A stretch of DNA of 64,000 bases from an uncultured Clostridia bacterium (GTDB lineage Bacteria > Bacillota > Clostridia > Christensenellales > UBA1242). This document shows positions 1 through 64,000 of the stretch, in pieces. Where the stretch lies: contig CANBBP010000005.1 in the NCBI GenBank assembly GCA_947366895.1, positions 1 through 64,000 on the forward strand. The letters run 5' to 3'. Made by a program: the position numbers and the translations under genes. The first letter of the stretch is position 1. Each line of letters opens with the position of its first letter. Below the pieces are notes generated by a model. The model was not told the origin of the DNA and ran no database searches. It saw only the letters and a list, made by a program, of their open reading frames with translations.

Positions 1-481
<481 letters not shown>

Positions 482-625
482 TAAAGAGAAGTGAAGTCGA
501 CGAAACCGATTGAAATATATCGGCAGGTACACAAGTTAGAAAGCAAACTAAATTAAAAAACTCTTGAATAAAAACAAGTAAAAATATAACCCAAAAACCT
601 TTACTATTAAAATGGAATTTAAAAA

Positions 626-656
626 GACTAACAAGAAATTGTTGGTCTTTTTTTTA
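626..656 (+). terminator. Rho-independent terminator ~145 nt after the 16S 3' end
   Basis: Stem gactaacaa / ttgttggtc (one G-U pair), loop gaaa, then a run of 9 T. Confidence 0.6.
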
Positions 657-882
657 TTTCTATAAAGAAAGATTTTAAACTAAAGGTTAATAATTAGGTA
701 AATAGTTTTAATAATATAAATAAAAATTAAATAGACATATAAAAAATATATTTATTAATTATATAATCAACAATTTAATTATTATATAAAATATTTTTGT
801 AGCAATATAAATATAGTTCTATTTAATTATATAATATATTGTAGAAATTTAAAGTTATAGTTACCTTTTTATAATGCTAATT

Positions 883-928
883 TAAATGAAATTTATTTTT
901 ATATTTAAATGAAATTTATTTTTATATT
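883..928. repeat. Perfect tandem duplication of a 23-bp unit (taaatgaaatttatttttatatt, two copies)
   Basis: The two copies are adjacent and identical in the sequence. Confidence 0.85.
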
Positions 929-1017
929 TAATTGGAGTTATTAATATAATAAAAATATTATAATGCTTATCGCGTTAGGCGAAGTTTTATAACGCACTAA
1001 GTGATAATATATTAATT

Positions 1018-1236
1018 ATGAATAAGTTTTGTTATATGCTAAGAGAATTAAGACAAGAGAGAAATCTTTCTCAAAGTCAATTTGCAAAAGAATTTAATGT
1101 TAGTCAAACAACTGTAAGTGGATGGGAAACTGGTTATAGAGAGCCTGATATTAATACATTAATTGAGTTAGCAAAATATTTTGGAGTTACTACTGATTCT
1201 CTTTTAGGAGTAGAAGATTGTTTAAAACAAAAATAA
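1018..1236 (+). CDS. XRE/Cro-CI family helix-turn-helix regulator, 72 aa (paralog 1 of 3)
   Basis: HTH_3 signature LSQSQFAKEFNVSQTTVSGWETGYREP and a C-terminal YFGVTTDSLLG. An ATG follows a short leader with homology to the gene-2 leader. Confidence 0.85.
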   Translation: MNKFCYMLRELRQERNLSQSQFAKEFNVSQTTVSGWETGYREPDINTLIELAKYFGVTTDSLLGVEDCLKQK

Positions 1237-1309
1237 TTTTAATTTAAACTTATTTAAGGAAGGGTTTAACAATATATAAAATTACCATTAATTTAACATT
1301 AAAAAAAAA

Positions 1310-1337
1310 GACTAACAATTTTTTGTTAGTTTTTTTA
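1310..1337 (+). terminator. Rho-independent terminator after XRE gene 1
   Basis: Stem actaacaa / ttgttagt, loop tttt, then a T-run. The stem sequence is nearly the same as the terminator at 626-656. Confidence 0.6.
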
Positions 1338-1399
1338 TTTATTATATGAACAAAAGAAAATATATTAAATATTTTTAAAAATTTGTAGTTTCAAAAGAT

Positions 1400-1597
1400 T
1401 TAAACTTCTTGCAATCTTTTTAAACTAACATTTAATCTTTTACAAATTTTATAGTAAGAAAAAAAACTAATGTGTTTTCCTGCTAAAACTTTTTCAAAAG
1501 TGGTTTTTGTAATTTTACAATGTTTGCAAAATGTAGGAATGTCTTTTTCATTAGAATTAATATATTTAATTATATAATTTATATTTTTTATAATCAT
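1400..1597 (-). CDS. Small HTH-like protein, 65 aa, divergent from XRE gene 2
   Basis: ORF whose C-terminal half (TKTTFEKVLAGKHISFFSYYKICKRLNVSLKRL) fits the XRE helix 3 plus C-terminal helix pattern. Shares a ~110-bp control region with the gene at 1710. Confidence 0.45.
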   Translation of the reverse strand: MIIKNINYIIKYINSNEKDIPTFCKHCKITKTTFEKVLAGKHISFFSYYKICKRLNVSLKRLQEV

Positions 1598-1633
1598 ATT
1601 TTCCTCTTTTAAACAAATAATAGATTTAATGCG

Positions 1634-1692
1634 ATATGCGTTAATTTATTATATAATGCATTTCGCGTTAAGTCAAGCAAATTAACGCATAT
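1634..1692. promoter_or_regulatory. Perfect 14-bp inverted repeat (atatgcgttaattt ... aaattaacgcatat) with a 31-bp spacer; candidate operator between divergent HTH genes
   Basis: Inverted repeat read directly. The spacer contains a tataat-like box and a tcgcgtta(a/g)g box that is also present upstream of gene 1 (969-978). Confidence 0.55.
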
Positions 1693-1709
1693 AGTGATAT
1701 TATCAATTT

Positions 1710-1913
1710 ATGAATAAGTTTAAATATATATTAAAAGAATTGAGAAAAGAAAAAAAACTTTCTCAAGCTGAATTTGCAAAGGAATTTAATATTGGTCAAA
1801 CAACTGTAAGCGGTTGGGAAACGGGTTATAGAGAACCTGATTTAGATACATTAATTAAGTTGTCAAAATATTTTGGAGTTACAACAGATTATCTATTAGG
1901 AATTGATTTTTGA
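1710..1913 (+). CDS. XRE/Cro-CI family HTH regulator, 67 aa (paralog 2)
   Basis: Close paralog of the 1018 ORF: MNKFKYILKELRKEKKLSQAEFAKEFNIGQTTVSGWETGYREPDLDTLIKLSKYFGVTTDYLLG. Confidence 0.85.
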   Translation: MNKFKYILKELRKEKKLSQAEFAKEFNIGQTTVSGWETGYREPDLDTLIKLSKYFGVTTDYLLGIDF

Positions 1914-2068
1914 TTTTTAAAATAAACTTATACAAATAAGTATAGGTTTTTTTATTTTAAAATTATTTATATATTAATAATTATTTATATTTATTTTTTG
2001 TATTACTCTTATTAGAGAGATTTGCTCTAAGATAAGTAAAGTTAATCAGATTGTGCTATTAAATTTAT

Positions 2069-2272
2069 ATGAATAAATTTAGCGAAAGATTAAAGGAATT
2101 GCGTGCTGAGAATAATATTTCACAAACAGAATTAGCGAAAGCTTTGAAAGTTGTTCAAAGATGTGTAAGTGGTTGGGAAAATCAGGGCAGGGAGCCAAAT
2201 TATGATGTTATTATAGAAATAGCAAAATATTTTAAAGTTACAACTGATTATCTCTTGGGTTTAGAAGATTAA
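2069..2272 (+). CDS. XRE/Cro-CI family HTH regulator, 67 aa (paralog 3)
   Basis: HTH_3 motif ISQTELAKALKVVQRCVSGWENQGREP and a C-terminal YFKVTTDYLLG. Its upstream region is different and contains the palindrome ttagag...ctctaa. Confidence 0.85.
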   Translation: MNKFSERLKELRAENNISQTELAKALKVVQRCVSGWENQGREPNYDVIIEIAKYFKVTTDYLLGLED

Positions 2273-2382
2273 TAATTTTATTAAAAAAGAGCTTTAAAAA
2301 AACTTATTTTAAAATATCTTTATTAAGTTAGAGTTTTTTTTGTAGTTGTAAATATAAAAATTATATGTTAATATAATTTATA

Positions 2383-3331
2383 TGGAAGAAGATAAAATAT
2401 CTGAAATTTTAGGCCAAGTGGCTCAATCAAAACCTTTTGCATGTGGTAATTCTAGAAAGTGTTATAATATATATGGTTTTGCTGTATTGCAGGAAAAGTC
2501 TGATGAAAAGGTTTCACTACTGCATTAAATTATCAAAGATTATCACAAATTTTTGTTCAACAAGGGGTTAATACTTCTTTAATTCATTTTGTGGATTTTC
2601 AAAATTGAAATTTAATTTATATTGAAGATTTAGTTAAGGGAAGTCCGGTTTATTATAGAGGTGCCAGTTCTTATTGTTTAGAGAATAATTTAAAAGAACC
2701 TAAAAGTTCAAGTAAATTATATGAAGAAATTAAAACAATGTTTATGCAGGAAAGGGGAATAGCTATTTCTGATTTTTTTGGATTTTCTAAAAATGAAAAG
2801 CGGGCTTTTTATAGCGAATTAGATAGTTATATTCAGCAACAAAGAGAACAAAACGCAGTTATAAGAGAAGAATATGAATATTGTAATAAGATAGATGAAG
2901 CAGTTAGGCAAGAAAATTTAAGCAAAGCCAAAACCTATGCAGGTTTGCAACAAGGTTTTTACGATAAATTTTTACAAGATTTAATGGTTGCTAGCAGGTA
3001 TAATCGAGGATTGGATTGTCATTCAGATAATTATTTATTTGATGAAGAAAGTGGATTTTCATTAATAGATTTAACAGTTTCTTTAAAAGAAGATAAAGAA
3101 CCTGAACCTATGTCTCAAGAAATTGTAGCTTTAGCAACAAGATATGCAAGCGACATATTAACTAGAGGTAGTGAAGATACTGCAGTTACAATGCAAATAC
3201 TTGAAAAAGTTGCAAACAGTGCAAAAACTTTTAATTTAGGTGATGAGCAAGATTTATGTTTACATTCTCCTAATGGTATGATTAACGTTAATGATATTTC
3301 TAGTTCATGTGATGACGGGCAAGAGCAATAA
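2383..3331 (+). pseudogene. Gene disrupted by about two frameshifts, possibly a kinase-like phosphotransferase of the CotS/APH fold; the intact 3' part is ORF 2738-3331
   Basis: Coding-like sequence is continuous across three frames (2383-2529, ~2517-2607, 2608-3331). The N-terminal fragment GNSRKCYNIYGFAVLQEK resembles a kinase-like nucleotide-binding loop. The 2738 ORF can be extended upstream in frame without an ATG. Confidence 0.35.
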
Positions 3332-3385
3332 ATTTTAAATAAGTTAATTAAAGATAATTAAAAAGGATAAAAAAGATAGATAAAA

Positions 3386-3416
3386 AAATAGTTGAAGTTA
3401 TCAACTATTTTTTTGA
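3386..3416. terminator. Bidirectional rho-independent terminator between convergent genes
   Basis: Stem atagttga / tcaactat, loop agtta, an A-run upstream and a T-run downstream. Confidence 0.6.
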
Positions 3417-3480
3417 TTTGTTGTTAAGTTACATTACTATCAAATTTTTAATTTATTAATAATGTTATGCTATTGATTTT

Positions 3481-4374
3481 TTATTTCATTGCTAAATCTA
3501 AATTACTATCAATAATAGGTTCAGGTTTTATTTCTACTAAAACAGGAAATTTAGGAGGTAAATTTTGTTCAGTTGATAAAGTATTTTCAGTAGTTCCTGC
3601 TTGAGGAAAAGTTTCCGCTTGTTGAATATCTATTAGTGTTGTAATATTTGTTTGCGGTATATCTGCTTGAGTAGTAACTTCATCTTGATTTGTGGTTTCT
3701 GCTTGAGGGGAAGGTTCTAAAATATCAACTTGTGAAGCAGGCTTATTAAAGGCATTGGTTAAATTGTATTCTTCAAGACTTCTTGATAGTGTAATTAAAC
3801 ATCTTCCAGTACCTTCACTATTATTATTTTTAGCATCTCTTATAGTTATGGTATCAGGATAACCATCAATAATTTCCTTATTTGCTTTTGGGGCAATAAA
3901 TACATTAGGAATGCCATTTGTATCGGCTTCTATCATAGCAAGGTCTTCTTTTGTATCTCCGCCTGTAATAAGTAAATTGGTTCCTTGTTCGCTAGGTAAG
4001 TTTAAAACAGCTTCAACACCATCTTTTTTAGATTGTGCTGGAGTTGTTAAAGGTTTTAAAGAGGCATCAGAGCAGTTATATATTTCTTTACATTTATCAC
4101 CAACTATGTAGTTAATTAAATTACCTGTATCACCTATGGCTAGTTTACAATACATATTGGCATAATAATTTATTATATTTACATCGTCTTTAATTCCTTC
4201 TACTTGGGCGGAACTTATGATTGCTATAGAAACTGTGCTTTTAGTAGCAAGAGCCATAGATAGTACACCTCTAAAGAAAGTAGGAAATCTTCCGCCATTT
4301 TCATGTTCTATACACTTTGGAATTAAATTATCTATTGTGTCATTATAATCTAAACACATTAAAATCTTATTCAT
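3481..4374 (-). CDS. HAD-superfamily hydrolase (Cof-like) with a C-terminal T/Q/P-rich low-complexity tail
   Basis: N-terminal DxD-like motif MCLDYNDTI and a distal GGDTKEDLAMIEADTNGI that resembles the HAD motif GDxxNDxxM. The C-terminal ~100 aa are T/Q/E/P-rich. Confidence 0.6.
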   Translation of the reverse strand: MNKILMCLDYNDTIDNLIPKCIEHENGGRFPTFFRGVLSMALATKSTVSIAIISSAQVEGIKDDVNIINYYANMYCKLAIGDTGNLINYIVGDKCKEIYNCSDASLKPLTTPAQSKKDGVEAVLNLPSEQGTNLLITGGDTKEDLAMIEADTNGIPNVFIAPKANKEIIDGYPDTITIRDAKNNNSEGTGRCLITLSRSLEEYNLTNAFNKPASQVDILEPSPQAETTNQDEVTTQADIPQTNITTLIDIQQAETFPQAGTTENTLSTEQNLPPKFPVLVEIKPEPIIDSNLDLAMK

Positions 4375-4430
4375 ATAATTATTTTATTATTCTTTTTAAA
4401 ATAAGTCAATACACAATTTTTTTTCCTATA

Positions 4431-5300
4431 AAAATCGAGTTTTTTATATATAAAACGATATAAACATATAAAACCTAAATCTTTTTTTATAATAAATCGA
4501 TATATTCATAATATATCTAATATAAACCTATAAAAAACGATATTTTATAAATTAATCTAAATTTATTTTAAATAAAACTCGATAATTTCATAAATAAAAT
4601 AAACTAATCTAAAAAAAATCGATATTTTCTAACAAAAACTTAAGTAATTCATTTAAAAAACTGATATATACATATAAAAACAAAATTAAACTAAAAAAAA
4701 TCGATATATTAATACAAAACTCGATATTTTCAATACTGCTTTTAAATATAAAAATCGATTTAATCTAAAATAATCTGATTTAATCTAAATAAACTCGATA
4801 TTTTCTAATAATACTTTAATTCCTTTTTTTAAAAAACGATATTTTTATAAATAAAATAATTCAATCTTATAAAAAACAATATATAAATAAAAAAAACGAT
4901 ATAATAATATATATATTTACAATAAAAAGCGATTTAATATAATAAAAGCTAAATAAATCTAACATAAACTAAAATAATCGTAAAAAACCTGATATATTCT
5001 AATACAACACGATATAATCTAATAAAACCTGTTAAAACATGTTTCAATTCTAAATAAATAGATATAATATAATAAAACTCGTTAAAACCTGATTTAATTA
5101 AAAATATATCGATATAAACTAATAAATCACGAAGTAATAATATAAAATCTTAATTATTCCAATAAAACCCGATATTTTTTAAATAAAGACTGAGTATTTC
5201 ATTTTAAAAAACTGATATATTCATAAAAAAACTGATATATTCTAAATAAAATCGATATATTAATATAAAATCCGATTTTTTACATTATTGGGTTTTTTCA
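4431..5300. repeat. ~0.9-kb AT-rich array of about 35-40 degenerate ~20-bp tandem repeats, consensus roughly AAAAYYGATATATTCTAATA
   Basis: Many spaced copies of aaaa(t/c)cgatat(a)tt, aaaactgatatattc, aaaacctgatatattctaat and similar at ~15-25-bp intervals. No ORF occupies the region. It lies between the HAD gene start and the rplJ promoter. Confidence 0.8.
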
Positions 5301-5383
5301 TTTTATATTTTAAAAATTCAAAAATATATTAAACTTAATTTACTAAATTGTTTATTTTCTTTTTAATTATACATAATAAAGTA

Positions 5384-5412
5384 TTGACAAAGCATAAGCA
5401 TTAATATATAAT
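5384..5412 (+). promoter_or_regulatory. Consensus sigma-A promoter of rplJ-rplL (TTGACA, 17-bp spacer, TATAAT)
   Basis: Exact -35 TTGACA at 5384-5389 and exact -10 TATAAT at 5407-5412. Confidence 0.75.
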
Positions 5413-5598
5413 TCTATTGTTTTAATAAATATCTTATTTATCAAAGACAGCAAGTGAAGGTAAACTTCGTAATTCTTTTTTAAAAAGTTCTTGCCGAGGT
5501 AAGTAATGAGGAAATTTTTTCTTTTAATTTAAGATAGTTTTACCTTGTACTTACTTTGAGTATAAGGTTTTTTTATTTTAACTTAAAAGGAGAAGTAG
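5413..5598 (+). promoter_or_regulatory. rplJ 5' leader, likely the autoregulatory L10 leader element
   Basis: ~185-nt untranslated leader between the consensus promoter and the rplJ ATG. Firmicute rplJ leaders are known L10(L12)4-binding regulatory RNAs, but the structure was not verified here. Confidence 0.45.
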
Positions 5599-6090
5599 AT
5601 GTCTAAAGAAGTTATAGAAGCTAAGAAAAAAGTTGTTGAAGAAATTAAAGAAAGATTTAACAATTCTAAAAGTGTAATTTTTGTAAATTATAAAGGTATT
5701 AATGTTGAACAAGATACTGCTCTTAGAAAATCTTTTAGAGAAAAAGATGTTCAATACAAAATTTATAAAAATAGACTTATTAAAATTGCTCTTGATGAAT
5801 TGGGTATCGCTAATTATGATGCTAAACATTTAGATGGTACAACTGCTATTGCTTTTGGTTCTGATGAGGTTGGGGCTGCTACTGTTTTATATAAAGCAAA
5901 AAAAGATTTTGGTGTTTTAGAAGCTAAGTTTGGTGTTATTGCTGGCGAAGTTGTTGATGAAGCAAAAATCGAAGCTCTTTCAAAAACTCCTACTAAAGAA
6001 GTTCTTATTGCAATGCTTCTTGGTATGCTTAATGCACCAGTTGCTGCTCTTGCAAGAGCTCTTGATGCTATCAGTAAAAAAGAGGCTTAA
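5599..6090 (+). CDS. rplJ: 50S ribosomal protein L10
   Basis: 163-aa ORF MSKEVIEAKKKVVEEIKERF... with RBS aaaaggag and rplL directly downstream. Confidence 0.93.
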   Translation: MSKEVIEAKKKVVEEIKERFNNSKSVIFVNYKGINVEQDTALRKSFREKDVQYKIYKNRLIKIALDELGIANYDAKHLDGTTAIAFGSDEVGAATVLYKAKKDFGVLEAKFGVIAGEVVDEAKIEALSKTPTKEVLIAMLLGMLNAPVAALARALDAISKKEA

Positions 6091-6210
6091 TTAAAATACT
6101 TATCCACTTTTTATTTTAAATTGTGTATAAGTTAAATTAAATTATTAAAAAATTATTTCTAAAAAATAATCAATTATAAAAAACAAAAATTTAAGGAGAA
6201 AAAAATTATT

Positions 6211-6582
6211 ATGGCAAATTTAGATAATATTGTTGAAGAAATTAAAAAATTATCACTTATTGAAGTAAGTGACCTTGTTAAAAAATTAGAAGAAGAATTT
6301 GGTGTTAGTGCAGCTGCTGCTGTTGCTGCTCCTGCTGCTGGTGCTGGTGCTCCTGCTGCTGCAGAAGAAAAAACAGAATTTACTATCGTTCTTAAAGAAG
6401 TTGGCCCAAATAAAATACCAGTTATTAAAGTAACTCGTGAAGCAACAGGCTTAGGCTTAAGCGAAGCAAAAGCATTAGTTGATGGTGCACCTTCAACAAT
6501 TAAAGAAAATGTTCCTACTGAACTTGCAAAAGAACTTGAAGCAAAATTCAAGGAAGCAGGTGCAACTGTTGAACTTAAGTAA
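6211..6582 (+). CDS. rplL: 50S ribosomal protein L7/L12
   Basis: 123 aa with an Ala/Pro-rich hinge ([21 protein letters not shown]) and the conserved C-terminal domain ...[10 protein letters not shown]. Confidence 0.95.
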
Positions 6583-6620
6583 TTTTTAAATTACAATTAT
6601 TTAAATATAAATTTAAAAAA

Positions 6621-6652
6621 AATCACAAAAATTAATTTGTGATTTTTTTTAT
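6621..6652 (+). terminator. Rho-independent terminator after rplL
   Basis: Stem aatcacaaa / tttgtgatt followed by 8 T. Confidence 0.7.
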
Positions 6653-6728
6653 AATTCAAAATATAATTTAAATAAGAAATTTAAAAATATTATTTATTAT
6701 TAAATATAAAATTATAATTTAAATATTA

Positions 6729-7046
6729 TTAAGGTTTTAAATATGTCATGCATTTTGGTTCGTTGGATAAAGCGGCATTTACTGTTATTCCATTTGAAAA
6801 GCATCTATTATCTTTATTAAATAAACAGTTAGCATTACAGGTTAAGCACATATCTTTTAAATGTCTATAGTCTGCCACTTTTGGTGGGTTTTCACTGAAA
6901 ATAAGGCTACTAAAATCTTTTGTGCCTTTTCCTTTTTCGTTTTGATATTCAAGACATTCCAATTTTTTGCTGATTGTTATTTTTTCGGCACAACATGTTA
7001 AATCTTTATTATATTTACAGTTTGTTTTTCTACATCTTAAATCCAT
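6729..7046 (-). CDS. Cysteine-rich DUF1540-like protein (two Cys-motif repeats)
   Basis: Two repeats of a C..C......C(C)...I.(I/V)......C motif in a 105-aa ORF. Confidence 0.5.
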   Translation of the reverse strand: MDLRCRKTNCKYNKDLTCCAEKITISKKLECLEYQNEKGKGTKDFSSLIFSENPPKVADYRHLKDMCLTCNANCLFNKDNRCFSNGITVNAALSNEPKCMTYLKP

Positions 7047-7244
7047 TTTTAATTTTTCCTTTTTTTGTTTTAATTATTATCTATTAAAATAAATTTAATC
7101 AAAATAATTTTAATAAGAAATTAAAAAATTGGTTTTTATTAAATTAAAAGATTTTTAAAATAAATTTTTAATTAATAAACCCGTTTGCATATTATTTCTT
7201 TTTGTGTTATCATAAAATTACTTAAAAAATAGGAGCATAAGAAA

Positions 7245-7682
7245 ATGAAAGTTTTATTATTACAAGATGTTAAGGGTACAGGAAAAAAAGGTGAAATTGT
7301 AAATGTTAATGATGGCTATGCTAACAATTTTTTAATTAAAAAGAATTTAGCAAAAACCGTTGATAATTCAGTTTTATTAGAAAAAGCAAGTAAGGAAGCT
7401 AGTGTTGAAAGAAATAAGGCATTAGATAAACAAGCTGCAGAAAAAAAAGCACAAGAATTAAAAGGGAAAACTTTTAAAATAAGTGCTAAATTAGGAGATA
7501 ATGGTAAAATGTTTGGTGCAATTACTTCTAAAGAAATTGCAGAAGCAGTAACCAATGCTGGAATAGATTTAGATAAAAAACAAATAGATTTAGAAAGTAA
7601 TATAAAAGCAACTGGGGAATATACTATAGAAGCAAAGTTATATACTGGAGTAATAGCAAGATTTAAAATTCTTGTTGGATAA
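7245..7682 (+). CDS. rplI: 50S ribosomal protein L9
   Basis: [37 protein letters not shown]... is the typical L9 N-terminus; 145 aa. Confidence 0.92.
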
Positions 7683-7797
7683 AAATAGAGTAAAACTATA
7701 TTTTAATTAGATAAAATAATTAATATTGATTATTTATTTAAATTAATAAATTAATTAAATATTACTAATATTAGTATTTAATATAAATTATAATATT

Positions 7798-7833
7798 AAA
7801 AAAACAGCAACATAATTATTGCTGTTTTTTTAT
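7798..7833. terminator. Bidirectional terminator between rplI and the convergent peptidase gene
   Basis: Stem acagca / tgctgt flanked by an A-run and a T-run. Confidence 0.55.
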
Positions 7834-8553
7834 TTAATCTCTTCTTGTTCTTGCAAGCACGACTAATAAAAATCTTAGTAGGTTTAAAATAGATACTACA
7901 AGTGCTGCTACATAGGTTAATGCTGCTGCGGTTAAAACTTTTTTTGTTCCATCAATTTCATCTTCGGTTAAAGTACCGCTTGCTTTTAATATTTTTACAG
8001 CCCTTCTTGAAGCATTAAATTCAACAGGTAATGTTGCTAGATTAAATAGTACTGATAAACCAAAAACTATAATACCACTCCAAAGAAATATATCACCAGT
8101 TATTCCGCCTGCTTCAACTCCAAAGTTAAATATTAATCCAATAACTACAAGTGGCCACAATAGGGTGGAAGCAAAATTTGTAATAGGTACAAGGATTCTT
8201 CTAATTTGATAAGGAAGATATTTTTCTTTTTTTTGTAGAGCATGTCCAAATTCGTGGCAGGCTATTCCCAAAGCGGCAACTGAAGATGAAGAATAAACAT
8301 CTTGTGATAAACAAATTTCTTCTTTAGAAGGATTGTAGTGATCAGTTAGGTGTCCATTTATGCATCTTATTTGCAAATAATTTGTATCGGTTGCGGACAT
8401 TAACCGTTTTATAAAATCGCATGCTGTAAGACCACATGATGAATAGATATTTCTATATTTACTATAAGTGCTTTTAACTTTAAATTGTGCAAAGGTTGCA
8501 AGTAGTAATCCTGGGAGTAAAATTATCCCCATTAAATAATATTGAAAATACAT
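7834..8553 (-). CDS. Membrane zinc metallopeptidase (YugP-like, HExxH)
   Basis: HEFGH zinc-binding motif, a hydrophobic N-terminal segment and C-terminal transmembrane segments. Confidence 0.65.
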   Translation of the reverse strand: MYFQYYLMGIILLPGLLLATFAQFKVKSTYSKYRNIYSSCGLTACDFIKRLMSATDTNYLQIRCINGHLTDHYNPSKEEICLSQDVYSSSSVAALGIACHEFGHALQKKEKYLPYQIRRILVPITNFASTLLWPLVVIGLIFNFGVEAGGITGDIFLWSGIIVFGLSVLFNLATLPVEFNASRRAVKILKASGTLTEDEIDGTKKVLTAAALTYVAALVVSILNLLRFLLVVLARTRRD

Positions 8554-8678
8554 TTTAATATTCCTTTTTATTAAGTGGAATTTTTTATTTTAAGTGAAGT
8601 TTAATGATATAACTATTTATAGTATAGAACATATAAATAGTATTTGCAAATTTTTTGTATTTACTTTTTTATGTAATA

Positions 8679-9668
8679 TTAACTTTCTTCTATATTTTCT
8701 ATCTTATTTTCATTATTAAATTTTATATTATAAACCTTTGCGTATTTTACTGGCTTTGAATAATAAATCAATGCTATTTCTTCTGGGTTGTATTCAGGTG
8801 ATAAGGTTTGATAAGGCTTTTCAAAATTTCCAAAAAACTTGTTTAGATGGTTGTTTGATAATTTACTTGATAGGGCAGGGGAAAGATAGTTTCTAGCTAG
8901 TTTAAAATTTTTATTTTTTAATGCTTCAAAAAAAGCAAAAGGAACAAACTCTTTAATTTTGGTTATTGTTGGTTTTTGGTTGTTGTATGCTAATTCTTTT
9001 GTTTTATTAAATGCATTTTCAAATGAGTATGTTGTAATTTCTCCGTGATTTGCGTAGTCATGTAAATTTTTATAAGTAGTTATTGTGTTTTCATTTCCTT
9101 CTAATAAATCAACTTCTTGCATTTCTTGTAAAAAGTATTTATTGTTTTCGTATAAAATATGACAAGTAACAAATTTTGAATTTTGAGTGCGAAAATATAT
9201 TAAAATATTACCATCTTTAATTTTTGCTTCCATATCTGTTACTTTACAATTATTTCTAAAATCTAAATAGTTTGTAGAATTTTCTATTCGACAATTAAGA
9301 TAATTATTACTAAACCAACTTATGGTATGAGGGGTGTTTTGAGAACGGATTACTTTTGTTTTAAGACCAAACCCAACTGGTGAATTTGCAAAGATAAAAG
9401 GATTAACTTCCAATAAAAAATTATTATTTGGAAAACGAGTTAATGTTAGGTTACTCATATTAGTTTGAAGTGAGTTTTCATTGAAAGGTTCTAAAATGCA
9501 CGAAAATGGCAAAGAGTTTAACTCTTCTGAAAATGATGGGTAAAAAGATAAGGCGGTTTTATCTTTTAAAATAAATGAATAGGTCTTATTTTTTATAAGA
9601 CTTTTTTGATTATCATAGTAGTTTAATACGCAATCAAAACTAGGCTTTATGTGTAAGTAGAAATCCAT
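8679..9668 (-). CDS. Hypothetical protein, N/Y/F-rich, 329 aa
   Basis: Long ORF with no recognisable motif. Confidence 0.5.
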   Translation of the reverse strand: MDFYLHIKPSFDCVLNYYDNQKSLIKNKTYSFILKDKTALSFYPSFSEELNSLPFSCILEPFNENSLQTNMSNLTLTRFPNNNFLLEVNPFIFANSPVGFGLKTKVIRSQNTPHTISWFSNNYLNCRIENSTNYLDFRNNCKVTDMEAKIKDGNILIYFRTQNSKFVTCHILYENNKYFLQEMQEVDLLEGNENTITTYKNLHDYANHGEITTYSFENAFNKTKELAYNNQKPTITKIKEFVPFAFFEALKNKNFKLARNYLSPALSSKLSNNHLNKFFGNFEKPYQTLSPEYNPEEIALIYYSKPVKYAKVYNIKFNNENKIENIEES

Positions 9669-9776
9669 ATATATCTCCTTATTAATATGAATATGACAAG
9701 CATTTATTGTTTTATGTATAGAAATAAATTTCTAGATAATAATTACTAAGAAGTTAAATTTATTTAAGGAGATTTT

Positions 9777-10559
9777 ATGAATAAAAAAGAGGACAGGCAA
9801 AGAAAGATGCTAGAAATTGTTAAAAAATGTATAGACAATAATTATAATCTTGACAAGACCTTTGATATGATTTCTAGTAAATTGAAACTTAAAAAAGGTA
9901 GTGCAAAAAATTATTATTATACTTTTATTAAGTCTATTAAAAATGACCCTAACAAATATCAAAAATTGGATATAGAAAAATTATCAAAAAATAATTTTAA
10001 TAGATTTGAAGAAACAGAAATTAATGAACTTGTAACTATAGTTGATAATAATTTAATGAAAGGTATCAGTGTAAGGCAAACATGTTTAGAACTTGCAAAT
10101 AATGATGCAAAGGTAATGTTAAGATTACAAAACAAATATAGAAATTGTAAGCATAATGGGAGCAAAAAAAATATGGGAAACAAAGAAAATATTATTAATA
10201 TAGATTTTGCAAAACAAAAGTTAAATAAAAAAATTAGTGATAGTGATATTAATGCCTTATTTATGGGACTTGTAAAAATAGTTAAAAAGAGTGCTTTAGA
10301 TAGTGCTAATCAAGAATTAAAAGTTGAATGTAATGAGGCAAATGAAAATTTTAGACAAACTTTAATAGATTTAAATAAAAAAGAAGAAGAACTTAAAATA
10401 ATGCAAGAAGTAAATAGAGAACTTAATTTAAAAGTAGAGGCACAAAAAGAACAAATTTGTTCGTTGTTGCAAAAACTTTCAAGTAGGAGGCTTAAAAGCT
10501 TAGAAAAGAAAAGCGATTATAAAACTATGAAATTAAAAAAGTTTGATTTAAGTAAATGA
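9777..10559 (+). CDS. Hypothetical coiled-coil protein, 260 aa
   Basis: K/E/N-rich with heptad-like segments in the C-terminal half. RBS ggagattttATG. Confidence 0.5.
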   Translation: MNKKEDRQRKMLEIVKKCIDNNYNLDKTFDMISSKLKLKKGSAKNYYYTFIKSIKNDPNKYQKLDIEKLSKNNFNRFEETEINELVTIVDNNLMKGISVRQTCLELANNDAKVMLRLQNKYRNCKHNGSKKNMGNKENIINIDFAKQKLNKKISDSDINALFMGLVKIVKKSALDSANQELKVECNEANENFRQTLIDLNKKEEELKIMQEVNRELNLKVEAQKEQICSLLQKLSSRRLKSLEKKSDYKTMKLKKFDLSK

Positions 10560-10651
10560 TTTATTAAATAATTAAATATATAATTGCTAGTAAGGATTTA
10601 AAAAAAATAAGGTTATAGTCACTAACATTTGAAACTAGCGGAATAATTAAA

Positions 10652-10681
10652 GAGAACTCTATAGTTTTAGAGTTCTTTTTC
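10652..10681. terminator. Hairpin with T-run just inside the left end of the island
   Basis: Stem gaactcta / tagagttc, loop tagttt, then ttttt. Confidence 0.45.
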
Positions 10682-10713
10682 TTGTGGCTTTATGCCGCGA
10701 AAGGTTCTTTACT

Positions 10714-10837
10714 CAGGGCTTAAGAATGGAACATAATAGACAAAAGGCAAAAAGAAAAAAGCGAAAGTATCTTCGCTTTAATAGCATAATGCTTGTTTCT
10801 TTGTCTTATTTGCAGAGATTATCATTCTAAGCCCTGT
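10714..10837. repeat. ~124-nt long imperfect palindrome (nested inverted repeats) downstream of the recombinase gene
   Basis: Outer arms cagggcttaagaatg / cattctaagccctg (15 bp, 1 indel). Inner arms aatagacaaa / tttgtcttatt. Central hairpin agcgaa-agtatc-ttcgct. Confidence 0.6.
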
Positions 10838-10871
10838 GTCAAGAACATCGTGGAATAAATTAGCCACAAGT

Positions 10872-12374
10872 CTAAATAACCACATAAATATCATAAGTAT
10901 TGGTTTTAGTTTTAATAATGCCACCTTTGAAGTGTCTTTCGGTTGTGTAAGTTTCTGTAAATACTTTTTGAGTTATCGGCTCATTACTTGCCATTTGGTT
11001 TATTGCGTAATTTATACCTATTTCAATTTTGTTCTCATAAACTTTCACAAACTTTATGAATAATTCAAACGCCATATTTGGACATTGTTTCATAGTGTAT
11101 TTGAAGAAGTTTTGTATATCTTCTTTTGTTAGTTCATATCTCTCTTTAGATTGCTCTATAATAACTTTCTCTTGCAAGTCTTTCTTTGCGTTTTCAAGTT
11201 CTTCTAATCTTGCTTTTGTTGTTTCGGTAAATATGCCTTTTTCAATAGCTGACATAATATTTGCAATGGATGTATTTACTCGTTGTAAATCGGTTTTTAA
11301 TGCGTTTAATGGTGTATTGCTACCAATCCTTTTCTTATGCACTTCAAATATCTTTTCAGTCAATATTTCAAGGTTTTTAGGTGTATTGAATTGTTCTATT
11401 AAGAATTTGTCTACAACACCCTCAATAAAGTCCTTATGCAATCTTTTATTATGACAGTTATCTTTCTTTGTTCCTATGCAATTATAGTATCTCAAATGTT
11501 CGCCATTAGAAGATATTGCAGATACTGGATACATTTTCTTATTGCAATAACCACAATATATTTTGTCTTTTAGTTTAAATATTTCATGATTATCTTTTCT
11601 GCAACCATATCTATTTTTATCCATTCTTTCTTTAACCTTTGTGAATAGTTCTTTTGTTATTATTTGTGGGTAGATATTGTCATATCGTTTGCCATTTATC
11701 TCATATTCGCCAGTGTATAGTTTTCTTTGTAGAAAATGTCTTATTGTTTGTGGTATAAACTTTTGACCTTTATTTGTAATGCTTTCATTCTCTAAATCTT
11801 TAGATATTTGCAATATTGTTTTGCCACTTGCATAATCTTTGTAAATTCTATTTAATATTTCACTTTCTTCTTGGTTTACTTTTAACATTTTGTTTTCTTT
11901 AATGTAGCCATAAGGAACACTGCCAATACAATGTCCTTTCATTCGTGATTCGTGTAGTCCACGACTTACTTTTTGTGCTAATTCTTCACTAAAGTATTGG
12001 TTCATTCCTTCTAGCAAACTTTCAAGTAAAACTCCTTCTGGTGTTTCTGGTATATTTTCCATTGCAGATAAAAGTTTAATTCCATTATCTTTTAAGTGTT
12101 TTCTATGAATTGCTGACTCGTATTTGTTTCTTGCAAATCTGTCTAGTTTGTAAACTAATACATAGTCCCATTTCTTGTTATTGCTATCTTTTAGCATTCT
12201 TTGAAAAGATTCTCTTTCATCTGTTGTTCCACTGATTGCTCGGTCAATGTATGAATCAACGATTATTATATCGTTTCTTTTCGCATAGTCTTGGCAGACA
12301 TGAACTTGTCCCTCTATGCTTTGTTCTGTTTGGTTTGTGCTAGAGTATCTAGCGTAGATTACTGCTGTTTTCAT
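10872..12374 (-). CDS. Large serine recombinase (resolvase catalytic domain + recombinase domain + zinc-ribbon region), 500 aa
   Basis: N-terminal MKTAVIYARYSSTNQ... carrying the catalytic Ser/Arg resolvase signature. Its length and the Cys-rich segment (CGYCNKKM ... YYNC ... C.N.K) fit large serine recombinases. Confidence 0.85.
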   Translation of the reverse strand: MKTAVIYARYSSTNQTEQSIEGQVHVCQDYAKRNDIIIVDSYIDRAISGTTDERESFQRMLKDSNNKKWDYVLVYKLDRFARNKYESAIHRKHLKDNGIKLLSAMENIPETPEGVLLESLLEGMNQYFSEELAQKVSRGLHESRMKGHCIGSVPYGYIKENKMLKVNQEESEILNRIYKDYASGKTILQISKDLENESITNKGQKFIPQTIRHFLQRKLYTGEYEINGKRYDNIYPQIITKELFTKVKERMDKNRYGCRKDNHEIFKLKDKIYCGYCNKKMYPVSAISSNGEHLRYYNCIGTKKDNCHNKRLHKDFIEGVVDKFLIEQFNTPKNLEILTEKIFEVHKKRIGSNTPLNALKTDLQRVNTSIANIMSAIEKGIFTETTKARLEELENAKKDLQEKVIIEQSKERYELTKEDIQNFFKYTMKQCPNMAFELFIKFVKVYENKIEIGINYAINQMASNEPITQKVFTETYTTERHFKGGIIKTKTNTYDIYVVI

Positions 12375-12554
12375 TTTTTCTAAACTCCTTTATATTTTTT
12401 ATTTGTCTTTCGACGGAGCGAAACTAAACGAAAGCGGATTCTTGTTTTAAACTTTTAAATATATATATTTTTTAGTCAAGGTTTGCGAAAAGCAATACAC
12501 TTTAACCTTGACTAAAAAGAGTTTTCGTTTACGCTCCACAAGGCGAAAGATAAA

Positions 12555-13442
12555 TTAGTTGGTTGTTCTCAACTGAGATATTGTTTCTTTACTTACTTTT
12601 CCCACCAAGACACCTTCATCCCAACAATTAAAGTCATCAAATAAAAGTAGTTTTCTATCTTCAATTCCAATAGTGCAAACAATATCACTATCCATAATGT
12701 CTGATATGAAATAGGTCGGTAGTCCTTTTGAGTAAACAATTTTTTCTTCGGTCTTTGCTAAATATTTCATTATATAGGCGATAGATTGTGCCAAAGAATT
12801 TGGGGCTATTGGCTCAAAGTCGTTCCTTCCAAATCTATCTAAAAAATATTGGTTTTGATATGTCGTTTGCATTTGATGTGTTTTTGTGCTGAAATCTCGT
12901 TTTTCTATAAACTCTAAATTGTTGTTTGGTATATACACAAGTGTGTGAAAGTGTAGCCTTTTATTTATTGGACTTCGTTCCCAAACACCTGCATATTTCC
13001 AACTTTTGCGATTAGATAAATGTTTTAGACAATTAGACAACTTCGTTTTAAATGACTCTTCGTTGTGCTTTTTGTCATCATAAGTAAATGTGCAAAAATA
13101 TGACCATTCTTGTAAGTAAACTTTTCTTACAAATCTTTTTCTTCTTTCAATTAAATTTCTTAACTTTCTGTCTAAATTAACTTTTACAAACTCTCTTAAT
13201 CTTTCTTCGTTCTTTATATATGGCTTTAAACTTTCAATAATTTCGATGTTTCTTTCTCGTGGCTTTTTATCTAAATTTTCTCTATATGTCTTTTCAAAAA
13301 GTTTGTTTAAATTTGTTGTCGATGTTTCTAAATTTTCTTTCTTAATAGTGTTAGTTTTCCGTTTTTTGTGTGGTTGTAATTCTTTGGGTATTGCAATGTA
13401 ATGGCTACCATCGAAATACACTTTTGTTTCTCCAAATGGCAT
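12555..13442 (-). CDS. Rolling-circle replication initiator of the HUH superfamily with a phiX174-type double-tyrosine motif
   Basis: Motif 1 FTFTYDD, motif 2 HFHTLVY (HUH), and motif 3 AYIMKYLAK, which is Y-x-x-K-Y-x-x-K as in phiX gpA (YVAKYVNK). Confidence 0.7.
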   Translation of the reverse strand: MPFGETKVYFDGSHYIAIPKELQPHKKRKTNTIKKENLETSTTNLNKLFEKTYRENLDKKPRERNIEIIESLKPYIKNEERLREFVKVNLDRKLRNLIERRKRFVRKVYLQEWSYFCTFTYDDKKHNEESFKTKLSNCLKHLSNRKSWKYAGVWERSPINKRLHFHTLVYIPNNNLEFIEKRDFSTKTHQMQTTYQNQYFLDRFGRNDFEPIAPNSLAQSIAYIMKYLAKTEEKIVYSKGLPTYFISDIMDSDIVCTIGIEDRKLLLFDDFNCWDEGVLVGKVSKETISQLRTTN

Positions 13443-13443
13443 A

Positions 13444-13599
13444 TTACACCTGCCTTTTGGATGGTTTCTCTTTTATTTTGCGGTGTTGCATAATGTGATC
13501 TAGTAGTGCAAGATAAAACGATTCATCTAAGCCACCAACATCAATTAAATTTTGAGAGAAATCCTTATTGTTTGATTTGTTTTTAAAAATGTTTTGCAT
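13444..13599 (-). CDS. Small 51-aa ORF immediately upstream of, and overlapping, the rep start
   Basis: RBS aaaggagg 9 nt before the ATG. Its stop overlaps the rep start region (translational coupling). No known motif. Confidence 0.3.
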   Translation of the reverse strand: MQNIFKNKSNNKDFSQNLIDVGGLDESFYLALLDHIMQHRKIKEKPSKRQV

Positions 13600-14107
13600 T
13601 TTTCATTGCCTCCTTTTAGTTTTTTGGCAATTAAAAAAGGCATAGAAAGAAAATACTTCTTCTACGCCTTTGAAATGCAACCACTGTTTCTTAAACGAAA
13701 ATCTCGGCTTGCCATTTTTGCGTGTCTTTTTCAATTACTTTTGTAAATGTATCACAAACAATTTCAAAATAAAATGATATTACTTGCCCCTTAGTAGTCA
13801 TCTTATTGATTTTGATTGCTAACACTTGACACTATGTTAGCAAGTTGTTCGTTAAAATACAACGAACTAACTTAAACAAAACTTCTAATAAATCCGTAGT
13901 AAACCCTAACTAAATTTAAACTGACTTAAAGTAAAACCCAAATTTTTTAAGTGTTTGTGAAATATTTACGAGTAGAATATCTCACAAAAATCTCGGAATT
14001 ACAAGATGGTTTACTGGTAGTTTACAAGTAATAAACAGGTATTTTGCGGACAAAATGCGAACTTTTGCAATGCATTTACACTTAATAGCCACAAAAACAT
14101 TAAAAAG

Positions 14108-14136
14108 TTGACGGTCTAACTGAAACTTTTTAATAT
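14108..14136 (+). promoter_or_regulatory. Candidate sigma-A promoter (TTGACG, 17-bp spacer, TAATAT) facing the hairpin cluster and R-M operon, bracketed by a 14-bp direct repeat
   Basis: -35 at 14108-14113 and -10 at 14131-14136. Direct repeats aatagccac(a/g)aaaa at 14084-14097 and 14146-14159. Confidence 0.4.
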
Positions 14137-14236
14137 CTTCTATATAATAGCCACGAAAAAGCCATTTTGAGCGGGTGTTTTTACAAAAAAATTTATAAAC
14201 TTAAAAATTTATGTTAAAAAGCAAAACAAAAGAGAA

Positions 14237-14398
14237 AGTGGGCGAAGAAAAAAGTGGAGGTGCGATAGCCTGCGGCACTCCACTTTTTGCCCACTTTCGT
14301 TTTGCGAAAGGTTTGTTTATATTTAGTTGTTTTAGTTTAGGCGTGTGCTTGTCTGCTGGAGCGAAGCGACAGCACTTGTATCAAGACAAGCACACGCC
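14237..14398. other. Cluster of three GC-rich stem-loops inside an AT-rich island; candidate rolling-circle origin (dso or sso)
   Basis: Nested hairpin with outer stem aagtgggc/gcccactt and inner stem aaaaagtggag/ctccacttttt (14249-14259 / 14278-14288). Hairpin ctttcg-ttttg-cgaaag (14294-14310). 15-bp perfect inverted repeat ggcgtgtgcttgtct / agacaagcacacgcc (14340-14354 / 14384-14398). Confidence 0.45.
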
Positions 14399-14514
14399 TG
14401 AGTGCCATTTTATTTAAAATTTTATAAAATAAGTCAACGATTGCTTGCAAAAATCATATCATTTATGTTATATTAAAAGTAAAGAAAGTAAAGATTTTTT
14501 AAGGAGCAAAAAAT

Positions 14515-14724
14515 ATGATAAAGCAAGCGAAGTTATCAAATAAATGCCAAATAACAGTTCCGAAAGAGGTTAGGAAATTGTTGGAGATTGATAAGGGAGA
14601 TGATGTCGTTTTTTATATTGAAGATAATGAGGTAAAACTAACCAGTATTAAAAACATTAATCTAAAACTAAAGAACCCAAAAAAGAAAACAACAATGAAA
14701 AAAGGAGAAAATAACAATGGATAA
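14515..14724 (+). CDS. AbrB/MazE/SpoVT-family small DNA-binding protein, 69 aa; first gene of the R-M operon
   Basis: Swapped-hairpin signature QITVPKEVRKLLEIDKGDDVVFYIEDNEVKL. RBS aaggagc. Overlaps the hsdM start by 8 nt. Confidence 0.7.
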   Translation: MIKQAKLSNKCQITVPKEVRKLLEIDKGDDVVFYIEDNEVKLTSIKNINLKLKNPKKKTTMKKGENNNG

Positions 14725-16444
14725 ACAAAAGATTGACAACAAGGCAAGTTTGATATGGAGCATCGCAGATAAACTTCAAGGAGATTATAAGCCTCATGAA
14801 TATGGAGATGTTATTCTTCCATTTACTGTGCTTAAAAGGTTTGATAGCGTCCTTGCCGACACTAAAGATAAGGTTATTAAAGTAGCATCTGAATATCCAG
14901 TTATTACTCCACCTGTTGACAAACTTCTTAAAAGTGTAGCAAAACAACAAATATACAATATAAGCAAATATAATTTTAAAAATTTGCTTGACGACCCTGA
15001 TAATATAAAAATCAACTTTAAAAAATATATTGCTGGCTTTTCTGAAGAAGTAAAAGATATCTTAAGTAAAGAGCATGGGTTTGAGTTTGATAGACAAATT
15101 GAAAAACTAGACAATGCGGGTTTGTTATATTTGATAATTGCCGAATTTAATACCGAAAAGGCAGATTTACACCCTAACAAAGTTAGCGATATTGAAATGG
15201 GGTATATTTTTGAGGAAGTAATTAGAAAATTTAGTGAAACATATCAGGCTGATGCTGGAGAATTCTACACCCCAAGAGAAATTATTGATTTAATGGTTAA
15301 TTTACTTTTAAATAATGAAGAATTAAGTGAAAACAATAAGGTAATACAAATATATGACGGAGCGTGTGGCACTGGTGGGATGTTGTCTATCGCCTACGAA
15401 CGAATCAAGGAACTAAATAGTACAAATGCCGTTTTTACAAATGGGCAAGAAATTAACCCTCAAACTTATGCTATTTGTAAAAGTGATATGCTACTTAAAG
15501 GTGGTAAAAATTCAACAATTAAATTTGGTAGTACCCTTTCGAACGATCAATTTTCTGAAGAACAATTTGATTATATTATTATGAATCCACCTTTTGGTAG
15601 AGAATGGAAAAAAGACAAGGAAGAAGTTGAAAAGGAATATAAGCGTGGTTTTGCTGGTAGATTTGGTGCAGGATTGCCTGCAGTTAGTGATAGTCAAATG
15701 TTATTTTTGCAAAATGCTATTTCAAAAATGAAACCAAGTGGAAGTAGAGTTGCAATAATACATAATGGTTCTGCTTTATTTGCTGGTGATGCAGAAAGTG
15801 GACCAAGTGAAATTAGAAGATATATAATTGAAAATGACTTGCTTGAAGCCATTATTCAATTACCAAACAACATCTTTTATAATACTGGAATAGCTACATA
15901 TATTTGGCTATTGTCAAATAAAAAATCAAAAGAAAGAGTTGGTAAAATTCAACTTATAAATGCAAATGAAATGTTTGTAAAGCGACGCAAGGTTTTAGGC
16001 GAAAAGCGAAATGACATTTCAAAGACGCAAATTGAGGATATAACCAAACTTTATGATGATTTTAAAGAAGCCGATAACAGCAAAATATTAGACAACGAAG
16101 ATTTTAAGTATTTTAAAGTTGTAGTTGAAACGCCGATTAAAGATGAAAAAAGCAACATTATATTAGATAAAAAAGGCAAAAAACAACCTGATATAAATTT
16201 AAGAGATTTTGAGATTATACCAGCGAAAGAAAATATTGAAGCATTTATGCAAAAAAATGTTTATCCTTTCAACCCTGATGCTTATATAGATAAAGACAAA
16301 ACTAAAGTTGGTTATGAAATTCCTTTTACAAGGTTATTTTATAAATTTATTCCACCTACTCCATCAAAGGCTATCTTTGCTGAAATTAAAGAGCTTGAAA
16401 AACAAGAAACCACTTTAATGAAGGAGTTATTTAGCAATGATTAA
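14717..16444 (+). CDS. hsdM: Type I restriction-modification system, methyltransferase subunit
   Basis: N6-adenine methyltransferase motif IV NPPFG (IIMNPPFGREW) and a SAM-binding region DGACGTGGML; 575 aa. Confidence 0.9.
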   Translation: MDKQKIDNKASLIWSIADKLQGDYKPHEYGDVILPFTVLKRFDSVLADTKDKVIKVASEYPVITPPVDKLLKSVAKQQIYNISKYNFKNLLDDPDNIKINFKKYIAGFSEEVKDILSKEHGFEFDRQIEKLDNAGLLYLIIAEFNTEKADLHPNKVSDIEMGYIFEEVIRKFSETYQADAGEFYTPREIIDLMVNLLLNNEELSENNKVIQIYDGACGTGGMLSIAYERIKELNSTNAVFTNGQEINPQTYAICKSDMLLKGGKNSTIKFGSTLSNDQFSEEQFDYIIMNPPFGREWKKDKEEVEKEYKRGFAGRFGAGLPAVSDSQMLFLQNAISKMKPSGSRVAIIHNGSALFAGDAESGPSEIRRYIIENDLLEAIIQLPNNIFYNTGIATYIWLLSNKKSKERVGKIQLINANEMFVKRRKVLGEKRNDISKTQIEDITKLYDDFKEADNSKILDNEDFKYFKVVVETPIKDEKSNIILDKKGKKQPDINLRDFEIIPAKENIEAFMQKNVYPFNPDAYIDKDKTKVGYEIPFTRLFYKFIPPTPSKAIFAEIKELEKQETTLMKELFSND

Positions 16445-17687
16445 GATGAAAGAAAGTGGTGTTGAATGGATTGGACAAATTCCTGAAGACTGGAAATTAA
16501 AAAGATTGAAAATAGTTTTACAGGAAAGAAATGAAAATAATAATCCTGTTAAAACAGATTATATATTGTCATTGACAAATGATAAAGGAGTTATTCCATA
16601 CTCTGAAAAAGGCGATATTGGTAATAAATCTAAAGATGATATTACTGGGTATAAGTTAGCTTATCCAAATGATATTGTGCTAAACAGCATGAATGTTGTT
16701 ATTGGTTCGGTCGGTATTTCCAACTATTTTGGAGCTGTAAGTCCAGTTTATTATATGTTAAGACCAAGAAATAAAAATGACGATGTAAGGTATTATAATT
16801 ATATTTTTCAGACAAAAGAATTTCAAAATAAGTTAAAGGGTTATGGGAATGGAATTCTAGAAATAAGAATGAGAATTCAGATGTTAAAATTAAACACTGT
16901 AGAGTTACCTGTTCCATCAAGTGAAGAGCAAGTAAAAATCGCTGATTTTCTTGATAAAAAATGTTCGCAAATTAATGCACTTATAAAAATTCAAGAAAAA
17001 GAAATTGAAAAGATTAAACAATATAAACAAGCCGTTATAAGCGAAGTTGTAACAAAAGGCTTAGACCGTAGTGTGAAAATGAAAGATAGTGGCGTTGAAT
17101 GGATAGGCGAAGTCCCTGTAGATTGGGAAGTAAAAAAATTAAAATTTTGTTATAAAAACAGAAATACTAAGTATACATTAGGAGAATTCCCATATATTGC
17201 ATTGGAAAATATAGAATCTTTTAGTGGGAAATATGTTTACACTGAGACAAATTCAAATTATTTACTTGAAGGTTCAATTATTGCGACTAAGGGAGATGTG
17301 ATATTTGGTAAGCTTAGACCGTATTTAACAAAAGCATTTCTAATTGAATCTGATTCTTGTGTATCTACAGAATTTGCAGTATTTTATTCAAATGAGAATA
17401 ATTCAGAATTTTTAAAATATTTATTTTTAAGCTATAGATTTATAGACATAATAAACTCTTCTACATATGGGACAAAGATGCCAAGAGCGAATATTGATTT
17501 TATAAATAATCTAGAGATAGCTTTACCAAATTTAAAAACCCAGCAAGAAATATCGGAGTATCTTGAAAAAAAATCAAATGAAATAGATAACTTAATACAA
17601 ATAAAGAAATTTAAAATTCAAAAACTTCAAGATTATCAAAAATCTTTAATATACGAATATGTAACAGGTAAAAAGAGGTGTATTTAA
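16437..17687 (+). CDS. hsdS: Type I restriction-modification system, specificity subunit
   Basis: Two target-recognition halves, each preceded by the conserved repeat MK(E/D)SGVEWIG(Q/E).P.DW. Overlaps hsdM by 8 nt and hsdR by 10 nt. Confidence 0.85.
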   Translation: MIKMKESGVEWIGQIPEDWKLKRLKIVLQERNENNNPVKTDYILSLTNDKGVIPYSEKGDIGNKSKDDITGYKLAYPNDIVLNSMNVVIGSVGISNYFGAVSPVYYMLRPRNKNDDVRYYNYIFQTKEFQNKLKGYGNGILEIRMRIQMLKLNTVELPVPSSEEQVKIADFLDKKCSQINALIKIQEKEIEKIKQYKQAVISEVVTKGLDRSVKMKDSGVEWIGEVPVDWEVKKLKFCYKNRNTKYTLGEFPYIALENIESFSGKYVYTETNSNYLLEGSIIATKGDVIFGKLRPYLTKAFLIESDSCVSTEFAVFYSNENNSEFLKYLFLSYRFIDIINSSTYGTKMPRANIDFINNLEIALPNLKTQQEISEYLEKKSNEIDNLIQIKKFKIQKLQDYQKSLIYEYVTGKKRCI

Positions 17688-20647
17688 TGGAAACAAAAGA
17701 AAAGAATTATGAAGCGTTCATTGAAAGATATTTAACCACTACAGGTGGCTATATAAAAGATAATGGTTCTGGTTATGACAATAAAATTGGAATAATTACA
17801 CCTGATTTATTTTCTTTTATTAAAACCACTCAACCTAAAGAATGGAAAAGGGTTCAGGATAGTCAAGGCTCTCAAGCAGAGATATATTTTATTGATAGAC
17901 TGAAGAAAAATATTGATGAATATGGATTTTTACATGTTTTACGCAACGGAATTAAACTGAATGGAGTTACAATAAAACTTATTTTCTTCAAGCCAGAGAC
18001 TGAAATCAATCCAGATAGTATCAAATTATATAATCAAAACATTTGCAAGCTTGTTCGTCAATTACACTATTCATATCTAAATAATAATAGTCTTGATACC
18101 GTGCTTTTTGTAAATGGTTTTCCAATTGCAACAATTGAATTGAAAAACGAGTTTACTGGACAAACTTGTCAAGATGCTATACGACAATACAAATACGATA
18201 GGGACCCAAATGAAGTTATATTTCAATTTAATAAAAGGTCTTTAGTGCATTTCGCAGTTGATTTGCAAGAAGTATATATGACAACAAAATTGAATAGTAC
18301 ATCAACAAAATTTTTGCCATTTAACCAAGGCTCAAATGGTGCAGGTAAAGTTGGTGGTAAGGGTAATCCAATAAATGAAAATGGTTTTGCAACTGCTTAT
18401 TTGTGGGAGAATGTTTTAAATAAAGATAGTCTTTTTGATATATTAAATAAATATATACAATTGGAAGTTAAGAAAAACAAAAAAACTGGCGAAATTAAAA
18501 AGACTTTGATTTTCCCTAGATATCATCAGTTGGATGTTGTAAGAAAGTTAATAGCAGATGCAAAAGCAAATGGTGCTGGAAAAAATTATTTAATTCAACA
18601 TAGTGCAGGAAGTGGAAAAAGTAATAGTATTGCATGGCTTGCTTATCGTCTTGCAACTTTACATGACAGTAATGATAATACAATTTTTGATAGCGTAGTG
18701 GTTATTACAGACAGAAGAGTTCTTGACCAACAACTTCAAGATAATATCTATCAGTTTGAGCATACTCTAGGCTTTATAGAAAAAATTGACAAGAACAAAA
18801 CCAGCCAAGATTTATTGAAAGCAATAAATGCGGGCAAAAAAATAATAATTACAACATTACAAAAATTTCCTATTATTTATAAAGACATTGAATCTCAACA
18901 TAAGCATTTTGCAGTTATAATAGATGAGGCTCATTCATCTCAGACTGGTAATAGTGCAAAAAAACTTAAAGCTGGTTTAGGAGATTTGGAAGAAGCAATA
19001 AAAATTGAGAATGAACTGGAACAAAAAACCTCTGAAGATGAAGATAAATTGCTTTTTGAACTTGCAAGTCAGGGAAAACAAAAAAATCTATCATTCTTTG
19101 CTTTTACTGCAACTCCAAAAGCCAAAACTCTTCAAATATTTGGAACAAAAACTGAAGAAGGTAAATTTGTTCCCTTCCATATATATTCAATGCAACAGGC
19201 AATTGAAGAAGGCTTTATTTTAGATGTTTTGCAAAATTATATGACTTATAGCACATTTTATAAGTTGGTTAAAAAGACAAATGAAGACCCTGAATTTGAT
19301 GCTAGTAAAGGAATTAAAGAACTTGTAAGGTTTGAGACTTTGCATCCTACCAACATATCTCAAAAAACAGCAATTATTATAGAGCAATTTTTAAACACAA
19401 CCGCCAACAAAATAAACGGAAAAGCAAAAGCTATGGTTGTTACTCCATCGAGATTGCATGCGGTAAAATATGTAAATGCTTTTAAAGAATATATTAAAAA
19501 GATATCTATGGAAGACAAAATTAAGGTGTTAGTTGCCTTTTCTGGCGAAGTTTTTGACCCTGACACAAAAGAGACTTATACGGAGCCAGGGATAAATAAG
19601 ATAAGCGAAAGCCAATTGCCTGAAGCTTTTGAAGAAGAATACAATGTATTAATAGTTGCTGAAAAATATCAAACAGGATTTGACCAACCATTGCTCCATA
19701 CGATGTTTGTTGATAAAAAACTTTCTGGAATAAAAGCTGTTCAAACTCTTTCACGACTTAATAGAATCTGTGAAGGTAAAACTGATACTTTCGTTTTGGA
19801 CTTTGTAAATAAAGCTGAAGATATACAAAATTCGTTCCAAGACTTTTACCAAGGCACTGTGTTGACAGAAGGTTTTGATGTTAATAATGTTTATGATATT
19901 TATGGCAGATTGGAGGCATATAAACTGGCTGATATAAATGACATAAATGGATTCGCTGAATTATATTATTCAAATTCTGAAGATATGGGTAAATTAAGCT
20001 CTTATTTGTATAGGGCAAAAGAAAAATATATTGTTCTTGAAAAGAATGATAAACACGAATTTAAATCTATTATGCAAGCATTTTTACGAAATTATAATTT
20101 CGTTACTCAAGTAACTCGTATGAATGATAAAGAATTGCAATCGGCATACATTTATTATAAATATCTAAATCAGTTTCTTCCAAAAGACAACGCCAAATCA
20201 GTAGATGTTAAAGATTTAGTCGAGTTAGAGTTCTATAAGCTTGAAAAGAAGTTTGAAGGAAGCATAACTCTTACAAAAGAACAAGCCGAAATTGAGCCTC
20301 CTACTGGAAATATCGGCAAAAAAGGTGAAACGGCAAAGAGTAAATTGAGCGAAATTATCAATAAAATTAATCAAAAGTATCAGACAAAGTTCACGAATAT
20401 GGATAAAGTCTTTGAGCAAATCGAAAACGATTATTTAAATGATGATAGAATGAAAGCATTTGCTAAAAACAACGAAGAAAAAGCATTTAAAAAAGTTTAT
20501 GATATCGAGTTTGAAAACAAAGCGATACAAAGATATGAGCAAAATAGCGAATTATTTAAGATTTTATTTACTGACGAAGAATTTATGAATGATATTAAAT
20601 CAGCTTTATTTAAAGCAATTTATAGTAAATTAAAACAATCTCAATAA
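17678..20647 (+). CDS. hsdR: Type I restriction enzyme, restriction (helicase-nuclease) subunit
   Basis: 989 aa. Helicase motif I AGSGKSNS and motif II DEAH (AVIIDEAHSSQTG). Size and operon context fit a type I R subunit. Confidence 0.85.
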   Translation: MYLMETKEKNYEAFIERYLTTTGGYIKDNGSGYDNKIGIITPDLFSFIKTTQPKEWKRVQDSQGSQAEIYFIDRLKKNIDEYGFLHVLRNGIKLNGVTIKLIFFKPETEINPDSIKLYNQNICKLVRQLHYSYLNNNSLDTVLFVNGFPIATIELKNEFTGQTCQDAIRQYKYDRDPNEVIFQFNKRSLVHFAVDLQEVYMTTKLNSTSTKFLPFNQGSNGAGKVGGKGNPINENGFATAYLWENVLNKDSLFDILNKYIQLEVKKNKKTGEIKKTLIFPRYHQLDVVRKLIADAKANGAGKNYLIQHSAGSGKSNSIAWLAYRLATLHDSNDNTIFDSVVVITDRRVLDQQLQDNIYQFEHTLGFIEKIDKNKTSQDLLKAINAGKKIIITTLQKFPIIYKDIESQHKHFAVIIDEAHSSQTGNSAKKLKAGLGDLEEAIKIENELEQKTSEDEDKLLFELASQGKQKNLSFFAFTATPKAKTLQIFGTKTEEGKFVPFHIYSMQQAIEEGFILDVLQNYMTYSTFYKLVKKTNEDPEFDASKGIKELVRFETLHPTNISQKTAIIIEQFLNTTANKINGKAKAMVVTPSRLHAVKYVNAFKEYIKKISMEDKIKVLVAFSGEVFDPDTKETYTEPGINKISESQLPEAFEEEYNVLIVAEKYQTGFDQPLLHTMFVDKKLSGIKAVQTLSRLNRICEGKTDTFVLDFVNKAEDIQNSFQDFYQGTVLTEGFDVNNVYDIYGRLEAYKLADINDINGFAELYYSNSEDMGKLSSYLYRAKEKYIVLEKNDKHEFKSIMQAFLRNYNFVTQVTRMNDKELQSAYIYYKYLNQFLPKDNAKSVDVKDLVELEFYKLEKKFEGSITLTKEQAEIEPPTGNIGKKGETAKSKLSEIINKINQKYQTKFTNMDKVFEQIENDYLNDDRMKAFAKNNEEKAFKKVYDIEFENKAIQRYEQNSELFKILFTDEEFMNDIKSALFKAIYSKLKQSQ

Positions 20648-20660
20648 ATCTTTTAATAAA

Positions 20661-20692
20661 AAAGACATACTAAATAAATAGTATGTCTTTTT
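20661..20692 (+). terminator. Rho-independent terminator after hsdR
   Basis: Stem gacatact / agtatgtc, loop aaataaat, then ttttt. Confidence 0.75.
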
Positions 20693-20805
20693 CGCTAGTT
20701 TCAAAGTTTATAACCTATATAACTTTATTTTTTTTGTTAAGTTTTATTTAATAAGTAAAGTTAAAAATAATTGAAAAATGCAAGAAGTTATGATATAGTT
20801 TTTAT

Positions 20806-23800
20806 ATGCAAAATATATTTATAGGAAAAACAAATATTGATTGTGTTACAAGTTTAATAGAAAAATTAAAACAAAATTATTTAACAAATAAAAATGCACA
20901 TCATATTTTTATAGTACCAGATAGAGTATCTGTTTTAACGGAGATTAAAATATTTGAAGCTCTTAATATTGAAAGTACTTGCTCAATAGAGGTTCAAACT
21001 TTATCAAGAATTGCTTCACAGGTTGTTGATAATGTAAGAGTTATTCCTAAAACTTCTAGTTGTATGCTTTTTCAAAAACTTTTAAAACAATATAGAAATG
21101 ATTTAAAATGTTTTAATAAAAAGATAGATATTGATTTAGCTTCAACATTATATAAAACAATCAGCCAGTTTAAGAGTTGTAAAATTGCTCCTGAGGAAGT
21201 AAATGTAACAACTCAAAATAAACTATTAGAAGATAAATTAAACGATATTGCTATTCTTTATTCTGCCTATCAAAGACACTTAAGAGAAAATGAATTGCTT
21301 GACAGCATGGATAGACTTGATTTTGTAATAGATAAAATTTCACAAAATGAAAAGATAAAAAATAGTTTTGTATATATAGGTTTTTTTGATGCTTTTACTT
21401 TGCAAGGTTATCAAATTATAAGTGGCATTATTAATAGTTGTATAGAATTTAATATAGGCTTAACCAGCACCGATAATAGTATTAATGAACATATTTATGA
21501 TAATGCTTTAAAAGATAATATTTTAAAAATTATGGAGGCACAAAATAAAGAACCTAATATAATTTTTTGTAAAGAAAATGTTAGCGGTCAATTTAAGTAT
21601 TTGCAAGATAATTTATATGGCTTTAATTATTATCCATTAAAGTTAAAAGAAAGTAATATTCGCTTATTTGAAGGAAAAACATTTGAAGAAGAAGTTTTAT
21701 TTTGTTGTAGTAATATCAAAAATTTAATTGAAAGTGGAAAATATAAGTTTAAAGATTTTGTTGTGGCTGTTCCTAATTTATTGGAAAAACATAATGAAAT
21801 AGAAAGAATTTTTAATTCTTATAATTTTAATTTTTATATAGATATTTCTGAAAATCTTGCTAATAGTATTCTTGTTAGATTTATTGACCAACTTGTTCAA
21901 GTTGTGTTAGAAAACTTTTCAAGGGTTAGTGTATTATCGTTTATAAAAAATAAATTATTAAATTTGGATTATAATGATATTGAAGATTTTGAAGATTACA
22001 TAATTAAATATAATTTAAATAATGGTTATCAAATAAAAAATAGTAAAATAGAAAACAGCAAATTTTATTCAGGTTTTAATAATTGTAGAAATGCTTTATT
22101 TGATATGACTAGCGAATTTATTGATGATATTAAAAATAGTAAAACCTATAATGATTTTATTTTGAGTTTAGAGAAAATTCTTTTAAAATTAAACATACCT
22201 GAAAAACTTGTTGATTATACTATTTATTACACAAGTATAAATAATATTAAACAGGCCAAATTATTTGAGCAATATTATAATAATTTAACAACCGTTTTAG
22301 ATTCATTGCGAGAAATTCTTGGCAATGAGGAATGTGATTTTAAATTGTTTTATTCCACTTTACTAAGTGGAATAAGTGAAACAAAAATTTCGACTCCACC
22401 TTTATCTACAAATGCTATATTTATAGGTGATGCAAGTACTAGCTTTTTTGATAATTCCAAAGTTTATTTTATTCTTAATGCTGATGAAAAAAGTTTTCCT
22501 TTTTCTATGAATGATTGTGGTATTATTAGTGATAAAGAGATAAATCAATTAAATGATTATTACAAACTTGAACCTAGTATACAAAGTATAAATAGCAAAG
22601 AAAGATTTAAAAGTTTTGAACTTATATTAAAAGCAAAAGAAAAGTTATTTATAAGTTATAATTTTAGTGTTTCACCAAAAAGTAAAATATTAGATGATAT
22701 ATCTAAAATGTTTATAATTGAAGAAAGCAATAATAAATTTAAAACTTTACAATTAGATAATTATAATAGACAAGATTTTTATGTTATTAATAACAATTTA
22801 TCTACTGCAAGTAATAATCTTATTTCTAAACTTCGTGAAGTTTATGATGGCAAAGGTGATGCAGATGAAAAGGTTGCTATTTTATTTAATGCTGTAAATA
22901 GAACTAAAAAGGTTGTTGACCTTAAAAAGTTTGACTTTAAAAATATTATAAATTTAAGTAATAATGTTTTTTTTACAAAAGATAGCATAAGTGTCTCACA
23001 GGTAGAAAATTATATGACCTGTCCGTTTATTCATTTTGTGCGATTTGGTTTAAATTTAAAAGAAAAAGATATAGGAGAATTGGATAACTTAAATATCGGA
23101 AATATATTACACAATGTAGCAAAGGTATTTATTGATAATAATTCTTTACCATTAAAATCTGAAAAAGAGATAGGCGTTAATGTTGAAAAAGCATTTAATG
23201 AAGTTATAAATAGAGATGTTTATGAAAGTGTAAAAAATAATTTATTAAATAAAGTATTAATAAAAAATCTTTTAAGTGAGGCTAAAAGATTTTGTAGTAT
23301 TTTAAATTATCAAGCAAAGTTTTCTTCCTTTAAATCTTTTAAAACGGAGATTAGATTTGATGATAATGGTATTATAAAAAGTTTAAAAATTAATTTGGGA
23401 AATCGTATATTAAAGTTAGTTGGACAAGTTGATAGAATTGATGTGTTTGAAGATTATTTTAGAATTATAGATTATAAAACAGGAAAGTGCGATACCTCTT
23501 TAAAAGAACTTTTCTTTGGTAAAAAAGTTCAGTTAGAAGCTTATTTAAAAGTAATAGAAAGTAGTTTAAAGTTAAAACCTGCAGGTGCTTATTATATGCC
23601 TGTAAAAAGTGGTATTGCAGATGAAAATAGTTCTTTGCAATTAAAGTATCAATTAAAAGGTAGAACCATTGATAATGAAAAAATAATTGTTGCTAGCGAT
23701 AATAGATTAGCAGGTGAAGAACTTACAAGCGACATTATAGACATAAAGTATAATAAAAAAGATGAAAAAGAAGAAAAAAAATTAAGTGCTTATTCTAAAG

Positions 23801-24057
23801 TTATAAATAGTAAGGATATTGAAACACTATCAAATTATGCCATAAATTTAATATCAAAAACCTGCAAAGATATTTTAGCTTTAAATATTACTCCGAGTCC
23901 TCTAGTTTTAGGAAGTGACAACCCATGTAAAAATTGCAGTTATATTGGCCTTTGTAGATTTGATGAAAAGTGTGGCAACATAAAAAGACAACCAACAGCA
24001 AAAATTTCAATACAAAATTTTATTAAACATAATGATGAAGAAATAGTAAAAGGATAA
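20806..24057 (+). CDS. addB: ATP-dependent helicase/nuclease subunit B (AddB/RexB-type)
   Basis: 1083 aa. C-terminal nuclease region with Fe-S-cluster-type cysteines (CPFIHFVRFGL ... CKNCSYIGLC). It immediately precedes addA. Confidence 0.8.
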   Translation: MQNIFIGKTNIDCVTSLIEKLKQNYLTNKNAHHIFIVPDRVSVLTEIKIFEALNIESTCSIEVQTLSRIASQVVDNVRVIPKTSSCMLFQKLLKQYRNDLKCFNKKIDIDLASTLYKTISQFKSCKIAPEEVNVTTQNKLLEDKLNDIAILYSAYQRHLRENELLDSMDRLDFVIDKISQNEKIKNSFVYIGFFDAFTLQGYQIISGIINSCIEFNIGLTSTDNSINEHIYDNALKDNILKIMEAQNKEPNIIFCKENVSGQFKYLQDNLYGFNYYPLKLKESNIRLFEGKTFEEEVLFCCSNIKNLIESGKYKFKDFVVAVPNLLEKHNEIERIFNSYNFNFYIDISENLANSILVRFIDQLVQVVLENFSRVSVLSFIKNKLLNLDYNDIEDFEDYIIKYNLNNGYQIKNSKIENSKFYSGFNNCRNALFDMTSEFIDDIKNSKTYNDFILSLEKILLKLNIPEKLVDYTIYYTSINNIKQAKLFEQYYNNLTTVLDSLREILGNEECDFKLFYSTLLSGISETKISTPPLSTNAIFIGDASTSFFDNSKVYFILNADEKSFPFSMNDCGIISDKEINQLNDYYKLEPSIQSINSKERFKSFELILKAKEKLFISYNFSVSPKSKILDDISKMFIIEESNNKFKTLQLDNYNRQDFYVINNNLSTASNNLISKLREVYDGKGDADEKVAILFNAVNRTKKVVDLKKFDFKNIINLSNNVFFTKDSISVSQVENYMTCPFIHFVRFGLNLKEKDIGELDNLNIGNILHNVAKVFIDNNSLPLKSEKEIGVNVEKAFNEVINRDVYESVKNNLLNKVLIKNLLSEAKRFCSILNYQAKFSSFKSFKTEIRFDDNGIIKSLKINLGNRILKLVGQVDRIDVFEDYFRIIDYKTGKCDTSLKELFFGKKVQLEAYLKVIESSLKLKPAGAYYMPVKSGIADENSSLQLKYQLKGRTIDNEKIIVASDNRLAGEELTSDIIDIKYNKKDEKEEKKLSAYSKVINSKDIETLSNYAINLISKTCKDILALNITPSPLVLGSDNPCKNCSYIGLCRFDEKCGNIKRQPTAKISIQNFIKHNDEEIVKG

Positions 24058-24061
24058 GTTT

Positions 24062-27000
24062 ATGGCAAGTAATTTCACCCCTACCAAACATCAACAAGAG
24101 GTTCTAGATAATAAAAGTAATAATTTACTTGTTTCTGCTTCTGCTGGTAGTGGAAAGACAGCAACTATTATACAAAAGATTTTAAATCTTATTACAAAAG
24201 ATCATATAGATATTCAGGAACTTTTAGTTATAACTTTTACTGAGGCTTCAAGTCTTGAAATGAAAATTAGGCTTAAAGAAAAACTTTTTGAGTATGCAGG
24301 TAAGAATATAGAACTTAGTAATCAAATAGATAAAATACCAACAAGTGATATTAGTACTATTCACTCATTTTGTTCTAAGTGTATAAGAAAGTATTTTTTT
24401 GAGTTAGGACTTAATCCTAATTTTATAGTTCTAGATGCTAATAATTCTAATTTTTTAAAAGGAACAGCAATTAATAGAGTTATTGAAGATTATTCTATTA
24501 AACAAGATGATGAATTTGTTTTGCTTTCTCAAATATTTGGTGGCGGAAGAAATTTTTCAGGGTTAAAAGAAAATGTTCTTAATCTTTATGAATTTTTTTG
24601 CTCTGTAGAAGATAGAGAAGATTATATAAAAAATATTGCAAAACTTTGTTATGAAGAAGATTTACATAAAAATAAAGCTTGTGAAATGTTAAATAGTTAT
24701 TTATTATCTAATATATATTTTATTACTTTGTCATTAAAAGATTATTGTATTCAAGCACAAGTAAATAACGCAGATTATTTTGTTCAATTTATAACCTTAT
24801 TACAAACACAATTTGAAGCCATTAGTTATAAGAAAGATTTTTTAAAAAATAGACAAGAGATATTAAAAACTGAATTACCTTTAATAACAAAGAAAAAATT
24901 ATCAGAGGATAATAATTCCTTTAAAGAACAATTTAAACCTTTTTATGATGATGTTAAAAAGATAGTTCAAGATTTAAAGAAAATTGTTATTGATAGACCA
25001 ATAGAAGATTTATCAAACGATTTAAAAAATACAAAAAAAGTAATTGATAAATTTTTAGAGATTGAAAATGAATTTGAAAAACATTATGATGATTTAAAAC
25101 AAAAGAGAAATGCTTTAGATTTTAACGACTTAGAAAAATATTTTTTAAGGTTATTAAAAAATGAAGATATTAGAAAGGCTATATCTGAAACTTATAAATA
25201 TATTTTTGTTGATGAGTATCAAGATATAAATAATATTCAAGAACTTATTCTTAGCAATTTAACTATGAACAATAATATGGTTATGGTGGGGGACATTAAA
25301 CAAAGTATTTATGGTTTTAGAAATAGTACTCCTACTATATTTGTAAATAAGAGTTTAGATTATTCTAATAATGCAGAAAGTGGAACATTAATAAACTTAA
25401 ATGAAAATTTTAGAAGTAATCCTAGTATATTATCGTTTGTAAATGAAATTTTTAATAAATGTATGTCACAAGATTTTGGCGGTGTTGATTATATTCAAAA
25501 TGGTCAATTACAAGGCATGACTGAATATAAGAAGGTAAACGATATTCCTATTATTAATTTACATTTAATTAATACTAAAAAAGATGATAGTGATTTAGAT
25601 GAATTAGAAGAAGAATATTCTTATCCATATAGTGTACTAGAAGATAAAAATTCATATTTTACTAAATTTACTATGGCAAGAAAAGAGGCAATGATTATTG
25701 CTAAGGAAATATTAAATATTGTTGGTAAAGACTATTATGATGCTAAGAGTGGTGAAACAAAAAAAATTACATTTGGTGATATTGCTATACTATCAAGAAA
25801 AAATGAGTTTTTAAAACAAGTGGCTAATGTTTTAATGGAATATAAAATACCTATCACTTTAAATAGTAATGATAATATTTATAAAGACAGTGATATTATT
25901 GCTATTCTTAGCATTTTAAAAATAGTAAATAATTTTCATGATGATTTGGCTTTAAGTACTTCTTTAACCAGTTTTATTGCTGAAGTTACTTTTGATGAAC
26001 TTGCAATTATAAGAAATAAGTATTCAGAATGTGACTTTTTTTATGAAAGTGTAAAACTTTATTTTGAAAATGAAAGTGATAAACTACAAAGTAAATTAAA
26101 GAGTTTTATTGAAATTATTAATTTATTAAGAGATAAATTGGTATATTGTTCGATATATGAAATCTTAAATTTTTTACAAACTAAATATGATTTTTTATCA
26201 GGTATCAAAATGTTGCCTAATGGTGAAGATAGATACAACACGGTTAAAAAATTTATTGATAGTTTTGAAAAAGCTGAATATAATTATGACCTTTCAAGAT
26301 ATTTAGATTTTGTTGAAAATTACGCAAAGGATACAGAAAGCCCTTCCACTTTAGCTACAAATCCAAACAGTATAAAGATGGGAACTATTCATTCATCAAA
26401 AGGGTTAGAGTATCCAGTTGTATTTTTGGTGGGTATTGGTAAAAGTTTTTCAAATACTACTTTTAGAAGTGAAATTTTAAAAGATAAAGATTATGGTTTG
26501 GGATTATATTATTATGACCTAGATAATAGTGAAAAATTTTCCACTCTTGCAAGAAATGCCATAACTATTAACTTAAAAAAACAGGAAAAAGCAGAAGAAT
26601 TAAGGTTACTGTATGTAGCATTAACTAGGGCTAAAAATCATTTAATTATTATTGGTAGTAAAAATTTAAATAATGTTATAAAAATAAATTCTATTAAAGA
26701 TGCACAGGCTGTTAATTCTTTTACTGAGTGGACTTTGGCTTCTCTTAGCGATTTGGCTTTTAACTCATTAAAACAGGGGAAAACTAATTTTACTGATAAA
26801 CATAAATTATTTAATATAGATGTTAATATTTATAATGATAGCTTTTTTGAAATGGGAAAAATAAATAAAGTAGATTTAAAATTAAATAATGTAACAGATA
26901 GCGATGTTAAAAAATTATTAAAATCGTTTGATTTTATTTTTGAAAAAAGCAACAATTTAGCTCTTAAAAATACAGTTTCAAGTATGTTACAAGAACATAA

Positions 27001-27562
27001 TGAAGAAGGTGTCTCATTAAATTTTGAGCCTAAGAAACTTGAAGTTAGTGAAAATAAAAAAGAGGGAATAGATGCCTCAAAACTTGGAACAATTTATCAT
27101 AACATTATGCAAAAGGTTGACTTTAATAACGTTCATGCAAGTAATAAAGATAATGTAGAAAAAATAATTGATAGTTTAAATATTGAACAAAAATATTTAA
27201 ATAAAGTTGATGTTAAAAAAATTATTAATTGTATAAATAAAATTCAAAATTTAAAAATTAAAAGTTCTTTAAAAGAACAACCTTTTTTAAGTTATTTACC
27301 TTATAATAAAATTTTTATTAAAAGTGATATTAAAGAAAAAATTATTATTCAAGGTGTAGCCGACTTAATAGTTGAAACAGAAGATGGTAAAATTCTTATA
27401 GACTACAAGACAACAAGAGCAAATACTAAAGACCAGTTGGTCGAAAAATATCAAGTTCAGTTAAAATTATATAAAGTATGCCTAGAAAAAGCCATGCAAA
27501 AAAATATTGATAAAGTTTATATTTATTCTTTTTGTTTTGATGATTTTATTGAAATTAAATAA
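24062..27562 (+). CDS. addA: ATP-dependent helicase/nuclease subunit A (UvrD-like helicase + C-terminal nuclease)
   Basis: Walker A SASAGSGKT near the N-terminus, UvrD-family motifs (VDEYQDIN), 1166 aa. Confidence 0.85.
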   Translation: MASNFTPTKHQQEVLDNKSNNLLVSASAGSGKTATIIQKILNLITKDHIDIQELLVITFTEASSLEMKIRLKEKLFEYAGKNIELSNQIDKIPTSDISTIHSFCSKCIRKYFFELGLNPNFIVLDANNSNFLKGTAINRVIEDYSIKQDDEFVLLSQIFGGGRNFSGLKENVLNLYEFFCSVEDREDYIKNIAKLCYEEDLHKNKACEMLNSYLLSNIYFITLSLKDYCIQAQVNNADYFVQFITLLQTQFEAISYKKDFLKNRQEILKTELPLITKKKLSEDNNSFKEQFKPFYDDVKKIVQDLKKIVIDRPIEDLSNDLKNTKKVIDKFLEIENEFEKHYDDLKQKRNALDFNDLEKYFLRLLKNEDIRKAISETYKYIFVDEYQDINNIQELILSNLTMNNNMVMVGDIKQSIYGFRNSTPTIFVNKSLDYSNNAESGTLINLNENFRSNPSILSFVNEIFNKCMSQDFGGVDYIQNGQLQGMTEYKKVNDIPIINLHLINTKKDDSDLDELEEEYSYPYSVLEDKNSYFTKFTMARKEAMIIAKEILNIVGKDYYDAKSGETKKITFGDIAILSRKNEFLKQVANVLMEYKIPITLNSNDNIYKDSDIIAILSILKIVNNFHDDLALSTSLTSFIAEVTFDELAIIRNKYSECDFFYESVKLYFENESDKLQSKLKSFIEIINLLRDKLVYCSIYEILNFLQTKYDFLSGIKMLPNGEDRYNTVKKFIDSFEKAEYNYDLSRYLDFVENYAKDTESPSTLATNPNSIKMGTIHSSKGLEYPVVFLVGIGKSFSNTTFRSEILKDKDYGLGLYYYDLDNSEKFSTLARNAITINLKKQEKAEELRLLYVALTRAKNHLIIIGSKNLNNVIKINSIKDAQAVNSFTEWTLASLSDLAFNSLKQGKTNFTDKHKLFNIDVNIYNDSFFEMGKINKVDLKLNNVTDSDVKKLLKSFDFIFEKSNNLALKNTVSSMLQEHNEEGVSLNFEPKKLEVSENKKEGIDASKLGTIYHNIMQKVDFNNVHASNKDNVEKIIDSLNIEQKYLNKVDVKKIINCINKIQNLKIKSSLKEQPFLSYLPYNKIFIKSDIKEKIIIQGVADLIVETEDGKILIDYKTTRANTKDQLVEKYQVQLKLYKVCLEKAMQKNIDKVYIYSFCFDDFIEIK

Positions 27563-27695
27563 ATTTAATTATAAATTTCAAAAAAAATAAATAAATTGTT
27601 TTTAAAATGTTTTTATTTATATTTTTTTCGTGATATACTACTTTAGTATTATTACTAAAACTATGTAATTTTTATCTTGGGTTAAGGAGAAAAGT

Positions 27696-29876
27696 ATGTA
27701 TCTACTAGGTGCTATTGAAGATGTTATAGTTTCTATAAGAGATTTTTTTCAACTTGTTTTTGTTGAAATTGCAGACCTAGCATTTTGGCCTTTTATTATT
27801 TTAGGTCTTATGCTTGCCTCCATTGCTGTTATGGGTGTTTTGATAGGTTTGTCTTATGAAAATAAAATTTTAAGAAGTGTAAACAAACTTAATTCTTACT
27901 TTTTATCAAAACCTTTTATTACTGAAGAAAATCTTGTTGAGTTTAATCTAAAAATGAAAAAAGTTCCTAAGGTTCTTCGTAATAACTGGCAAATATATAT
28001 GTTAAATCGTGAAGATTCTCCTACAACCTATATCAATACAAGTACTTGTATTGATAAACCATTAAGAACAAGTTCTATTGAAAAAAATATGAGTAACTTT
28101 ACTATCTTTACTATTTTCTTAGCTCTTGTTGCTTTATTCATTGGTTTACAATATGCACAATTAGATAGTACAACAAATGCAAATGTTGGTTCAATTTTAT
28201 TCTATGCAGGTCTTGTTCCATTAGGAGTGGCTTTCTTATATGTAATAGCAATATTCATTGCAAAAGCTGTAAAAGATGATATTTATTCTTCCTTATATGA
28301 TAATTTCCCTTTGTATGAAAGAAATTTAACCAAAGCTGTTTCAACCTTGCCTTCTTATGTAGATTATGAAATATTATTTACTAGAAAAGAAATTAAAGAA
28401 GGTATTCCTATTTTACAACAATATCTTGAAAAAAGAGCTCTTGTTGAACAACAAGAACTTGAAAGAGCAAGACAAGATTCTATGGCTACCGAAGAATATG
28501 ACTTTGCAGAGTTAGGAATAGATGGCTCACTTGTTTTAGAAAGAGCAATGAAGGAAAGTGAAACGTTTATAAGAACTCGTAACAGACTTCAAGAAGAGTG
28601 TGGTCAAATAGAGGCAGAAAAGGAAAATTATAAAAAGACCTTTGAAAATAATGAAAAGGATTTCCAAAGAAAACTTCAAGCTAGCAGAGAAAACTTAGAA
28701 AGTTTGAAAGCACAACAGGAAGCTTCTACAAACCGTATTGAAAGTAACTATATTAGAAAACAACAAAGCGATGAAATTAAAAAACAAGAACAACTTGAAA
28801 AAGACAATGAAGAAGCAAATGCAAAATTCAATGAAGAGCAAATTAATCTACAACAAGAAATAGATAAGAGAAAACAAGAAATTGAAGAGAAAAAAGCTTT
28901 CGTTGAACAAGCTATGTTACTTGAATTTAAACATTATGCAAATACTCTTTATAAAGCACTTACTCAAAAAGCAGCAGAAATAGGTAACCAAAAACTTATA
29001 ACCCTTGCACAAGAAAATAACGATTTAAAATCTATATTATCAGATATGCAAGGAGCTGAACAATTTTATGACCCAACAGCTGGTATGATTCAAAATGAAG
29101 AAATAACTGCAGAAAAATTATATGATATGACTAATGGCGAACTTAATCAACTTGAAGAAAATAGAAATTTAAGTCACCAAATGAATCAAGAAGAAGCAAA
29201 CAATCAAAATGTTCAAAATGAAAATAATCAAATAATTAATAACGTTAATGATAATCAAGATAGTAATGTAAATGGTGATGCTTCAAATAATGTGGGTGTA
29301 GATTCATCAAATATAGGTGGAGATGGGGGACAAATTCCTAATGCTCAAAGTGAAGAAGATTTGTTAGCACTTCAAAAACAAATTGAGGAAGAAAGTAATA
29401 AACTTCAACAGCAAAAGCAAGAACTAGAAAATGATATTAATTCTATTAATACTCAAATGAATAATCCTCAACCTCAACAGCCGGAAGTTCAAAGTGGCAA
29501 TGTAGAAACAGCACCTCAACCACAAACTATTCAACCTGTTGAACAACCACAAGTTGTACAACCAGTTGAACAACAACCACAAACTCAAGTTGTACAAGAA
29601 GTTCCAAATGTTCAACCTCAAGTACAACCACAACAAGAACAAGTTGTACAACCTCAAGTTGAACCTAATTATGAAAATGAATTAGAAAAATTAGAAGAAA
29701 CAACTGCCGCAACAACAAGAGGTAGAAGAACATCAAATGCTTCAAGCAATCCTAGAACAACTGCTAGAGGGGCAAAAACAAAGAGGGCAGGAAGAAACAC
29801 TGCAAGGTCAAATAGTGAAATAGATGCCTTGAATGCAGAAATGCAAAAACTTTTAGATTCCACAAAAAATAGTTAA
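27696..29876 (+). CDS. Membrane-anchored coiled-coil protein with a Q/N/P-rich low-complexity region, 726 aa
   Basis: 2-3 hydrophobic transmembrane segments in the first 200 aa, a long E/K/Q-rich coiled coil, then QPxVQP-type repeats and an RG/T-rich C-terminus. Confidence 0.55.
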   Translation: MYLLGAIEDVIVSIRDFFQLVFVEIADLAFWPFIILGLMLASIAVMGVLIGLSYENKILRSVNKLNSYFLSKPFITEENLVEFNLKMKKVPKVLRNNWQIYMLNREDSPTTYINTSTCIDKPLRTSSIEKNMSNFTIFTIFLALVALFIGLQYAQLDSTTNANVGSILFYAGLVPLGVAFLYVIAIFIAKAVKDDIYSSLYDNFPLYERNLTKAVSTLPSYVDYEILFTRKEIKEGIPILQQYLEKRALVEQQELERARQDSMATEEYDFAELGIDGSLVLERAMKESETFIRTRNRLQEECGQIEAEKENYKKTFENNEKDFQRKLQASRENLESLKAQQEASTNRIESNYIRKQQSDEIKKQEQLEKDNEEANAKFNEEQINLQQEIDKRKQEIEEKKAFVEQAMLLEFKHYANTLYKALTQKAAEIGNQKLITLAQENNDLKSILSDMQGAEQFYDPTAGMIQNEEITAEKLYDMTNGELNQLEENRNLSHQMNQEEANNQNVQNENNQIINNVNDNQDSNVNGDASNNVGVDSSNIGGDGGQIPNAQSEEDLLALQKQIEEESNKLQQQKQELENDINSINTQMNNPQPQQPEVQSGNVETAPQPQTIQPVEQPQVVQPVEQQPQTQVVQEVPNVQPQVQPQQEQVVQPQVEPNYENELEKLEETTAATTRGRRTSNASSNPRTTARGAKTKRAGRNTARSNSEIDALNAEMQKLLDSTKNS

Positions 29877-29949
29877 TATCAATAAAATGTATTTTTTAAT
29901 ATTAATAAATAACTAATATTAGATTACAAAAAAATTATATAAAATAATA

Positions 29950-29982
29950 AAAAACATAGATTTTTTAATCTATGTTTTTTTG
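29950..29982. terminator. Bidirectional rho-independent terminator
   Basis: Stem aacatagatt / aatctatgtt flanked by an A-run and a T-run, between convergent genes. Confidence 0.7.
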
Positions 29983-30039
29983 TTTTGTAGTAAAAGTGGT
30001 GTTTAAAAATTACTACAATAGGAAAATGTAAAATAAAGT

Positions 30040-30903
30040 TTAAGCTTTAATTTTGCTAAATACGGTTAGTTCCACAAGTTTACTATGTTTTTTAGCACTT
30101 TCTAAGTTCTTGCTATTTATAATATTATCTTTTTTAATAATAATTTCATTGTTAAGACCATAAATAGTTTTTATTGCTTTTCTGCCTATTAAAAAGTTTC
30201 CGTTACCTACAACTCTTTGTGGAGTAGGTTCGTTATTTATTTTAAAAGCATTTTTAGGTGGCTGAGGAAGGCTTATTTCGTTTTGCGTAATTTCAGTTTC
30301 TTGTGGTGGAGTTTGTATTTGTGAAGGTTCAAATAGTTGAGGTAATTGTTCTTGCTGTTGATTTGTATTATTGTCAGGCATCATATCATTAATAGTAGGC
30401 ATTATTTTGATTATATTATTAGATGTTGATTGTTTTGCTTTTTTTATTTTTGGTTTAAAATCGCTATATTTTACTTTTTTGTCTGAATTATTAATAATAA
30501 TAATTTTGCCTATATTAACAATGTTACGTGGTGTTATAACTAAATCTTTAGTAAGTAAATTTTTTACCTCAAAATTTTTTTCTATTTCTACATCACTTAG
30601 TACTCCTAAATTATCGCCATTTGAGGAATATATTTCTAAATTTATAGGATTGTTTTCTTGTATGGTTTTATCGGTGTTTTCTAATATTAAAGCTTCGCTA
30701 TTTTTAATAACTAAACAAGAACTTCCCACACTGTATATTTTATTTGTTGATAAAATATATTCTTCTTCCTCATCATCAAAAATTTTAAAGTATTGTATTT
30801 TCTTGTAGGTACTATCAAAGTATGCATCTTTTATAGTGCCTTCAATTTTTCCTGAATACAAATTAAGCACGGGTTTTGAAATAATTTCGCTTAATAAATT
30901 CAT
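30040..30903 (-). CDS. PRC-barrel-like domain protein (two putative PRC barrels) with a Q/P-rich linker
   Basis: N-terminal KPVLNLYSGKIEGTIKDAYFD and internal GDNLGVLSDVEIEK resemble PRC-barrel (YlmC/YmxH-type) cores. Assignment is tentative. Confidence 0.4.
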   Translation of the reverse strand: MNLLSEIISKPVLNLYSGKIEGTIKDAYFDSTYKKIQYFKIFDDEEEEYILSTNKIYSVGSSCLVIKNSEALILENTDKTIQENNPINLEIYSSNGDNLGVLSDVEIEKNFEVKNLLTKDLVITPRNIVNIGKIIIINNSDKKVKYSDFKPKIKKAKQSTSNNIIKIMPTINDMMPDNNTNQQQEQLPQLFEPSQIQTPPQETEITQNEISLPQPPKNAFKINNEPTPQRVVGNGNFLIGRKAIKTIYGLNNEIIIKKDNIINSKNLESAKKHSKLVELTVFSKIKA

Positions 30904-31097
30904 TTTGCCCTCTCTTTTTTGTAAAATGGTATATCACAATAAAATATATGTTTGTTTTTTAAAAAATATTATTTTTATTCGCTAGTAATAGTAACAATTT
31001 TATGATAATATATGTATATACAAATTTAGTTTTGCTTTATTTAAAAATTAATTTTATATTGGCTTTGTTATTAATGTTTTTATTAGGTTAATAAGAT

Positions 31098-32537
31098 ATG
31101 AAAATTTTTATGAAATTAAAAGCATTTTTTAATAAAAATATTTCCATCTTGCCATATCAAAAAGTTGATATGGTTTCTTTTGTTAGGTTAAGAAGTAACT
31201 CCATAAAAATTAATAGTTATGTTACAGTAGAGGAAAATTTTAATTTTGTATTGGTTTATTATAACAAGGTTTGCGATATTTTACCTGAAGGTAATCATAA
31301 ACTTAACGAGGATACTATACCTAAATTATATAGATTTTCTAAAACACCTTTTGGTTTAAAAGCTCTTACAACAAGAAGTATTGTTACTGATGCGTATTAT
31401 ATAAATTTGAAAGATTTTGATAATAACAATTTTAGAACTATTGATAGAGTTATTGCATTAAATGAAGGACAAAAAGTTAGAATTAAATTAAGTGGTAACT
31501 TTAGTATGAAAGTTGTTGATACATTAAAATTTATGAAAGCATTATGCAATGACTATGCTGTAATACGAAATAAAAAAACAATGAAAGAAATTTGTTCAAC
31601 TGTTGGCTATGAAGTTTCAAAAGCATTAAATTCAAAAAACTATTCTATTGATGATTATGTTTTTAATCAAGATAAAATTATTGCTACTATAGAAGAATAT
31701 GTTAATAATCATACAAAAACTTTTGGGATTGAAGTTAGTAAATTTTCGATAAATAATTTTGATGTAAATAAGAAATACTTAAATGAAGTTCAATTAACAG
31801 CCTTAGAGCAAGTACAGGGTATAAATGAAAATATTGTAAATGAAGAATTATCTAATTTAGTTAATTCTGAACAAGATTCTTTACAAAAAGAAGAGAGCAT
31901 AGTTTATGTGGGGGATTCTTGCGAAAAAAAGAAAAGCGGTAAAAATAAAGAAGGCATAAATGAAATTAAGATAATTAATGATAATTTTGTTACAAAAGAA
32001 GAATCTACAAATAATCAGCAAAAAACAAATAAAAACGATATAGATATAAATAAGGCTTTAGAAGAAACTGCCAATAAAATATTAGAAAATAACTGTAATA
32101 AAACTTTTAAAAATGAAGAAGATATTTTTATAAAAGACAATAATTCTAATTTAAATTTTGCAAAAAAAGAAGTTTCTTCTAATAAACCTAAAATAGATAA
32201 CGATGCTTTTTTAAAACAGCCTGAGCCTATGATTTTAGTAAGGAGTTTTGAAGAAGATATAATTATTAAAAAAACGAATGAGACACAAGATAAAATACCT
32301 TCTAAAAAAATAAAACCTGAAAAAGAAAAAAGTGAGTTAGTAACTAATAAAAATAATAAAGAAAAAGTTACAAGAAAAAAATGTAATAATTGTGGGCAAG
32401 AAACTATAGAGAATAATGCTAAATTTTGTAATAAGTGTGGTAATAATTTAAGCGATTACAAAATATGTGCATGTTGTGGTGCAAAAAATTTAATAGAGGA
32501 TAAAAAATGTTGTGTTTGTAAAAGTTTGCTTGATTAA
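31098..32537 (+). CDS. Hypothetical protein with a possible SPFH/band-7-like N-terminal domain and C-terminal double zinc-ribbon
   Basis: C-terminal CNNCGQET...CNKCGNNL...CACCGAKN...CCVCKSLL (two CxxC...CxxC ribbons). The N-terminal assignment is weak. Confidence 0.45.
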   Translation: MKIFMKLKAFFNKNISILPYQKVDMVSFVRLRSNSIKINSYVTVEENFNFVLVYYNKVCDILPEGNHKLNEDTIPKLYRFSKTPFGLKALTTRSIVTDAYYINLKDFDNNNFRTIDRVIALNEGQKVRIKLSGNFSMKVVDTLKFMKALCNDYAVIRNKKTMKEICSTVGYEVSKALNSKNYSIDDYVFNQDKIIATIEEYVNNHTKTFGIEVSKFSINNFDVNKKYLNEVQLTALEQVQGINENIVNEELSNLVNSEQDSLQKEESIVYVGDSCEKKKSGKNKEGINEIKIINDNFVTKEESTNNQQKTNKNDIDINKALEETANKILENNCNKTFKNEEDIFIKDNNSNLNFAKKEVSSNKPKIDNDAFLKQPEPMILVRSFEEDIIIKKTNETQDKIPSKKIKPEKEKSELVTNKNNKEKVTRKKCNNCGQETIENNAKFCNKCGNNLSDYKICACCGAKNLIEDKKCCVCKSLLD

Positions 32538-32668
32538 TTTTTAGAATAATTGTAAAATAAGTTGTAAAAAAATTAACTAAAAAATAGGTGGCACAATATT
32601 TTTAAAAATTTATTGAATAAATTATTTTTTTAACAAATTTTATATCTTTAATTAAGGAGAAGATTATT

Positions 32669-32917
32669 ATGTCAAAAATAACAAAGGAAACAACTTTAGG
32701 TGAAATTTTAAAAAATTATTCTAATGCAGAAGAAATATTAAAGGGTTTTGGAATGCATTGTTTTTCATGTCCTATGAGTCAAATGGAAACTGTTGAAGAG
32801 GCAGGTGCTGTTCATGGCTTGGATGCAGAGTTTATGGTAAAGAAATTACAAGAAGATTTAATTGAAAATAAACCAAAAAAATGTTGTTGCAAAAAATCAA
32901 ATAAAGAAAACGAATAA
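32669..32917 (+). CDS. DUF1858-type small redox protein (hybrid-cluster-protein-associated domain)
   Basis: TLGEILKNYSNAEEILKGFGMHCFSCPMSQMETVEEAGAVHGLD matches the DUF1858 core pattern GMHC.gCP. Confidence 0.55.
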   Translation: MSKITKETTLGEILKNYSNAEEILKGFGMHCFSCPMSQMETVEEAGAVHGLDAEFMVKKLQEDLIENKPKKCCCKKSNKENE

Positions 32918-33033
32918 AATTTATATTAAATAAAATTTAGTTTTTATAAGATTACTTATTTAATTTAATCTAAGTTGATAGGTATATTATTTAATTTTTC
33001 TAAACAAACTAATAAAAAGAGGGAGGATAGAAA

Positions 33034-33213
33034 ATGAAAGAACCTACAAAATTAAAAACTGATGTATGTTGTGATGTTTGTGCTTGTGTGCATAATATAG
33101 AAGGTTGTTTATGCGATAAAGATGCAATCAAAATTACAAAGGATACAAATGATAGTAATGCTCATTTTTGTAAAAGTTTTGAATGCAAAGATAGTTGCAA
33201 ATGTAACAAATAA
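33034..33213 (+). CDS. Small DUF1540-like cysteine-rich protein, 59 aa; not in the supplied ORF track (below 60 aa)
   Basis: RBS agagggagg 8 nt upstream. CDVCACVHNIEGCLCDKDAIKITK...HFCKSFEC repeats the motif of the 6729-7046 protein. Confidence 0.5.
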   Translation: MKEPTKLKTDVCCDVCACVHNIEGCLCDKDAIKITKDTNDSNAHFCKSFECKDSCKCNK

Positions 33214-33348
33214 AAAGATTTTATTATTTGAATTTATATTTTAACAATATAATAAATATCTAGAATTAAAAAAAAGAATGTTTTAAACATTCTTTTTTTT
33301 GTATTTATTAAATTATTTGTTGTATAGTAAATTTTTTTATTATATGGA

Positions 33349-34425
33349 CTATTGCTCTAAATTATCTTGGGGTGGAGTTATTTGTGGGTTTTGCATAGGT
33401 AAGTCTATTTGTTGATTTATTAAGGGGTCTAATTTTTGTTGAATTGACAAAGTTTCTGCCTCACTTAAGTCTTGCTCTTCTCCAAAGTGTAAGGGAGTAG
33501 ATAATTCATCTTCAAGTTTTACTTCCTCATTTTTTATATGAGTATTTAATATATCTTCTATAAGGTGAGGATTATCTTGTTGACTTTGATAAGAAGATAG
33601 AGAAGTGTCTAGTTGATTGAAAGGAAAACTATCTAAAGTTTCATGAATATTTTTATAACTTAATATGCCTCCCAAGATAGTTGAACTATCCATTGGAGAT
33701 TGTTCTCTTTTTATTCCTAAATATTGTTGCAAAGTGTCACGAGAATATTCAGAAAGATGTTCGGGAGCTTTAGCTGTTAAAAAGATATTATTTAAGTTGG
33801 GTAACCTATCCCCATTTTGAGTAGTTAAACTTTGCCATTGAGTAGTTTCAGTATTTGTAAACCCTAAGTAATTAAAACTATCTTCTAGTTGTTTGGAAGA
33901 AAATCCTCTTGCTCCTCCTCGTTTAACAAAGGGGTGTTTCTTTTCAAAAAAATGGAGTGCAAGGTATCCGTCTGGATTTACACTTTTTGCGATATTTAAA
34001 ATCATGTTTACATAATTAGCTTCAGGGCAGAATGGTAAAGCAGCAAAGGAATATATAAAATCAACTTTTGGCAGTCTTAAGTGTGCTAAATCCTGAGCTT
34101 GTGCGTGTAAGTTTTGTTTTACTGAATTATCACCTTGTAAGTAATGTTCGTTTAATATATTCCTATTAATACTTAAATCAATACCCATAACAGGAATTCC
34201 CTGTTTTGCTATATATACACTATCTGCAAAAGCTCCACAACCTAGGTCAAGAGCAGAGTTAAATTCTCCTTTATGTGAAGATAGAAATTCAACTAATACA
34301 TCTCTAGGTTCACGGCTTTTTGTATTATCATGATATACTTTCCAGATTCTACCGTTTTTTTCGCTAAGAGTTTCAAAGTTTTCTTTAGAAATTTTTTTAA
34401 TTTTATTTTGTTCACTTAAATTCAT
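33349..34425 (-). CDS. Class I SAM-dependent methyltransferase with a C-terminal Q/P-rich extension
   Basis: Motif I LDLGCGAF and motif-II-like VDFIYS. Confidence 0.65.
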   Translation of the reverse strand: MNLSEQNKIKKISKENFETLSEKNGRIWKVYHDNTKSREPRDVLVEFLSSHKGEFNSALDLGCGAFADSVYIAKQGIPVMGIDLSINRNILNEHYLQGDNSVKQNLHAQAQDLAHLRLPKVDFIYSFAALPFCPEANYVNMILNIAKSVNPDGYLALHFFEKKHPFVKRGGARGFSSKQLEDSFNYLGFTNTETTQWQSLTTQNGDRLPNLNNIFLTAKAPEHLSEYSRDTLQQYLGIKREQSPMDSSTILGGILSYKNIHETLDSFPFNQLDTSLSSYQSQQDNPHLIEDILNTHIKNEEVKLEDELSTPLHFGEEQDLSEAETLSIQQKLDPLINQQIDLPMQNPQITPPQDNLEQ

Positions 34426-34556
34426 TTTAATAATTTTCCTATTATTTATGCTACCATAATAATTGCTTATTGTAAAGATTTAATTGGTTTCTATTTGTGC
34501 AACTTGCACAAAATTTTTAAATTACTATTTTTAGCATTTTTTTCAAAAAAAAGGGG

Positions 34557-34585
34557 TTGACTATAGCCAGAAAGTGTTGTATTAT
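34557..34585 (+). promoter_or_regulatory. S10 operon promoter (TTGACT, 17-bp spacer, TATTAT), followed by a ~215-nt leader
   Basis: -35 at 34557-34562, -10 at 34580-34585; the long leader precedes rpsJ. Confidence 0.6.
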
Positions 34586-34800
34586 TATCTAACCGTGAAA
34601 AATGGGTTGATGCGTAAAGTTACTATTTTTAGCAGCAAAAATAGAGAATTTGCGTGGACAAGTTTGAATTAAATTCAAGCGAACTGGCATTTTAAAAAAA
34701 CTTTTAAAATCTTTACATAAAAGATTTTTTTAAAAAAAATTTAATGCGACACACACGGTAAAGTGTATTAAATTTTTGTCAGTATGGGAAAGGAGATTAT

Positions 34801-35109
34801 ATGGCAACACAAAAAATAAGAATTAAGTTAAAATCTTACGACCACTACTTGATAGACCTTGCTACTTCCAGAATTATGGATACTGCAATTAAGTCAGGTT
34901 CACAAGTTGCTGGTCCAATACCACTTCCAACAGAAAAGGAAGTTGTAACAATCATTAGAGCACCTCATAAATATAAAGATAGTCGTGAACAATTTGAGAT
35001 GCGTACACACAAAAGGATTATTGATATTTATACACCTTCAAGCAAAGCAGTTGATAGTTTAATGAAACTTGATTTGCCAGCAGGAGTTGATATCAATATT
35101 AAATTATAA
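34801..35109 (+). CDS. rpsJ: 30S ribosomal protein S10
   Basis: [15 protein letters not shown]... is the canonical S10; 102 aa. Confidence 0.97.
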
Positions 35110-35128
35110 GGTTGCGAGGTGAAAGAAA

Positions 35129-35761
35129 ATGAAAAAAGCAATTCTTGGTAAAAAATTAGGAATGACACAAGTTTTTGATGCAGACGGAAAAGTAACCCCA
35201 GTAACTGTTATACTTGCTGGTCCTTGCACCGTTGTTCAAAAGAAAACTGTCGAAAGTGATGGCTACGATGCTGTTGTTGTAGGTTTTGGACAAACAAAAG
35301 AAAAAAGTAAAAATAAAGCTGAATTAGGTTTGTTTAAAAAGGCACAAGTTGAAGTTAAAAAATATTTAAAAGAATTTAAACTTGATAACTTTGCTGACCT
35401 TCAAGTAGGAAGCGAAATTAAATGTTCAGTTTTTCAAGAAAACGATTTAGTTGATGTAACAGGAACAACAAAAGGTCATGGTTTTAGTGGAAACATTAAA
35501 AGATGGAATGCTCATAGATTAAAAATGACTCACGGTACTGGTCCCGTTCATAGAGAAGTTGGTTCATTAAGTGCTAACTCAACTCCTAGCAGAGTTTTTA
35601 AAAATCATAAAATGCCAGGTCAATATGGTAATGAACAAGTTACCAAACAAAACTTAAAAGTCGTTAAAGTTGATGAGGAAAGAAATCTTATCTTAGTTAA
35701 GGGTGGTATACCTGGAAGCAAGGACAGCCTCGTATCAATTTGCAGTGCTAAAAAAGCATAA
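35129..35761 (+). CDS. rplC: 50S ribosomal protein L3
   Basis: Operon position and sequence ([11 protein letters not shown]...). Confidence 0.95.
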
Positions 35762-35781
35762 GCGAGTAAGGAGAACACAAT

Positions 35782-36408
35782 ATGCCTAAGGTTAAAGTTT
35801 ATAACACAAAAGCAGAAGTTGTTGGTCAAGCAACCCTTAGTGAAGAAGTTTTTGGTTGTGAATACAAAGAAGCACTTATTCATCAAGTAGTTGTAGCCTA
35901 TAACAATAATCAAAGACAAGGTACAAAATCTACCCTTCTTCGTAGTGAAGTTAGAGGTCATGCAAAAAAACCTTGGAGACAAAAAGGCACAGGTAGAGCA
36001 AGACAAGGTTCAACCAAGAGTGCACAATGGAAAGGTGGCGGTATAATTTTTGCACCAAAACCTAGAGATTTTTCTCAAAAAATTAATAAATCAATGAAAG
36101 TTGCTGCATTCAAGAGTGCTATAAGTGCAAAACTTGCAGATGCTGAAATAGTTGTTTTAGAAAGTATTTCTCTTGAACAACCAAAAACAAAATTATTTCA
36201 AAACATATTAGATGCTTTTAAAGTAAACGGTAAAAATGTTATGTTTGTTTTAAAAGAAAAAGACGATACAATTCTTAGAGCTTCAGGAAATATTCCAAAT
36301 GTAAAAGTTACTTATGCTGATGTATTGGGAACATACGATATAGTTGCAAATTCCAAACTCTACATCACCAAAGATGCAATTAAAAAGTTAGAGGAGGCTT
36401 ATAAATAA
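35782..36408 (+). CDS. rplD: 50S ribosomal protein L4
   Basis: Operon position and sequence. Confidence 0.95.
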
Positions 36409-36710
36409 TGAGTGCCTATGACATTATTAAAAAACCACTTCTTTCAGAAAAGAGTTATGCAACAATCGCTGAAAAGAAGTATACTTTTGTTGTTGATTTG
36501 AATGCTAATAAAATTCAAATTAAACAAGCAGTTGAAGAAATTTTTAAAGTAAAAGTTAAACAAGTTAATACCTTAATAGTTAAAGGTAAAAAGAAAACCC
36601 AAAATACAAAACAAGGTAGAAGTGTTGGTAGAACTAGCGATTACAAAAAAGCTATTGTATGGCTTACTAAGGAAAGCAAACCTATTGAATTCTTCGAAAG
36701 TTTGAACTAA
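36408..36710 (+). CDS. rplW: 50S ribosomal protein L23
   Basis: Operon position and sequence. Confidence 0.95.
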
Positions 36711-36727
36711 GGTAGGAGGGAAGTAAA

Positions 36728-37552
36728 ATGGCAATTAAAAGACATAATCCAACCACTCCATCACAAAGATTTTTAACTACTTTAGATAATTCAGAGTTAA
36801 CAAAAAAGAAACCTGAAAAATCACTTCTTGCAGTTAAAAATAAAAATGGTGGTAGAAATGCTCAAGGCAAAATCACCGTTAGACACAAGGGTGGCGGAAA
36901 TAGACAAAAATATAGATTGATTGAATTTAAAAGAAATCACGATAATGTTCCTGCAAGAGTTGAAGCTATCGAATATGACCCTAATAGAACTGCTAATATT
37001 GCTCTTTTATATTATGCAGATGGAGCAAAATCTTACATTCTAGCACCTGTTGGCCTAAATGTTGGCGATAAGGTTATGAGTGGAGAAGAAGTTGAAGTAA
37101 AAGTCGGTAACTGCATGCCACTTAAAAATATCCCAGTTGGTAGTGTTGTTCATAATATTGAACTTCGTCCTAATCAAGGTGGTAAAATAGCAAGATCTGC
37201 TGGAATTGCTGCAAGACTTATGGCTAAAGAAGGCAAATATGCAACACTTAAAATGCCTAGTGGCGAAATGAGAGTTGTTAATATCAATTGTCGTGCTACA
37301 TTAGGTCAAGTTGGCAATATAGACCATGAAATTATGAACATTGGTAAAGCTGGAAGAAATAGACACATGGGAGTTAGACCTAGTGTTCGTGGTGTAGTTA
37401 TGAACCCATGCGATCACCCTCATGGTGGTGGTGAAGGTAAGTCACCAGTTGGTATGCCTAGCCCAGTTACACCTTGGGGTAAGCCTGCTCTTGGACTTAA
37501 AACAAGAAATAAGAAAAAGAACACTAATAAGTTTATTATTAGTAGGTCTTAA
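36728..37552 (+). CDS. rplB: 50S ribosomal protein L2
   Basis: [15 protein letters not shown]... with a conserved GGG-rich C-terminus. Confidence 0.97.
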
Positions 37553-37573
37553 TTTACAAGGAGTTGTTAGAAA

Positions 37574-37849
37574 ATGAGTAGATCATTAAAGAAAAAACCG
37601 TTCGTTGAAGAAAGATTGTTAGTTCGCATTAAACAAATGAACGAAACTAACTCTAAAAAACCTATTAAAACTTGGTCAAGAGCATCTGTTATTTATCCTG
37701 AATTTGTTGGTCACACAATAGCAGTTCATAATGGTAAAAAGCATATTCCAGTTTATTGTACAGCAGAAATGGTTGGTCATAAACTTGGCGAATTTGCTCC
37801 TACAAGAACTTATAGAGGCCATGGTGCAGATAAGGCAAAAGGTAAGTAA
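37574..37849 (+). CDS. rpsS: 30S ribosomal protein S19
   Basis: [13 protein letters not shown]... and [13 protein letters not shown]. Confidence 0.97.
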
Positions 37850-37863
37850 GGAGATAGGAAACA

Positions 37864-38253
37864 ATGGCAAAGAATATTAGAGAAAAAACCGAAAGAATTA
37901 ATAAAAATAGAGATACAAGACCTCATGCTAGTGCTAAATTCTTAAGAGTAAGTTCAAGTAAACTTGATATCATTATGGATTTAGTTCGTGGTAAAAGTTA
38001 TAATGAGGCTGTTGGTATACTTGCAAATACTCCAAACAAATCTGCTGAATATATTTTAGATGTTGTTAAATCTGCTGGTGCTAATGCAGAAAACAATATG
38101 GGCTTAAACAAGCAAGATTTATATGTTGCAGAAATTTATTCTGGTCAAGGTGCTACTTATAAACGCCAAAATATCCGTGGTCGTGGTAGAGTTGACCAAA
38201 TTTTAAAAAGAACAAGTCATATTACTGTAAAACTTGATACAGTGGTTAAATAA
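37864..38253 (+). CDS. rplV: 50S ribosomal protein L22 (N-terminally extended, 129 aa)
   Basis: Operon position and the L22 core LVRGKSYNEAVGILANTP. Confidence 0.93.
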   Translation: MAKNIREKTERINKNRDTRPHASAKFLRVSSSKLDIIMDLVRGKSYNEAVGILANTPNKSAEYILDVVKSAGANAENNMGLNKQDLYVAEIYSGQGATYKRQNIRGRGRVDQILKRTSHITVKLDTVVK

Positions 38254-38269
38254 GGGAAGGAGCAAAAAT

Positions 38270-38950
38270 ATGGGACAAAAAGTTAGTCCAAACGGACTTA
38301 GAATTGGAATCAATAAAGGTTGGAATTCTTTGTGGTATGTTGGCAAGGCCGATTTTGCTAAAAACCTTAAAGAAGACAATGTTATTAGGAAATTTATCAA
38401 ACAAAAATATTTTGCTTGTGCAATTTCCAAAGTAGTTATAGAAAGAACTGCAAAAAGAATTATAGTTAATGTTTATACTGCTCGTCCTGGTATATTAATC
38501 GGACAAAAAGGTGCAGGTGTTGAAACTTTAAAGAAAGAACTATTAAAACTTACTAAAGCAGAAACAATTTCTATCAATATTAAAGAAATAAAAAACCCAG
38601 ATACCGATGCAACTTTAATTGCTGAAAGCATTGCTGGTCAACTTGAAAAACGTGTTCACTTTAGAAGAGCTATGAAAACTGCTATGCAAAAAGCAATGAA
38701 AGCTGGTGTTAAAGGTATTAAAACTATGGTTGGTGGCAGACTTGATGGAGCAGATATTGCAAGAAGTGAAAAATATCATCAAGGTAGTTTACCTCTTCAA
38801 ACATTAAGAGCTGATATTGATTATGGTTTTGCTGAAGCAAAAACAACATTTGGTATTTTAGGAATTAAAGTTTGGGTATACAACGGCGAAATTTACTCTA
38901 AAAAAGCAAGTACTTCAAAAGAGGAGGTTCGTAGCAATGTTAATGCCTAA
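38270..38950 (+). CDS. rpsC: 30S ribosomal protein S3
   Basis: Start moved to the ATG at 38270 ([13 protein letters not shown]), which has RBS ggaaggag upstream. The track ORF at 38234 would overlap rplV. Confidence 0.93.
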
Positions 38951-39413
38951 GAAAACAAAAAGAAGAAAAGTTCATCGTGGAAGAATGAAAGGTGTTGCAA
39001 CAAGAGGCAACAAACTTGCATATGGCGATTATGGTTTAATTACAACAGAACCTTGCTGGATTACATCTAATCAAATAGAAGCTGCTCGTATCGCTATGAC
39101 TAGATACATTAAGAGAGGCGGAAAAGTTTGGATTGATATTTTCCCAGACAAGCCTATAACTAAAAAACCTGCTGAAACTCGTATGGGTAGCGGTAAAGGT
39201 AACCCAGAATACTGGGTAGCAGTTGTCAAACCTGGTAGAGTACTTTTTGAAATGAAAGGTGTAGCAGAAGAAGTTGCTAGAGAAGCTCTTCGTCTTGCAG
39301 GTCATAAATTACCTTGCGTTACAAAATTTATTAAAAGAGTTGAAGATACCCCTGTTGTAGGTGAAACTGAAGTTGCTAATGAGCAAAATGAAGTAGAAGG
39401 TGGTGCAGTTTAA
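38937..39413 (+). CDS. rplP: 50S ribosomal protein L16 (short C-terminal extension)
   Basis: [15 protein letters not shown]... Confidence 0.95.
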
Positions 39414-39637
39414 TGAAGATAAATGAAATAAGAAGTTTAACTAATGATGAATTAAACGCAAAATTAGTATCAGTTAAAGCAGAACTTTTTAATTTAAGAT
39501 TTCAACATGCAACTGGTAACTTAGCTAATCCAATGCTTCTAAACTCTTTAAAGAAAGATATTGCAAAAATTAAAACTGTTCTTACTGAAAGAGAATTAAA
39601 TATCAATACAACCTCTAGTAAAAAGGCTAAGGCATAG
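39413..39637 (+). CDS. rpmC: 50S ribosomal protein L29
   Basis: Operon position; 74 aa. Confidence 0.9.
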   Translation: MKINEIRSLTNDELNAKLVSVKAELFNLRFQHATGNLANPMLLNSLKKDIAKIKTVLTERELNINTTSSKKAKA

Positions 39638-39648
39638 GAGTGAGAAGT

Positions 39649-39906
39649 ATGGAAGAGAGAAATAATAGAAGAACAAAAATTGGTGTTGTTGTAAGTGACA
39701 AAATGCAAAAAACTTGTGTTGTTAGTGTTACTTCAAATGTTAAACACCCACTATATAAAAAAGTCGTTAAAATTACTAAAAAGTTTAAAGTACATGATGA
39801 AAACAATGAGTGTCATGTAGGCGATACCATTGAAATTATGGAAACCCGTCCTATAAGCAAAACAACTCACTTTAGACTTTTAAGAATTGTTGAAAGAGCA
39901 AAATAA
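39649..39906 (+). CDS. rpsQ: 30S ribosomal protein S17
   Basis: ATG at 39649 preferred, with RBS aggag at 39636-39640 (the track's GTG at 39640 lies inside that RBS); [19 protein letters not shown]... Confidence 0.9.
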
Positions 39907-39923
39907 TAGGAGGTAATAAGTTT

Positions 39924-40292
39924 ATGATTCAACCACAAACAAGATTAAAGGTTGCTGATAACACAGGTGCTAAAGTTATTATGTGCATTAGAGTACTCGG
40001 TGGTTCTTTTAGAAGAAGTGGAAATATCGGGGACGTTATTATTGCCTCTGTTAAAAAAGCTACTCCTGGTGGAGTTGTTAAAAAAGGCGATGTTGTTAAA
40101 GCTGTTATTGTTAGAACAAGTAAGGGTGTTCAAAGACAAGATGGTTCATCAATTAAGTTTGACGACAATGCTGCTGTTATTATAGACAATCAAAAACAAC
40201 CAAAAGGTACACGTATCTTTGGACCAGTTGCAAGGGAACTTAGAGAAAATGGTTATATGAAAATTGTTTCCTTAGCACCTGAGACATTATAA
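39924..40292 (+). CDS. rplN: 50S ribosomal protein L14
   Basis: [17 protein letters not shown]... is canonical. Confidence 0.97.
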
Positions 40293-40306
40293 GGAGTTTT
40301 AAGAGT

Positions 40307-40957
40307 ATGGCAAAAATGAATATTAAAAAGGGTGATAAAGTTTTAGTTATCACTGGTAAAGATACTGGTAAAACAGCCGAAGTATTGTCTTGCTTCCCAG
40401 AAGAAAACAAAGTTACTGTTAAAGGTTTAAATATTATTGTTAAACATAACAAACCAAAATCTGCACAAGACAAAGGTGGCATTGTTAAAAAAGAAGGTAA
40501 AATACCTGCCAGTAATGTAATGGTAGTTTGTCCATCTTGTGACAAAGCAACAAGAATTGCTCATGCAATTAGTGAAAATGGAAACAAGACAAGAACTTGT
40601 AAACATTGTGGAGCAAATTTAGATAATGCTAAAAAGGCAACAAAAAAATCTACTGCAAAAGCAGAAGCAAAACCTACTACTGCTAAAGTAGAAACAAAGA
40701 AAGCAGAAACTAAAACAACTGCTAAAAAAGAAACTGCAACTGAAACAAAAACTGTAAAATCAGCTGAAGTTAAAGCAGAAACAAAATCTACTGCAAAAGT
40801 AGAAAAAACTGATGCAAAAGCAGAAGTAAAAGAAGTTAAATCAACTTCAACAAAGAAAGTAGAAAAAGCCGAGCCTGCTAAGAAGGTAGAAGATAAAAAA
40901 ACAACTACTAAATCAGCAGATAAGAAAACAACTAGCACAGCAAAGAGTGCAAAGTAG
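40307..40957 (+). CDS. rplX: 50S ribosomal protein L24, with a zinc-ribbon substitution and a ~110-aa K/A/T/E-rich C-terminal tail (216 aa)
   Basis: KOW core KGDKVLVITGKDTGK. CPSC...CKHC replaces the usual non-Cys beta-hairpin. The tail is AKAEAKPTTAKVETKKAETK... repeats. Confidence 0.9.
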   Translation: MAKMNIKKGDKVLVITGKDTGKTAEVLSCFPEENKVTVKGLNIIVKHNKPKSAQDKGGIVKKEGKIPASNVMVVCPSCDKATRIAHAISENGNKTRTCKHCGANLDNAKKATKKSTAKAEAKPTTAKVETKKAETKTTAKKETATETKTVKSAEVKAETKSTAKVEKTDAKAEVKEVKSTSTKKVEKAEPAKKVEDKKTTTKSADKKTTSTAKSAK

Positions 40958-40966
40958 GAGGAAGAA

Positions 40967-41527
40967 ATGGCAAATAAAAAAGATAGTGCTAGACTACGTG
41001 ATTATTACAAAAAAACCGTTGTTCCAGCATTGAAGAAAGAATATTCTTATAAAAATGTTATGGAAATTCCTAAACTAGAAAAAATAGTTGTTTGTATGGG
41101 TTTAGGTGCTGTTAAAGATAATTCAAAAAGTTTTAATTTAGCACTTGATGAACTTACTGCAATTACTGGTCAAAAGGCAATTCCTACTTATGCAAAAAAA
41201 TCTATCTCAAACTTTAAAGTTAGAGAAAATCAAAAAATTGGTGCAAAAGTTACACTTCGTGGAAATATTATGTACGAATTTTTAGATAAATTAATTGCTA
41301 TTGCACTACCTAGAGTTAGAGACTTTAAGGGTGTTTCAACAAAAGCTTTTGATGGTAGAGGCAATTATGCTTTAGGAATTAAGGAACAACTTATATTCCC
41401 AGAGATTTCTTATGAAAAAGTCGAACAAATAAGAGGTATGGATGTTATCATTGTTACAACAGCCAAAACCGATAAAGAAGCATACACATTATTAAGTTTA
41501 TTTGGTATGCCTTTCAGTAAAAGATAA
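40967..41527 (+). CDS. rplE: 50S ribosomal protein L5
   Basis: Operon position and sequence. Confidence 0.95.
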
Positions 41528-41550
41528 TTTTAAGAGGTTTAAAAAATATT

Positions 41551-41736
41551 ATGGCAAAAAAATCAATGATAAATAAGCAACAAAAAAAGCAAAAGTATAC
41601 AACTCGTGAATACACAAGATGTTCAATTTGTGGCAGACCACACGCAGTTTTAAAAAAGTATGGCATTTGCAGAATTTGTTTTAGAAACTTAGCCTATAAA
41701 GGTGAAATACCTGGCGTTAAAAAGTCTAGTTGGTAA
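41551..41736 (+). CDS. rpsN: 30S ribosomal protein S14, zinc-binding type Z (61 aa)
   Basis: [25 protein letters not shown] carries the CxxC...CxxC of type-Z S14. Confidence 0.93.
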
Positions 41737-41754
41737 TAAAGGAGAAATAGGAAA

Positions 41755-42153
41755 ATGATAGTTACTGACCCAATCGCAGATATGCTTACAAGAGTTCGTA
41801 ATGCATTAACAATTAAGAAATCAGAAGTTGTTATCCCTGCTTCAAAAACAAAAAATGCCATTGCTGAAATTCTTTTTAACGAAGGCTATATTGAAAAATT
41901 TGAACTTGTAGATGATGGCAACTACAAATCAATTAAACTAACATTAAAGTATGGTCCTAATGGCGAAAAAGTTATTCAAGGATTAAAAAGAATATCTAAA
42001 CCTGGTCTTAGAGTTTATGCTGAATGCAACGATATTCCAAGAGTTCTTAATGGTTTAGGTATTGCTATTGTATCTACTAATAAAGGAATTATGACGGACA
42101 AAGAGGCTAGAAACCAAAACGTTGGTGGCGAAGTCTTAGCATTCGTTTGGTAA
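41755..42153 (+). CDS. rpsH: 30S ribosomal protein S8
   Basis: Operon position and sequence. Confidence 0.95.
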
Positions 42154-42168
42154 GGAGGAAATTAGAAT

Positions 42169-42714
42169 ATGTCAAGAATAGGAAGATTACCAGTTGAAAT
42201 ACCAAACGGTGTAAATATTACTATTGATGATAACAATCTTGTTACAGTTAATGGTAAGTTAGGTACATTATCTCAAAAAGTAGATAAAGTTATTAAAGTA
42301 GAAATAAAGGATAACCAAGTTGTTTTAACTCGTCCTAGTGATGAAAATACTGTTAAGGCAAAACATGGCTTATACAGAGTTTTAATAAACAATATGGTTA
42401 AAGGTGTTACTGACGGCTTTTCTAAAACTATTATTATAAATGGTGTTGGTTATAAAGCTACAAAACAAGGTAACAAAGTTGTTTTAAACATAGGGTTTTC
42501 TCACCCAGTAGAACTTATTGAAGAAGAAGGAATTACTCTTGAATGTCCTGATGCAACTACTTTAGTTGTTAAAGGCATATCAAAAGAACAAGTTGGTCAA
42601 TATGCAGCCAAAGTTAGAGGTATCAAACCTGTTGAACCATATCATGCTTATGGCTTAAGATATAGTGATGAAGTTGTTATTAGAAAAGTCGGCAAAGTTT
42701 CTGGTAAGAAATAA
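42169..42714 (+). CDS. rplF: 50S ribosomal protein L6
   Basis: Operon position and sequence. Confidence 0.95.
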   Translation: MSRIGRLPVEIPNGVNITIDDNNLVTVNGKLGTLSQKVDKVIKVEIKDNQVVLTRPSDENTVKAKHGLYRVLINNMVKGVTDGFSKTIIINGVGYKATKQGNKVVLNIGFSHPVELIEEEGITLECPDATTLVVKGISKEQVGQYAAKVRGIKPVEPYHAYGLRYSDEVVIRKVGKVSGKK

Positions 42715-42731
42715 TTAGAAAGGTGTAAAAT

Positions 42732-43100
42732 ATGATTAACAAAATTAATAAAAATGTTCAAAGAAAAAAGCGTCATCTAAGAGTTAGAAAACATATTTTT
42801 GGAACAAAAACATGTCCTAGACTTAATATCTATAGAAGTACATCAAATATTTATGCACAAGTTATTAATGATGAAAATGGCACAACTTTATGTAGTGCTT
42901 CCACTCTTTCAAAAGAACTTATCGAAACTTTAAAAGGTAAAACTAAAAGTGAACAAGCTTTTCTTGTTGGCGAATTAGTTGGCAAAGAAGCTGTTAAAAA
43001 AGGTATCAAAAATGTTGTTTTTGATAGAGGCGGATATCTTTACACTGGTAGAATTTTACAAGTAGCAGAAGGTGCAAGAAAGGCAGGTTTAGAGTTCTAA
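42732..43100 (+). CDS. rplR: 50S ribosomal protein L18
   Basis: Operon position and sequence. Confidence 0.93.
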
Positions 43101-43111
43101 TGGAGGAAAAT

Positions 43112-43813
43112 ATGAAAGACAATAATATAATTGAAGAAAATGTTGAAGCAGTTAATAATGTAGAAGTTGAAACTTCAAATGAAGTTGTTAATGAAACTCC
43201 TGTAACTGAAGAACCTAAAAAGAAATCAGGTAAAGTAGAAAAATCAACTGTTAAAACATATAGTCCAGCAGAAAAGTCAACTGGAAACAAAAAGTTTGAT
43301 AAAAAGAAAACTCCTGAAAGACCTACAACAAGAAGAGAAGAAAGTGAGTTTGATAAAAAACTTGTTGAAGTAAGGCGTGTTGCTAAAGTTGTTAAAGGCG
43401 GAAGAACAATGCGTTTTAGTGCTTTAGTTGTTGTTGGTAACCACAATGGTTTAGTTGGGGTTGGAAATGGCAAAGCTAACGAAGTTCCAGAGGCTATAGA
43501 AAAAGCAACTGCTGCTGCTAAGAGAAACTTAATTTCAGTTCCTATTGTTGGAACAACTATCCCTCACAATATTATTGGTAAATTTGGTGCTTCTAGTGTT
43601 CTTATGTTCCCTGCACCTCAAGGTACTGGTGTTATTGCTGGTGGTAGTGCTAGAGCAGTTGTAGAACTTGCAGGTATTAAAGATATTGTTACAAAATCTC
43701 ATGGTTCAAATAACAAAATTAATGGTGTTAAAGCAACAATTGAAGGACTTAAATTATTAAGAACTAAAGAAGAAGTTGCTGCACTACGCGGTAAATCTGT
43801 AGAAGAACTATAA
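43112..43813 (+). CDS. rpsE: 30S ribosomal protein S5 with a ~70-aa acidic/lysine-rich N-terminal extension
   Basis: ATG at 43112 preferred, with RBS ggagg 5 nt upstream; an alternative ATG lies at 43100. The conserved S5 core starts around [11 protein letters not shown]. Confidence 0.9.
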
Positions 43814-43831
43814 TATAGGAGAAATAAGTTT

Positions 43832-44044
43832 ATGGAAAAGAAAGAAACAAAAAAAGCAAAAAACACTGGCAAACTTAAAGTTACCTATGTTAAAAGTGTT
43901 ATAGGTTTTGATAAAAAACAAGTTAAAGTTATTGAAGCTTTAGGTTTTAAAAAACTTAACACCACTAAAATATTCCCAGATAATGAAAGTATTAGGGGAA
44001 GTATTTTTAAGGTAAAACATTTACTTAAAGTAGAAGAAATTTAA
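43832..44044 (+). CDS. rpmD: 50S ribosomal protein L30
   Basis: Operon position and KLKVTYVKSVIG. Confidence 0.9.
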   Translation: MEKKETKKAKNTGKLKVTYVKSVIGFDKKQVKVIEALGFKKLNTTKIFPDNESIRGSIFKVKHLLKVEEI

Positions 44045-44175
44045 TTTTTTTTAGTTTTTTATTTTAATAATGGCAATTATTTATCTTAAAGATAATTTCT
44101 GTTACTTTTGGTAAATAATTTAATGTAATTAAAATACTACATTTACAAATTTTAGTGAAAGGAGAGTAGTTTTAA

Positions 44176-44622
44176 ATGAACATTCAATCATTGAAACCTG
44201 CCGAAAATTCTAGATTTAAAGAAAAAAGACTTGGTCGTGGCATAGGTAGTGGACTTGGAAAAACAAGTGGTAAAGGTCACAAAGGACAAAATGCTAGAAG
44301 TGGTGGTGGTGTTCGTGTTGGTTTTGAAGGTGGACAAATGCCACTTGTAAGAAAATTACCACGAAGAGGCTTTAACAATGCTATTTTCAAAAAACAATAT
44401 TCTATTGTAAATATTTCAGACTTAAATAAGTTTGATGAAAATGCTATTGTAGATGCTAATGCACTTATAGAAAAAGGTATTCTTTCTAAAGTAGAAGAAT
44501 ATGGGGTTAAAATTCTTGGCAATGGTAAACTTGAAAAAGCATTGACCGTTAAGGCTAATAAATTTTCTGCAAGTGCTGTAAAGAAAATTAAAAAGTCTGG
44601 CGGAAAGATTGAGGAGGCATAA
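44176..44622 (+). CDS. rplO: 50S ribosomal protein L15
   Basis: Gly-rich N-terminus [19 protein letters not shown]. Confidence 0.95.
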
Positions 44623-45926
44623 TGTTTAAGACTCTTAGAGAAGCATTTAGAATTAAAGAGGTTAGAAAAAAAATCCTTCTTACTTTATTGCTACTTCTTA
44701 TTTATAGATTAGGTTGCTGGATACCAACTCCTGGTATTGCACTTTCCACCTTTCAAGGTGCTGTAAATAAAGATACTGGGTTCTTATCGATTATAAGTGC
44801 TGTAAGTGGTAACGCATTATCAAATGGTGCTTTACTTGCTTTAGGTGTTGTTCCTTATATTAATGCTTCAATTATTATTCAACTTTTAACAGTTGCAATT
44901 CCTGCTTTAGAAAGATTATCTAAGCAAGGAGAGGACGGTAAGAAAAAAATTTCTAAATACACAAGAATTTGTGCTTTAGTTTTAGCGATTGCTCAGTCTG
45001 TAGGTATTGTTGTTGGTTTTGGTACTAGCAGTTTAGATTCAAGCGTTTTCTTTGGGAATGCTTTCGTTACAGGTGCTATGGTTGTTTTAATTCTTGTTGC
45101 TGGCTCTATGTTTACTGTATGGCTAGGCGATAAGATAACAGCTCTTGGTGTTGGTAACGGATTATCACTTCTTATTTTTGTAGGCTTGCTATCAAGTGCA
45201 GGTACTGCAATATTCAGACAAATTACTGATATTTCAGTTGCTAGTTTAGATAAAGTTTGGACAATCCTTTTATTCTTTGTATTATTAATAGCTATATTTG
45301 CTTTTATCGTTTGGATTGATAGTGCTGAGAGAAGAGTTCCTGTTCAATATGCTAAACAAATTAAAGGTAGAAAAATGTATGGTGGTCAAAACACTAACAT
45401 TCCTATCAAAATTAATGCTTCTGGTGTTATGCCTATAATTTTTGCTACTGCTTTAATTAGTTTTCCACAATTAATTATGAGTATCTTTTGGTATAGCACT
45501 GAGGAAGGTAGTGCATACATGTGGTATGCAAAAAATTTAGGTTCAGGTACTTGGATTTACAGTTTGTTAGTTGCTATCTTAATTTTAGCTTTCTCATACT
45601 TTTATTCACAAATTAGTTTTAATCCAGAAGATGTATCTCGACAAATTCAACAAAATGGCGGTTTTATTCCAGGCTATCGTGCTGGTAAACCAACTGCCGA
45701 TTATCTTAAAAAAGTTTCTAATCGTATTACTTTGTGGGGTGCAATTTTCTTAGCTTTTATTGCTTTGATTCCTACTTACATCTTCACATTCGTTGGTACT
45801 CCAGGTTCGCTTATTAATGCTTTTAGTGCAACAGGACTTTTAATTGTAGTTTCCGTAGCACTTGAAATTGATAAACAACTTGAGGCACAACTTTTGATGA
45901 GAAATTATAAGGGCTTTCTAAAATAA
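44622..45926 (+). CDS. secY: Preprotein translocase subunit SecY
   Basis: 434 aa, ten hydrophobic segments, position after rplO. Confidence 0.95.
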   Translation: MFKTLREAFRIKEVRKKILLTLLLLLIYRLGCWIPTPGIALSTFQGAVNKDTGFLSIISAVSGNALSNGALLALGVVPYINASIIIQLLTVAIPALERLSKQGEDGKKKISKYTRICALVLAIAQSVGIVVGFGTSSLDSSVFFGNAFVTGAMVVLILVAGSMFTVWLGDKITALGVGNGLSLLIFVGLLSSAGTAIFRQITDISVASLDKVWTILLFFVLLIAIFAFIVWIDSAERRVPVQYAKQIKGRKMYGGQNTNIPIKINASGVMPIIFATALISFPQLIMSIFWYSTEEGSAYMWYAKNLGSGTWIYSLLVAILILAFSYFYSQISFNPEDVSRQIQQNGGFIPGYRAGKPTADYLKKVSNRITLWGAIFLAFIALIPTYIFTFVGTPGSLINAFSATGLLIVVSVALEIDKQLEAQLLMRNYKGFLK

Positions 45927-45989
45927 AACAATCTTTGAAAAATTAATTTAATATACAAAATTTTATTAAAAATTTGAGGAGAAAAAATT

Positions 45990-46610
45990 ATGAAAATCGT
46001 TTTATTAGGACCTCCAGGAAGTGGAAAGGGTACACAAGCCCATTTAATTTGTGAAAAATACAATTTACCTCACATATCAACTGGTGATATATTTAGAGCA
46101 AATCTTGCTCAAGGTACGGAACTTGGTAAGAAAGCAAAAGAATATATGGACAAGGGAGCTCTTGTTCCAGATGACCTTACAATTTCAATTGTTGTTGATA
46201 GATTGAGTAAGGATGATTGTAAAGATGGTTTTGTTTTTGATGGTTTTCCTAGAAATCTTGCACAAGCAAAAAAACTTGATGAAATGGTAACTTTAGACAA
46301 AGCAATAATGATTCATCTTGATGATGAAGAAATTATAAATAGATTGTCAAAAAGAAGAATGTGCAAAGGCTGTGGAAATCCTACTCACTTAGACTGGTTA
46401 GTAAATGGCAAGTGTGAAAAGTGTGGTGGTGATGTTTATCAAAGAGAAGATGATGAAGAAAGCACAATCAAATCAAGACTAGAAAAACAAAAATTACCTC
46501 AAGATGTTATAGATTTTTATAAACAAAAAGGTATTTATGAACAAATTACATCTACTGATACAAAAGAAAAAACTTTTATATTATTAGATGAGATTTTAAA
46601 GAAGATATAA
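45990..46610 (+). CDS. adk: Adenylate kinase (zinc-binding lid CxxC...CxxC)
   Basis: P-loop GPPGSGKGTQA and a lid with CKGCG...CEKCGG. Confidence 0.95.
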   Translation: MKIVLLGPPGSGKGTQAHLICEKYNLPHISTGDIFRANLAQGTELGKKAKEYMDKGALVPDDLTISIVVDRLSKDDCKDGFVFDGFPRNLAQAKKLDEMVTLDKAIMIHLDDEEIINRLSKRRMCKGCGNPTHLDWLVNGKCEKCGGDVYQREDDEESTIKSRLEKQKLPQDVIDFYKQKGIYEQITSTDTKEKTFILLDEILKKI

Positions 46611-46623
46611 TAGAAGGCGATTT

Positions 46624-47358
46624 ATGATTAAGATTAAAACCGATAAGGAAATTGAATTGCTGAGGATTGCAGGTGAAATAACAAAAAATACTTTATTAGA
46701 AGTAGAAAAACATATTAAACCTGGAGTTACAACAAAAGAACTTGATAAAATCGCTTACGACTATATTAAAAAAAATAACGCAACACCTTCGTTTTTGCAT
46801 TATGGTGGCTTTCCTGCAACCATTTGTGCTTCTGTTAATGAAGTTGTTGTTCACGGATTTCCTGATGATAAACCTCTTAAAGAGGGTGACATATTAAGTG
46901 TTGATGTGGGGGCTTGTTATAAGGGATATCATGGTGATAGTGCTAGAACATTTCCAGTAGGAAATATCTCAGTTGAAAATCAAAAATTAATTGATGTTAC
47001 AAAACAAAGTTTCTTTGAAGGAATTAAAAACATCAAGGCAGGAAATACAGTTGGAGACATATCGTCTCAAGTTCAACGATATGTTGAAAAACATGGGTTT
47101 GGCATTGTTAGAGAAATGGTTGGTCATGGTGTTGGAAAAGAACTTCATGAAGAACCAGCTGTACCAAATTATGGCTATGCAGGGCTAGGTCCAAAACTTA
47201 AAGAAAATATGGTTATTGCCATAGAACCTATGGTTACTGCGGGTGACTATCATGTTATAATTGATGGTTGGCTTTGCAAAACAAAAGATGGTTTGCCTTC
47301 TGCCCACTATGAAAACACTGTTCTAATAACAAGTGACGGCATTGAAATCTTAACTTAA
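46624..47358 (+). CDS. map: Methionine aminopeptidase type I
   Basis: Operon position and the pita-bread-fold metal ligands pattern (D...D...H...E...E). Confidence 0.9.
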   Translation: MIKIKTDKEIELLRIAGEITKNTLLEVEKHIKPGVTTKELDKIAYDYIKKNNATPSFLHYGGFPATICASVNEVVVHGFPDDKPLKEGDILSVDVGACYKGYHGDSARTFPVGNISVENQKLIDVTKQSFFEGIKNIKAGNTVGDISSQVQRYVEKHGFGIVREMVGHGVGKELHEEPAVPNYGYAGLGPKLKENMVIAIEPMVTAGDYHVIIDGWLCKTKDGLPSAHYENTVLITSDGIEILT

Positions 47359-47370
47359 AGGAGAAGTATT

Positions 47371-47631
47371 TTGATAGAACAAGGTTGTATAGTTACTTCT
47401 TTAAAAGGGCATGACACTGGTAGGATTTATGTTGTTGTAAAAGTTGATGGTGAATTTGCACAAGTAGTTGATGGAAAATATAGACTTTTACAAAATCCTA
47501 AAAAGAAGAGGATTAAACACTTACAAGATTTGCACGAAAAATATGATAGTTTTGAAGAAAAATTATTAACAAATAAGTTATACGATTTTGAAATCAAAAA
47601 GAAATTATCGGGCATTTTGCACAAAGATTGA
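47371..47631 (+). CDS. Small KOW-domain-like RNA-binding protein between map and infA
   Basis: KOW-like motif [25 protein letters not shown]; a small gene at this position is common in Clostridia. Confidence 0.55.
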
Positions 47632-47659
47632 AATTACTACTTTAAAAAAAGGAGATTTT

Positions 47660-47884
47660 ATGCCAAAATCAGATTGTTTGGAAACAGAAGGAGTTGTAAC
47701 TGAAGTTTTACCTAATGCAACTTTTAAAGTAAAACTACAAAATGGGGTTATAATTACTTGTTATATTTCTGGTAAACTTAGAATGAATTTTATTAAAATT
47801 CTAGTTGGCGATCAAGTTAAAGTTGAAATGAGCCCATATGATTTAACAAAGGGCAGAATTACTTGGAGAAGTAAATCAAATTAA
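47660..47884 (+). CDS. infA: Translation initiation factor IF-1
   Basis: Start moved to the ATG at 47660 (RBS aaaggag): [29 protein letters not shown]...[35 protein letters not shown]. Confidence 0.93.
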
Positions 47885-47912
47885 AATACACTATTATAGA
47901 GGAGTTAGAAAA

Positions 47913-48029
47913 ATGAAAGTTAGACCATCGGTTAAACCTATTTGCGATAAATGCAAGGTTATAAAAAGAGAAGGCAAAGTTATGGTTATTTGCTCTAAGA
48001 GTAAAAAACACAAACAAGTTCAAGGTTAA
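47913..48029 (+). CDS. rpmJ: 50S ribosomal protein L36 (38 aa); not in the supplied ORF track
   Basis: [38 protein letters not shown], with RBS ggag upstream. Confidence 0.92.
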
Positions 48030-48180
48030 TATATTTCTTTGAACTTTTAAATATTGAAAATAACATAATATGTGGGCGGCTGTTTAAAAAGAAGATTCTT
48101 TTTAAATCCACATTTATGTAGATATATATTTTTAAAATCAAATAATTTTAATTTTAGTTTATTATGGAGGAAAAAGGAAA

Positions 48181-48561
48181 ATGGCTCGTATTGCTGGTGT
48201 TGATTTACCAAACGAGAAAAGGCTTGAAATAGGTCTTACATACATAAAAGGTATTGGAAGACAAACAAGCAATAAAATTTTAGCTGACACAAAAATCAGC
48301 CCTGATATTCGTGTTAAAGATTTAACTGAAGCTCAGGTTGCAACATTAAGAAATTATATTGAAAAAAATCTTACTGTTGAGGGAGATTTAACTAGAGAAG
48401 TTTCTCTTAATATTAAGGCTTTAAGTGAAATTGGCTGTTACAGAGGAGTAAGACATCGTAAAGGCTTACCTGTTAGAGGTCAAAGTACAAAACAAAATGC
48501 TAGAACAAGAAAAGGTCCAAAGAAGACTGTTGCTAGAAAGAAAAGTGTAATAGGTAAATAA
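48181..48561 (+). CDS. rpsM: 30S ribosomal protein S13
   Basis: [14 protein letters not shown]... Confidence 0.97.
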
Positions 48562-48572
48562 GGAGTTAGACA

Positions 48573-48968
48573 ATGGCTGTTGATACTAAAAAAACTAGTA
48601 AAAAAAGAAAACAAACTAAAAATGTAGATAAAGGTGCAGTACATATTCAAGCATCTTTTAACAACACTGTTGTTACATTTACAGATATGGCTGGTAACAC
48701 TATTTCTTGGTCTAGTGCCGGCTCATTAGGTTTTAAAGGTGCTAGAAAAAGCACCCCATTTGCAGCTCAACAAGCAGTTGAAACTGCTGGAAAACTTGCA
48801 AAAGACCAGGGTTTAAAATCAGTAGAAGTTTATGTTAAAGGACCAGGCAATGGTAGGGAGGCTGCTATTAGAGCATTATCTACTTGTGAATTTAATGTTA
48901 CAAAGATTAGTGATGTTTCGCCAATCCCTCACAATGGTTGTCGTCCTCCTAAAAGAAGAAGAATTTAA
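48573..48968 (+). CDS. rpsK: 30S ribosomal protein S11
   Basis: Operon position and sequence. Confidence 0.95.
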
Positions 48969-48986
48969 GAGGAGAGAAATAGAGAA

Positions 48987-49607
48987 ATGGCAAAATATAC
49001 AGATGCAGATTGCAGACTTTGCAGAAGAGAAGGTTGTAAACTTTTCTTAAAGGGAGATAGATGTATTTCTCCTAAATGTGCAATAGAAAAAAGACCAGTA
49101 GTTCCTGGACAACATGGTATGGGTAGAAAGAAAACTACTGAGTATAGTTTACAATTAAGAGAAAAACAAAAAGTAAAAAGAGCATATGGCTTATTAGAAA
49201 AACAATTTAGACAATCTTATGAAAAAGCAACACGTATGAAAGGTGTTGTTGGCGAAAATATGCTTAGTTTATTAGAAAGAAGATTAGACAATGTTGTTTA
49301 CAGAATGGGTATAGGCGATTCAAGAAGTGAAAGCCGCCAAATTGTAAATCATGGTCATATTTGCGTAAATGGTAAAGTTGTAAATATTCCTTCTTATATG
49401 GTAAAAATAGGCGATGAAATTTCTATTAAAGAAAGCAAAAGAGATTTACCAAAGTTCAAACAACTTAAAGGTATCAAAATTGTTATGCCTAAATGGTTAG
49501 AATTTGATTCTAACAAACTTACTGGCAAAATTAATGCATTGCCAAAGAGAGATGATATAGACTTGAATATTCAAGAACATATGATTATTGAGTTATATTC
49601 AAGATAA
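48987..49607 (+). CDS. rpsD: 30S ribosomal protein S4
   Basis: [16 protein letters not shown]... (zinc-finger-type S4). Confidence 0.95.
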
Positions 49608-49621
49608 GGAGGATTTTTTCT

Positions 49622-50575
49622 ATGATGCAAATTGAAAAACCAAAAATTGTAGCAGAAGAAAAGGATAATGGTAGTTTTGCTAAATTTGTAGTAGAACCAC
49701 TTGAAAGAGGTTTTGGTATAACATTAGGTAATTGTCTTAGAAGAACTTTGTTAGGTTCAATGCCAGGGGCTGCTGCAGTTGCTATTAAAATTGATGGTAT
49801 TCAACATGAATTTTCTAGCATTCCTGGTATAACAGAAGATGTTACTGATATTATTTTAAATATTAAAAATCTTGCTGTTAAAACAAGTGTTTTAGATGAA
49901 GATTTTACAACAACTTTATACCTTAAGAAAAAAGGTTCAGGGGTTGTTTATGCTAGCGATATTGAAACTAATGACCAAGTAGAAATTTTAAATCCTGAAC
50001 TTAAAATTTGTACATTAGATGATGATGCAAATTTAAATATGGAAATTACTATCGGTCGTGGTAGAGGATATGTTCCAGCACAAAAAAATAAAAAAGAAGA
50101 TGACCCTATTGGTTGTATTGCTATAGATTCTATCTTTACACCTATTAAGGCTGTTAATTATAACGTTGAAAATACCCGTGTTGGTCAATCTATAGATTAT
50201 GATAAATTAACTCTTGAAGTTCAAACAAATGGTACAATGAGTGCTAAAGAAGTTATTAGTCTTGCAGCAAAAATTGTTCAAGACCATATTCAACTTTTTG
50301 TAAACCTTGTTGATTTTATGAGTGATGTTGATATTCTTGTTTCTACAGAAGTTGAAAAACCTGTAAAAGTAATGGAAATGTCTATTGAAGATATGGACCT
50401 TTCTGTTAGAAGTTACAACTGCTTAAAGAGAGCTAATATTAATACTATTGAAGATTTAACAAGAAAATCTAAGGATGATATGCTAAAAGTAAGAAACTTA
50501 GGTTTAAAATCTTTAGAAGAAGTTATTAATAAACTTGAAGCTATGGGTTTATCACTTAGAAACGATGAAGAATAA
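49622..50575 (+). CDS. rpoA: DNA-directed RNA polymerase subunit alpha
   Basis: 317 aa; N-terminal dimerisation region FVVEPLERGFGITLGNCLRR. Confidence 0.95.
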   Translation: MMQIEKPKIVAEEKDNGSFAKFVVEPLERGFGITLGNCLRRTLLGSMPGAAAVAIKIDGIQHEFSSIPGITEDVTDIILNIKNLAVKTSVLDEDFTTTLYLKKKGSGVVYASDIETNDQVEILNPELKICTLDDDANLNMEITIGRGRGYVPAQKNKKEDDPIGCIAIDSIFTPIKAVNYNVENTRVGQSIDYDKLTLEVQTNGTMSAKEVISLAAKIVQDHIQLFVNLVDFMSDVDILVSTEVEKPVKVMEMSIEDMDLSVRSYNCLKRANINTIEDLTRKSKDDMLKVRNLGLKSLEEVINKLEAMGLSLRNDEE

Positions 50576-50622
50576 TTTTAAACTAATAATTTAAGTTTTA
50601 CAAATTTTTAAAGGAGAAAATT

Positions 50623-51132
50623 ATGGCTATTGCTAAATTAAATAGACCTACAAAAGAAAGGGTAATTTTAATTCGTAATCAAGCAAGTTCGCTTTTATGG
50701 GACGGTAAAATTGAAACTACTTCTGCTAGAGCAAAAGCAGTTCAAAGATATGCTGAAAAGATTTTAACCATTGCTATTAATAATTATAAAGATACAGTTA
50801 AAGCTATTAAAAATGAAGTTGATAGTAAAGGCGTTAAAGTTAAAAGAGAAGTTATAAATGATGGTCCTAACAAACTTAATGCTAGAAGAAAAATTATGTC
50901 TAAACTTTTTGATAGGCAAGAAATAAGACAACCAAAAGAGTCTAAAGCAAGTTTTGATGAAAGAACAAAGGATATTAATCATCCACTTATTGAAAAAATC
51001 TTTAATGTTTATGCTCCTAAATATGCCGAAAGGAATAAACAAAATGGTCAAGGTGGCGGTTATACAAGAGTTCTTAAAACTGGTACAAGACGCGGTGATA
51101 ATGCTCAAATGTGTATTGTTGAATTAATATAA
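50623..51132 (+). CDS. rplQ: 50S ribosomal protein L17 with a ~50-aa internal/C-proximal insertion (169 aa)
   Basis: L17 core at the N-terminus (RPTKERVILIRNQASSLL) and the C-terminus. Confidence 0.88.
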   Translation: MAIAKLNRPTKERVILIRNQASSLLWDGKIETTSARAKAVQRYAEKILTIAINNYKDTVKAIKNEVDSKGVKVKREVINDGPNKLNARRKIMSKLFDRQEIRQPKESKASFDERTKDINHPLIEKIFNVYAPKYAERNKQNGQGGGYTRVLKTGTRRGDNAQMCIVELI

Positions 51133-51210
51133 TAATTTGATGTTACATTTTTGAATTATTAAGGTTATTCTTTTATAATTTTATATAATAAACTAAAATT
51201 TGTTTTATAT

Positions 51211-51243
51211 AAAGAACACTAAAAAATAGTGTTCTTTTTTTAT
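51211..51243 (+). terminator. Rho-independent terminator at the end of the alpha operon
   Basis: Stem agaacact / agtgttct followed by 8 T. Confidence 0.75.
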
Positions 51244-51489
51244 TTCTATTAAGACAATGATTAGTTTTATTTTAAAAATAATTTTTGATATTTTTATATT
51301 TTGTTTTTTTATTTTTGTTTTATACTTTTTACCTGTTATGAAGATATAACAAGTATTAAAATCGTTTGACTTTTTAAAGCCCTCACAGGTATAATTAAAA
51401 TTGTAGTAAAGTTGGGAATTTATAATAATTTTGTTTAATTTTGATTTAGTTTTTTTATTACTTACGCACATACTAAATTAGGAGAATTT

Positions 51490-54400
51490 ATGAAGAAGGT
51501 TTTTTTAATTATCTTAATATCCCTCCTTTGTGTTTTGGGAGCACTAGGTATTGCAATAGGTGGAATGTATCTTTTTGGCGGTTTTAATGAAAAATTAGTA
51601 TATGCTGAAGAGTTTCATTTTAACAAAACTGAAGTTGTATCTGCTGAAAATATGTATTTGAAAATTGATACTACGACTGAAGGTGTTAATAAAAAGAAAT
51701 TAAAGCTTATTGTTTCAATGGGTGGAGAAAGAATAATAAATTTTCCGCAAACAGTTTACATAGGTGAACCTTTTACAATTGTTCCTAAACAAGAAAAAGG
51801 TGTTAATATTGGAGGCAATGTTACTTTAACCGCTATATATGATGAACCTAATGCTAATGTAAATGTCCAAGCAAAATGTAATATTTTAGTTGATGTTCCT
51901 GTAAAATCGGTATCTATCAATTTGAGTTCTAATAAACTTACTCCTGACCAACAAATTTTTATTTGTAAAAAAGGATTTCCTGTAACTGATACTTTTAAAG
52001 TTGACCCTGTTAATTCACTTACTCCTTATGATAAGTCATGGCCTATTAGTGATGCAATAAAAGAAAATCTTATTGATAAAACTATGTATTTAGAACTTGC
52101 ACCTAATGGAAATGTACCTATAGATGATGTCGCTTTTTTTGTTGATGAAACAGGTAAAAAATATCCTGATAAAATTATACAAGTTAAATATAGTTATGAT
52201 GGCAATAATTTTGTTTTTGATGAAACAATTTGTTTAAAAGCTGGAAATATTTCTAGTGATGCAAAGTTAAATTTATATGTTTATCCTACTTATAAGGCTC
52301 AAAATAATAATATTTTGGGAAGTGATATTGAACTTAACAAAAAAGAAGCATTAAATAATATCACAGATTTTGTTGTGGGCAGTTATATTATTGATAATAT
52401 GACTATATTTGATAAAGATGATAATTATACCGTAAATAAAGATGTTTTATTAGACAAACAAATTAAAATATATATTAATAATCCAGATGCGAAAGGTGAT
52501 GATATTAATTTAAATTTAAATCTTGAAGCTACTAATTCACCTAGTTCTTTAATAGGTAAGTTAGAATATAAAGATAATGTTTATCTAAAAATATCATATC
52601 CTGAATTTATTACATTAACTAAAATGGATGGATCTTCTGATACCGAACAAATTGTTGGTGAAGATAGAGGTTTAAATATTAATTGCGAAAATCTTGGCGA
52701 CCAAGTTTCTACATGGTATTGGTTATTAAAAATAAATGATTTTCATGCGTATTATAATTATTTAAAAAATAATATTCCTTTAACTGCAACTTTAGGGTAC
52801 TATGGTGAAGGTACATCGGTCGCAAATAAAACATTTAATATTGTTCCAAAAATTAATGAAGTTGGTTCCTTAACACCTAAATATGAAGAAGGTAATTCAT
52901 TTAGAGTTAAAAGTGGAGAAACTTTTAATATAGGTCCAAATAATATAGTAATAAATCCTGCCACTGCTTTTGCTCCTACCTATACCGATTTAGCATTTTA
53001 TTTAGATTTTGCAGAAAATTCTATTAATAGTAAAACAACTATTTCAACTATTCCTACTCAGGCAGGAGATTATAAAGCAACCTTTAATTTTAAACTTAAA
53101 CAAAAATTGGAACCAAGCAAATTAAATAATTTAGCAATTTCATGTTTACCTTCATGGGCAACAATTAATCAGGAAAAGAATGTTTTTAGTTATCTTACTC
53201 AGATAGGTCAAGACTATTTATATTCTGGAGAAATATATCTTACTATTCATTCAACAATAAATGATGATACTTTGTTTAGTATTGATGAATTTAGTGTATC
53301 AATTTCTTCATTTATGGTAAAGTTCTATGAACAAATGGAAAACTCAACTAATTTTGAAGTTATTCCTTATCTTACTATAAATGGTATAAGATATTATACT
53401 GATTTTGATTTCTATCAAGATATTGAAAACACAACATCTAATAATAAGTATTTAAAAATAAATAATGAATATGATTTTGGCAATGCGTTTACCGTTTCGG
53501 GTATAGGAACATTTATTATTACTGCTCAACTTGTTTATATAGAAAATAAAGGAATTGAAGGGGAAGAAGTTATTTACTGGTTGGGTAAAAAAACCAATGT
53601 AAATATTGATGTTTATGAACAATTATCTTCACTTTATGTTTCTAGTTATTTAAGTGATGATGAATACAATATAGAGTTTGATAACACTACTTATGATGAA
53701 GATGATAGAAAAACTTACTATATATTTATTACAAGTAATGAAATGGAAGCTCTTAAAAATTATGTTGCTTATAATCAGGTTAATATTTCTTACAAACAAT
53801 ACTTTGCTGGAATTGATACAAGTAGATATATTGGAATAGATGAAATAAATATGGACGCAATTACATTTAGTAAAAACTTTATTGAAGTAAAGAAAAACAA
53901 TGTTGTTGTGGGATATAAACTTTCTTACACTATTAATCCTGTTAATACAATAGAAATTGATGGCAGATATTTAGATAATATTTTCCGTGTTGAAATGTGT
54001 ATAGAAGTTAATGGTGAAAAAGTTTATGCTGAATTTAAAATGAAAAATTCTAATGCAAATTATCTAGATATTAAAATTAATGATAAGATAATTAAAGAAG
54101 CTGTTTTAAATTACAATTCTTCAGGCAATAATGGGGTTTCACCTGAAAAAGCTATAGAACTTAGAGCAAACTATGTTAATGGGACATTTACTTATGGTGA
54201 TGGAATTGAAAATTATCTTAGATATTATTTCAAATATAATGCTGAGGATAGTTCAGGAATTACCGAGTCTCTTTCATATGGACTTAGAGTAGTTGATGAA
54301 TCTTTAGGCATCAGTCTTGCAAATCTTTATAGTTTTGAAAACAAATTTGATAAAGAAATTTCAATGGGAAAAGGTGGGCTAGTATTTAAAAACTTCCCAG

Positions 54401-55947
54401 TTGTTCTTGATGAAGATGGAAATAGTAAAGGGGTTTTGGTAGAATTTACGATTTTCTCTAACGATGCTGATTATGATTTTAATACTCACTATGAATATGT
54501 TAACAATATGTTTATTCAAACTCTTAATCATAACTTATCTGCAAGTATTTACTTTAAAATATTTGGTGCCGAAATAACCATTGAAGCAAAAAATGACATC
54601 GATTTTGTAGGTTATGAAGGAAATAAAGTTGATGTATTTGGAGATAGTTCTAATACGGGTTCTATATTTAATATTAATGTTAAATCTGGTTTAGGGGTTG
54701 ATATGACTGTAAATGATTATTCTCAATTATTTACTGCTATAGCAGCAAGTTCATATGCTTCATTTGAAGATGTTGATGGAAAAGAAAATTACTCTAAACT
54801 AGTTATGAATAAAGATTGTTTAAATAACAATATTGTTTCATTCTCTTTCTATATTGGTTCTCCTGCAGATGCAAATAAAATTAAAATTAAGGTCGGAGAA
54901 GATACAACATATAACTTTAGTCAAAACATTTCTTCTGCTTATATGATAGAATTTATAAATGAGTTTTCTTCACCTAGTGTTGATAATAAAGTAGTTGAAG
55001 TCACTTATAGAAAACCTGGAGGAAATAAAGATTTAAATGAATTTATTACCTTACCAGAATCTTTACCAACTTTTGATGGAATTACAAAACCTATAATAAC
55101 AAAATCGGAATCTGGAAACTTATTATCATTTGTTACTGTTCCTTCCGATTATTCAGTAACTTTAAAATTAGCTTTAACAAAGGTTTATACCGATGGAAGT
55201 TCTAGCAACTATGAAGAAAGTTTTGTTATAAATGTTACACCTAGATTTAAAGAGAATGACTTAACTTTAGGGGTAATAGAAGAAGGAAGTGAAGTAGGCT
55301 CTATTACTGCTGGAAGTATAGATAGTTATGCACAATTTAGTGGAGAACTTGAAAAAGTAAAAAATAATATAGTTTCAGTTTCGTTCATATTTAGTGATGT
55401 AGATAATGATACTTTTATTAAAGCTGAAAAACACATGTCAGGCAGTTTTACTAATGGTGAGTTAAAGATTTCTTCTACAAGTTTAAATTATGATAAACTA
55501 GTTAATGTAAAACTTTTATTAGGTTTTATAGATGGTGGAAATTATATTTATCAAAAAACAATAAAAGTACTTGGCAATATGACTTTAGAGTTTGCTGATG
55601 ATTATAAAGTTATAAATGTAAATGAGGGTAGTGGATATATTAATCTTATTGATGAATCAAAATACAAATTTACTGAAAATGGTGTAGAGAACCCTAATCA
55701 TAATGGATTTAGTGAAGCTCTTGCAGGTTTTGTATATAATAGTTCTACTGGGTATAATAAAAACAGTTTTGAATTTGATAGTAATGTTTTTGAAGATGTT
55801 ACAATAGATTATAATCTTTACCATTTGCGTATAAAGTATGCTGATTTTGAAAAGGGTAGCACATTTAATACAGTTATAAAATTTAAATATGATGTTGGAA
55901 ATTATATTCTAGTATTTGACCTTGTGTTAACCATAAATATAATTTAA
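51490..55947 (+). CDS. Giant (1485-aa) N-terminally membrane-anchored, probably surface-exposed protein of unknown function
   Basis: N-terminal hydrophobic segment VFLIILISLLCVLGALGIAIGGMYLF. The remainder is N/Y/D/T-rich and beta-rich, with no enzymatic motif recognised. Confidence 0.6.
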   Translation: MKKVFLIILISLLCVLGALGIAIGGMYLFGGFNEKLVYAEEFHFNKTEVVSAENMYLKIDTTTEGVNKKKLKLIVSMGGERIINFPQTVYIGEPFTIVPKQEKGVNIGGNVTLTAIYDEPNANVNVQAKCNILVDVPVKSVSINLSSNKLTPDQQIFICKKGFPVTDTFKVDPVNSLTPYDKSWPISDAIKENLIDKTMYLELAPNGNVPIDDVAFFVDETGKKYPDKIIQVKYSYDGNNFVFDETICLKAGNISSDAKLNLYVYPTYKAQNNNILGSDIELNKKEALNNITDFVVGSYIIDNMTIFDKDDNYTVNKDVLLDKQIKIYINNPDAKGDDINLNLNLEATNSPSSLIGKLEYKDNVYLKISYPEFITLTKMDGSSDTEQIVGEDRGLNINCENLGDQVSTWYWLLKINDFHAYYNYLKNNIPLTATLGYYGEGTSVANKTFNIVPKINEVGSLTPKYEEGNSFRVKSGETFNIGPNNIVINPATAFAPTYTDLAFYLDFAENSINSKTTISTIPTQAGDYKATFNFKLKQKLEPSKLNNLAISCLPSWATINQEKNVFSYLTQIGQDYLYSGEIYLTIHSTINDDTLFSIDEFSVSISSFMVKFYEQMENSTNFEVIPYLTINGIRYYTDFDFYQDIENTTSNNKYLKINNEYDFGNAFTVSGIGTFIITAQLVYIENKGIEGEEVIYWLGKKTNVNIDVYEQLSSLYVSSYLSDDEYNIEFDNTTYDEDDRKTYYIFITSNEMEALKNYVAYNQVNISYKQYFAGIDTSRYIGIDEINMDAITFSKNFIEVKKNNVVVGYKLSYTINPVNTIEIDGRYLDNIFRVEMCIEVNGEKVYAEFKMKNSNANYLDIKINDKIIKEAVLNYNSSGNNGVSPEKAIELRANYVNGTFTYGDGIENYLRYYFKYNAEDSSGITESLSYGLRVVDESLGISLANLYSFENKFDKEISMGKGGLVFKNFPVVLDEDGNSKGVLVEFTIFSNDADYDFNTHYEYVNNMFIQTLNHNLSASIYFKIFGAEITIEAKNDIDFVGYEGNKVDVFGDSSNTGSIFNINVKSGLGVDMTVNDYSQLFTAIAASSYASFEDVDGKENYSKLVMNKDCLNNNIVSFSFYIGSPADANKIKIKVGEDTTYNFSQNISSAYMIEFINEFSSPSVDNKVVEVTYRKPGGNKDLNEFITLPESLPTFDGITKPIITKSESGNLLSFVTVPSDYSVTLKLALTKVYTDGSSSNYEESFVINVTPRFKENDLTLGVIEEGSEVGSITAGSIDSYAQFSGELEKVKNNIVSVSFIFSDVDNDTFIKAEKHMSGSFTNGELKISSTSLNYDKLVNVKLLLGFIDGGNYIYQKTIKVLGNMTLEFADDYKVINVNEGSGYINLIDESKYKFTENGVENPNHNGFSEALAGFVYNSSTGYNKNSFEFDSNVFEDVTIDYNLYHLRIKYADFEKGSTFNTVIKFKYDVGNYILVFDLVLTINII

Positions 55948-56059
55948 TAATTAAATTGAATTTTTAATTAATATAGTGGTAAAATATCAAGTATTTTTAC
56001 TGCTATATTAATTTAAATTCTTTAAATATAATTATTAAATATTTTATAAAGGGGAAAAA

Positions 56060-56791
56060 ATGAATTTATTTGAAAATCCAAAATATTACAATAGGGAAGA
56101 TTTTGATAAATTAAGTTACGATGACCAAAAAGAATTGTTTTTGAGAATTAGGTCATGGGTGGCAACCGTTGATATGCAAACAAGATATATTAAAGATAAA
56201 TATAAAAATACTATTATTAAGCGAATAGAGCAAATTTGTGCTTATGCATGTTCGGGTCATGTTCCTTCACAGGATTATATGGGTTATATATATAAACGAG
56301 GATTTAGTGATTTTTTCCCTATAAATTATAAAAGGTCGGTTGAATGGAATATTATTGCTGCTTCTAGTGGCAGTAAGCTTGCTCCTCAAAAGATGAAAAC
56401 CTTTATGAATCCAGCTGTTGATATGATATTATTAAGTCCAAAGTGGGGACAAATAATTAAATATAATGATCTTAATCTTGCTAATTACTTTTGGTTTTTA
56501 AGCCAATATATTTGTGAAATATTATATAAAGAATTAAATCTTAATCCTGTTGAAATGTCAAAAAAAGAATTGATTGAAGAAGATATTAATGAAAATCGTA
56601 CAAGGGTTTTCCTTGATAGATTTAGAAATAAGAGTGTTGAACAGGCTTTAGAAATTCTTGTTCAACAATTGCCAGAAGATATGCCAGAAATTAAAAATAA
56701 TGGTGTGGGTGAGTCAATGCTTAAAGAAGAAGAAAATGCAAAATCAAATAATGATTTTGATGATATTAATATTGATATTGAGGATATATAA
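56060..56791 (+). CDS. Hypothetical acidic protein, 243 aa
   Basis: ORF with RBS aaagggg; acidic C-terminus. Confidence 0.5.
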   Translation: MNLFENPKYYNREDFDKLSYDDQKELFLRIRSWVATVDMQTRYIKDKYKNTIIKRIEQICAYACSGHVPSQDYMGYIYKRGFSDFFPINYKRSVEWNIIAASSGSKLAPQKMKTFMNPAVDMILLSPKWGQIIKYNDLNLANYFWFLSQYICEILYKELNLNPVEMSKKELIEEDINENRTRVFLDRFRNKSVEQALEILVQQLPEDMPEIKNNGVGESMLKEEENAKSNNDFDDINIDIEDI

Positions 56792-56846
56792 ACTAAAATT
56801 ATTTTTTTAAAAATTATTTGATAAACTCTATTTTAAATATTAGACA

Positions 56847-56875
56847 TTGACAAGACTTATAAAATATTATATCAT
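56847..56875 (+). promoter_or_regulatory. Consensus-like promoter (TTGACA, 17-bp spacer, TATCAT) driving the metK leader
   Basis: -35 at 56847-56852 and -10 at 56870-56875. Confidence 0.55.
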
Positions 56876-57018
56876 AAATTATACCTATAAAGAGTGTGTT
56901 AGGGACAAGCCCGATTGTAGCACACAGCAACCTGTTTATATTAACAAGGTGCTAATACTTGATTGATGGGATATTAATTTAATTATGAGAAAAATCCTAT
57001 CTATAAATCTAGATAGGG
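56876..57018 (+). ncRNA. SAM-I (S-box) riboswitch with intrinsic terminator upstream of metK
   Basis: Conserved S-box blocks tta.agggac.agcccgat..gcaacc and aaggtgctaa, followed by terminator cctatcta/tagatagg plus a T-run. Confidence 0.7.
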
Positions 57019-57088
57019 TTTTTTAGTTATAATACTTAAAATTAAACATCAATATGAAGAAAATTTTTACTAAAAAGAGGAAAAAATC

Positions 57089-58186
57089 ATGAAAAAAATA
57101 ATTACAAGTGAAAGTGTAAATTGTGGTCATCCTGATAAAACTTGCGATATTATTGCAGATAGTTTTTTAGATGAAGCATTAAGGCAAGATAAAAATAGTC
57201 AAATGGCTGTTGAATGTGCCATAAAAGATGATAGGTTAATGATTTACGGAGAAACTACAACAACTGCAAAAATTAATTATGAGGAAATTGCAAGAAAAGT
57301 TTTAAAAGATATAGGTTATACTAACGAATTTGATATAACAAAAATTTTATCGCAACAATCTCCAAATATTGCTAATGCTGTAAAAAAACAGGAACTTTGT
57401 GCAAACGACCAAGGAATTATGTTTGGATATGCAACTGATGAAAATAAATATTTTATGCCTTATCCTATTATTATTGCTCATAAGCTAGTTAAAGCTTATG
57501 ATGATTTTAGAAGAAAAAATTCTCAAAAATATTTTGCTGATGCAAAAAGTCAAGTATCAATTTGTTATGAAGATGGAGTTCCTGTTTCTATTGATACTAT
57601 CCTTATGTCGGTTTCTCATGTTAAAGGATTGGAGCATGAAACAATTATTAATGATATTAAGTTAGAGGTTATTAATCCTGTTTTAAAAGAATTTAGTCAA
57701 TTAAATACTGACAATATTAAATATATAATTAATCCTAGTGGAGAGTTTTACATTTGGGGAAGTTTTTCTGACAGTGGTTGTGTAGGAAGAAAAATTATTG
57801 TTGATACTTATGGCGGTGTAGCAAAAGTTGGAGGAGGCTGTTTTAGTTCAAAAAATGCTACTAAAGTTGATAGAAGTGGAGCTTATTATGCAAGATATGT
57901 AGCTAAAAGTATTGTTGCGAATGCTCTTGCAAAAAAGTGCGAAGTAGAACTTAGTTATGCTATAGGGTTAGCAAATCCTATAAGTGTAGAAGTTAATACT
58001 TTTGGTTCTGGCAAATTTAGTGATGATAAAATAAAAGAAATTGTTTTAAAAAATTTTGATTTTAGTGTAAGTAATATGATAAAAGAACTAGACCTATTAA
58101 ATCCTATTTATTCTAAAACCGCTTGTTATGGACATTTTGGTAGAGATGAGTTTAGTTGGGAAAAACCAAAAAAGATAAGTCTTTAA
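57089..58186 (+). CDS. metK: S-adenosylmethionine synthetase
   Basis: ITSESVNCGHPDK near the N-terminus (the MetK GHPDK motif); 365 aa. Confidence 0.9.
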   Translation: MKKIITSESVNCGHPDKTCDIIADSFLDEALRQDKNSQMAVECAIKDDRLMIYGETTTTAKINYEEIARKVLKDIGYTNEFDITKILSQQSPNIANAVKKQELCANDQGIMFGYATDENKYFMPYPIIIAHKLVKAYDDFRRKNSQKYFADAKSQVSICYEDGVPVSIDTILMSVSHVKGLEHETIINDIKLEVINPVLKEFSQLNTDNIKYIINPSGEFYIWGSFSDSGCVGRKIIVDTYGGVAKVGGGCFSSKNATKVDRSGAYYARYVAKSIVANALAKKCEVELSYAIGLANPISVEVNTFGSGKFSDDKIKEIVLKNFDFSVSNMIKELDLLNPIYSKTACYGHFGRDEFSWEKPKKISL

Positions 58187-58363
58187 ATATTTTTATATTA
58201 ATTAAAAAATAATTTTTGTTATTTTTTAAAAATAATTATTTAAAATATAAACGTTAAAAAATTTAATTATAAAAAAGTACTTCTTAAAAAATTTGCAAAA
58301 ATATGTAAATATTTGTATATATTTTTAAATGCTTGCAAACAATATTTTTAGGAGTATTTTTTT

Positions 58364-58882
58364 ATGGGTTGTGGAATGGTAAGAAAGGTAGATGAATTAG
58401 GTAGGGTAGTAATTCCAAAGGAAATGCGTAGAATTTTAAATATAAAATCGGGCAGTTCAATTGAGATGTCTATTAATGATAAAAATCAAGTGGTATTAGA
58501 AAAATTTTTTGAATTATCTAATGTGTTTAATTCTGCTGAAAATTTAGCGAATATAATTTTTGATGAACTTAATTTGCCATGTATTATTTGTGATGATGAA
58601 AAAGTTATTATTAGTAAGGGTGTTAATAAAAAAGAATATTTGAACAAAAAAATACTTTCAAATATTAAAATAAAAGATAATAAATGTGAAATGATTAAAG
58701 ATATGCCTTTTTTAGAAGAACAGTCTAATATCTCAAATTTTACATATATTTTTACTATTACAAGCGAGGGCTTTGAAAATGGTTTTTTGATTATCCTAAA
58801 AGATGAATCTGAACTTGATGATAATACAAAAAATAATATAATCTTATTAACTAAATTTTTATCAACATTATTAACCTTTTAA
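58364..58882 (+). CDS. spoVT: Stage V sporulation protein T-like regulator (AbrB N-terminal domain + GAF-like C-terminal domain)
   Basis: MVRKVDELGRVVIPKEMRRILNIKSGSSIEMSI is an AbrB/SpoVT swapped-hairpin domain. The 172-aa length matches SpoVT architecture. Confidence 0.7.
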   Translation: MGCGMVRKVDELGRVVIPKEMRRILNIKSGSSIEMSINDKNQVVLEKFFELSNVFNSAENLANIIFDELNLPCIICDDEKVIISKGVNKKEYLNKKILSNIKIKDNKCEMIKDMPFLEEQSNISNFTYIFTITSEGFENGFLIILKDESELDDNTKNNIILLTKFLSTLLTF

Positions 58883-58985
58883 TTTTATATTTTATATACA
58901 AAAGACTTCCTTTAAATAAAGCGCACTTCCCATAGGGAATTAAAAAACTAAATGATTAAGAGTTATACTTTCAAGCAAGGACAAA

Positions 58986-59017
58986 AGCTCTCGAACGATA
59001 TGTTCGAGAGCTTTTTA
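58986..59017. terminator. Bidirectional rho-independent terminator
   Basis: 11-bp stem agctctcgaac / gttcgagagct, loop gatat, with an A-run and a T-run. Confidence 0.7.
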
Positions 59018-59061
59018 CTACAAACCTTTTAGAAAGATAAATTGAAATTTATCGTTATATT

Positions 59062-59400
59062 TCACCAAATAATTTCACCATTATAGTAAATTGAGTTAAG
59101 ATCGGAAAAATAGGATTTTATTCCATAATATGGCGTAATCAACAAACCGATAAAACAACCCGTGCCGATATAAAACCCTAATTTTACGCTATATTCCAAA
59201 TCGGAATTTTTCATTTTATATGCGAAATATAAACCGGTAGGCGGCAAAAAGAATATCCAAATACCGCATACAACACAGGAAAGTATTTTTTCAAAACCCC
59301 ATTCTAATGATATATCTAAAAAGAACAATAGTATGAGAACGGCGACTAAAATAAAAGATATAACAAATGTAATGATTTTATATTTAATTTGATGTTTCAT
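59062..59400 (-). CDS. Small integral membrane protein, 112 aa, 3-4 transmembrane segments
   Basis: Hydrophobic segments IITFVISFILVAVLILLFFL, VVCGIWIFFL and GFYIGTGCFIGLLI. Confidence 0.5.
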   Translation of the reverse strand: MKHQIKYKIITFVISFILVAVLILLFFLDISLEWGFEKILSCVVCGIWIFFLPPTGLYFAYKMKNSDLEYSVKLGFYIGTGCFIGLLITPYYGIKSYFSDLNSIYYNGEIIW

Positions 59401-59707
59401 AACAACCCCTCATTAAATTACTGTTTATCTTACTGTCATTATATCACGAAAAATGAAAGAACGCAACCGATTGAATTTTGCGGGAAATATAAAACATATC
59501 TATATCTCACTAGGCTACGAGTAGCCTAGTTCGTCCACGAAAAAAAGTATAGAAAAGGCACAGCTTAACGCTATGCCTAAACCTTTTTATTTGCGTTTTA
59601 TTATATTCCCTATGGGAATTACGGTAATGGGGGAGTTTTTTTATTTAGTTTTAAATAAACAATAAAAAATTTTTAGTATAAGCAAATAAATTTTTATAAA
59701 AAAACAA

Positions 59708-61330
59708 ATGCTAAAATTAAATAGTTATTTAGGAGCAAAGATGAAAAAACAATCGTTTTTTGTAGGTGCCTTGCTTTTAGCAATTAGTGGTATTATATGT
59801 AAAATATTAGGTGCTATTTATAAGATACCGTTGACTAACATTCTAGGTAGTCAAGGTATGGGAGTGTATTATTTAATTTTTCCTATTTATGCTTTTTTAT
59901 TAACTTTAACTTCCTCAAGTTTTACAACTGCTATATCAAGACAAGTTTCTAATTTGGTTGCTGAAAAACAGACTTTACTTGCTTATAAAACATTTAAAGC
60001 TTCGTTATTATTACTTGCTTGTTTAGGCTCTGGAGCAGGGGTTTTACTTGCTTGTTTTTCTAGAGTTATAGCAACATTACAAGGACTAGAAAATGCCTTT
60101 ATTTGTTATCTTTCTGTTGCTCCTAGTATTTTTCTTGTGGCCATTTCTTGTGCGTTTAAAGGCTATTTTCAGGGTTTACAAAACATGACTCCAACCGCAA
60201 CTTCTCAGGTTGTAGGGCAATTATGTAAACTTTCTATGGGCTTTTTATTTGCTAAAATATTAAGTGCAAAAGGTGTTATTTTTGGAGCAATAGGTGCCTT
60301 GTTAGGAGTAACTATAGCAGAAGGGATAACTGCACTTTTTTTTGTTATTTATTTTTTTATTTTTAAGAAAAAAAATCAAACTTATTTTAATTTTTCTAAT
60401 GCTGAAGAAAAGGAAAAAGAAATTTCTCAGAAATATATTATTAAACATATTTTTAAAACGGCAATCCCTTTTACATTAAGTAGTGTAATTTTACCAATGT
60501 CTATGGTTATTGATAGTTTTTTAATTGTTAATATTTTAAAATCTATGCATTTTGATAAACTATTTGCAACTAGTTTATTAGGTTTAAATTCTGGTGTTGT
60601 AAATACTTTGGTAAGTTTGCCTTCAACTCTTTCGGTGGCAGTTTGTATGAGTATTGTACCTTATATTACTTTTAGTTTATCAAAAAAAGATTTTGAAGGA
60701 ATTAATAAAAAAACTTCTCTTGCTATAAAACTTACAATGCTTGTTTCTTTACCATGTGTGTTTATATTTGTTTTGTTTTCTCCCTATATTTTAAAAGTTT
60801 TATACTCTTCTACATTCTCTAGTATATATGAATTTAATGTGGCATCATCTCTTTTAACACTATCTAGTATAAATGTTTTGTATTTATCTTTTTTACAAAT
60901 TTCAACTGCACTTTTGCAAGCAATAAATAGATCTTATATACCTGTAATTAGCTTATCAATTTCTCTTGTAATAAAAGTTATTTGCGAAGTAATTTTGATA
61001 AATATTCCAAATATTAATATTGCAGGTGCTGTTATATCTAATGCTTTGTGTTATTTAATTTCTAGTTTAATAAATATCTATTACTTTAAAACTAAAATTA
61101 AAATTGAGTTTTCTTTTTATAGAACTATTGTAACACCATTTATATCAAGTTGTGTTATGTCTTTAGTTATTTTTATTCTATTAAATATTGTAGGAAGTAA
61201 AACTATTGGTGTAGTATTTTCATTTGTTTTAGGGGCAATAGTTTATGCTATTCTTATTTTTGTGTTAAGAACTTTTAATAAAGATGAAACATCATTTTTT
61301 AAATTAAAAAAACAAAGTCAAAAATCATAG
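59708..61330 (+). CDS. MOP-superfamily polysaccharide/lipid-II flippase (SpoVB/MurJ-like)
   Basis: 540 aa, ~14 transmembrane segments. The N-terminus resembles SpoVB (KKQSFFVGALLLAISGIICKILGAIYKIPLTNILGSQGMGVY). Confidence 0.7.
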   Translation: MLKLNSYLGAKMKKQSFFVGALLLAISGIICKILGAIYKIPLTNILGSQGMGVYYLIFPIYAFLLTLTSSSFTTAISRQVSNLVAEKQTLLAYKTFKASLLLLACLGSGAGVLLACFSRVIATLQGLENAFICYLSVAPSIFLVAISCAFKGYFQGLQNMTPTATSQVVGQLCKLSMGFLFAKILSAKGVIFGAIGALLGVTIAEGITALFFVIYFFIFKKKNQTYFNFSNAEEKEKEISQKYIIKHIFKTAIPFTLSSVILPMSMVIDSFLIVNILKSMHFDKLFATSLLGLNSGVVNTLVSLPSTLSVAVCMSIVPYITFSLSKKDFEGINKKTSLAIKLTMLVSLPCVFIFVLFSPYILKVLYSSTFSSIYEFNVASSLLTLSSINVLYLSFLQISTALLQAINRSYIPVISLSISLVIKVICEVILINIPNINIAGAVISNALCYLISSLINIYYFKTKIKIEFSFYRTIVTPFISSCVMSLVIFILLNIVGSKTIGVVFSFVLGAIVYAILIFVLRTFNKDETSFFKLKKQSQKS

Positions 61331-61363
61331 TTTAAAATTTAGAAAAATGTAAATCATTAAAAT

Positions 61364-61630
61364 ATGAACAAAACAGAATTTTTAAAAGTATTAAGTTTAA
61401 ATTCCAATTTGAGTGTTTCTTCCTGTAAGAGAGTTTTAGAAAACACTTATTCCTTAATTTGTGAAAGCCTTCGTAAAGGGCAAAGTGTAAACTTTTATGG
61501 GTTTGGAAAATTTTATGTGAAAAGCTATAAAGAAAGATGTATTAATAATGCAGGATTAAGAAAAATTATACCAGCAAAAAATATTCCATCATTTAAAACA
61601 GGAAAAATATTTAAAAATGTTGTTAATTAA
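61364..61630 (+). CDS. HU/IHF-family DNA-binding protein (divergent, Cys-containing)
   Basis: MNKTEFLKVLS...GQSVNFYGFGKFYVK...IPAKNIPSFKTGK follows the HU fold pattern (GFG.F, P...P.F.PG). Confidence 0.65.
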   Translation: MNKTEFLKVLSLNSNLSVSSCKRVLENTYSLICESLRKGQSVNFYGFGKFYVKSYKERCINNAGLRKIIPAKNIPSFKTGKIFKNVVN

Positions 61631-61791
61631 TTTAACAACATTTTTTGTTTATAAATTTTTAAGCTAAATGGGCATTTAAAAATTTTTAGTTAATTATTAT
61701 AGGCTTATAAAAGATGTTTTAAATAAGTAAGATCCTTTTTCTTTTACAAAAAGTTTTGCAAAAACTATAGATAATGTGTTAATATTGTTTT

Positions 61792-62853
61792 ATGAAAATA
61801 GCGAATATAGAAATTAAAAACGGATTATTTTTAGCCCCTATGGCAAGTGTTACAGATAAACCTTTTAGAACATTATGTAAAATGTTAGGAGTAGGATTAA
61901 CATATACTGAAATGGTTAGTGTTAAAGGACTATATTACAAAAGCAAAAAGACAGAACAACTACTTGATACTTCAGAAATAGAAAGACCTTGTGCTGTTCA
62001 ATTATTTGGACATGAACCTGAAATATTTAGAAGTGTACTTAAAGGCGGCGTTTTAGATAAGTTTGATATAATTGATATAAATATGGGTTGTCCTGCACCA
62101 AAGATTGTAAAAAATGGTGATGGAAGTGCCTTAATGAAAAACTTAGATTTGGCTAGGGATATCATAAAGGCTTGCGTAGAAAGTACTAATAAACCTGTAA
62201 CTGTAAAGTTTCGTAAGGGTTTTTATAAGTCAGATGATAAATTAGTTGAATTTGCAAAAATGTGTCAAGAAAGTGGAGCAAGTGCTATTACCATTCACCC
62301 TAGAACTAGGGAAGATATGTTTTCAGGTTCAGTAAATTTAGAGGACATAAAAAAGGTTAAACAAAATGTAAGTATACCTGTTATAGGTAATGGAGATGTA
62401 GTAGATTTAGAAACCTATTATAAAATGGCCAAGATTTGTGATGGAGTTATGATAGGTAGAGAGGCTTTAAAGAAACCAGAAATCTTTTTTGAAATAAATA
62501 ATAGTTTAAGTATTGCAAATAAAATTGTTCCTTCATTTTTTGATTTTTATAGACAACTTGTTGAAAATGAAAATAACAACAGTTTTAGTAATAAATTAAT
62601 AAAAAATGAAAAGATAAAAAAAGAAAATATATCATTTAATTTCCCAACAAAAGAACAAATTATTAAAATGCATTTAACTTTACTAAAAAAAGAATATTGT
62701 GATGAATTTATTGTAAAGATATTTAAAAAGTATATTTTATCATATTTAAGTGGTTTAAAAAATTCAACTGATTTAAAAAGAGAAATTGTTCTTATAAATG
62801 ATTTAAAAGTTATGGAAGAAATGATTTTTAATTATTTTAACAATATTGATTAG
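61792..62853 (+). CDS. dus: tRNA-dihydrouridine synthase
   Basis: LAPMASVTDKPFRTLC, DINMGCPAPKIVKNGDGSALM and FMN-binding TIM-barrel signatures. Confidence 0.85.
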   Translation: MKIANIEIKNGLFLAPMASVTDKPFRTLCKMLGVGLTYTEMVSVKGLYYKSKKTEQLLDTSEIERPCAVQLFGHEPEIFRSVLKGGVLDKFDIIDINMGCPAPKIVKNGDGSALMKNLDLARDIIKACVESTNKPVTVKFRKGFYKSDDKLVEFAKMCQESGASAITIHPRTREDMFSGSVNLEDIKKVKQNVSIPVIGNGDVVDLETYYKMAKICDGVMIGREALKKPEIFFEINNSLSIANKIVPSFFDFYRQLVENENNNSFSNKLIKNEKIKKENISFNFPTKEQIIKMHLTLLKKEYCDEFIVKIFKKYILSYLSGLKNSTDLKREIVLINDLKVMEEMIFNYFNNID

Positions 62854-63025
62854 GTTAAAGTTAATAATCTTTTTATTCTTAATAACAAACTTGTAAAAAT
62901 AAAACATATAAAACAAAAAAAGCAAAATTTTACTGTAAAATAAATATACAAAAAATAATAAAATTGCTAAAATAAAAGTACTATCATATATATTATTATA
63001 TTAATTAATAAATTAGCAGGAGAAG

Positions 63026-64000
63026 AAAATGAAAAAGACAATTAAAGATATTGAAGTTAAAGGTAAAAAAATTTTATTGCGTTTAGACCTTAATGTTCCT
63101 TTAAATAAAGAAACAGGAGAAATTAGTGATGATACTAGAATTATGGAATCTTTATCTACCATAAATTATTTATGCGAAAATGGAGCAAGGGTTCTTATAT
63201 GCTCTCATTTGGGCAGACCTGAAGGAATAGATAAAAAGTATTCATTAAAACCAGTTGCTGAAAAATTGGAAAAAATTTTAAAGCATAAAGTGTTTTTTGC
63301 AGAAGATACCGTTGGTAAAGATGCAAAGACAAAATCAAAGGAACTTTGTGATGGTGAAGTTTTAGTTTTAGAAAACTTGCGTTTTGACAAAAGAGAAGAA
63401 GAAAATGATGAAGGTTTTTGTAAAGAACTTGCTAGCCTTGCAGATATTTATGTTAATGATGCTTTTGGTACTGCTCATAGAAAACATGCATCTACTTATG
63501 GTGTTGCAAACCTTTTACCTAATGCAGTAGGTTTTTTAATGGGAAAAGAATTAAAAGTTATAAATGGAATTTTGGATAATCCTAAAAGACCTTTTGTTGC
63601 TATTTTAGGTGGTGCAAAAATTAAAGATAAGATACCTGTAATTGAAAACCTTATTTTAAAAGCAGATACCATTTTAATAGGTGGTGGTATGTCTTATACC
63701 TTTAAAAAAGCTTTGGGCGGAAATGTTGGTAAATCTCTTGTTGATGAAGAAAAACTAGAACTTGCAAAATCTTTAATTGAAAAAGCAAAAGCAAATAATG
63801 TAGAACTTGTTTTACCTGTTGATACTGTTTGTGCTTTAGATTTTTCAAGCGAAGCAAAATCTAAAAAATTTTCTGCTGAGCAAATTCCTGATGAATATAT
63901 GGGAATGGATATTGGTAAAAAAACAATTAAGATATTTAAAAAATATATTAAAAAAGCTGGGACCATAGTTTGGAATGGACCTTTAGGTGTTTTTGAATTT
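63026..64000 (+). CDS. pgk: Phosphoglycerate kinase (N-terminal ~325 aa; continues beyond the window)
   Basis: MKKTIKDIEVKGKKILLRLDLNVPL... and RVLICSHLGRPEG are canonical PGK N-terminal motifs. Confidence 0.92.

Follow-up and report, generated by a model that had tools for sequence, protein, structure and literature searches.

A degenerate 20-bp tandem array upstream of rplJL in an uncultured Clostridia bacterium, probably a decaying lineage-specific minisatellite

INTRODUCTION

Short repeated sequences make up several well-described kinds of bacterial locus. CRISPR arrays contain near-identical repeats of 23 to 55 bp that alternate with unique spacers about as long as the repeats, and cas genes usually lie close by. 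Replication iterons are phased direct repeats that lie beside the gene for their own initiator protein, and partition centromeres, which include sopC of F (12 repeats of 43 bp), parC of pSK41 (20-bp repeats), parC of R1 (11-bp iterons) and tubC, are repeat arrays that adjoin and autoregulate an operon encoding a centromere-binding protein and a motor. UP elements and phased A-tract activators carry A/T-tracts in a phase of about 10 to 11 bp, from about −40 to −100, and show strong intrinsic curvature. The C-terminal domain of the RNA polymerase alpha subunit reaches less than 100 bp upstream of the −35 hexamer, as is established for UP elements. The known curved promoters of Firmicutes have three to five tracts, spaced about 10 to 11 bp apart and directly abutting the −35 hexamer; plc of Clostridium perfringens, for example, has three phased A-tracts upstream of its promoter.

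Bacterial minisatellites, or VNTRs, are direct repeats of 10 to 100 bp that share a single orientation and differ in copy number among strains. The VNTR loci that are used for typing are usually short and near perfect, and copy-number polymorphism is their operational hallmark. Deletion bias normally clears junk from the spacers of bacterial core genomes. In Portiera from Bemisia tabaci (26% GC), short tandem repeats, mostly of 7 bp, have proliferated in a lineage-specific manner and intergenic regions have become enlarged (PMC3673631).

Here, we analyze a repeat array in a 64-kb stretch of DNA (64,000 nucleotides, hereafter the window) from an uncultured Clostridia bacterium. Retrieval based on ribosomal protein L10 placed the organism among uncultured, low-GC, Christensenellales-like Clostridia metagenome-assembled genomes (MAGs); its own GC content is about 27%. 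An earlier note on the window had drawn attention to the array and offered three possible roles for it, namely a landing pad for a DNA-binding protein, an extended curved enhancer, and a minisatellite expanding by slippage. We conclude that the array is unusually long for a spacer in a bacterial core genome and is not conserved, and that nothing found points to a function. The defining features that we tested for CRISPR arrays, for iteron origins, for partition centromeres and for UP elements do not fit it, chiefly because of its position or because the cognate genes are missing from its neighborhood.

RESULTS

A degenerate tandem array fills much of the spacer upstream of rplJL

The array runs for about 860 bp upstream of the L10 operon and occupies the promoter-distal part of the spacer between the divergent promoters of rplJ and of a gene that we call HAD-like. 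The features of the locus are as follows.

3481..4374, minus strand: 297-aa HAD-like gene; residues 1 to 213 form a HAD-like Rossmannoid domain (confident prediction) and residues 214 to 297 a disordered tail
4381..4409, minus strand: promoter-like site of the divergent HAD-like gene, TTGACT-17-TAAAAT
4431..5284, plus strand: degenerate tandem array of about 44 units in a single orientation, with the 20-bp consensus AAAAATCGATATATTCTAAT and a GC content of 15.5%
5384..5412, plus strand: rplJL promoter, sigma-70-type consensus TTGACA-17-TATAAT, 12 of 12 positions
5423..5582, plus strand: ribosomal protein L10 leader (Rfam RF00557, 54.5 bits), with a terminator-like hairpin (5542–5568) at its end
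5599..6090, plus strand: rplJ (ribosomal protein L10), followed by rplL

Base autocorrelation of the array peaked at lags of 20 (z = 6.4) and 40 (z = 7.0); lags of 10, 30, 50 and 60 gave smaller peaks. Six control AT-rich spacers, drawn from the window and from relatives, had no 20- or 40-bp peak (z ≤ 3.1 at the array's peak lags), and the maximum for the region 13450–14710 was z = 4.2, at lag 11. Wraparound alignment to AAAAATCGATATATTCTAAT tiled 4431–5300 as 44 rows and scored 364, compared with −90 ± 26 for composition-matched shuffles. Both measures lie far beyond chance, and the degenerate, AT-rich repeat of about 0.9 kb that the earlier note placed at 4431–5300 is thus real. Its periodicity is borne out by autocorrelation, TRF and wraparound alignment. 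The start of the array stood; its last recognizable unit ends near 5284, and the original count of 35 to 40 units becomes about 44 unit-lengths, 24 of them clearly recognizable.

Within the alignment, identity per column ranged from 57 to 93%, with 33 inserted and 39 deleted bases. The units abut without unique spacers at this level of column conservation, and the flanks contain no cas gene; as the note had stated, the array is not a CRISPR. A core of the form A-tract-Y-GAT-W-T is kept by 24 of the approximately 44 units, all on the same strand: every one of the 24 plus-strand GAT triplets in 4381–5320 sits in the context A-tract-(C/T)-GAT-(A/T)-T, and TTCTAAT often trails this core. Successive cores are spaced by 20 bp (nine times), 30 to 34 bp, 40 to 43 bp (eight times), 50 bp or 60 bp. 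The unit is a partial palindrome, AAAATCGAT(AT)TTT, centered on TCGA. The sole inverted repeats that we found were products of this partial palindrome, and transposon ends, which the note had also discounted, were rejected on that ground.

The array is noncoding, as the note had it; the region holds no open reading frame (ORF) longer than 32 aa and just two of that length, both on the minus strand. An RNA element was likewise rejected, since an Rfam search of the array matched no family even at E ≤ 1 and folding of the array gave no structure signal relative to shuffles (z = −0.6 on the plus strand and −0.2 on the minus strand). Promoter-like sites were not enriched within the array (17, with 16.2 expected), which led us to reject hidden promoters as well.

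The same locus is present in contigs from two metagenome samples (ERZ14235887 and SRR20747176) at 99.98 to 100% identity, which excludes an assembly artifact. Copy number was equal in the window and in these contigs, a result that is little informative given that they are 99.98 to 100% identical overall. When L10, L7/L12 and the HAD-like protein were looked up by exact protein sequence, near-identical contigs alone came back, with the same array in them. At one end of an ENA contig that is otherwise 99.98% identical (L001), positions 1–46 could not be aligned to window positions 3728–3773, which encode part of the tail of the HAD-like protein; this mismatch could reflect strain variation in the low-complexity tail or else an artifact at the end of the contig.

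The flanks of the array carry a plausibly HAD-like gene and rplJL

Proteins of the HAD superfamily have a Rossmannoid fold and four motifs: I (DxDxT/V), II (S/T), III (K) and IV (GDxxxD or similar). The 297-aa protein had no Pfam match and no PDB sequence match. Its AlphaFold (AF2) model had a pLDDT above 90 for residues 1 to 213, and the best Foldseek matches were HAD-superfamily phosphatases, although weak ones (E ~1e-3, TM 0.33 to 0.5). Two invariant segments, LDYNDT and GGDTKED, fit HAD motifs I and IV, with Asn at the motif I Asp+2 position. The label "HAD gene" given to this flank stands by a weak fold match and motif inspection only, and we describe the protein as plausibly HAD-like. 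Nothing suggests a role for it in DNA binding.

The family is very small, with five clusters (P0001 to P0005) out of 5.8 billion. Where HAD proteins have the canonical DxDxT, it shows an invariant L-D-x-N-x-T, and its disordered C-terminal tail is Q/T/E-rich and poorly conserved. We considered whether the array might be linked to this gene family and rejected the idea: the genes of P0002, P0003 (in the relative L003) and P0004 adjoin no array, and the contig of P0005 is too short to tell. On the other flank, the rplJL locus (5599–7682) has no rplKA before it and no rpoBC after it; a DUF1540 gene, the L9 gene and a Zn-peptidase gene lie downstream. Two large ORFs at 20806–27562 encode AddB and AddA, not RNA polymerase.

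The array is absent from syntenic relatives

Two relatives share the arrangement of this locus. In L003, the order is 16S, HAD-like gene (minus strand), spacer and rplJ, and its partial 16S sequence is 96.5% identical to that of the window; in L016, the order is HAD-like gene, spacer and rplJ. The L10 protein of the window is 85.3% identical to that of L003 and 85.9% identical to that of L016, and the latter two are 89% identical to each other. Measured between the start codons of the HAD-like gene and rplJ, the spacer spans 1224 bp in the window, compared with 788 bp in L003 and 370 bp in L016. In more distant relatives, another gene lies upstream, and the spacers, of 200 to 560 bp, lack the motif.

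Neither the L003 nor the L016 spacer showed 20-bp periodicity, and their wraparound alignments gave z ~0, compared with 12.7 for the array. A weight-matrix scan of the two spacers reached at most 8.2 bits, and local alignment of them to the array was no better than that of shuffles (fractions 0.38 and 0.84). On these grounds we rejected the 788-bp spacer of L003 as a fully decayed array (periodicity and wraparound score) and dropped the sequence TAGATTTCTCTAATAAA, which lies at the array's place in the L016 spacer, as a proto-unit (matrix score and alignment). The comparison of orthologous spacers that the earlier note had called for thus shows an array that is simply present in the window and absent from L003 and L016.

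Since both syntenic relatives lack it, the array arose after the split from species with about 85% L10 identity. L003 and L016 retain the …AAAGTATTGACA… rplJ promoter and the L10 leader, and the HAD-like gene is conserved in these array-less relatives. Judging from these comparisons, the array would not be needed for rplJL expression or for either promoter.

Nested block duplications and decay point to a minisatellite

TRF resolved several periods nested within the array: 20 bp, 42 bp (2.5 copies), 50 bp (2.9 copies) and 74 bp (2 copies), at 73 to 85% matches. Nested periods at this level of identity are typical of repeated block duplication. The main blocks are listed below.

4450..4715, plus strand: sub-block with a higher-order period of 40 to 42 bp, in which an intact and a degenerate unit alternate about six times
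4672..4817, plus strand: two copies of a 74-bp block (77% matches), which form a segmental duplication within the array
4984..5126, plus strand: 50-bp block (20 + 20 + 10) in 2.9 copies (73% matches)
5206..5270, plus strand: youngest-looking copies, 3.2 units of 20 bp (82% matches)

The duplicated 74-bp and 50-bp blocks have an intact core in one copy opposite a destroyed core in the other. Where the G of the core was lost, A replaced it in 11 of 15 cases. The G/C columns of the unit were equally retained in the wraparound alignment (C7, 64%; G8, 66%; C16, 57%). Outside the core, units without GAT had an identity to the consensus of 0.67, compared with 0.80 for units with GAT (Mann-Whitney p = 0.001), a comparison to be read with the caveat that the alignment of degenerate units is less reliable. 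The core decays along with the rest of the unit and hence bears no sign of selective retention. The pattern looks like age-dependent, AT-biased neutral decay; selection for the core would have produced the reverse, with cores preserved amid decayed surroundings.

We also asked how common tandem repeats are in the surrounding DNA. TRF reported 16 arrays in the 64-kb window, compared with 2.9 ± 1.8 in composition-matched shuffles, an approximately fivefold excess. Small tandem repeats with periods of 13 to 25 bp and 2 to 6 copies lie in AT-rich spacers at 880–942, 1949–1990, 6650–6725, 7693–7788, 32058–32103 and 58185–58242; in the repeat at 880–931, the copies are still 100% identical. Given this excess and the small degenerate repeats in neighboring spacers, the genome segment is generally prone to tandem duplication.

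Of the three roles offered in the earlier note, a minisatellite expanding by slippage fits best, with the nested duplications, the age-correlated decay, the absence from relatives and the excess of repeats in the window all in its favor. We therefore consider that the array is probably a lineage-specific, decaying minisatellite that arose from slippage and unequal exchange and is probably near-neutral. What we observed is that the units are arranged in tandem, that blocks of them were duplicated, that relatives lack the array and that the units decay in the manner described; from this we infer slippage as the mechanism and near-neutrality as the outcome. A segment of about 20 bp, AT-rich and in the promoter-distal spacer of two divergent genes, would have been amplified head to tail as replication slipped and copies recombined unequally. 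In later events, blocks of greater size (42, 50 and 74 bp) would have been duplicated, and the copies would subsequently have decayed under the AT-biased mutation of the genome. Through such growth, the HAD-like and rplJ promoters, once a few hundred base pairs apart, would have come to be separated by about 1 kb. The product may be regarded as a moderately curved tract of 15.5% GC, which non-specific, AT-preferring nucleoid proteins could occupy.

The array shares with minisatellites its head-to-tail 20-bp units in a single orientation and its history of duplication in higher-order blocks. Like VNTR loci and the Portiera repeats, it consists of direct repeats in a noncoding spacer that are found in a single lineage and are absent from close relatives, in an AT-rich genome (about 27% GC here and 26% in Portiera) with an enlarged intergenic region and nested duplications; as in Portiera, the genome segment carries a general excess of short tandem repeats (PMC3673631). 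It differs from both in its 20-bp unit, its approximately 44 units and its heavy decay. Among the points that count against the minisatellite reading, 44 or so units over 860 bp are unusually long for a spacer in a bacterial core genome, and the 10.2-bp phase of the cores (described below) and the partial palindrome are features of protein-binding arrays.

If the minisatellite reading is true, the locus would be a clean and datable case of a core-genome spacer that gained almost 1 kb by tandem amplification despite deletion bias, in an uncultured, low-GC lineage of gut Clostridia. It would also serve as a warning against a regulatory reading of phased, AT-rich repeats beside strong promoters, and the array could act as a strain-typing marker for this rare species.

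Helical phasing is accompanied by only moderate predicted curvature

The GAT cores and A-tracts had a best long-range period of 10.2 bp, with a Rayleigh power for the cores of 12.0 out of a maximum of 24, sustained over 830 bp. The 34 A-tracts (at least four A) in the array were significantly periodic at 10.2 and 19.8 bp, with a power of 8.3 compared with 6.0 for the 95th percentile of the null and 7.5 for its maximum. The units of the array thus lie roughly on one helical face, and the note was right that A-tracts recur every two helical turns or so. This phase is automatic for 20-bp tandem units with variants of 41 bp and multiples of 10 bp, however, and so is not evidence of selection.

We estimated curvature with a wedge model, whose parameters and values are approximate. 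The mean end-to-end ratio over 126 bp was 0.88 for the array; the remainder of the window gave 0.946, shuffles gave 0.937 ± 0.016, and a control with phased A-tracts gave 0.36. In curvature, the array falls within the top ~7% of windows. Its most curved spot is its left edge, beside the HAD-like promoter (4381–4520; ratio 0.66), which ranks first or second for curvature in the whole 64 kb.

The periodicity of the A-tracts, the bend in excess of that of shuffles and the pronounced curvature beside the HAD-like promoter are what would be expected if the array were an intrinsically curved upstream activating region, similar to an extended UP element, for the rplJ promoter, the HAD-like promoter or both. 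We regard this as highly unlikely, because the predicted curvature is only moderate next to that of the control and is itself approximate, the array stops about 100 bp before the rplJ −35 hexamer and so beyond the reach of the alpha C-terminal domain, array-less relatives have the same consensus promoter, and a length of 860 bp exceeds by far the lengths of known curved activators. The array (end, ~5284; −35 start, 5384) also has one tract per 20 bp and a ratio of 0.88, which depart from the phase, position and curvature of UP elements and phased A-tract activators. It resembles the phased A-tract promoters of Firmicutes, such as plc, in having helically phased A-tracts upstream of a strong promoter in a low-GC member of the Clostridia, but it differs from them in its single tract per 20 bp, its 860-bp length, its distance of about 100 bp from the −35 hexamer and its moderate predicted curvature. 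Accordingly, the strongly curved DNA that the note had predicted was not recovered by the wedge model (0.88, compared with 0.36 for the control), and its proposal of an extended curved enhancer for rplJ does not agree with the moderate curvature, with the gap of ~100 bp to the −35 hexamer or with relatives that keep promoter and leader without the array.

The repeats resemble binding sites but lack a cognate system

A different reading of the phased cores is that the array is a landing pad, with about 24 phased, operator-like sites for a sequence-specific protein that covers the helix along one face. The array would act in the manner of plasmid iterons or of partition centromeres (sopC, parC, tubC), or as a silencing or insulating filament between divergent promoters. 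In keeping with this reading, the core is information-rich relative to the local background, with G in 24 of 24 ascertained units and conserved flanking positions; all units have a single orientation; the 20- and 41-bp spacings equal two and four helical turns, with a long-range period of 10.2 bp; the unit is a partial palindrome centered on TCGA; and three lineage-specific genes of the Xre helix-turn-helix (HTH) type lie 2 to 3 kb away and, like the array, are absent from L003.

We nonetheless judge a landing pad to be unlikely. The array is flanked by the HAD-like gene and rplJ, with no neighboring gene of the par, rep or DNA-binding kind; both syntenic relatives lack the array; the motif is unenriched elsewhere in the 64 kb; and the core has decayed in step with the remainder of the unit. 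The palindromes that precede the Xre genes (…GCGTTAA…TTAACGC…) are, by eye, unrelated to the unit. Finally, no similar array was found in the plasmid, phage and viral searches or among the at least 120 metagenome matches listed.

These searches made use of several descriptions of the motif. With a weight matrix built from the 24 array units, 24 matches of at least 12 bits fell in the array and one elsewhere on that strand of the 64-kb window, although the score within the array is partly circular, as the matrix was derived from it. Across the remaining 63 kb, matches numbered 19 compared with 22.2 expected at 8 bits, 5 compared with 7.7 at 10 bits and 2 compared with 2.6 at 12 bits. The search for further copies that the earlier note had recommended, carried out over the 64-kb window, thus yielded no occurrences above chance. 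A "distant" blastn search against plasmids and phages gave no match to the array, with a low-complexity filter that may mask the query. A 3-unit pattern found chance matches and unrelated repeats alone in viral contigs, and a 2-unit pattern found single chance matches, and no array, among the at least 120 matches listed from metagenome contigs. Three contigs of giant-virus MAGs carry perfect (AATCTGATAT)n tandem repeats of 10 bp at the contig end (L023, 1–120; L060, 1–105; L031, ~6590–6690); these are unrelated to the array and merely fit the degenerate search pattern. The unit is unlike the consensus sequences of the DnaA, ParB, Spo0A and CodY boxes. A replication origin or terminus was rejected, as cumulative GC skew rises monotonically through the window.

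The comparison with known binding arrays gave a similar outcome. The array shares with partition centromeres such as sopC, parC and tubC its AT-rich repeats in the same orientation, spacings of integer helical turns (20 and ~41 bp), a partial dyad in each unit and a position upstream of a promoter. It differs in being chromosomal, in having no adjacent parA, parM, tubZ or centromere-binding protein gene, and in having 4 to 10 times more units than known centromeres; these units are degenerate, and the array is not conserved in relatives. No Pfam match of the ParA/ParM/TubZ or ParB/ParR/TubR type was found among the genes at 2.7–16.4 kb, hsdS, hsdR, AddAB and two large ORFs. The phasing of an iteron origin is present, but the flanks are the HAD-like gene and rplJ, and the nearest Rep gene lies 7 kb away and belongs to the rolling-circle REP_ORF2-G2P family, a type that is not known to use iteron arrays.

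A more specific version of the protein-binding idea can be formulated for the chromosome. The array might be a nucleoprotein platform in which some 24 phased, partially palindromic sites (AAAAWYCGATWTTT) on one helical face are coated by a putative lineage-specific DNA-binding protein; the resulting filament or superhelix could insulate or silence the stretch that separates the HAD-like gene from rplJL, a highly expressed operon, or form a centromere-like anchor near the ribosomal gene cluster. We hold this to be quite improbable. A possible candidate for the binder of the AAAAWYCGATWTTT sites is a nearby lineage-specific protein of the Xre HTH type. If, and only if, a specific binding protein were found, the locus would become a mechanistically interesting chromosomal iteron- or centromere-like array of unprecedented length.

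Nearby insertions and a possible mobile origin

Three paralogous small Xre/HTH_3 genes lie at 1018–1236, 1710–1913 and 2069–2272, each behind its own palindrome of the GCGTTAA…TTAACGC type, and an ORF at 2738–3331 encodes 197 aa with no Pfam match. Together, the Xre trio and this ORF make up an insertion of about 2.8 kb between rrs and the HAD-like gene that L003 lacks. Farther away, positions 8679–20647 are a probable integrated island, which contains a large serine recombinase (10872–12374), a REP_ORF2-G2P rolling-circle Rep (12555–13442), a small AbrB-like ORF near 14516, a complete type I restriction-modification (R-M) system, hsdM/S/R (14717–20647), and two ORFs of 329 and 260 aa without Pfam matches.

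The presence of lineage-specific insertions nearby (the Xre genes at 1 to 2.3 kb; the serine recombinase, rolling-circle-type Rep and type I R-M system at 10.9 to 20.6 kb) and the lack of a detectable unit seed in the spacers of relatives would both fit the capture of part of a mobile element between the two genes, for example of an iteron or origin region left by a plasmid or phage. Yet the array is bordered neither by a gene of a mobile element nor by terminal inverted repeats or a target duplication; the blastn search against plasmids and phages came back empty; and the Rep that is nearest, at 7 kb, is of the rolling-circle type, which is not known to use iteron arrays. We rate a mobile remnant as highly unlikely.

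Other features of the window

The first 481 positions of the window, like positions 1–480 of L003, hold the 3' end of a 16S rRNA gene. A terminator-like hairpin and then protein-coding genes come next, in place of tRNA or 23S genes; rrs thus appears to be unlinked from rrl in this clade. ORFs of 1485 aa (51490–55947) and 726 aa (27696–29876) had no Pfam match at E ≤ 1e-5, and the latter contains short in-frame tandem repeats at 28786–28893 and 29517–29574. A SAM riboswitch (RF00162, 51.7 bits) lies at 56882–56991, upstream of an ORF at 57089–58186.

Follow-up and report, generated by a model that had tools for sequence, protein, structure and literature searches.

A 10.1-kb integrative element with a large serine recombinase, an HUH-type Rep and a type I restriction-modification system in an uncultured Clostridia bacterium

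Results

An integrative element of 10.1 kb is present at positions ~10617–20718 of the window (the whole stretch of 64,000 nucleotides from an uncultured Clostridia bacterium that was analysed), between a gene for a hypothetical protein and addB. Taken as a whole, it is with good probability best explained as an element that was inserted by its own integrase, that has a Rep-dependent rolling-circle stage after excision and that can possibly be mobilized. Its features are the following.

10595–10640, no strand: attL, where homology to the related elements L004, L005, L013 and L027 breaks and the core is equal to that of the other junction
10650–10681, plus strand: terminator-like hairpin of the left end, AGAACTCTATAGTTTTAGAGTTCT followed by TTTTT (scan stem 10653–10676)
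10684–10871, minus strand: long imperfect hairpin of ~190 nt, located between the integrase stop codon and the element end (fold)
10872–12374, minus strand: large serine recombinase (integrase), 500 aa (Pfam, PHROG, catalytic serine)
12375–12554, minus strand: structured non-coding region between Rep and integrase (conservation, covariation, fold z = -5.5)
12555–13442, minus strand: HUH rolling-circle Rep of the two-tyrosine type, 295 aa (PF23343)
13444–13599, minus strand: small conserved ORF upstream of Rep, 51 aa, translationally coupled to Rep
14238–14294, no strand: second GC-rich hairpin, adjoining the nick hairpin (fold; a hairpin of like build in the same place in L005)
14340–14398, minus strand: putative double-strand origin or oriT (conserved CTTGATA hairpin)
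14515–14724, plus strand: AbrB/MazE-fold (SpoVT-AbrB) protein, 69 aa (PF04014, E = 2e-10; TIGR01439)
14717–16444, plus strand: hsdM, type I methyltransferase (HsdM_N, N6_Mtase; TIGR00497)
16437–17687, plus strand: hsdS, specificity subunit with two target-recognition domains (Methylase_S, two stretches)
17678–20647, plus strand: hsdR, restriction/translocase subunit (HSDR_N, SWI2_SNF2/ResIII, T1R_D3-like; TIGR00348)
20657–20692, plus strand: bidirectional terminator-like hairpin of the right end, AAAAAGACATACT...AGTATGTCTTTTT
20693–20740, no strand: attR, where L004 identity continues through 20718 and then ends

Mobility of the Element

The whole 10.1-kb unit is mobile. A copy that is 93–95% identical (L004) is located in another metagenome between tmk and a YhhN gene, and blastn aligned it to window positions 10628–16444 at 93.6% and 17567–20745 at 95.4% identity. 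In a related MAG (L003) the homologues of the 239-, 329-, and 260-aa flank genes are followed directly by addB after a spacer of 36 bp, with an AddB 61% identical to that of the window. The GC content is 0.28–0.33 within the element and 0.22–0.25 in the flanks. The first-pass annotation had proposed an integrated, possibly mobilisable element carrying a restriction system, and two checks that it had suggested support this: comparison of the flanks with related genomes, which gave the adjacency in L003 and the same unit at another site in L004, and the difference in GC composition. Domain matches also agree with the gene content it had listed (recombinase, Rep, AbrB/MazE-like protein, hsdM, hsdS, and hsdR). 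It had named three findings that would speak against an element, i.e., the same 10 kb with no junction variation and no empty site, no inverted repeat at homologous element ends and a recombinase lacking the catalytic serine; all three were looked for and none was found. Neither an excised circle nor an exact empty site was seen, and the attP junction pattern had no match in IMG/VR viral contigs. In the search for an empty site, the flanking 260-aa and 329-aa proteins were found solely on contigs sharing the window junction, and the exact AddB protein had no record. No tRNA genes are present in the window.

Inverted Repeats and Attachment Sites

The sequence tttgaaactagcg at 10628–10640 has its exact reverse complement, cgctagtttcaaa, at 20693–20705, and an imperfect extension of the match (ggttata/tataacc) is located further out, at 10612–10618 and 20710–20716, both as described earlier. 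For segments of the size of the two intergenic flanks (312 × 158 bp), a perfect inverted match of at least 13 bp was seen in 0.77% of 3000 segment pairs taken at equal spacing, and shuffling gave 0.73%. A chance origin is thus unlikely, as had been claimed, but at ~0.7% in the controls it is about ten times likelier than the 1e-3 that had been estimated. Scanning 900 bp against 20 kb of AT-rich window DNA gave several 13-mers by chance, and repeat length alone therefore proves little. It is the conserved position of the repeats, rather than their length, that gives decisive support for their being meaningful. The window 13-mer is present at both ends of the L004 copy, a more distant element (L005) has another 13-mer, TTGAAACAAGTGT/ACACTTGTTTCAA, at equivalent positions, and L013 and L027 have GCTAGTTTCAAA at the integrase-side end; the repeat, or an equivalent of it, is hence found at homologous element ends.

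When the junctions are compared, the crossover falls at an AT core 11 bp beyond each 13-bp repeat, which makes the repeats the outer portions of the P' and P arms. Of the two alternatives offered before, attL/attR half-sites or terminal inverted repeats, only the former stands, with the repeats as distal arm parts. Likewise the element is not bounded by the 13-mers themselves, which are subterminal; the junctions are ~11–13 bp further out, at 10615–16 and 20717–18. The attL site consists of a host B arm (~10595–10614, AAAAAAAATAAGGTT), the core AT (10615–10616) and the element P' arm (10617–10640), the last being the 11-nt AGTCACTAACA and the 13-bp repeat TTTGAAACTAGCG. In attR the P arm, made up of the 13-bp repeat CGCTAGTTTCAAA (20693–20705) and the 11-nt GTTTATAACCT (20706–20716), is followed by the core AT (20717–20718) and the host B' arm ATAACTTTATTTTTTTT. 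The excised circle would join these arms into a serine-integrase attP of ~50 bp (repeat, 11 bp, AT core, 11 bp, repeat), predicted to read CGCTAGTTTCAAAGTTTATAACCT-AT-AGTCACTAACATTTGAAACTAGCG, and the predicted attB is AAAAAAAATAAGGTT-AT-ATAACTTTATTTTTTTT. Judged from the sequence, insertion left nothing common to both ends except the 2-bp core.

Five elements agree with the order 13-mer, 11 nt, core (AT or AA), 11 nt, and 13-mer; in L005 both sides have the same core, AA, and 8 of 8 half-sites have T at positions +11, +12, and +15 counted from the core. Reconstruction of attB gave three sites, each of them a palindrome of A-tract, stem and T-tract with the crossover at the apex and the core within the central 4 nt. 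Integrase relatives of ~40% identity, whose sites adjoin tRNA and tmRNA genes, were left out of this model. Two other assignments, the 13-mers as attB arms in host flanks and a 10-nt spacer with a TA core, were dropped as only the 11-nt spacer makes the cores of the two L005 sides equal. The core of the window copy may instead be TA, one base over. AT is palindromic, and a palindromic core is unusual for serine integrases. In the P' arm the repeat and TGACT are separated by 6 nt that are wholly different in the two copies, which are otherwise 94% identical. A terminal-inverted-repeat (DDE) transposon was also rejected, as there is no transposase, the repeats are 11 bp inside the junctions and only the 2-bp core is common.

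The Serine Integrase

The integrase gene is outward-facing at the element end. Its product has the domains PF00239 Resolvase (E = 1e-28), PF07508 Recombinase (E = 4e-16), and PF13408 Zn_ribbon_recom (E = 1.5e-7) and matches the PHROG 95 integrase with E = 8e-96. Ser11 (IYARYSSTNQ) aligns to the catalytic Ser12 of TP901-1 integrase, so that the catalytic serine is present. Among NCBIfam families the recombinase is most similar to CcrB, XisF, and CcrA, in each case under the cut-off. Family matches identified no recombination directionality factor in the element.

Rep and the Putative Origin

An HUH endonuclease fold was found for Rep, which is 98% identical in amino-acid sequence between the window and L004. 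Across 19 relatives, residues H164-F-H166 and Y223-x-x-K-Y227 do not vary, and neither does the motif FCTFT. The only Pfam match is PF23343; in PDB there is no sequence relative, in NCBIfam no match and among PHROGs a weak one. The HUH chemistry with a YxxxY pair is that of phiX174 gpA. Judged from these motifs, Rep would work like the phiX174 gpA (Phage_GPA) and pC194 Rep_1 (PF01446) families, and it was found to belong to neither of them. No homologue was found among 72,556 plasmids in PLSDB, and an autonomous plasmid life is therefore undocumented for this Rep family. One distant relative is located near PcfJ/PcfK genes, which are typical of conjugative elements; around more distant relatives of 340 aa, which lack an integrase, the neighbours have no Pfam or PHROG matches. 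Of 18 integrase-type loci that were examined, 17 have an ORF of 40–64 aa with the shared motif ..FY..L..IL that ends at the Rep start, L079 being the exception. This ORF has no family match (Pfam, PHROG, NCBIfam), and the 51-aa product of the window is a candidate accessory or directionality factor.

The nick hairpin has the stem GGCGTGTGCTTGTC/GACAAGCACACGCC around CTTGATA (minus strand, 14379–14385) and an inner GC-rich hairpin, is 3.7 kb from the nearest element end and, among 87 related loci, adjoins Rep in ~70, where its outer stem shows compensatory changes. The fold z is -8.7 for 14225–14415. In Rep_1 plasmids of the pC194 type, the dso has CTTGATA as its conserved nick site (PMC10378824), and the hairpin bearing this motif is therefore likely the Rep nick site, i.e., a putative origin or oriT. 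Of the several hairpins previously called origin-like, the term is right for this one. In 2.9 million IMG/VR viral contigs a 21-mer of the hairpin had no match and a 17-mer had 14, of which 13 were by chance inside unrelated genes and 1 was genuine.

CTTG-containing motifs are found in three non-coding regions. The Rep-integrase intergenic region is a nested long hairpin with the outer stem GTCTTTCG/CGAAAGAC and the inner hairpin GTCAAGG..CCTTGAC. Its nucleotide identity is 62–98% in 22 of 22 loci with Rep followed by integrase, while the flanking proteins are only ~40–55% identical. The alignment has 81.6% of its cells paired, with double changes in 25 pairs vs. 11.4 in shuffles; RNAalifold chose a local alternative pairing, and the long-range structure was tested by hand. 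No strand bias was found in this structure (68 G.T vs. 72 A.C cells), and a single-stranded role is therefore unsupported by that test. The conserved CCTTGAC as -35 box of an integrase promoter is not claimed, as there is no -10 box at proper spacing. The hairpin at 10684–10871 folds as ssDNA with -40.8 kcal/mol (z = -8.1), and its outer motifs, TTATTCCACG.TG.TCTTGACAC ... GTCAAGA.CCTTTCGCGGCATAAA, recur in L004, L005, L010, L056, L068, and L079 and are missing from L013 and L027. Rfam gave no match in 9500–21500 at E up to 1, and the hairpins are therefore not known RNAs.

Cargo and Terminators

The type I restriction-modification operon has HsdM, an HsdS with two recognition domains and an HsdR with nuclease and motor domains, all present. 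An internal repeat is found in hsdS (16443–16532 and 17076–17165), and its recognition domains differ from those of the L004 copy, which is elsewhere 93–95% identical. The AbrB/MazE-fold gene overlaps the hsdM start, and its product likely regulates the restriction operon. Relatives of the element carry other defence cargo. The strong terminator reported inside the right repeat is indeed seen there as a terminator-like hairpin, and another is found inside the left end, where it would be placed to halt host transcription entering the element.

Discussion

The closest known kind of element is the integrative mobilizable element (IME) with a rolling-circle-type relaxase, and the present variant has not been clearly described before. 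The element has its own integrase, defined att ends and mobility between sites, as well as a Rep and a nick hairpin, while mating-pore (T4SS) and coupling-protein domains are absent, and a relaxase role is putative. Elements with an integrase and a rolling-circle-type putative relaxase form a class of streptococcal IMEs (PMC5357655, PMC5704250). The earlier statement that this is not a textbook combination was therefore overstated, although the streptococcal elements have tyrosine integrases. Those of the Rel_PHA00330 class (Coluzzi 2017, PMC5357655; Guedon 2017, PMC5704250) likewise have a compact module in which a small ORF and an HUH Rep-like protein, akin to the rolling-circle initiators of phages, are joined by an integrase that faces outward at one end, and they too have variable cargo and no T4SS genes. 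They differ in that their tyrosine integrases come with an excisionase and usually a TcpA coupling protein, whereas the window element has a large serine recombinase and no coupling protein, and in their target, which is the 3' end of a tRNA or ribosomal-protein gene rather than an intergenic palindrome.

Other systems share single parts. With TP901-1-type prophages, SCCmec (Ccr), and Tn4451/Tn5397 the element has in common the recombinase domain architecture and an attP of ~50 bp with inverted arms, a 2-bp core and no further target duplication. It is, however, neither prophage nor SCC, its recombinase is accompanied by a rolling-circle Rep and a putative origin, and its target is apparently set by A/T tracts around a short palindrome and not by one gene. 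As in rolling-circle plasmids of the pC194/pUB110 family, the putative origin has the CTTGATA nick motif, and long structured non-coding regions are located where single-strand origins are expected; unlike these plasmids and phiX174 gpA, the window Rep has no Rep_1 or Phage_GPA match and its family is on no PLSDB plasmid, and unlike the plasmids the element is a replicon that a serine integrase has placed in the chromosome and that has its nick motif in a conserved three-way hairpin. The proposed life cycle resembles that of ICEBs1 and Tn916 (PMC4595007; PMC5704250) in excision, HUH-type nicking, rolling-circle replication and structured single-strand origin regions, an sso in a chromosomally integrated rolling-circle element being known from ICEBs1 (PMC4595007). 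ICEBs1 and Tn916 are self-transmissible, 18–20 kb or larger, and have MobT/Rep_trans relaxases and tyrosine integrases, whereas the window element is without conjugation genes.

The large serine recombinase has probably inserted the element into a palindromic, terminator-like attB, and the element-borne terminators inside both ends probably replace the host hairpin split by the insertion. After excision, Rep would nick the strand that encodes it at CTTG/ATA in the conserved hairpin, which would lead to rolling-circle replication of the excised circle, and the long conserved hairpins may have a part in synthesis of the complementary strand or in early expression. Rep may also pass the single strand to a co-resident conjugative element, and this would make the element an IME. 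No domain of a coupling protein, a canonical relaxase or a T4SS gene was found in any element ORF, and mobilization is therefore purely inferred.

The lack of transfer genes, together with a nick motif that is that of replicative pC194-type plasmids (PMC10378824) and long hairpins sized like single-strand origins, fits an integrating rolling-circle plasmid, in which Rep only maintains or amplifies the circle and spread occurs by transformation or similar routes instead of conjugative mobilization. We regard this as possible though somewhat doubtful, as the Rep family is missing from PLSDB plasmids, a distant relative neighbours PcfJ/PcfK genes, a rolling-circle Rep can also act as a relaxase and a coupling protein is often missing from related IMEs (PMC5704250). 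Nothing here tells a replication-only role of Rep from one in mobilization. PF23343 is a grouping of phage replication proteins, a Rep relative is encoded in a single fecal "Bacteriophage sp." record and in one contig of IMG/VR, and there are several long imperfect hairpins, one of which could be a packaging signal if the element were a satellite or remnant of an ssDNA phage (Microviridae or inovirus-like) whose Rep-made strands are packaged by a helper. This is improbable, since capsid, coat and morphogenesis genes are absent, the strong PHROGs match is limited to the integrase, the viral contigs yielded no 21-mer and a single genuine 17-mer match, and the cargo is a cellular defence system.

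Rolling-circle transposition of the IS91 or Helitron type, driven by Rep and with the serine recombinase as resolvase or invertase, would agree with a two-tyrosine HUH enzyme and with the CTTG-containing motifs in the three regions. It is yet more improbable, as the element ends lack a CTTGATA-like site and have the symmetric serine-integrase attP layout of 13-mer, 11 nt and 2-bp core, the recombinase has full Recombinase and zinc-ribbon integrase domains, and the nick hairpin is kilobases away from the closest end (3.7 kb). Finally, given that 13-bp inverted matches are not rare in AT-rich window DNA, the repeat could be a chance one within a fixed genomic island or a mosaic, e.g., a small Rep-integrase element beside an unrelated restriction operon. 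This is hardly credible and already refuted by the comparisons with L004 and L005, as the full 10.1 kb including the restriction genes is collinear between the same end sequences in L004 and the repeat position is kept in L005 even where the sequence differs. The preferred reading remains that of an integrative element with its own integrase and a Rep-dependent stage after excision.

It is tempting to speculate, and we do so with considerable reserve, that the element belongs to a widespread, undescribed family of small integrative rolling-circle elements of gut Clostridia that combine shuttling of defence systems, targeting of terminator apices and ssDNA origin or promoter structures. The module of such a family would be Rep, integrase, the CTTGATA hairpin and the conserved Rep-integrase intergenic structure. 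The serine integrases would insert at the apex of intrinsic-terminator palindromes, recognising flanking A and T tracts and not gene-specific sequence, and the elements would bring replacement terminators. The intergenic structure may be a single-strand origin or a promoter from which the integrase is expressed from incoming ssDNA. If this is true, a Rep family of which gut metagenomes contain thousands of members, so far unannotated, would gain a function, a cognate origin motif in the CTTGATA hairpin and a defined vehicle, namely an element of ~10 kb by which restriction systems and other defences are carried among Clostridia. A preference for terminator-like palindromes with A/T tracts would explain how harmless sites are found across many genomes, and it would be a testable specificity rule for a large serine recombinase, a class used in genome engineering. 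Textbooks would stand unchanged, and the known range of integrative mobilizable elements would be widened.

Boundaries and gene content of the element

The 13-mer tttgaaactagcg at 10628-10640 is matched by its exact reverse complement at 20693-20705, which confirms the inverted repeat seen in the first-pass annotation. About 0.7-0.8% of the controls for the two intergenic flanks contained a perfect inverted match of 13 bp or more, and such 13-bp matches became common when larger stretches of the same AT-rich DNA were compared. The repeat is therefore real, but it is by itself only moderately improbable. From left to right the element contains:

10872-12374, minus strand: large serine recombinase, 500 aa
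12555-13442, minus strand: HUH Rep, 295 aa (PF23343)
next in order after Rep: coupled ORF, 51 aa
after the 51-aa ORF: non-coding DNA, 0.9 kb, with GC-rich hairpins
after the non-coding DNA: AbrB/MazE-fold protein, 69 aa
last in order before the right-hand repeat: hsdM, hsdS and hsdR

The element also stands out in composition, with a GC content of 0.28-0.33 within it vs 0.22-0.25 in the flanks.

The junctions of the window element were aligned in register with those of L004 (a copy 93-95% identical), L005 (a more distant element) and L013 and L027 (integrase 76% identical; only the integrase-side end visible). Each end reads, from inside to outside, as the 13-mer, 11 element nucleotides, a dinucleotide and unrelated host DNA, and the 11-nt stretch is closed by TGACT on the integrase side. 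The window element (10615-16 and 20717-18) and L004 have AT as this dinucleotide; L013, L027 and both sides of L005 have AA. On excision, the circle would contain CGCTAGTTTCAAA-GTTTATAACCT-AT-AGTCACTAACA-TTTGAAACTAGCG (predicted attP junction CGCTAGTTTCAAAGTTTATAACCT-AT-AGTCACTAACATTTGAAACTAGCG). In this 50-bp site inverted arms flank a 2-bp core, the layout that is standard for the attP of large serine integrases. Because the arrangement of 13-mer, 11 nt and 2-bp core matches this layout, the 13-bp repeats are the distal portions of the P and P' arms, i.e., parts of att half-sites, one of the two options first proposed for them. No target duplication beyond the 2-bp core was found at the window element junctions, and no transposase in the element. 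The recombinase has all three integrase domains, and the catalytic serine on which the earlier reading depended is present, Ser11 aligning with the catalytic Ser12 of TP901-1 integrase.

In the P' arm (window 10617-10627, L004 12818-12828) the two copies agree at none of the six nucleotides that separate the 13-mer from TGACT (TGTTAG vs ATGGAC), within DNA that is about 94% identical.

Evidence for mobility

With Rep as query 3533 relatives were found; PF23343 was present in 120/120 of the Rep relatives among the matches listed, the closest of which (98% identical) lies on a 274-kb JGI contig (L004). There the same gene set is flanked by genes for thymidylate kinase and YhhN. By blastn, window 10628-16444 and 17567-20745 are 93.6% and 95.4% identical to L004, and the target-recognition parts of hsdS are the only unrelated portion. 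As this close copy occupies another site, all 10.1 kb, including the restriction genes, moved as one piece. Empty-site evidence comes from L003, a MAG from a related species of Clostridia (AddB 61% identical), in which homologues of the three upstream genes are followed directly by addB after a 36-bp spacer, the kind of adjacency that the first-pass annotation proposed to look for; it serves as an empty site at the genus level. In L005 about 10.2 kb separates ileS from an acpS-like gene, with Rep and integrase 73% and 68% identical to those of the window and a different cargo (UvrD-like helicase, radical-SAM/PqqD genes and a peptidase). Here another 13-mer inverted repeat, of different sequence (TTGAAACAAGTGT / ACACTTGTTTCAA), is found at the equivalent positions, so that homologous element ends do carry such a repeat.

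Between hsdS of the window (16445-17566) and of L004 (5882-7016) similarity is confined to the central conserved region (about 80%). Unrelated recognition domains in copies that are otherwise 93-95% identical imply specificity swapping within the element.

The target site

Rejoining the host flanks reconstructed attB for three elements: AAAAAAAATAAGGTT-AT-ATAACTTTATTTTTTTT for the window (predicted junction TTTAAAAAAAATAAGGTT-AT-ATAACTTTATTTTTTTTG), AAAAAACACGGTT-AT-CCGTGTTTTTTT for L004 (given in the other orientation, the top strand carrying Rep) and AAAAATATCAGCC-AA-CCGGTTGATATTTTTT for L005. All three are palindromes of A-tract, stem and T-tract with the core within the central four nucleotides; the stem sequences differ. 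The L004 site lies between convergent genes and is shaped like a bidirectional intrinsic terminator. T is found at +11, +12 and +15 from the core in 8/8 available half-sites and at +10 and +13 in 7/8. This small sample suggests recognition, by this integrase clade, of the tracts flanking terminator-like palindromes. Terminator-like hairpins are also found directly inside both element ends (10650-10681 and 20657-20692), and would take the place of the host hairpin split by insertion.

Integrases of the same Rep-integrase family that are about 40% identical to that of the window (L021, L022, L025, L030, L038, L068) adjoin, downstream of the integrase gene, the 3' ends of tRNA or tmRNA genes, and target choice thus differs between integrase clades.

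Rep, its putative origin and its family

Rep has no sequence membership in Rep_1 or Phage_GPA, and NCBIfam holds no model for it. Scanning metagenome contigs with the Rep alignment gave 80 loci, and hairpins were surveyed over 87 loci. In about 70 of the 87 a hairpin of the form GGCGTGTGCTTGTC - TTGATACAAG - (GC-rich inner hairpin) - GACAAGCACACGCC is found near Rep, its outer stem showing compensatory changes; it contains CTTGATA, known as the conserved site of nicking in pC194-type origins (PMC10378824), or close variants, e.g., CTTGAAC. The window copy of the hairpin is located at 14340-14398, with CTTGATA at 14379-14385 on the Rep-coding strand. We take this well-located putative Rep origin to be the double-strand origin or oriT, at which cleavage would presumably take place.

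A serine integrase comes after Rep in those relatives that are more than about 50% identical. Relatives of the 340-aa type have none there; their neighbours are unknown proteins and defence cargo, in one case with PcfJ/PcfK genes nearby. In a further clade with an integrase the cargo is a HaeIII-type restriction system, and the location is a variable defence island. The Rep family was absent from PLSDB plasmids and almost absent from phage and IMG/VR collections.

The 340-aa branch comprises L023, L028, L033, L040, L053 (e.g., L053 4496-11240) and about 45 other loci. In this branch the strand opposite to Rep carries the CTTGATA hairpin, 100-220 nt downstream of the gene; the proteins upstream of Rep (360-730 aa) have no Pfam or PHROG match, and the downstream defence cargo is a DndC-like PAPS reductase with DUF4007, or an EcoRI-type methylase. 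The HaeIII-cargo relatives (L089-L093, ~12570-20876) adjoin a hypervariable stretch holding, by sample, Hachiman (HamA and helicase), a SIR2 protein, DUF6414 or unknown genes, with a second serine-recombinase gene 6 kb upstream, an arrangement resembling a defence-island hotspot or tandem accretion of elements.

Structured non-coding DNA

Compared with shuffles, folding is much stronger in three non-coding stretches:

14225-14415: fold z = -8.7
10680-10875: fold z = -8.1
12375-12556: fold z = -5.5

The most striking is the 180-nt Rep-integrase intergenic region (12375-12554), which is 62-98% identical in 22/22 loci with an integrase after Rep (L004, L005, L008, L010, L012, L013, L015, L017, L020-L022, L025, L027, L030, L036-L038, L055, L056, L068, L070, L079). 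It is more strongly conserved than either flanking protein, Rep and integrase being only about 40-55% identical in most of these loci. Covariation supports a nested long hairpin, with 81.6% of cells paired and 25 double-change pairs vs 11.4 +/- 1.8 in shuffles, while slid controls reached half the score or less. The region showed no strand bias of the structure, no Rfam match and, when scanned, no convincing promoter. It may be a single-strand origin, a single-strand promoter or an integrase leader.

One locus (L012) has two copies of this region in opposite orientation. An independent 3.9-kb contig (ENA ERZ14235887 NODE_4130; L001/L002), with a left junction identical to that of the window, stops inside the region, near window 12483, perhaps because the hairpin, or else a variant, interrupted the assembly.

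Features elsewhere in the window

The window opens within a 16S rRNA gene, of which it holds the 3' end (1-481). No 23S, 5S or tRNA genes were found in the 63 kb that follow, and since 23S and 5S are missing there the rRNA genes appear unlinked. GC content falls to 0.16-0.20 just downstream of 16S (~500-2000) and again at 4500-5500. Ordinary chromosomal features include a ribosomal protein L10 leader (5423-5582) and a SAM riboswitch (56882-56991), both above Rfam gathering scores.

Relation to known elements

The integration and boundaries of the window element are well supported, and its initial description as an integrative, possibly mobilisable element was essentially right. Streptococcal integrative mobilizable elements combine an integrase with a putative relaxase related to rolling-circle initiators, including the PHA00330 class, in a compact relaxase-excisionase-integrase layout (PMC5357655, PMC5704250). 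The window element follows the same logic, but unlike them it pairs its Rep with a serine integrase, is without a coupling protein and is inserted in intergenic palindromes. By analogy, its life cycle would consist of excision, nicking and rolling-circle replication, possibly with mobilization, for which ICEBs1/Tn916 and rolling-circle plasmids are precedents (PMC4595007, PMC5704250, PMC5703833).

Follow-up and report, generated by a model that had tools for sequence, protein, structure and literature searches.

A microvirus-type rolling-circle initiator linked to a conserved structured DNA element in an integrated island of an uncultured Clostridia bacterium

In principle, integrative elements endowed with a rolling-circle initiator are nothing new. 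ICEBs1, Tn916 and the SCCmec-type cassettes all integrate and use a replication initiator of their own after excision, SCC elements likewise employing large serine recombinases. RS1, a satellite that depends on CTXphi, retains an HUH Rep, integration and regulation, lacks morphogenesis genes, and shares its origin type with its fuller relative. Streptococcal integrative mobilizable elements (IMEs) encode "Rel_PHA00330" proteins, which resemble phage-type rolling-circle initiators and whose role as relaxases rests on gene association (Coluzzi 2017; Guedon 2017). The island described here matches the last group in element make-up: it is small and integrated, encodes an integrase (tyrosine or serine in those IMEs) together with an HUH initiator-like protein, belongs to elements with variable cargo of the kind that includes restriction-modification (R-M) and toxin-antitoxin systems, lacks virion genes, and has its function inferred from context. 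It differs in its host, an uncultured member of the Christensenellales/Clostridia, and in having no TcpA-type coupling protein. For initiation, ICEBs1, Tn916 and SCCmec rely on MobT/Rep_trans relaxases or on an MCM-like helicase rather than on a Microviridae-type Rep, and ICEs, unlike the island, carry a full conjugation apparatus. RS1 combines an inovirus-type Rep with host XerCD, whereas the island combines a microvirus-type Rep with its own serine recombinase, any helper dependence being hypothetical in its case.

The window analysed (64,000 nt; positions 1 to 64,000 of contig CANBBP010000005.1) contains an island of about 10.1 kb, from roughly 10.62 to 20.71 kb, bordered by inverted att-like arms and adjoining addBA. 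At the left junction (10600-10643; recombinase end) the element-side inner arm, TTTGAAACTAGCG, lies at 10628-10640 next to the host-side outer arm, AAAAAAAATAAGGTTATAG; the crossover position at this end is approximate and not base-resolved. At the right junction (20690-20733; cargo end) the inner arm, CGCTAGTTTCAAA, lies at 20693-20705 and the host-side outer arm is CTATATAACTTTATTTTTTTT. The two junctions form an imperfect inverted repeat, and the inner-arm 13-mer occurs once in each orientation in the whole window. The same arm motif is found just past the recombinase gene in four related loci (L015, L045, L071 and L088), whose flanks diverge 6 to ~13 nt beyond it. The island has an integrase of its own and flanking att-like sites, which are among the features of an IME (Guedon et al. 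2017), and its arms are common to relatives. The surroundings are chromosomal, as the sequence-only reading had it: the 3' end of 16S rRNA, an L10 leader, rplJ/rplL and rplI on the left, addB (start at 20806) and addA on the right. An assignment of the large right-hand genes to rpoB/rpoC was rejected, since Pfam gives addB and addA.

The large serine recombinase (500 aa; 10872-12374, minus strand), predicted integrase/excisionase of the element, matches Resolvase (1.1e-28), Recombinase (3.8e-16) and Zn_ribbon_recom (1.5e-7) in Pfam, all above threshold, and the PHROG 95 integrase at 8e-96. At the opposite end lies a type I R-M operon on the plus strand, with hsdM at 14717-16444 (N6_Mtase, 3e-65, and HsdM_N), hsdS at 16437-17687 (Methylase_S, 1.7e-23) and hsdR at 17678-20647 (HSDR_N, SWI2_SNF2 and a T1R_D3-like domain). 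The start of hsdM is overlapped by a gene for a 69-aa AbrB/MazE-family small DNA-binding protein (14515-14724, plus strand; MazE_antitoxin, 2.2e-10, in Pfam; AbrB family, 1.9e-9, in NCBIfam), which probably controls the cargo or regulates it in the manner of an antitoxin. The rep gene thus sits between the recombinase and the R-M operon (14717-20647), where it had been placed before. No virion gene is present: the island's ORFs are the recombinase, Rep, a 51-aa ORF, the AbrB-like protein and HsdM/S/R, with the same picture in related loci. The earlier statement that capsid and structural genes are missing nearby therefore holds, and the major capsid and other virion genes that would mark a Microviridae provirus are not found beside Rep. 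Nor does the locus have the character of an autonomous extrachromosomal replicon such as a rolling-circle plasmid: the window is chromosomal, and tblastn of Rep against 72,556 PLSDB plasmids gave no match. Given this absence, the family evidently does not persist in plasmid form for any length of time.

Rep is encoded on the minus strand at 12555-13442 (295 aa, ATG start), exactly as first described. Two of the three motifs reported for it, HFHTLVY and AYIMKYLAK, are present as given; the third was read as FTFTYDD, and the protein has CTFTYDD (within YFCTFTYDD), with C for F. Motif 1 occupies residues 116-122, the HUH motif 164-166 and YxxKYxxK 223-230. All three are in register with phiX174 gpA (CTFTYDD with DTLTL, RLHFHTL with RLHFHAV, YxxKYxxK with YVAKYVNK), which bears out the proposed superfamily-I signature, and motif 1 also aligns with FLTLTYED and FVTLTYSDE of the gokushovirus Reps (Chp2 ORF4/VP4 and SpV4 Rep). 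T118, T120, H164, H166, Y223, K226, Y227 and K230 are unchanged across 40 relatives with identities as low as ~30%, so that the HUH histidines and both tyrosines of the suggested Y-x-x-K-Y-x-x-K active site stand at conserved catalytic positions; Y121 and D122 are at least 90% conserved in the same sequences. Residues 115-231 match positions 2-98 of the 99 in Pfam PF23343 (REP_ORF2-G2P) with E=9.4e-12 and 45.5 bits, well above the gathering score of 27.8. The structure model is confident (pLDDT 92.2) and has the HUH endonuclease fold, with both tyrosines on one predicted helix (214-231), and its named neighbours in BFVD are nearly all Microviridae initiators. PHROGs and NCBIfam profiles returned nothing useful for Rep, and a PDB sequence search returned chance matches only.

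Only in the motifs does the sequence resemble phiX174 gpA and the gokushovirus Reps, which the family HMM scores at 13-20 bits. Unlike the Microviridae, the island Rep has its own conserved N-terminal DGSHY motif and helical region and a beta-rich C-terminal domain; the island itself has no capsid or other microvirus genes, measures 10 kb with cargo and is integrated by a serine recombinase. The family HMM found no significant match to the inovirus/plectrovirus initiators in M13, Propionibacterium phage B5, MV-L51 and SpV1. The wrap-around CDS of SpV1, considered as its Rep, is a P-loop protein and gave no match. Judged by its motifs and modelled fold, Rep belongs to the phiX174/Microviridae type of rolling-circle initiators and is catalytically intact, with two catalytic tyrosines. 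Such a protein would be expected to nick and join single-stranded DNA site-specifically, and a candidate cognate site, H1, lies at 14333-14410.

H1 is a conserved three-way junction of 78 nt on the minus strand, scored at 94.6 bits by its covariance model and present as a single copy in the window. It comprises an outer stem of 14-15 bp (GGCGTGTGCTTGTCT/AGACAAGCACACGCC), a small CTTG-ATA-CAAG hairpin, and an inner covarying hairpin with a GCTTCGC apex (GCGAAGC on the plus strand). The family form of this apex, GCGNAGC, is a mini-hairpin like that of the G4/St-1/alpha3 complementary-strand origins. H1 is carried by 76 of 87 Rep loci at 76-92% DNA identity, while the Reps diverge to ~48%. In the alignment 93.9% of cells are paired, against 22-48% in slid registers; 11 of the 21 pairs show compensatory change, at least 12 different inner-stem sequences occur, and the single-stranded fold has z=-6.0/-6.5. 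One-nucleotide indels show that H1 is noncoding. G-U wobbles (21 vs 17) reveal no strand asymmetry. H1 was absent from phiX174, SpV4 and Chp2, and an exact 21-mer of it had no match in IMG/VR. The interval 14237-14398 had been put forward as the place to look for the nick site. Two hairpins occur there, of which only H1 is conserved elsewhere. H1 contains CTTGATA, a heptamer that resembles the phiX174 nick site and whose G and T vary in H1. The other hairpin (14240-14300), GC-rich, set between A and T runs and terminator-like, folds with z=-5.3/-4.1 as single-stranded DNA and has DNA similarity in about five loci only. H1 is probably origin-like; it could equally be an oriT or act as a signal for packaging.

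A second structured element, H2 (12375-12554, minus strand), fills the conserved spacer between Rep and the recombinase with four nested helices. These helices were entered by hand, RNAalifold with a MAFFT alignment having failed to recover H2, which makes the slid-register control the fairer one: 81.5% of cells are paired, against 36-55% in slid registers. Compensatory change affects 17 pairs, and the observed values were reached by none of 500 shuffles. H2 lies 5' of the recombinase gene in all 54 cases with Rep upstream and is lacking in 17 of 18 recombinase genes without Rep. In H1 as in H2, selection acts on the structure. A preference of H2 for the Rep-sense strand, proposed from G-U wobbles, was withdrawn because the count (56 vs 69) has no asymmetry. 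H2 is a candidate single-strand origin or mRNA element. Neither structure has an Rfam entry; a permissive Rfam search of the non-coding regions gave sub-threshold chance matches only, and none for H2.

The 51-aa ORF (13444-13599, minus strand) bears the motif LDESFYLALLDHIM, is conserved in relatives and ends directly before rep, its stop codon one base away from the Rep start codon. It is 67.5% identical (E=8e-14) to a 43-aa ORF of locus L001, and a called gene occupies the same position in L001-L013, L100 and L101. An ORF with this motif also occurs in a Rep-less element (L060). The product is possibly a regulator or directionality factor. We know of no description of H1, H2 or this small ORF for the Rel_PHA00330 elements of streptococci.

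The island is one member of a large, apparently undescribed element family in gut Clostridia. Rep homologues number 3,533, all with PF23343, in 852 clusters at 50% identity, and relatives occur at 514 loci of species-representative genomes. In short-type elements, such as the island, a homologous recombinase gene nearly always lies no more than ~200 nt behind Rep where the locus leaves room for it. In long-type elements (~13 kb), genes for a serine recombinase and for a repressor of the S24 CI/LexA type accompany a membrane-protein-rich module, followed by Rep and H1. The module encodes single-TM proteins of only 47 and 56 aa, a protein of 471 aa that has both a signal peptide and a C-terminal anchor, and a 709-aa polytopic membrane protein with a P-loop-like motif; its proteins matched no Pfam or PHROGs family. 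The orientation of H1 relative to Rep is opposite in the two types, so no fixed H1-Rep geometry can be claimed. A survey of cargo with Pfam and PADLOC (114 neighbouring proteins) gave a heterogeneous picture with host flank mixed in, for which reason a quantified "defence cargo" rule was dropped.

We found no mention of the PF23343 family in the literature, although it extends over at least 514 species-level gut Clostridia genomes and 852 protein clusters; its proteins are almost all unnamed. The HUH-Y2 enzyme (295 aa) and the conserved structured site (78 nt) make a compact, testable pair with which the replication or export of excised islands could be studied in bacteria that are difficult to cultivate, and Rep with H1 could be used as a sequence-specific HUH tag. 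If these elements shuttle R-M systems, a flow of defence genes in the gut microbiome would be overlooked by plasmid, phage and relaxase typing.

The reading that we favour, with a probability of about 0.5, is that of an excising integrative element whose Rep nicks H1, the circle then being replicated by the rolling-circle mechanism. Rep is in fixed linkage with the recombinase, the small ORF, H1 and H2. The large serine recombinase would have used a terminator-like palindrome, located upstream of addBA, as the insertion site of the element. Excision would proceed by its joining the two inner arms, releasing a circle. Rep would then recognise H1 and nick in or beside the CTTG-ATA-CAAG hairpin, one tyrosine becoming linked to the 5' end; this step is suggested by family chemistry and the phiX174-like CTTGATA motif. 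With a single strand displaced by host helicase and polymerase, it would fall to the second tyrosine to end the round and reseal the product. The complementary strand might be primed at the GCGAAGC mini-hairpin of the H1 apex or at H2, whereupon the recombinase would return a copy to the chromosome. The type I R-M cargo may benefit or addict the host. That the island might be such an integrative element had been suggested already, and the suggestion gains from the recombinase and the att-like arms; neither an empty site nor a circular junction of the island itself was found. Exact-protein look-ups of the flanking gene gave occupied copies only, and the pattern of joined outer arms was absent from metagenomes. 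The pattern of joined inner arms (attP) occurred in three contigs, which are no evidence for a circle of the island because their context, that of conjugative elements, is unrelated and Rep, recombinase and H1 are lacking.

A stand-alone joined-arms palindrome in such a conjugative-element context has a type IV coupling protein gene at a distance of ~5 kb, which fits the possible, if unlikely, alternative of an integrative mobilizable element in which Rep acts mainly as a relaxase on H1 as oriT and, after excision, a conjugative element in the same cell lends its mating pore for export of the nicked strand. Rolling-circle initiators and relaxases are interchangeable in ICEBs1 and Rep_1 plasmids, and the absence of the family from plasmid collections suits a merely transient circular state. 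The island, however, encodes neither a coupling protein nor a T4SS component nor a canonical relaxase; none of these figures in the 25 commonest Pfam families of the 114 neighbouring proteins; the relaxase role of Rel_PHA00330 is itself assumed from gene association; and a priming-type GCGNAGC mini-hairpin is not among known oriT features. Export of another sort is implied if the island arose by reduction from a small temperate element resembling ssDNA phages, or is a satellite of one: short elements would have kept nothing but Rep, H1 and an integrase, and the machinery of long elements would package or export their single strands. The gene content of the long type resembles that of filamentous phage, and H1 is as alike between types (mean 81.6%, maximum 98.3%) as within the short type (80.1%), despite Reps that are ~48-50% identical between types. 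One metagenome-assembled genome (MAG) carries both types (L016 and L026), and the Rep-less element of L060 has two H1 copies. Against this, both types occur together in just one of the eight two-locus MAGs among 80 kept, IMG/VR is nearly devoid of the Rep family, neither M13, B5, MV-L51 nor SpV1 has a Rep that the family HMM recognises, and a 10-kb element would require a capsid of flexible length. The long-type proteins lack Pfam or PHROGs matches, and since the model of a 705-aa long-type protein has a pLDDT of 35.2, a virion function is argued from gene sizes and hydrophobicity alone. We consider the satellite origin doubtful, and just as speculative the wider proposal that short and long elements form one system, the long ones an unrecognised temperate ssDNA phage-like group and the short ones satellites ferrying defence genes as ssDNA. 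Were it true, long elements would pair a microvirus-type Rep with an unannotated membrane-associated morphogenesis/export module, and short ones would retain the shared origin H1 and carry R-M and other defence genes between Christensenellales/Clostridia genomes.

A rolling-circle transposon of the IS91/ISCR or Helitron type, with Rep as its Y2 transposase, is hardly credible: Rep matches neither Y2_Tnp nor any other transposase family at E<=1, H1 is single and internal rather than terminal, and the ends are inverted recombinase-type arms beside a serine recombinase gene. Insertions with H1 at one border and no recombinase arms were not seen. The absence of virion genes would suit an inactive remnant of a decayed ssDNA prophage or plasmid, left by chance beside a recombinase and an R-M operon, but this reading is disfavoured as very improbable. 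The rep ORF is untruncated, none of its catalytic residues varies among 40 diverse members, H1 and H2 are structurally selected, the identical Rep is found in independent samples (ERZ14235887 and SRR28172667 are among those with this exact element), and dozens of species share the five-part module while their cargo differs.

The 295-aa Rep protein (ATG start; 12555-13442, minus strand of the window) is, by motifs and fold, a superfamily I HUH initiator and a member of PF23343 (REP_ORF2-G2P), the Pfam family that matches residues 115-231 at 45.5 bits against a gathering score of 27.8. The HFHTLVY and AYIMKYLAK motifs claimed in the sequence-only reading were both found; motif 1, given there as FTFTYDD, is present but was off by one in its first residue, the true reading being YFCTFTYDD. 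A word-indexed search returned 3,533 relatives; every one has PF23343, and hardly any is named. An exhaustive search (E≤0.001) gave 852 clusters at 50% identity. Forty full-length members, some only about 30% identical, were aligned, and R103, T118, T120, F131, W148, E155, R162, H164, H166, G205, Y223, K226, Y227 and K230 are invariant throughout. The set takes in the two threonines of motif 1, the two histidines of HUH and the two tyrosines together with their lysines. At the N terminus a DGSHY motif, absent from the earlier description, is at least 90% conserved. The confident AlphaFold2 model built from this alignment (pLDDT 92.2, pTM 0.86) produced 133 Foldseek matches among predicted viral structures (E≤0.001), the named ones nearly all annotated as Microviridae "replication initiator protein". 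Profile-sequence alignment with phiX174 gpA brought the three motifs into register (probability 83.5%, E=8e-6), pairing FTFTY with DTLTL, RLHFHTL with RLHFHAV and YIMKYLAK with YVAKYVNK. The family HMM aligned motifs 1 and 2 of the gokushovirus Chp2 and SpV4 Reps and found no match in the filamentous and plectroviral genomes M13, B5, MV-L51 and SpV1; an inovirus-type Rep system was ruled out, the HMM having no match to inovirus-type Reps. From the Pfam, conservation, structural and reference-phage evidence, the original assignment to the phiX174-like two-tyrosine class is therefore correct, and microvirus Reps are the nearest named relatives of the protein.

Species-representative bacterial genomes contain 514 Rep loci as counted with a single motif pattern. 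Among the 80 loci kept, almost all are from gut Clostridia MAGs, the closest (70% identity) from Candidatus Onthoplasma (Christensenellales). No match was obtained by tblastn against 72,556 plasmid records, which ruled out a rolling-circle plasmid, and the one match among 50,697 phage records is an unannotated 57-kb faecal assembly. IMG/VR yielded three Rep loci, of which one, on the microvirus-sized 4,441-nt contig L104, is a distant match (26%). These searches and the genomic loci, taken together, therefore indicate a clade of microvirus-type Reps that is essentially chromosomal. The MAG JBGVOQ01 (Candidatus Onthoplasma sp.) carries both a locus of the type found in the window, where a short Rep adjoins a recombinase, and a locus of a longer-Rep type (L016 and L026); several other MAGs have two copies of one Rep type.

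The chromosomal setting and the immediate neighbors of the gene in the window are as originally described. Domain matches (Resolvase, Recombinase, Zn_ribbon_recom) identify a 500-aa large serine recombinase on one side (10872-12374, minus strand); on the other, an AbrB/MazE-like gene (69 aa, 14515-14724) precedes a type I restriction-modification operon, HsdM, HsdS and HsdR (14717-20647). Within hsdS, a 90-nt direct repeat with 73% identity (16443-16532 and 17076-17165) represents the two half-repeats of the specificity subunit, ordinary for proteins of this type. To the left of the island lie the 3' end of a 16S rRNA gene (1-481), the L10 leader (5423-5582), rplJ, rplL and rplI; immediately downstream on the right are addB and addA (20806-27562). 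AddAB, a helicase-nuclease, degrades linear DNA and is able to act on intermediates of rolling-circle replication. G+C content is about 0.30 over the island and about 0.25 in both flanks; the host is a low-G+C relative of Christensenellales. The L10 leader and a SAM riboswitch (56882-56991) score above Rfam gathering thresholds and are ordinary housekeeping elements. No 23S, 5S or tRNA gene was detected in the 63 kb that follow the 16S end, so the 16S gene is apparently not linked to a 23S gene.

The island is bracketed by an imperfect inverted repeat (10600-10643 and 20690-20733), whose inner 13-mer, TTTGAAACTAGCG, occurs exactly once per orientation in the 64-kb window, at 10628 and 20693. 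Such an arrangement is expected of the attachment-site halves of a large serine recombinase, since attL is nearly the reverse complement of attR. The identical 13-mer lies just past the recombinase gene in four related loci (L015, L045, L071 and L088; recombinases 76-78% identical), and in L015 it is found at both ends of a 6.2-kb element. In the pairs compared, flanks diverge 6 to about 13 nt outside the motif. Host-side sequences in the window and in L015 form an A-run/stem/T-run palindrome, suggesting that both elements inserted into a terminator-like site; the host-side sequences TAGTcaCtAA and TAGTCATAAA resemble the inner arm, TAGTTTCAAA. A search for an unoccupied insertion site of the island found none, and the exact crossover and actual mobility therefore remain inferred. 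A perfect palindrome that matches the two inner arms joined head-to-head, AACCGCTAGTTTCAAAG-TTTG-CTTTGAAACTAGCGGTT, stands alone in L105 (2032-2063), a GC-richer gut contig, as well as in contigs L106 (3318-3349) and L107 (774-805). In L105 a gene for a type IV coupling protein (T4SS-DNA_transf, E=4e-37) lies about 5 kb away, and there is no Rep, recombinase or H1 element (see below) nearby. The palindrome may be a site on a conjugative element that recombinases of this clade prefer as a target, or else a relic.

In related loci the gene order is a small ORF (40-51 aa), Rep and recombinase, the last about 180-250 nt downstream of Rep on the same strand. The small ORF of the window (51 aa, 13444-13599) is 67.5% identical to its counterpart in locus L001 (E=8e-14). 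Cargo lies on the opposite side and differs in the few loci inspected individually: a HaeIII-type R-M system in L004, an AlwI-type R-M system with DUF6119 in L009 and the type I system in the window. Longer Reps (341-354 aa) form a second subgroup without a recombinase directly downstream; neighbors include a tyrosine integrase with type III R-M in L027 and a DndC-like gene in L014.

When the island was compared with all loci at the DNA level, 78 of 94 had a match to the non-coding interval 14301-14500, a share comparable with that for Rep. The conserved unit, H1 (14333-14410), was modeled from 48 variants, and the covariance model found it in 76 of 87 Rep-bearing sources; of the 11 loci without it, 10 are cut off on the side where it would lie. 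One strand gives 53-102 bits for complete copies, the other only a palindromic shadow of 22-40 bits. The window has one copy; the model found none in phiX174, SpV4, Chp2 or L104. DNA identity is 76-92% even between loci whose Reps are only about 48% identical. H1 lies 0.4-2 kb upstream of short Reps on the same strand, and about 100-320 nt downstream of long Reps in opposite orientation. Its minimum-energy fold is a three-way junction (z-score -6.0 to -6.5 as single-stranded DNA). The outer stem, of 14-15 bp (GGCGTGTGCTTGTCT/AGACAAGCACACGCC), is joined by a small CTTG-ATA-CAAG hairpin and by an inner hairpin that has a TC/TC internal loop and ends in GC-TTC-GC at its apex. In the alignment 93.9% of cells are paired, as opposed to 22-48% with partners slid, and compensatory changes affect 11 of the 21 pairs, whereas no slid register has more than 5; none of 500 shuffles matched these values. 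The inner stem occurs in at least 12 different sequences, all pairing, and one-nucleotide indels in the loops exclude a coding function.

Two sequence leads point to what H1 might do. Its conserved sequence TCTTGATAC shares CTTGATA with the viral-strand origin of phiX174, annotated at 4306, the A of CAACTTG|ATATT; as a heptamer match this is weak evidence, and the G and T within it are not invariant in H1. The apex, taken on the strand opposite to Rep, is GCGAAGC, or alternatively GCGCAGC, GCGTAGC or GCGTTAGC, and so follows the "mini-hairpin" consensus GCGNAGC/GCGNNAGC; 57 of 60 variants have the consensus on that strand, and none has it on the other. Mini-hairpins of the GCGNAGC type are found in the primase-dependent complementary-strand origins of microviruses G4, St-1 and alpha3 (review, PMC13037366). 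Conservation, structure and the two leads make H1 most plausibly the DNA site of action of this Rep family, and it may combine nick site and priming signal. In L104 (about 1565-1605), a perfect hairpin (GCACTAATAT...ATATTAGTGC) has CTCTTGATATAT where its loop meets the 3' stem, a sequence reminiscent of the nick motif of phiX174.

A second structured element, H2, occupies the 180-nt spacer between Rep and recombinase (12375-12554) and comprises four nested helices. Here 81.5% of cells are paired, as opposed to 36-55% in slid registers, compensatory change is seen at 17 pairs and none of 500 shuffles does as well, a comparison that leans somewhat in favor of helices drawn from the sequences themselves. 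All 54 recombinase genes that have Rep upstream are preceded by H2, whereas 17 of 18 without an adjacent Rep, close homologues included, lack it. It therefore belongs to the Rep-recombinase junction, and a generic recombinase-gene leader is ruled out. H2 may be an mRNA element or else a single-strand origin. For neither H1 nor H2 did mismatch asymmetry identify the folding strand, and neither has an Rfam counterpart.

The best-supported reading is a cycle in which the recombinase would excise the island as a circle, Rep would nick H1 and set off rolling-circle strand displacement, a structured signal would prime the complementary strand and one copy would re-integrate. Excised ICEBs1 and Tn916 replicate by rolling circle (PMC5704250). 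No excision product, empty site, nick or transfer event of the island was observed, activity being deduced from sequence, and we give replication after excision about an even chance (roughly 0.5). Since the initial chemical step of Rep would be the same, the displaced strand might also serve other ends. Its conjugative mobilization has a precedent in streptococcal IMEs encoding "Rel_PHA00330" proteins, whose relaxase role was, however, assumed from gene association rather than demonstrated. No coupling protein or T4SS gene accompanies Rep. Mobilization is rated clearly less likely than replication after excision. An inactive remnant is an unlikely reading, as is a rolling-circle transposon.

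Export or packaging of the strand by a long-type relative, making the island a satellite, is slightly less probable than mobilization. Long-type elements, about 13 kb, resemble filamentous phages in gene content. Besides a serine recombinase and an S24 repressor they have a membrane-protein block, followed by Rep and H1; the block encodes two small proteins with a single TM segment, a 471-aa protein that has a signal peptide and is anchored at its C terminus, and a polytopic membrane protein of 709 aa in which a P-loop-like motif occurs. Copies of H1 from different element types are no less similar to one another than copies within the short type. However, the block genes have no match in Pfam or PHROGs to back the likeness, and structure prediction for a 705-aa long-type protein reached a pLDDT of just 35. 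The block could be a morphogenesis or export module of an unrecognized small temperate element. It is conserved upstream of long-type Reps in L014 (4951-11940), L044 (2959-9973), L085 (3473-9946) and L108 (4187-12130), where N-terminally anchored paralogues (~190-520 aa) and single-TM proteins of 47 and 56 aa accompany the ~471-aa protein and a ~705-714-aa polytopic protein bearing GSMGKKKT, which has at least 2,848 unannotated relatives. In L108 the S24 repressor and serine recombinase come before the block.

In general design the island is like ICEBs1 and SCC cassettes, both replicative integrative elements, and like putative IMEs with phage-type Rep-like proteins, such as the streptococcal elements that encode PHA00330 proteins. 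A microvirus provirus was ruled out, the island having no capsid gene. In the literature we found no description of a microvirus-type Rep paired with a large serine recombinase, of the conserved small ORF, H1 or H2, or of the scale of the Rep family in gut Clostridia.

Downstream of a shared Rep-recombinase module, metagenome contigs L004-L008 carry varying defense genes (12570 onward), among them Hachiman-like HamA with a helicase, SIR2 and DNA methylases, which suggests that Rep elements sit in, or create, variable defense hotspots. In L060 a complete element is adjoined by an apparent Rep-less derivative (12853-15560, minus strand) with no detectable Rep remnant; it retains two H1 copies (15283-15363 and 15482-15560), H2, a serine recombinase and an ORF bearing the small-ORF motif (...EQKAFYVSMLMRIL).

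Follow-up and report, generated by a model that had tools for sequence, protein, structure and literature searches.

The nick site of the phiX174 origin contains CTTG, and a two-tyrosine motif, YxxKY, is characteristic of the gpA protein of this phage. Elements of the pSAM2 type in actinomycetes are integrated and replicate by the rolling-circle mode after excision. ICEBs1 and Tn916, via MobT, likewise integrate and replicate by rolling circle once excised (PMC5704250). Among plasmids, the double-strand origins (dso) of the pC194 family have an HUH initiator and a nick motif with CTTG, and some origins of this family were reported to be without hairpins (PMC5037232). In pT181 and pMV158 an inverted repeat exposes a single-stranded nick site and the Rep binds at a separate locus (PMC1851628). 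The ssoA elements of pMV158, pE194, pSSTET1 and pSELNU1 are long imperfect hairpins with an RS_B foot that lie on the nick-motif strand. Firmicutes harbor integrative mobilizable elements that encode an integrase, of serine or tyrosine type, along with a protein resembling initiators of rolling-circle replication (RCR), including the PHA00330 group (PMC5704250, PMC5357655).

The locus described here lies in a stretch of 64 kb from an uncultured Clostridia bacterium (in the following called the window, at its full length). The window is a piece of low-GC chromosome (~22-36% GC per kb) at whose start lies the 3' end of a 16S rRNA gene; further genes include rplJ/rplL, rpoB/rpoC and those of ribosomal proteins. 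A first-pass annotation had pointed to three stem-loops within 14237-14398 as a candidate rolling-circle origin. We consider it probable that the segment 14236-14411 is the leading-strand (double-strand) origin of an integrated rolling-circle replicon that belongs to a widespread, uncharacterised family. This reading, drawn from sequence comparisons, is based on the combination of a cognate HUH Rep, an extrudable conserved hairpin, a nick-like motif, a structure of DNA type, an ssoA-like hairpin on the same strand and an integrase.

The hairpin module and its Rep

The following features make up the region between rep and the cargo genes:

12555-13442, minus strand: HUH rolling-circle Rep of 295 aa (PF23343)
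13444-13599, minus strand: small ORF of 51 aa upstream of rep, possibly a regulator
14236-14297, plus strand: HP1, a hairpin of nested stems whose 5' bulge is A-rich and whose apical loop reads GATAGCCTGCG; conserved accessory hairpin of the module
14294-14310, plus strand: HP2 (CTTTCG/CGAAAG), flagged as terminator-like only
14311-14338, plus strand: GT-rich spacer with GTTTAG-like repeats directly 5' of HP3
14339-14399, plus strand: HP3, the candidate origin hairpin, with an outer stem of 16 bp, the inner stem GCTG/CAGC, the mini-hairpin GCGAAGC (14361-14367) and the bulge ACTTGTATCA (14374-14383)
14402-14411, plus strand: tail GTGCCATTTT following HP3

All three stem-loops are found where they had been placed, between rep (12555-13442, minus strand) and the MazE-like/hsdMSR operon (14515-20647, plus strand). 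HP1 is nested, with AAAGTGGGC (14235-14243) and GCCCACTTT (14289-14297) enclosing AAAAAGTGGAG (14249-14259) and CTCCACTTTTT (14278-14288) around the apical loop at 14264-14274, and its 3' foot is overlapped by HP2 (CTTTCG at 14294-14299, CGAAAG at 14305-14310). The perfect inverted repeat of HP3 indeed leaves 29 nt between its arms, but these measure 16 bp (14339-14354 and 14384-14399) instead of the 15 bp first given. Folding of both strands of 14225-14415 agreed with the proposed strong secondary structure, at -77.9 kcal/mol for the plus strand (z -6.2) and -71.0 kcal/mol for the minus strand (z -8.5), and none of 200 dinucleotide shuffles folded as well.

Other parts of the initial description fared less well. 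A direct repeat listed with 14 bp does exist (15 nt, TAATAGCCACRAAAA, at 14083 and 14145), but its interpretation as iterons found no support: 13 of 100 dinucleotide shuffles contained a repeat at least as long, and it is not conserved in relatives. A palindrome embedding TTGACA is also present, with its arms TTGCTAACA (13816-13824) and TGTTAGCAA (13835-13843) ~10 nt to the right of where it had been reported. With 9 promoter-like sites against 5.3 +/- 2.3 in shuffled sequences there is no clear enrichment that would speak for the suggested promoter. A change in strand skew, suggested as a diagnostic, occurs near 14 kb, but this is also where gene orientation switches, and the change is uninformative on replication. 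HP2, which had been counted as part of the origin, has no counterpart in aligned relatives, so that of the proposed cluster of three only HP1 and HP3 stand as conserved parts of a module and HP2 is specific to the window; neither HP2 nor the 14-nt direct repeats appear to have a conserved role.

An ORF spanning the hairpins (14211-14417), already doubted in the first-pass annotation, matches no protein family, and HP3 lengths in relatives are spread evenly over the three residues modulo 3 (19, 18 and 13 copies). Conservation across the region follows the stems and not a reading frame. The frame is open in 37 of 50 loci, which is uninformative as a test because GC-rich hairpins without stop codons commonly leave frames open. 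From this pattern we regard the ORF as an artefact. Searches with Rfam models, at gathering thresholds and at E values up to 10, returned no family (best score 26 bits against a threshold of 100), and a scan for tRNA and tmRNA gave no match. An att site, the end of an HUH transposon, an inverton and a coding region were all considered for the window and dismissed.

Scanning one genome per species, we obtained 71 loci with relatives of the Rep, mostly from gut Clostridia, Christensenellaceae and 'Candidatus Onthoplasma' MAGs. HP3 adjoins the Rep homologue in 54 of these, the remaining 17 being mostly on contigs that end too close to rep. Its nucleotide identity (~80-93%) stands against a Rep amino-acid identity of ~45-50%. 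When 43 distinct copies were aligned, standard pairs accounted for 95.3% of cells and 12 of 21 pairs showed compensatory changes, a result which none of 500 shuffles equalled and which collapses when the partner arm is slid along, with the proviso that the covariation statistics, like those on strand bias, are built on related, non-independent sequences. Covariation is seen in the inner stem and in the three outermost pairs, whereas the outer stem hardly varies in its core. At the inner apex, at least 33 of 42 copies carry GC-GNA-GC or GC-GNNA-GC; GNA or GNNA closed by GC/GC is the rule for extraordinarily stable DNA mini-hairpins, which occur at the priming sites of the ssDNA phages G4, St-1 and alpha3 and in ssiA (PMC13037366).

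An unpaired bulge of 9-10 nt separates the inner stem from the 3' arm. It is near-invariant, with the consensus NCTYGT(W)TCA (ACTTGTATCA in 19 copies, variants ACTTGTTCA and TCTCGTATCA), and is a candidate for the conserved nick motif, shared with origins of related HUH Reps, for which a search had been suggested. Its CTTG, a stretch also present in the pC194 nick site (PMC5037232), may be replaced by CTCG, and the letters that come next are T(A)T(C)A where the consensus CTTG/ATA has ATA. Since the bulge reads CTTG-TAT and not CTTG-ATA, the nick position is an analogy, by which the cut would probably fall between G14378 and T14379 of the plus strand. The window contains a single copy of HP3 (E 1.4e-20). 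With its linkage to the cognate rep, and with an inverted repeat that could expose the candidate nick site as a single strand, HP3 looks like a dso. The linkage of HP3 and Rep (54/71), the covariation, the near-invariant CTTG motif, the GNA mini-hairpin and the conserved partner HP1 provide strong comparative support for the original suggestion that the cluster serves as origin for the adjacent HUH Rep.

By inspection, the GT-rich spacer is similar in many loci. On its other side HP3 is succeeded by GTGCCA(A/T)(A/T)T, both in the window and in L001, L002, L003, L037, L058, L059, L075 and L078; past this short tail, sequence conservation ends. The intergenic region gave no blastn match among plasmids, and among phages only HP3 was matched, in one unverified record. 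HP3 is further present in 1 of 2.9 million IMG/VR contigs.

In nearly all loci the strand of HP3 also bears, 3-72 nt to its 5' side, a long HP1-like hairpin with an A-rich 5' bulge. The stem sequences vary, with 20 of 21 pairs compensated in the alignment of class A (15 sequences), and the apical loops fall into two near-invariant classes, A (RAAAGCCTGCG, including the loop of the window) and B (CAAGCGGYTYAGCG). Only two changes of loop class are needed on the Rep tree; this concordance is explained equally well by physical linkage and therefore does not prove recognition by the Rep. Of the two strands, the one with the nick motif forms the more stable fold in 41 of 49 loci when the HP1 region is considered, and in 36 of 49 for HP3, a bias that is suggestive only, because the sequences are related. 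HP1 may be a loading or specificity site for the Rep, or a second priming signal.

The Rep matches PF23343 (REP_ORF2-G2P) with 45.5 bits against a gathering cut-off of 27.8 (E 9.4e-12) and matches no transposase family. The namesakes of the family, ORF2 and G2P, are the Reps of filamentous phages (Plectrovirus, Inovirus). Sequence RLHFH (162-166) together with Y223-x-x-K226-Y227 is invariant in alignments of 34 and of 56 homologues. The protein has an HUH nuclease fold, and PF23343 is carried by all 120 homologues among the matches listed. The family comprises 3,533 protein clusters, none of them named, and as far as we could find its origin has not been described in the literature. Searching by tblastn, we detected no relative of the Rep in 72,556 plasmid records and a single one in phage records, in the same record that holds the HP3 match; with relatives absent from plasmids and one in phages, autonomous replication has never been seen for this family, a point against the reading as an origin. 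The 51-aa ORF upstream of rep has no family match; its DNA is 75% identical in L001, the closest relative, and an ORF of 50 aa occupies the same position in L075-L080.

Two arrangements of module and rep occur. In the majority (47 loci) the module is situated 90-150 nt after rep, with the nick strand being the sense strand of rep. In the subgroup of the window it is placed 438-1501 nt upstream of rep, and the nick strand is antisense to rep. This inverted orientation of HP3 relative to rep counts against the reading as an origin. Large uncharacterised proteins precede rep in majority loci: in 38 loci a protein of ~700 aa with transmembrane segments and a Walker A motif (>2,700 clusters), for which Pfam, PHROGs, NCBIfam and PDB sequences gave no match and no named homologue was found, and whose AF2 model (pLDDT 46) was too poor for searching; in 12 loci a Walker-A protein of 274 aa with a weak Zot-like match (phrog_197, E 3e-7), accompanied by a coiled-coil/Flg_new protein of 726 aa. 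One relative lies near PcfJ/PcfK-like genes. Elements of this kind appear to fragment metagenome assemblies.

The integrated element and an ssoA-like hairpin

Beyond the hairpin cluster itself, the region contains two features that had been overlooked in the first-pass annotation, the ends of a 10.1-kb element integrated by a recombinase and a candidate lagging-strand origin, here called ROD:

10600-10640, minus strand: left terminal inverted repeat and candidate att half-site, from inside to outside CGCTAGTTTCAAA-N17-TTATTTTTTTT
10681-10870, plus strand: ROD, an imperfect hairpin with a length of ~190 nt that adjoins the stop codon of the recombinase gene; candidate ssoA-like lagging-strand origin
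10872-12374, minus strand: large serine recombinase of 500 aa (Pfam Resolvase, Recombinase, Zn_ribbon_recom)
14515-14724, plus strand: MazE/AbrB-like protein (Pfam)
14717-16444, 16437-17687 and 17678-20647, plus strand: hsdM, hsdS and hsdR of a Type I restriction-modification system (Pfam)
20692-20737, plus strand: right terminal inverted repeat, CGCTAGTTTCAAA-N18-TTTATTTTTTTT

The exact 12-mer GCTAGTTTCAAA is found in the window only at 10628-10639 (minus strand) and 20694-20705 (plus strand), and each copy is followed outward by ~17 nt and then a T-run. In L001, the same inverted pair, at 2693-2704 and 8892-8903, flanks the homologous core, while cargo and flanks differ. The matching inverted repeats in both loci bound the element at ~10600-20737, which is inserted upstream of rpoB and appears to have been integrated by its serine recombinase. 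With an integrase of its own and ends defined in two independent elements, those of the window and of L001, it has the makings of an integrative element. Its order is left repeat, terminator hairpin, ROD, recombinase, rep, small ORF, a spacer of 640 nt, HP1-HP3, restriction-modification cargo and right repeat. The recombinase, which has weak, sub-cut-off NCBIfam matches to CcrB and XisF, follows rep also in L001, L002, L003, L037, L041, L058 and L067; beside rep in the ~47 majority loci no homologue of it was detected.

Searches of the ORFs of the element with Pfam and NCBIfam identified only the recombinase, the Rep, the MazE-like protein and HsdMSR, and no genes for transfer, coat, Zot-like or adsorption proteins. 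The cargo is not shared with L001. Other restriction-modification cargo stands beside HP3 in L024 and L027 (hsdM) and in L075 (RE_AlwI, a methylase and DUF6119), and three types of restriction-modification are represented among relatives.

The empty site is predicted to be found upstream of rpoB, roughly as AAAAAAAATAAGGTTATA joined to TATAACTTTATTTTTTTT. A search for it through exact matches to the protein of the left-flank gene recovered the same arrangement only, and the flanks of the L001 group show no synteny with the window. Terminal overlaps that would indicate free circles were seen in 0 of 19 small contigs. A first scan of metagenome contigs for joined ends (attP) found nothing, its gap range being probably too wide, and a second returned only two palindromes of terminator-like appearance, which were unrelated and had neither rep nor recombinase, HP3 or RS_B near them. 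The small contigs and attP scans thus gave no sign of a circular form, which counts against the reading as an origin.

ROD folds as DNA with -44.6 kcal/mol on the plus strand (z -9.5). The seven loci that share the recombinase have all conserved it; compensatory changes affect 17 of its 42 pairs, and one G.T pair, as read on the plus strand, is invariant. Its 5' foot, TTTATGCCGCGAAAGG at 10689-10704, is RS_B-like and matches the RS_B references TTTATGCCGAGAAAA of pSSTET1 and TTATGCCGAGAAAATTT of pSELNU1; TTATGCCGNGAAA has no second copy in the window and is found at the corresponding position in L001, L002, L003, L041 and L067. The CS-6 motif (TAGCGT/A) is not conserved in the terminal loop (TAGCAT at 10781-10786 in the window, TAGGGCGT in L037, absent in the other five), and we therefore call ROD ssoA-like and not a strict member of ssoA. 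Both the RS_B reading and the invariant G.T pairs place it on the plus strand, i.e., the nick-motif strand, as is required of a lagging-strand origin. ROD is limited to the recombinase subgroup and lies 3.4 kb from HP1-HP3, not directly upstream; like the lack of a conserved CS-6, this speaks against the reading. A blastn search with ROD found no match to it in plasmids or phages.

Proposed mode of replication and alternative explanations

In the replication scheme that we favor, the recombinase would join the two terminal inverted repeats and release the element as a circle. On supercoiled DNA HP3 could extrude, its invariant stem of 16-18 bp positioning the two-tyrosine HUH Rep, while the GCGNAGC mini-hairpin would lock the inner arm and the bulge of 9-10 nt (ACTTGTATCA) would be held single-stranded. 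The Rep would then cut within the bulge, probably at CTTG/TAT on the plus strand, and remain bound to the 5' end via Y223 or Y227. From the free 3'-OH, leading-strand synthesis might proceed rightwards through the restriction-modification cargo until HP3 is regenerated and the second tyrosine reseals the displaced plus strand, which could be converted to duplex from the RS_B-bearing hairpin at 10681-10870 on the same strand. The nicked single strand could also leave the cell via a helper conjugation system.

This last option leads to a reading which overlaps with the replicative one and which we regard as possible, if tentative: the module may be chiefly an origin of transfer of an integrative mobilizable element, with the Rep acting as a non-canonical relaxase that nicks HP3 and depends on the pore of a helper. 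Firmicute elements of this class in which an initiator-like protein accompanies the serine or tyrosine integrase, the PHA00330 group included, offer a precedent (PMC5704250, PMC5357655), restriction-modification cargo is typical of such elements (PMC12084326), the element of the window consists of integrase, Rep and cargo without transfer machinery, and the PcfJ/PcfK-like genes near one relative also fit. However, the element encodes no TcpA/FtsK-like coupling protein, no helper is visible within the 64-kb window, the Rep has no BLAST-level similarity in the plasmid collection, the cited literature contains, as far as we found, no experimental demonstration of relaxase activity for any protein of the PHA00330 class, and the RS_B-bearing hairpin suits replication at least equally.

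It is tempting to speculate further that HP1-HP3 serve as a shared cis "passport" of a large, unnamed group of mobile elements in gut Firmicutes, and that the element of the window is a stripped-down hitchhiker exported by larger elements through packaging or an unrecognised transfer apparatus, with HP1 as export signal and the GCGNAGC arm doubling as a priming site. We think this rather unlikely; were it true, the element would have kept only Rep, origin, integrase and defence cargo.

The name of PF23343, taken from the ORF2/G2P replication proteins, raises the question of a phage-like intergenic region, in which the viral strand would start from HP3, HP1 would be a signal for packaging or for the complementary strand, and the element would be a defective prophage or a helper-dependent satellite. 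Origins of ssDNA phages typically have hairpins in clusters and GCGNNAGC mini-hairpins, and 12 relatives possess the 274-aa Walker-A protein with its weak Zot-like match as well as the 726-aa coiled-coil/Flg_new protein. Yet the Zot-like match is weak and the commoner ~700-aa neighbour matches nothing, the element of the window has no Zot-like, coat or adsorption gene, and in viral collections HP3 turns up in only 1 of 2.9 million IMG/VR contigs and one unverified phage record, all of which makes a filamentous-phage origin quite improbable.

That the hairpins act as RNA, either as a small RNA or as a 3'-UTR/terminator, with transcription starting at the promoter-like site 14108-14148 or, in the majority of loci, with the module ending the rep mRNA, seems very unlikely to us. 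Promoter-like hexamers do lie upstream on the plus strand, HP2 resembles a terminator, the majority of loci have the module 90-150 nt past the rep stop codon in sense orientation, and covariation alone cannot separate RNA from ssDNA. But promoter-like sites are not enriched, no Rfam match appeared even at E values up to 10, the sequence of the HP3 outer stem is almost invariant beyond the needs of mere pairing, and the GNA triloops closed by GC/GC obey a rule of DNA mini-hairpins. The module stays linked to rep despite its inverted orientation and side, and is thus not tied to one transcript.

Hardly credible, finally, is HP3 as a site of recombination or transposition (an att site of the serine recombinase, or an end of an IS91, Helitron or IS200/IS605 HUH transposon): although conservation stops 10-15 nt past HP3 in every lineage and the sequence beyond differs between close relatives, as it might at an element end or a cargo junction, the recombinase-type terminal repeats are at 10600-10640 and 20692-20737 with the cargo beyond HP3 inside them, ~47 loci have HP3 but no detected homologue of the recombinase, the covarying inner hairpin with its mini-hairpin is unlike a duplex att site, the Rep matches PF23343 only, and no second end hairpin was found, the element ending 6.3 kb beyond HP3.

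The replicative reading would supply a concrete proposal of an origin for an abundant, unnamed Rep family of the gut, including nick motif, strand and accessory hairpins. With its 60 nt, HP3 is a sharper marker of such elements than the Rep protein and could serve to locate them in metagenomes and to trace their limits. The locus and its relatives also illustrate how restriction-modification cargo is carried beside the putative origin by small elements that have both a rolling-circle Rep and a serine recombinase. Rep, HP1-HP3, ssoA-like hairpin and recombinase together form a minimal module that might be developed into genetic tools for low-GC, Mollicutes-like gut lineages that are difficult to manipulate.

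Comparison with known systems

The candidate origin shares with those of the pC194 family and phiX174 the HUH initiator and a putative nick motif with CTTG, but the motif here is CTTG-TAT(CA) and is placed in the asymmetric bulge of a 16-18-bp hairpin whose inner arm is capped by a mini-hairpin. The Rep also differs from those of the pC194 family in belonging to PF23343 and in having no BLAST-level relative among 72,556 plasmids. With pT181 and pMV158 the locus has in common the inverted repeat that could expose a single-stranded nick site, and HP1 with the GT-rich spacer could be the counterpart of their separate Rep-binding locus (PMC1851628). The sequences and Rep families are nevertheless unrelated, the candidate nick motif sits in a lateral bulge and not in a terminal loop, and in place of direct repeats the candidate accessory element consists of a structured hairpin whose loop is invariant.

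Compared to filamentous phages, with whose intergenic origins it shares the cluster of hairpins and the Pfam family named after ORF2/G2P, the element lacks genes for morphogenesis or coat and is nearly absent from viral collections. ROD resembles the ssoA elements in its long imperfect hairpin, the RS_B foot and its position on the nick-motif strand; in contrast to these it is longer (~190 nt), has no conserved CS-6, lies 3.4 kb from the putative dso beside the recombinase and is absent from most Rep loci.

In gene content (integrase, RCR-type Rep, defence cargo and no pore) the element agrees with the integrative mobilizable elements of Firmicutes that have Rel_PHA00330 and serine integrases, although it lacks their TcpA coupling protein. 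The proposed life style of integration and rolling-circle replication of the excised form would resemble that of pSAM2, ICEBs1 and Tn916, which belong to other Rep/relaxase families and other host phyla or lineages and which encode transfer functions. Genetic elements of each of these kinds, be they rolling-circle origins, ssoA elements or integrated elements that carry RCR Reps, are known; what appears to be unusual at this locus is the architecture, with the candidate nick motif in the lateral bulge of a nested, mini-hairpin-capped hairpin, beside a structured partner hairpin.

Variation around the proposed replication origin

Restriction-modification systems are found beside HP3, the proposed rolling-circle origin hairpin, at the same position in relatives of the element, and differ among them, as seen at three loci from other genomes:

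L024 7327-8520, Type I hsdM beside HP3
L027 7551-9077, Type I hsdM beside HP3
L075 2104-7928, RE_AlwI, D12 methylase and DUF6119 beside HP3

The origin-proximal site looks like a hotspot for defence cargo. In the HP3 copy of locus L047 (7134-7240), the outer stem and the nick motif are unbroken despite an insertion of ~45 nt within the inner hairpin. At loci L017 and L034, where HP3 lies 3' of rep at a distance of 1096 nt and 813 nt, respectively, rather than the usual ~100-150 nt, rep seems to have been separated from the origin by insertion of an additional gene.

A possible operator was located near rep, in minus-strand sense and just upstream of a promoter-like site (13801-13774) for the rep operon:

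window 13816-13843, 9-bp inverted repeat TTGCTAACA/TGTTAGCAA around a TTGACA hexamer

Element ends and their surroundings

The 10.1-kb element upstream of rpoB is bounded by terminal inverted repeats, and repeats of the same kind occur at locus L001:

window 10600-10640 and 20692-20737, terminal inverted repeats, GCTAGTTTCAAA-N17-T-run
L001 2693-2704 and 8892-8903, terminal inverted repeats of the same kind

The target halves flanking the repeats are themselves near-palindromic and rich in A/T-runs, like a bidirectional terminator. In two unrelated metagenome contigs with neither rep nor recombinase genes (L082 1651-1690; L083 4227-4265), the 12-mer of these repeats forms perfect palindromes (GCTAGTTTCAAA...TTTGAAACTAGC). 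The palindromes resemble terminators and may have a connection with the preferred targets of the recombinase.

Elsewhere in the window, three RNA features were identified, of which the last two score above the Rfam gathering threshold:

window 1-481, 3' end of a 16S rRNA gene
window 5423-5582, L10 leader upstream of rplJ
window 56882-56991 (56.9 kb), SAM riboswitch

Since neither a tRNA nor a 23S rRNA gene follows the 16S 3' end in the remaining 63.5 kb, the rRNA genes appear to be unlinked here.

Genes preceding rep and a hairpin following the recombinase

In most relatives rep is preceded by a ~700-aa Walker A protein, and in the Christensenella-type loci by a 274-aa Walker-A protein:

L007 3820-5979 and a further 38 loci, ~700-aa protein, transmembrane helices at the N terminus, Walker A motif GSMGKKKT
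L018 4610-5434 and 11 other loci, 274-aa Walker-A protein (APPRTGKT)

The larger protein has >2,700 homologue clusters; nothing matched it in Pfam, PHROGs, NCBIfam or PDB, and the quality of its AF2 model was below usable. The 274-aa protein gave a weak Zot-like match and adjoins a 726-aa coiled-coil/Flg_new protein, a pair that may represent filamentous-phage-like machinery.

A further conserved hairpin is limited to the recombinase-bearing subgroup of Rep loci:

window 10681-10870, hairpin of ~190 nt immediately 3' of the serine recombinase gene

In this hairpin CS-6 is not conserved; an RS_B motif of the type known from ssoA single-strand origins is present (TTTATGCCGCGAAAGG).
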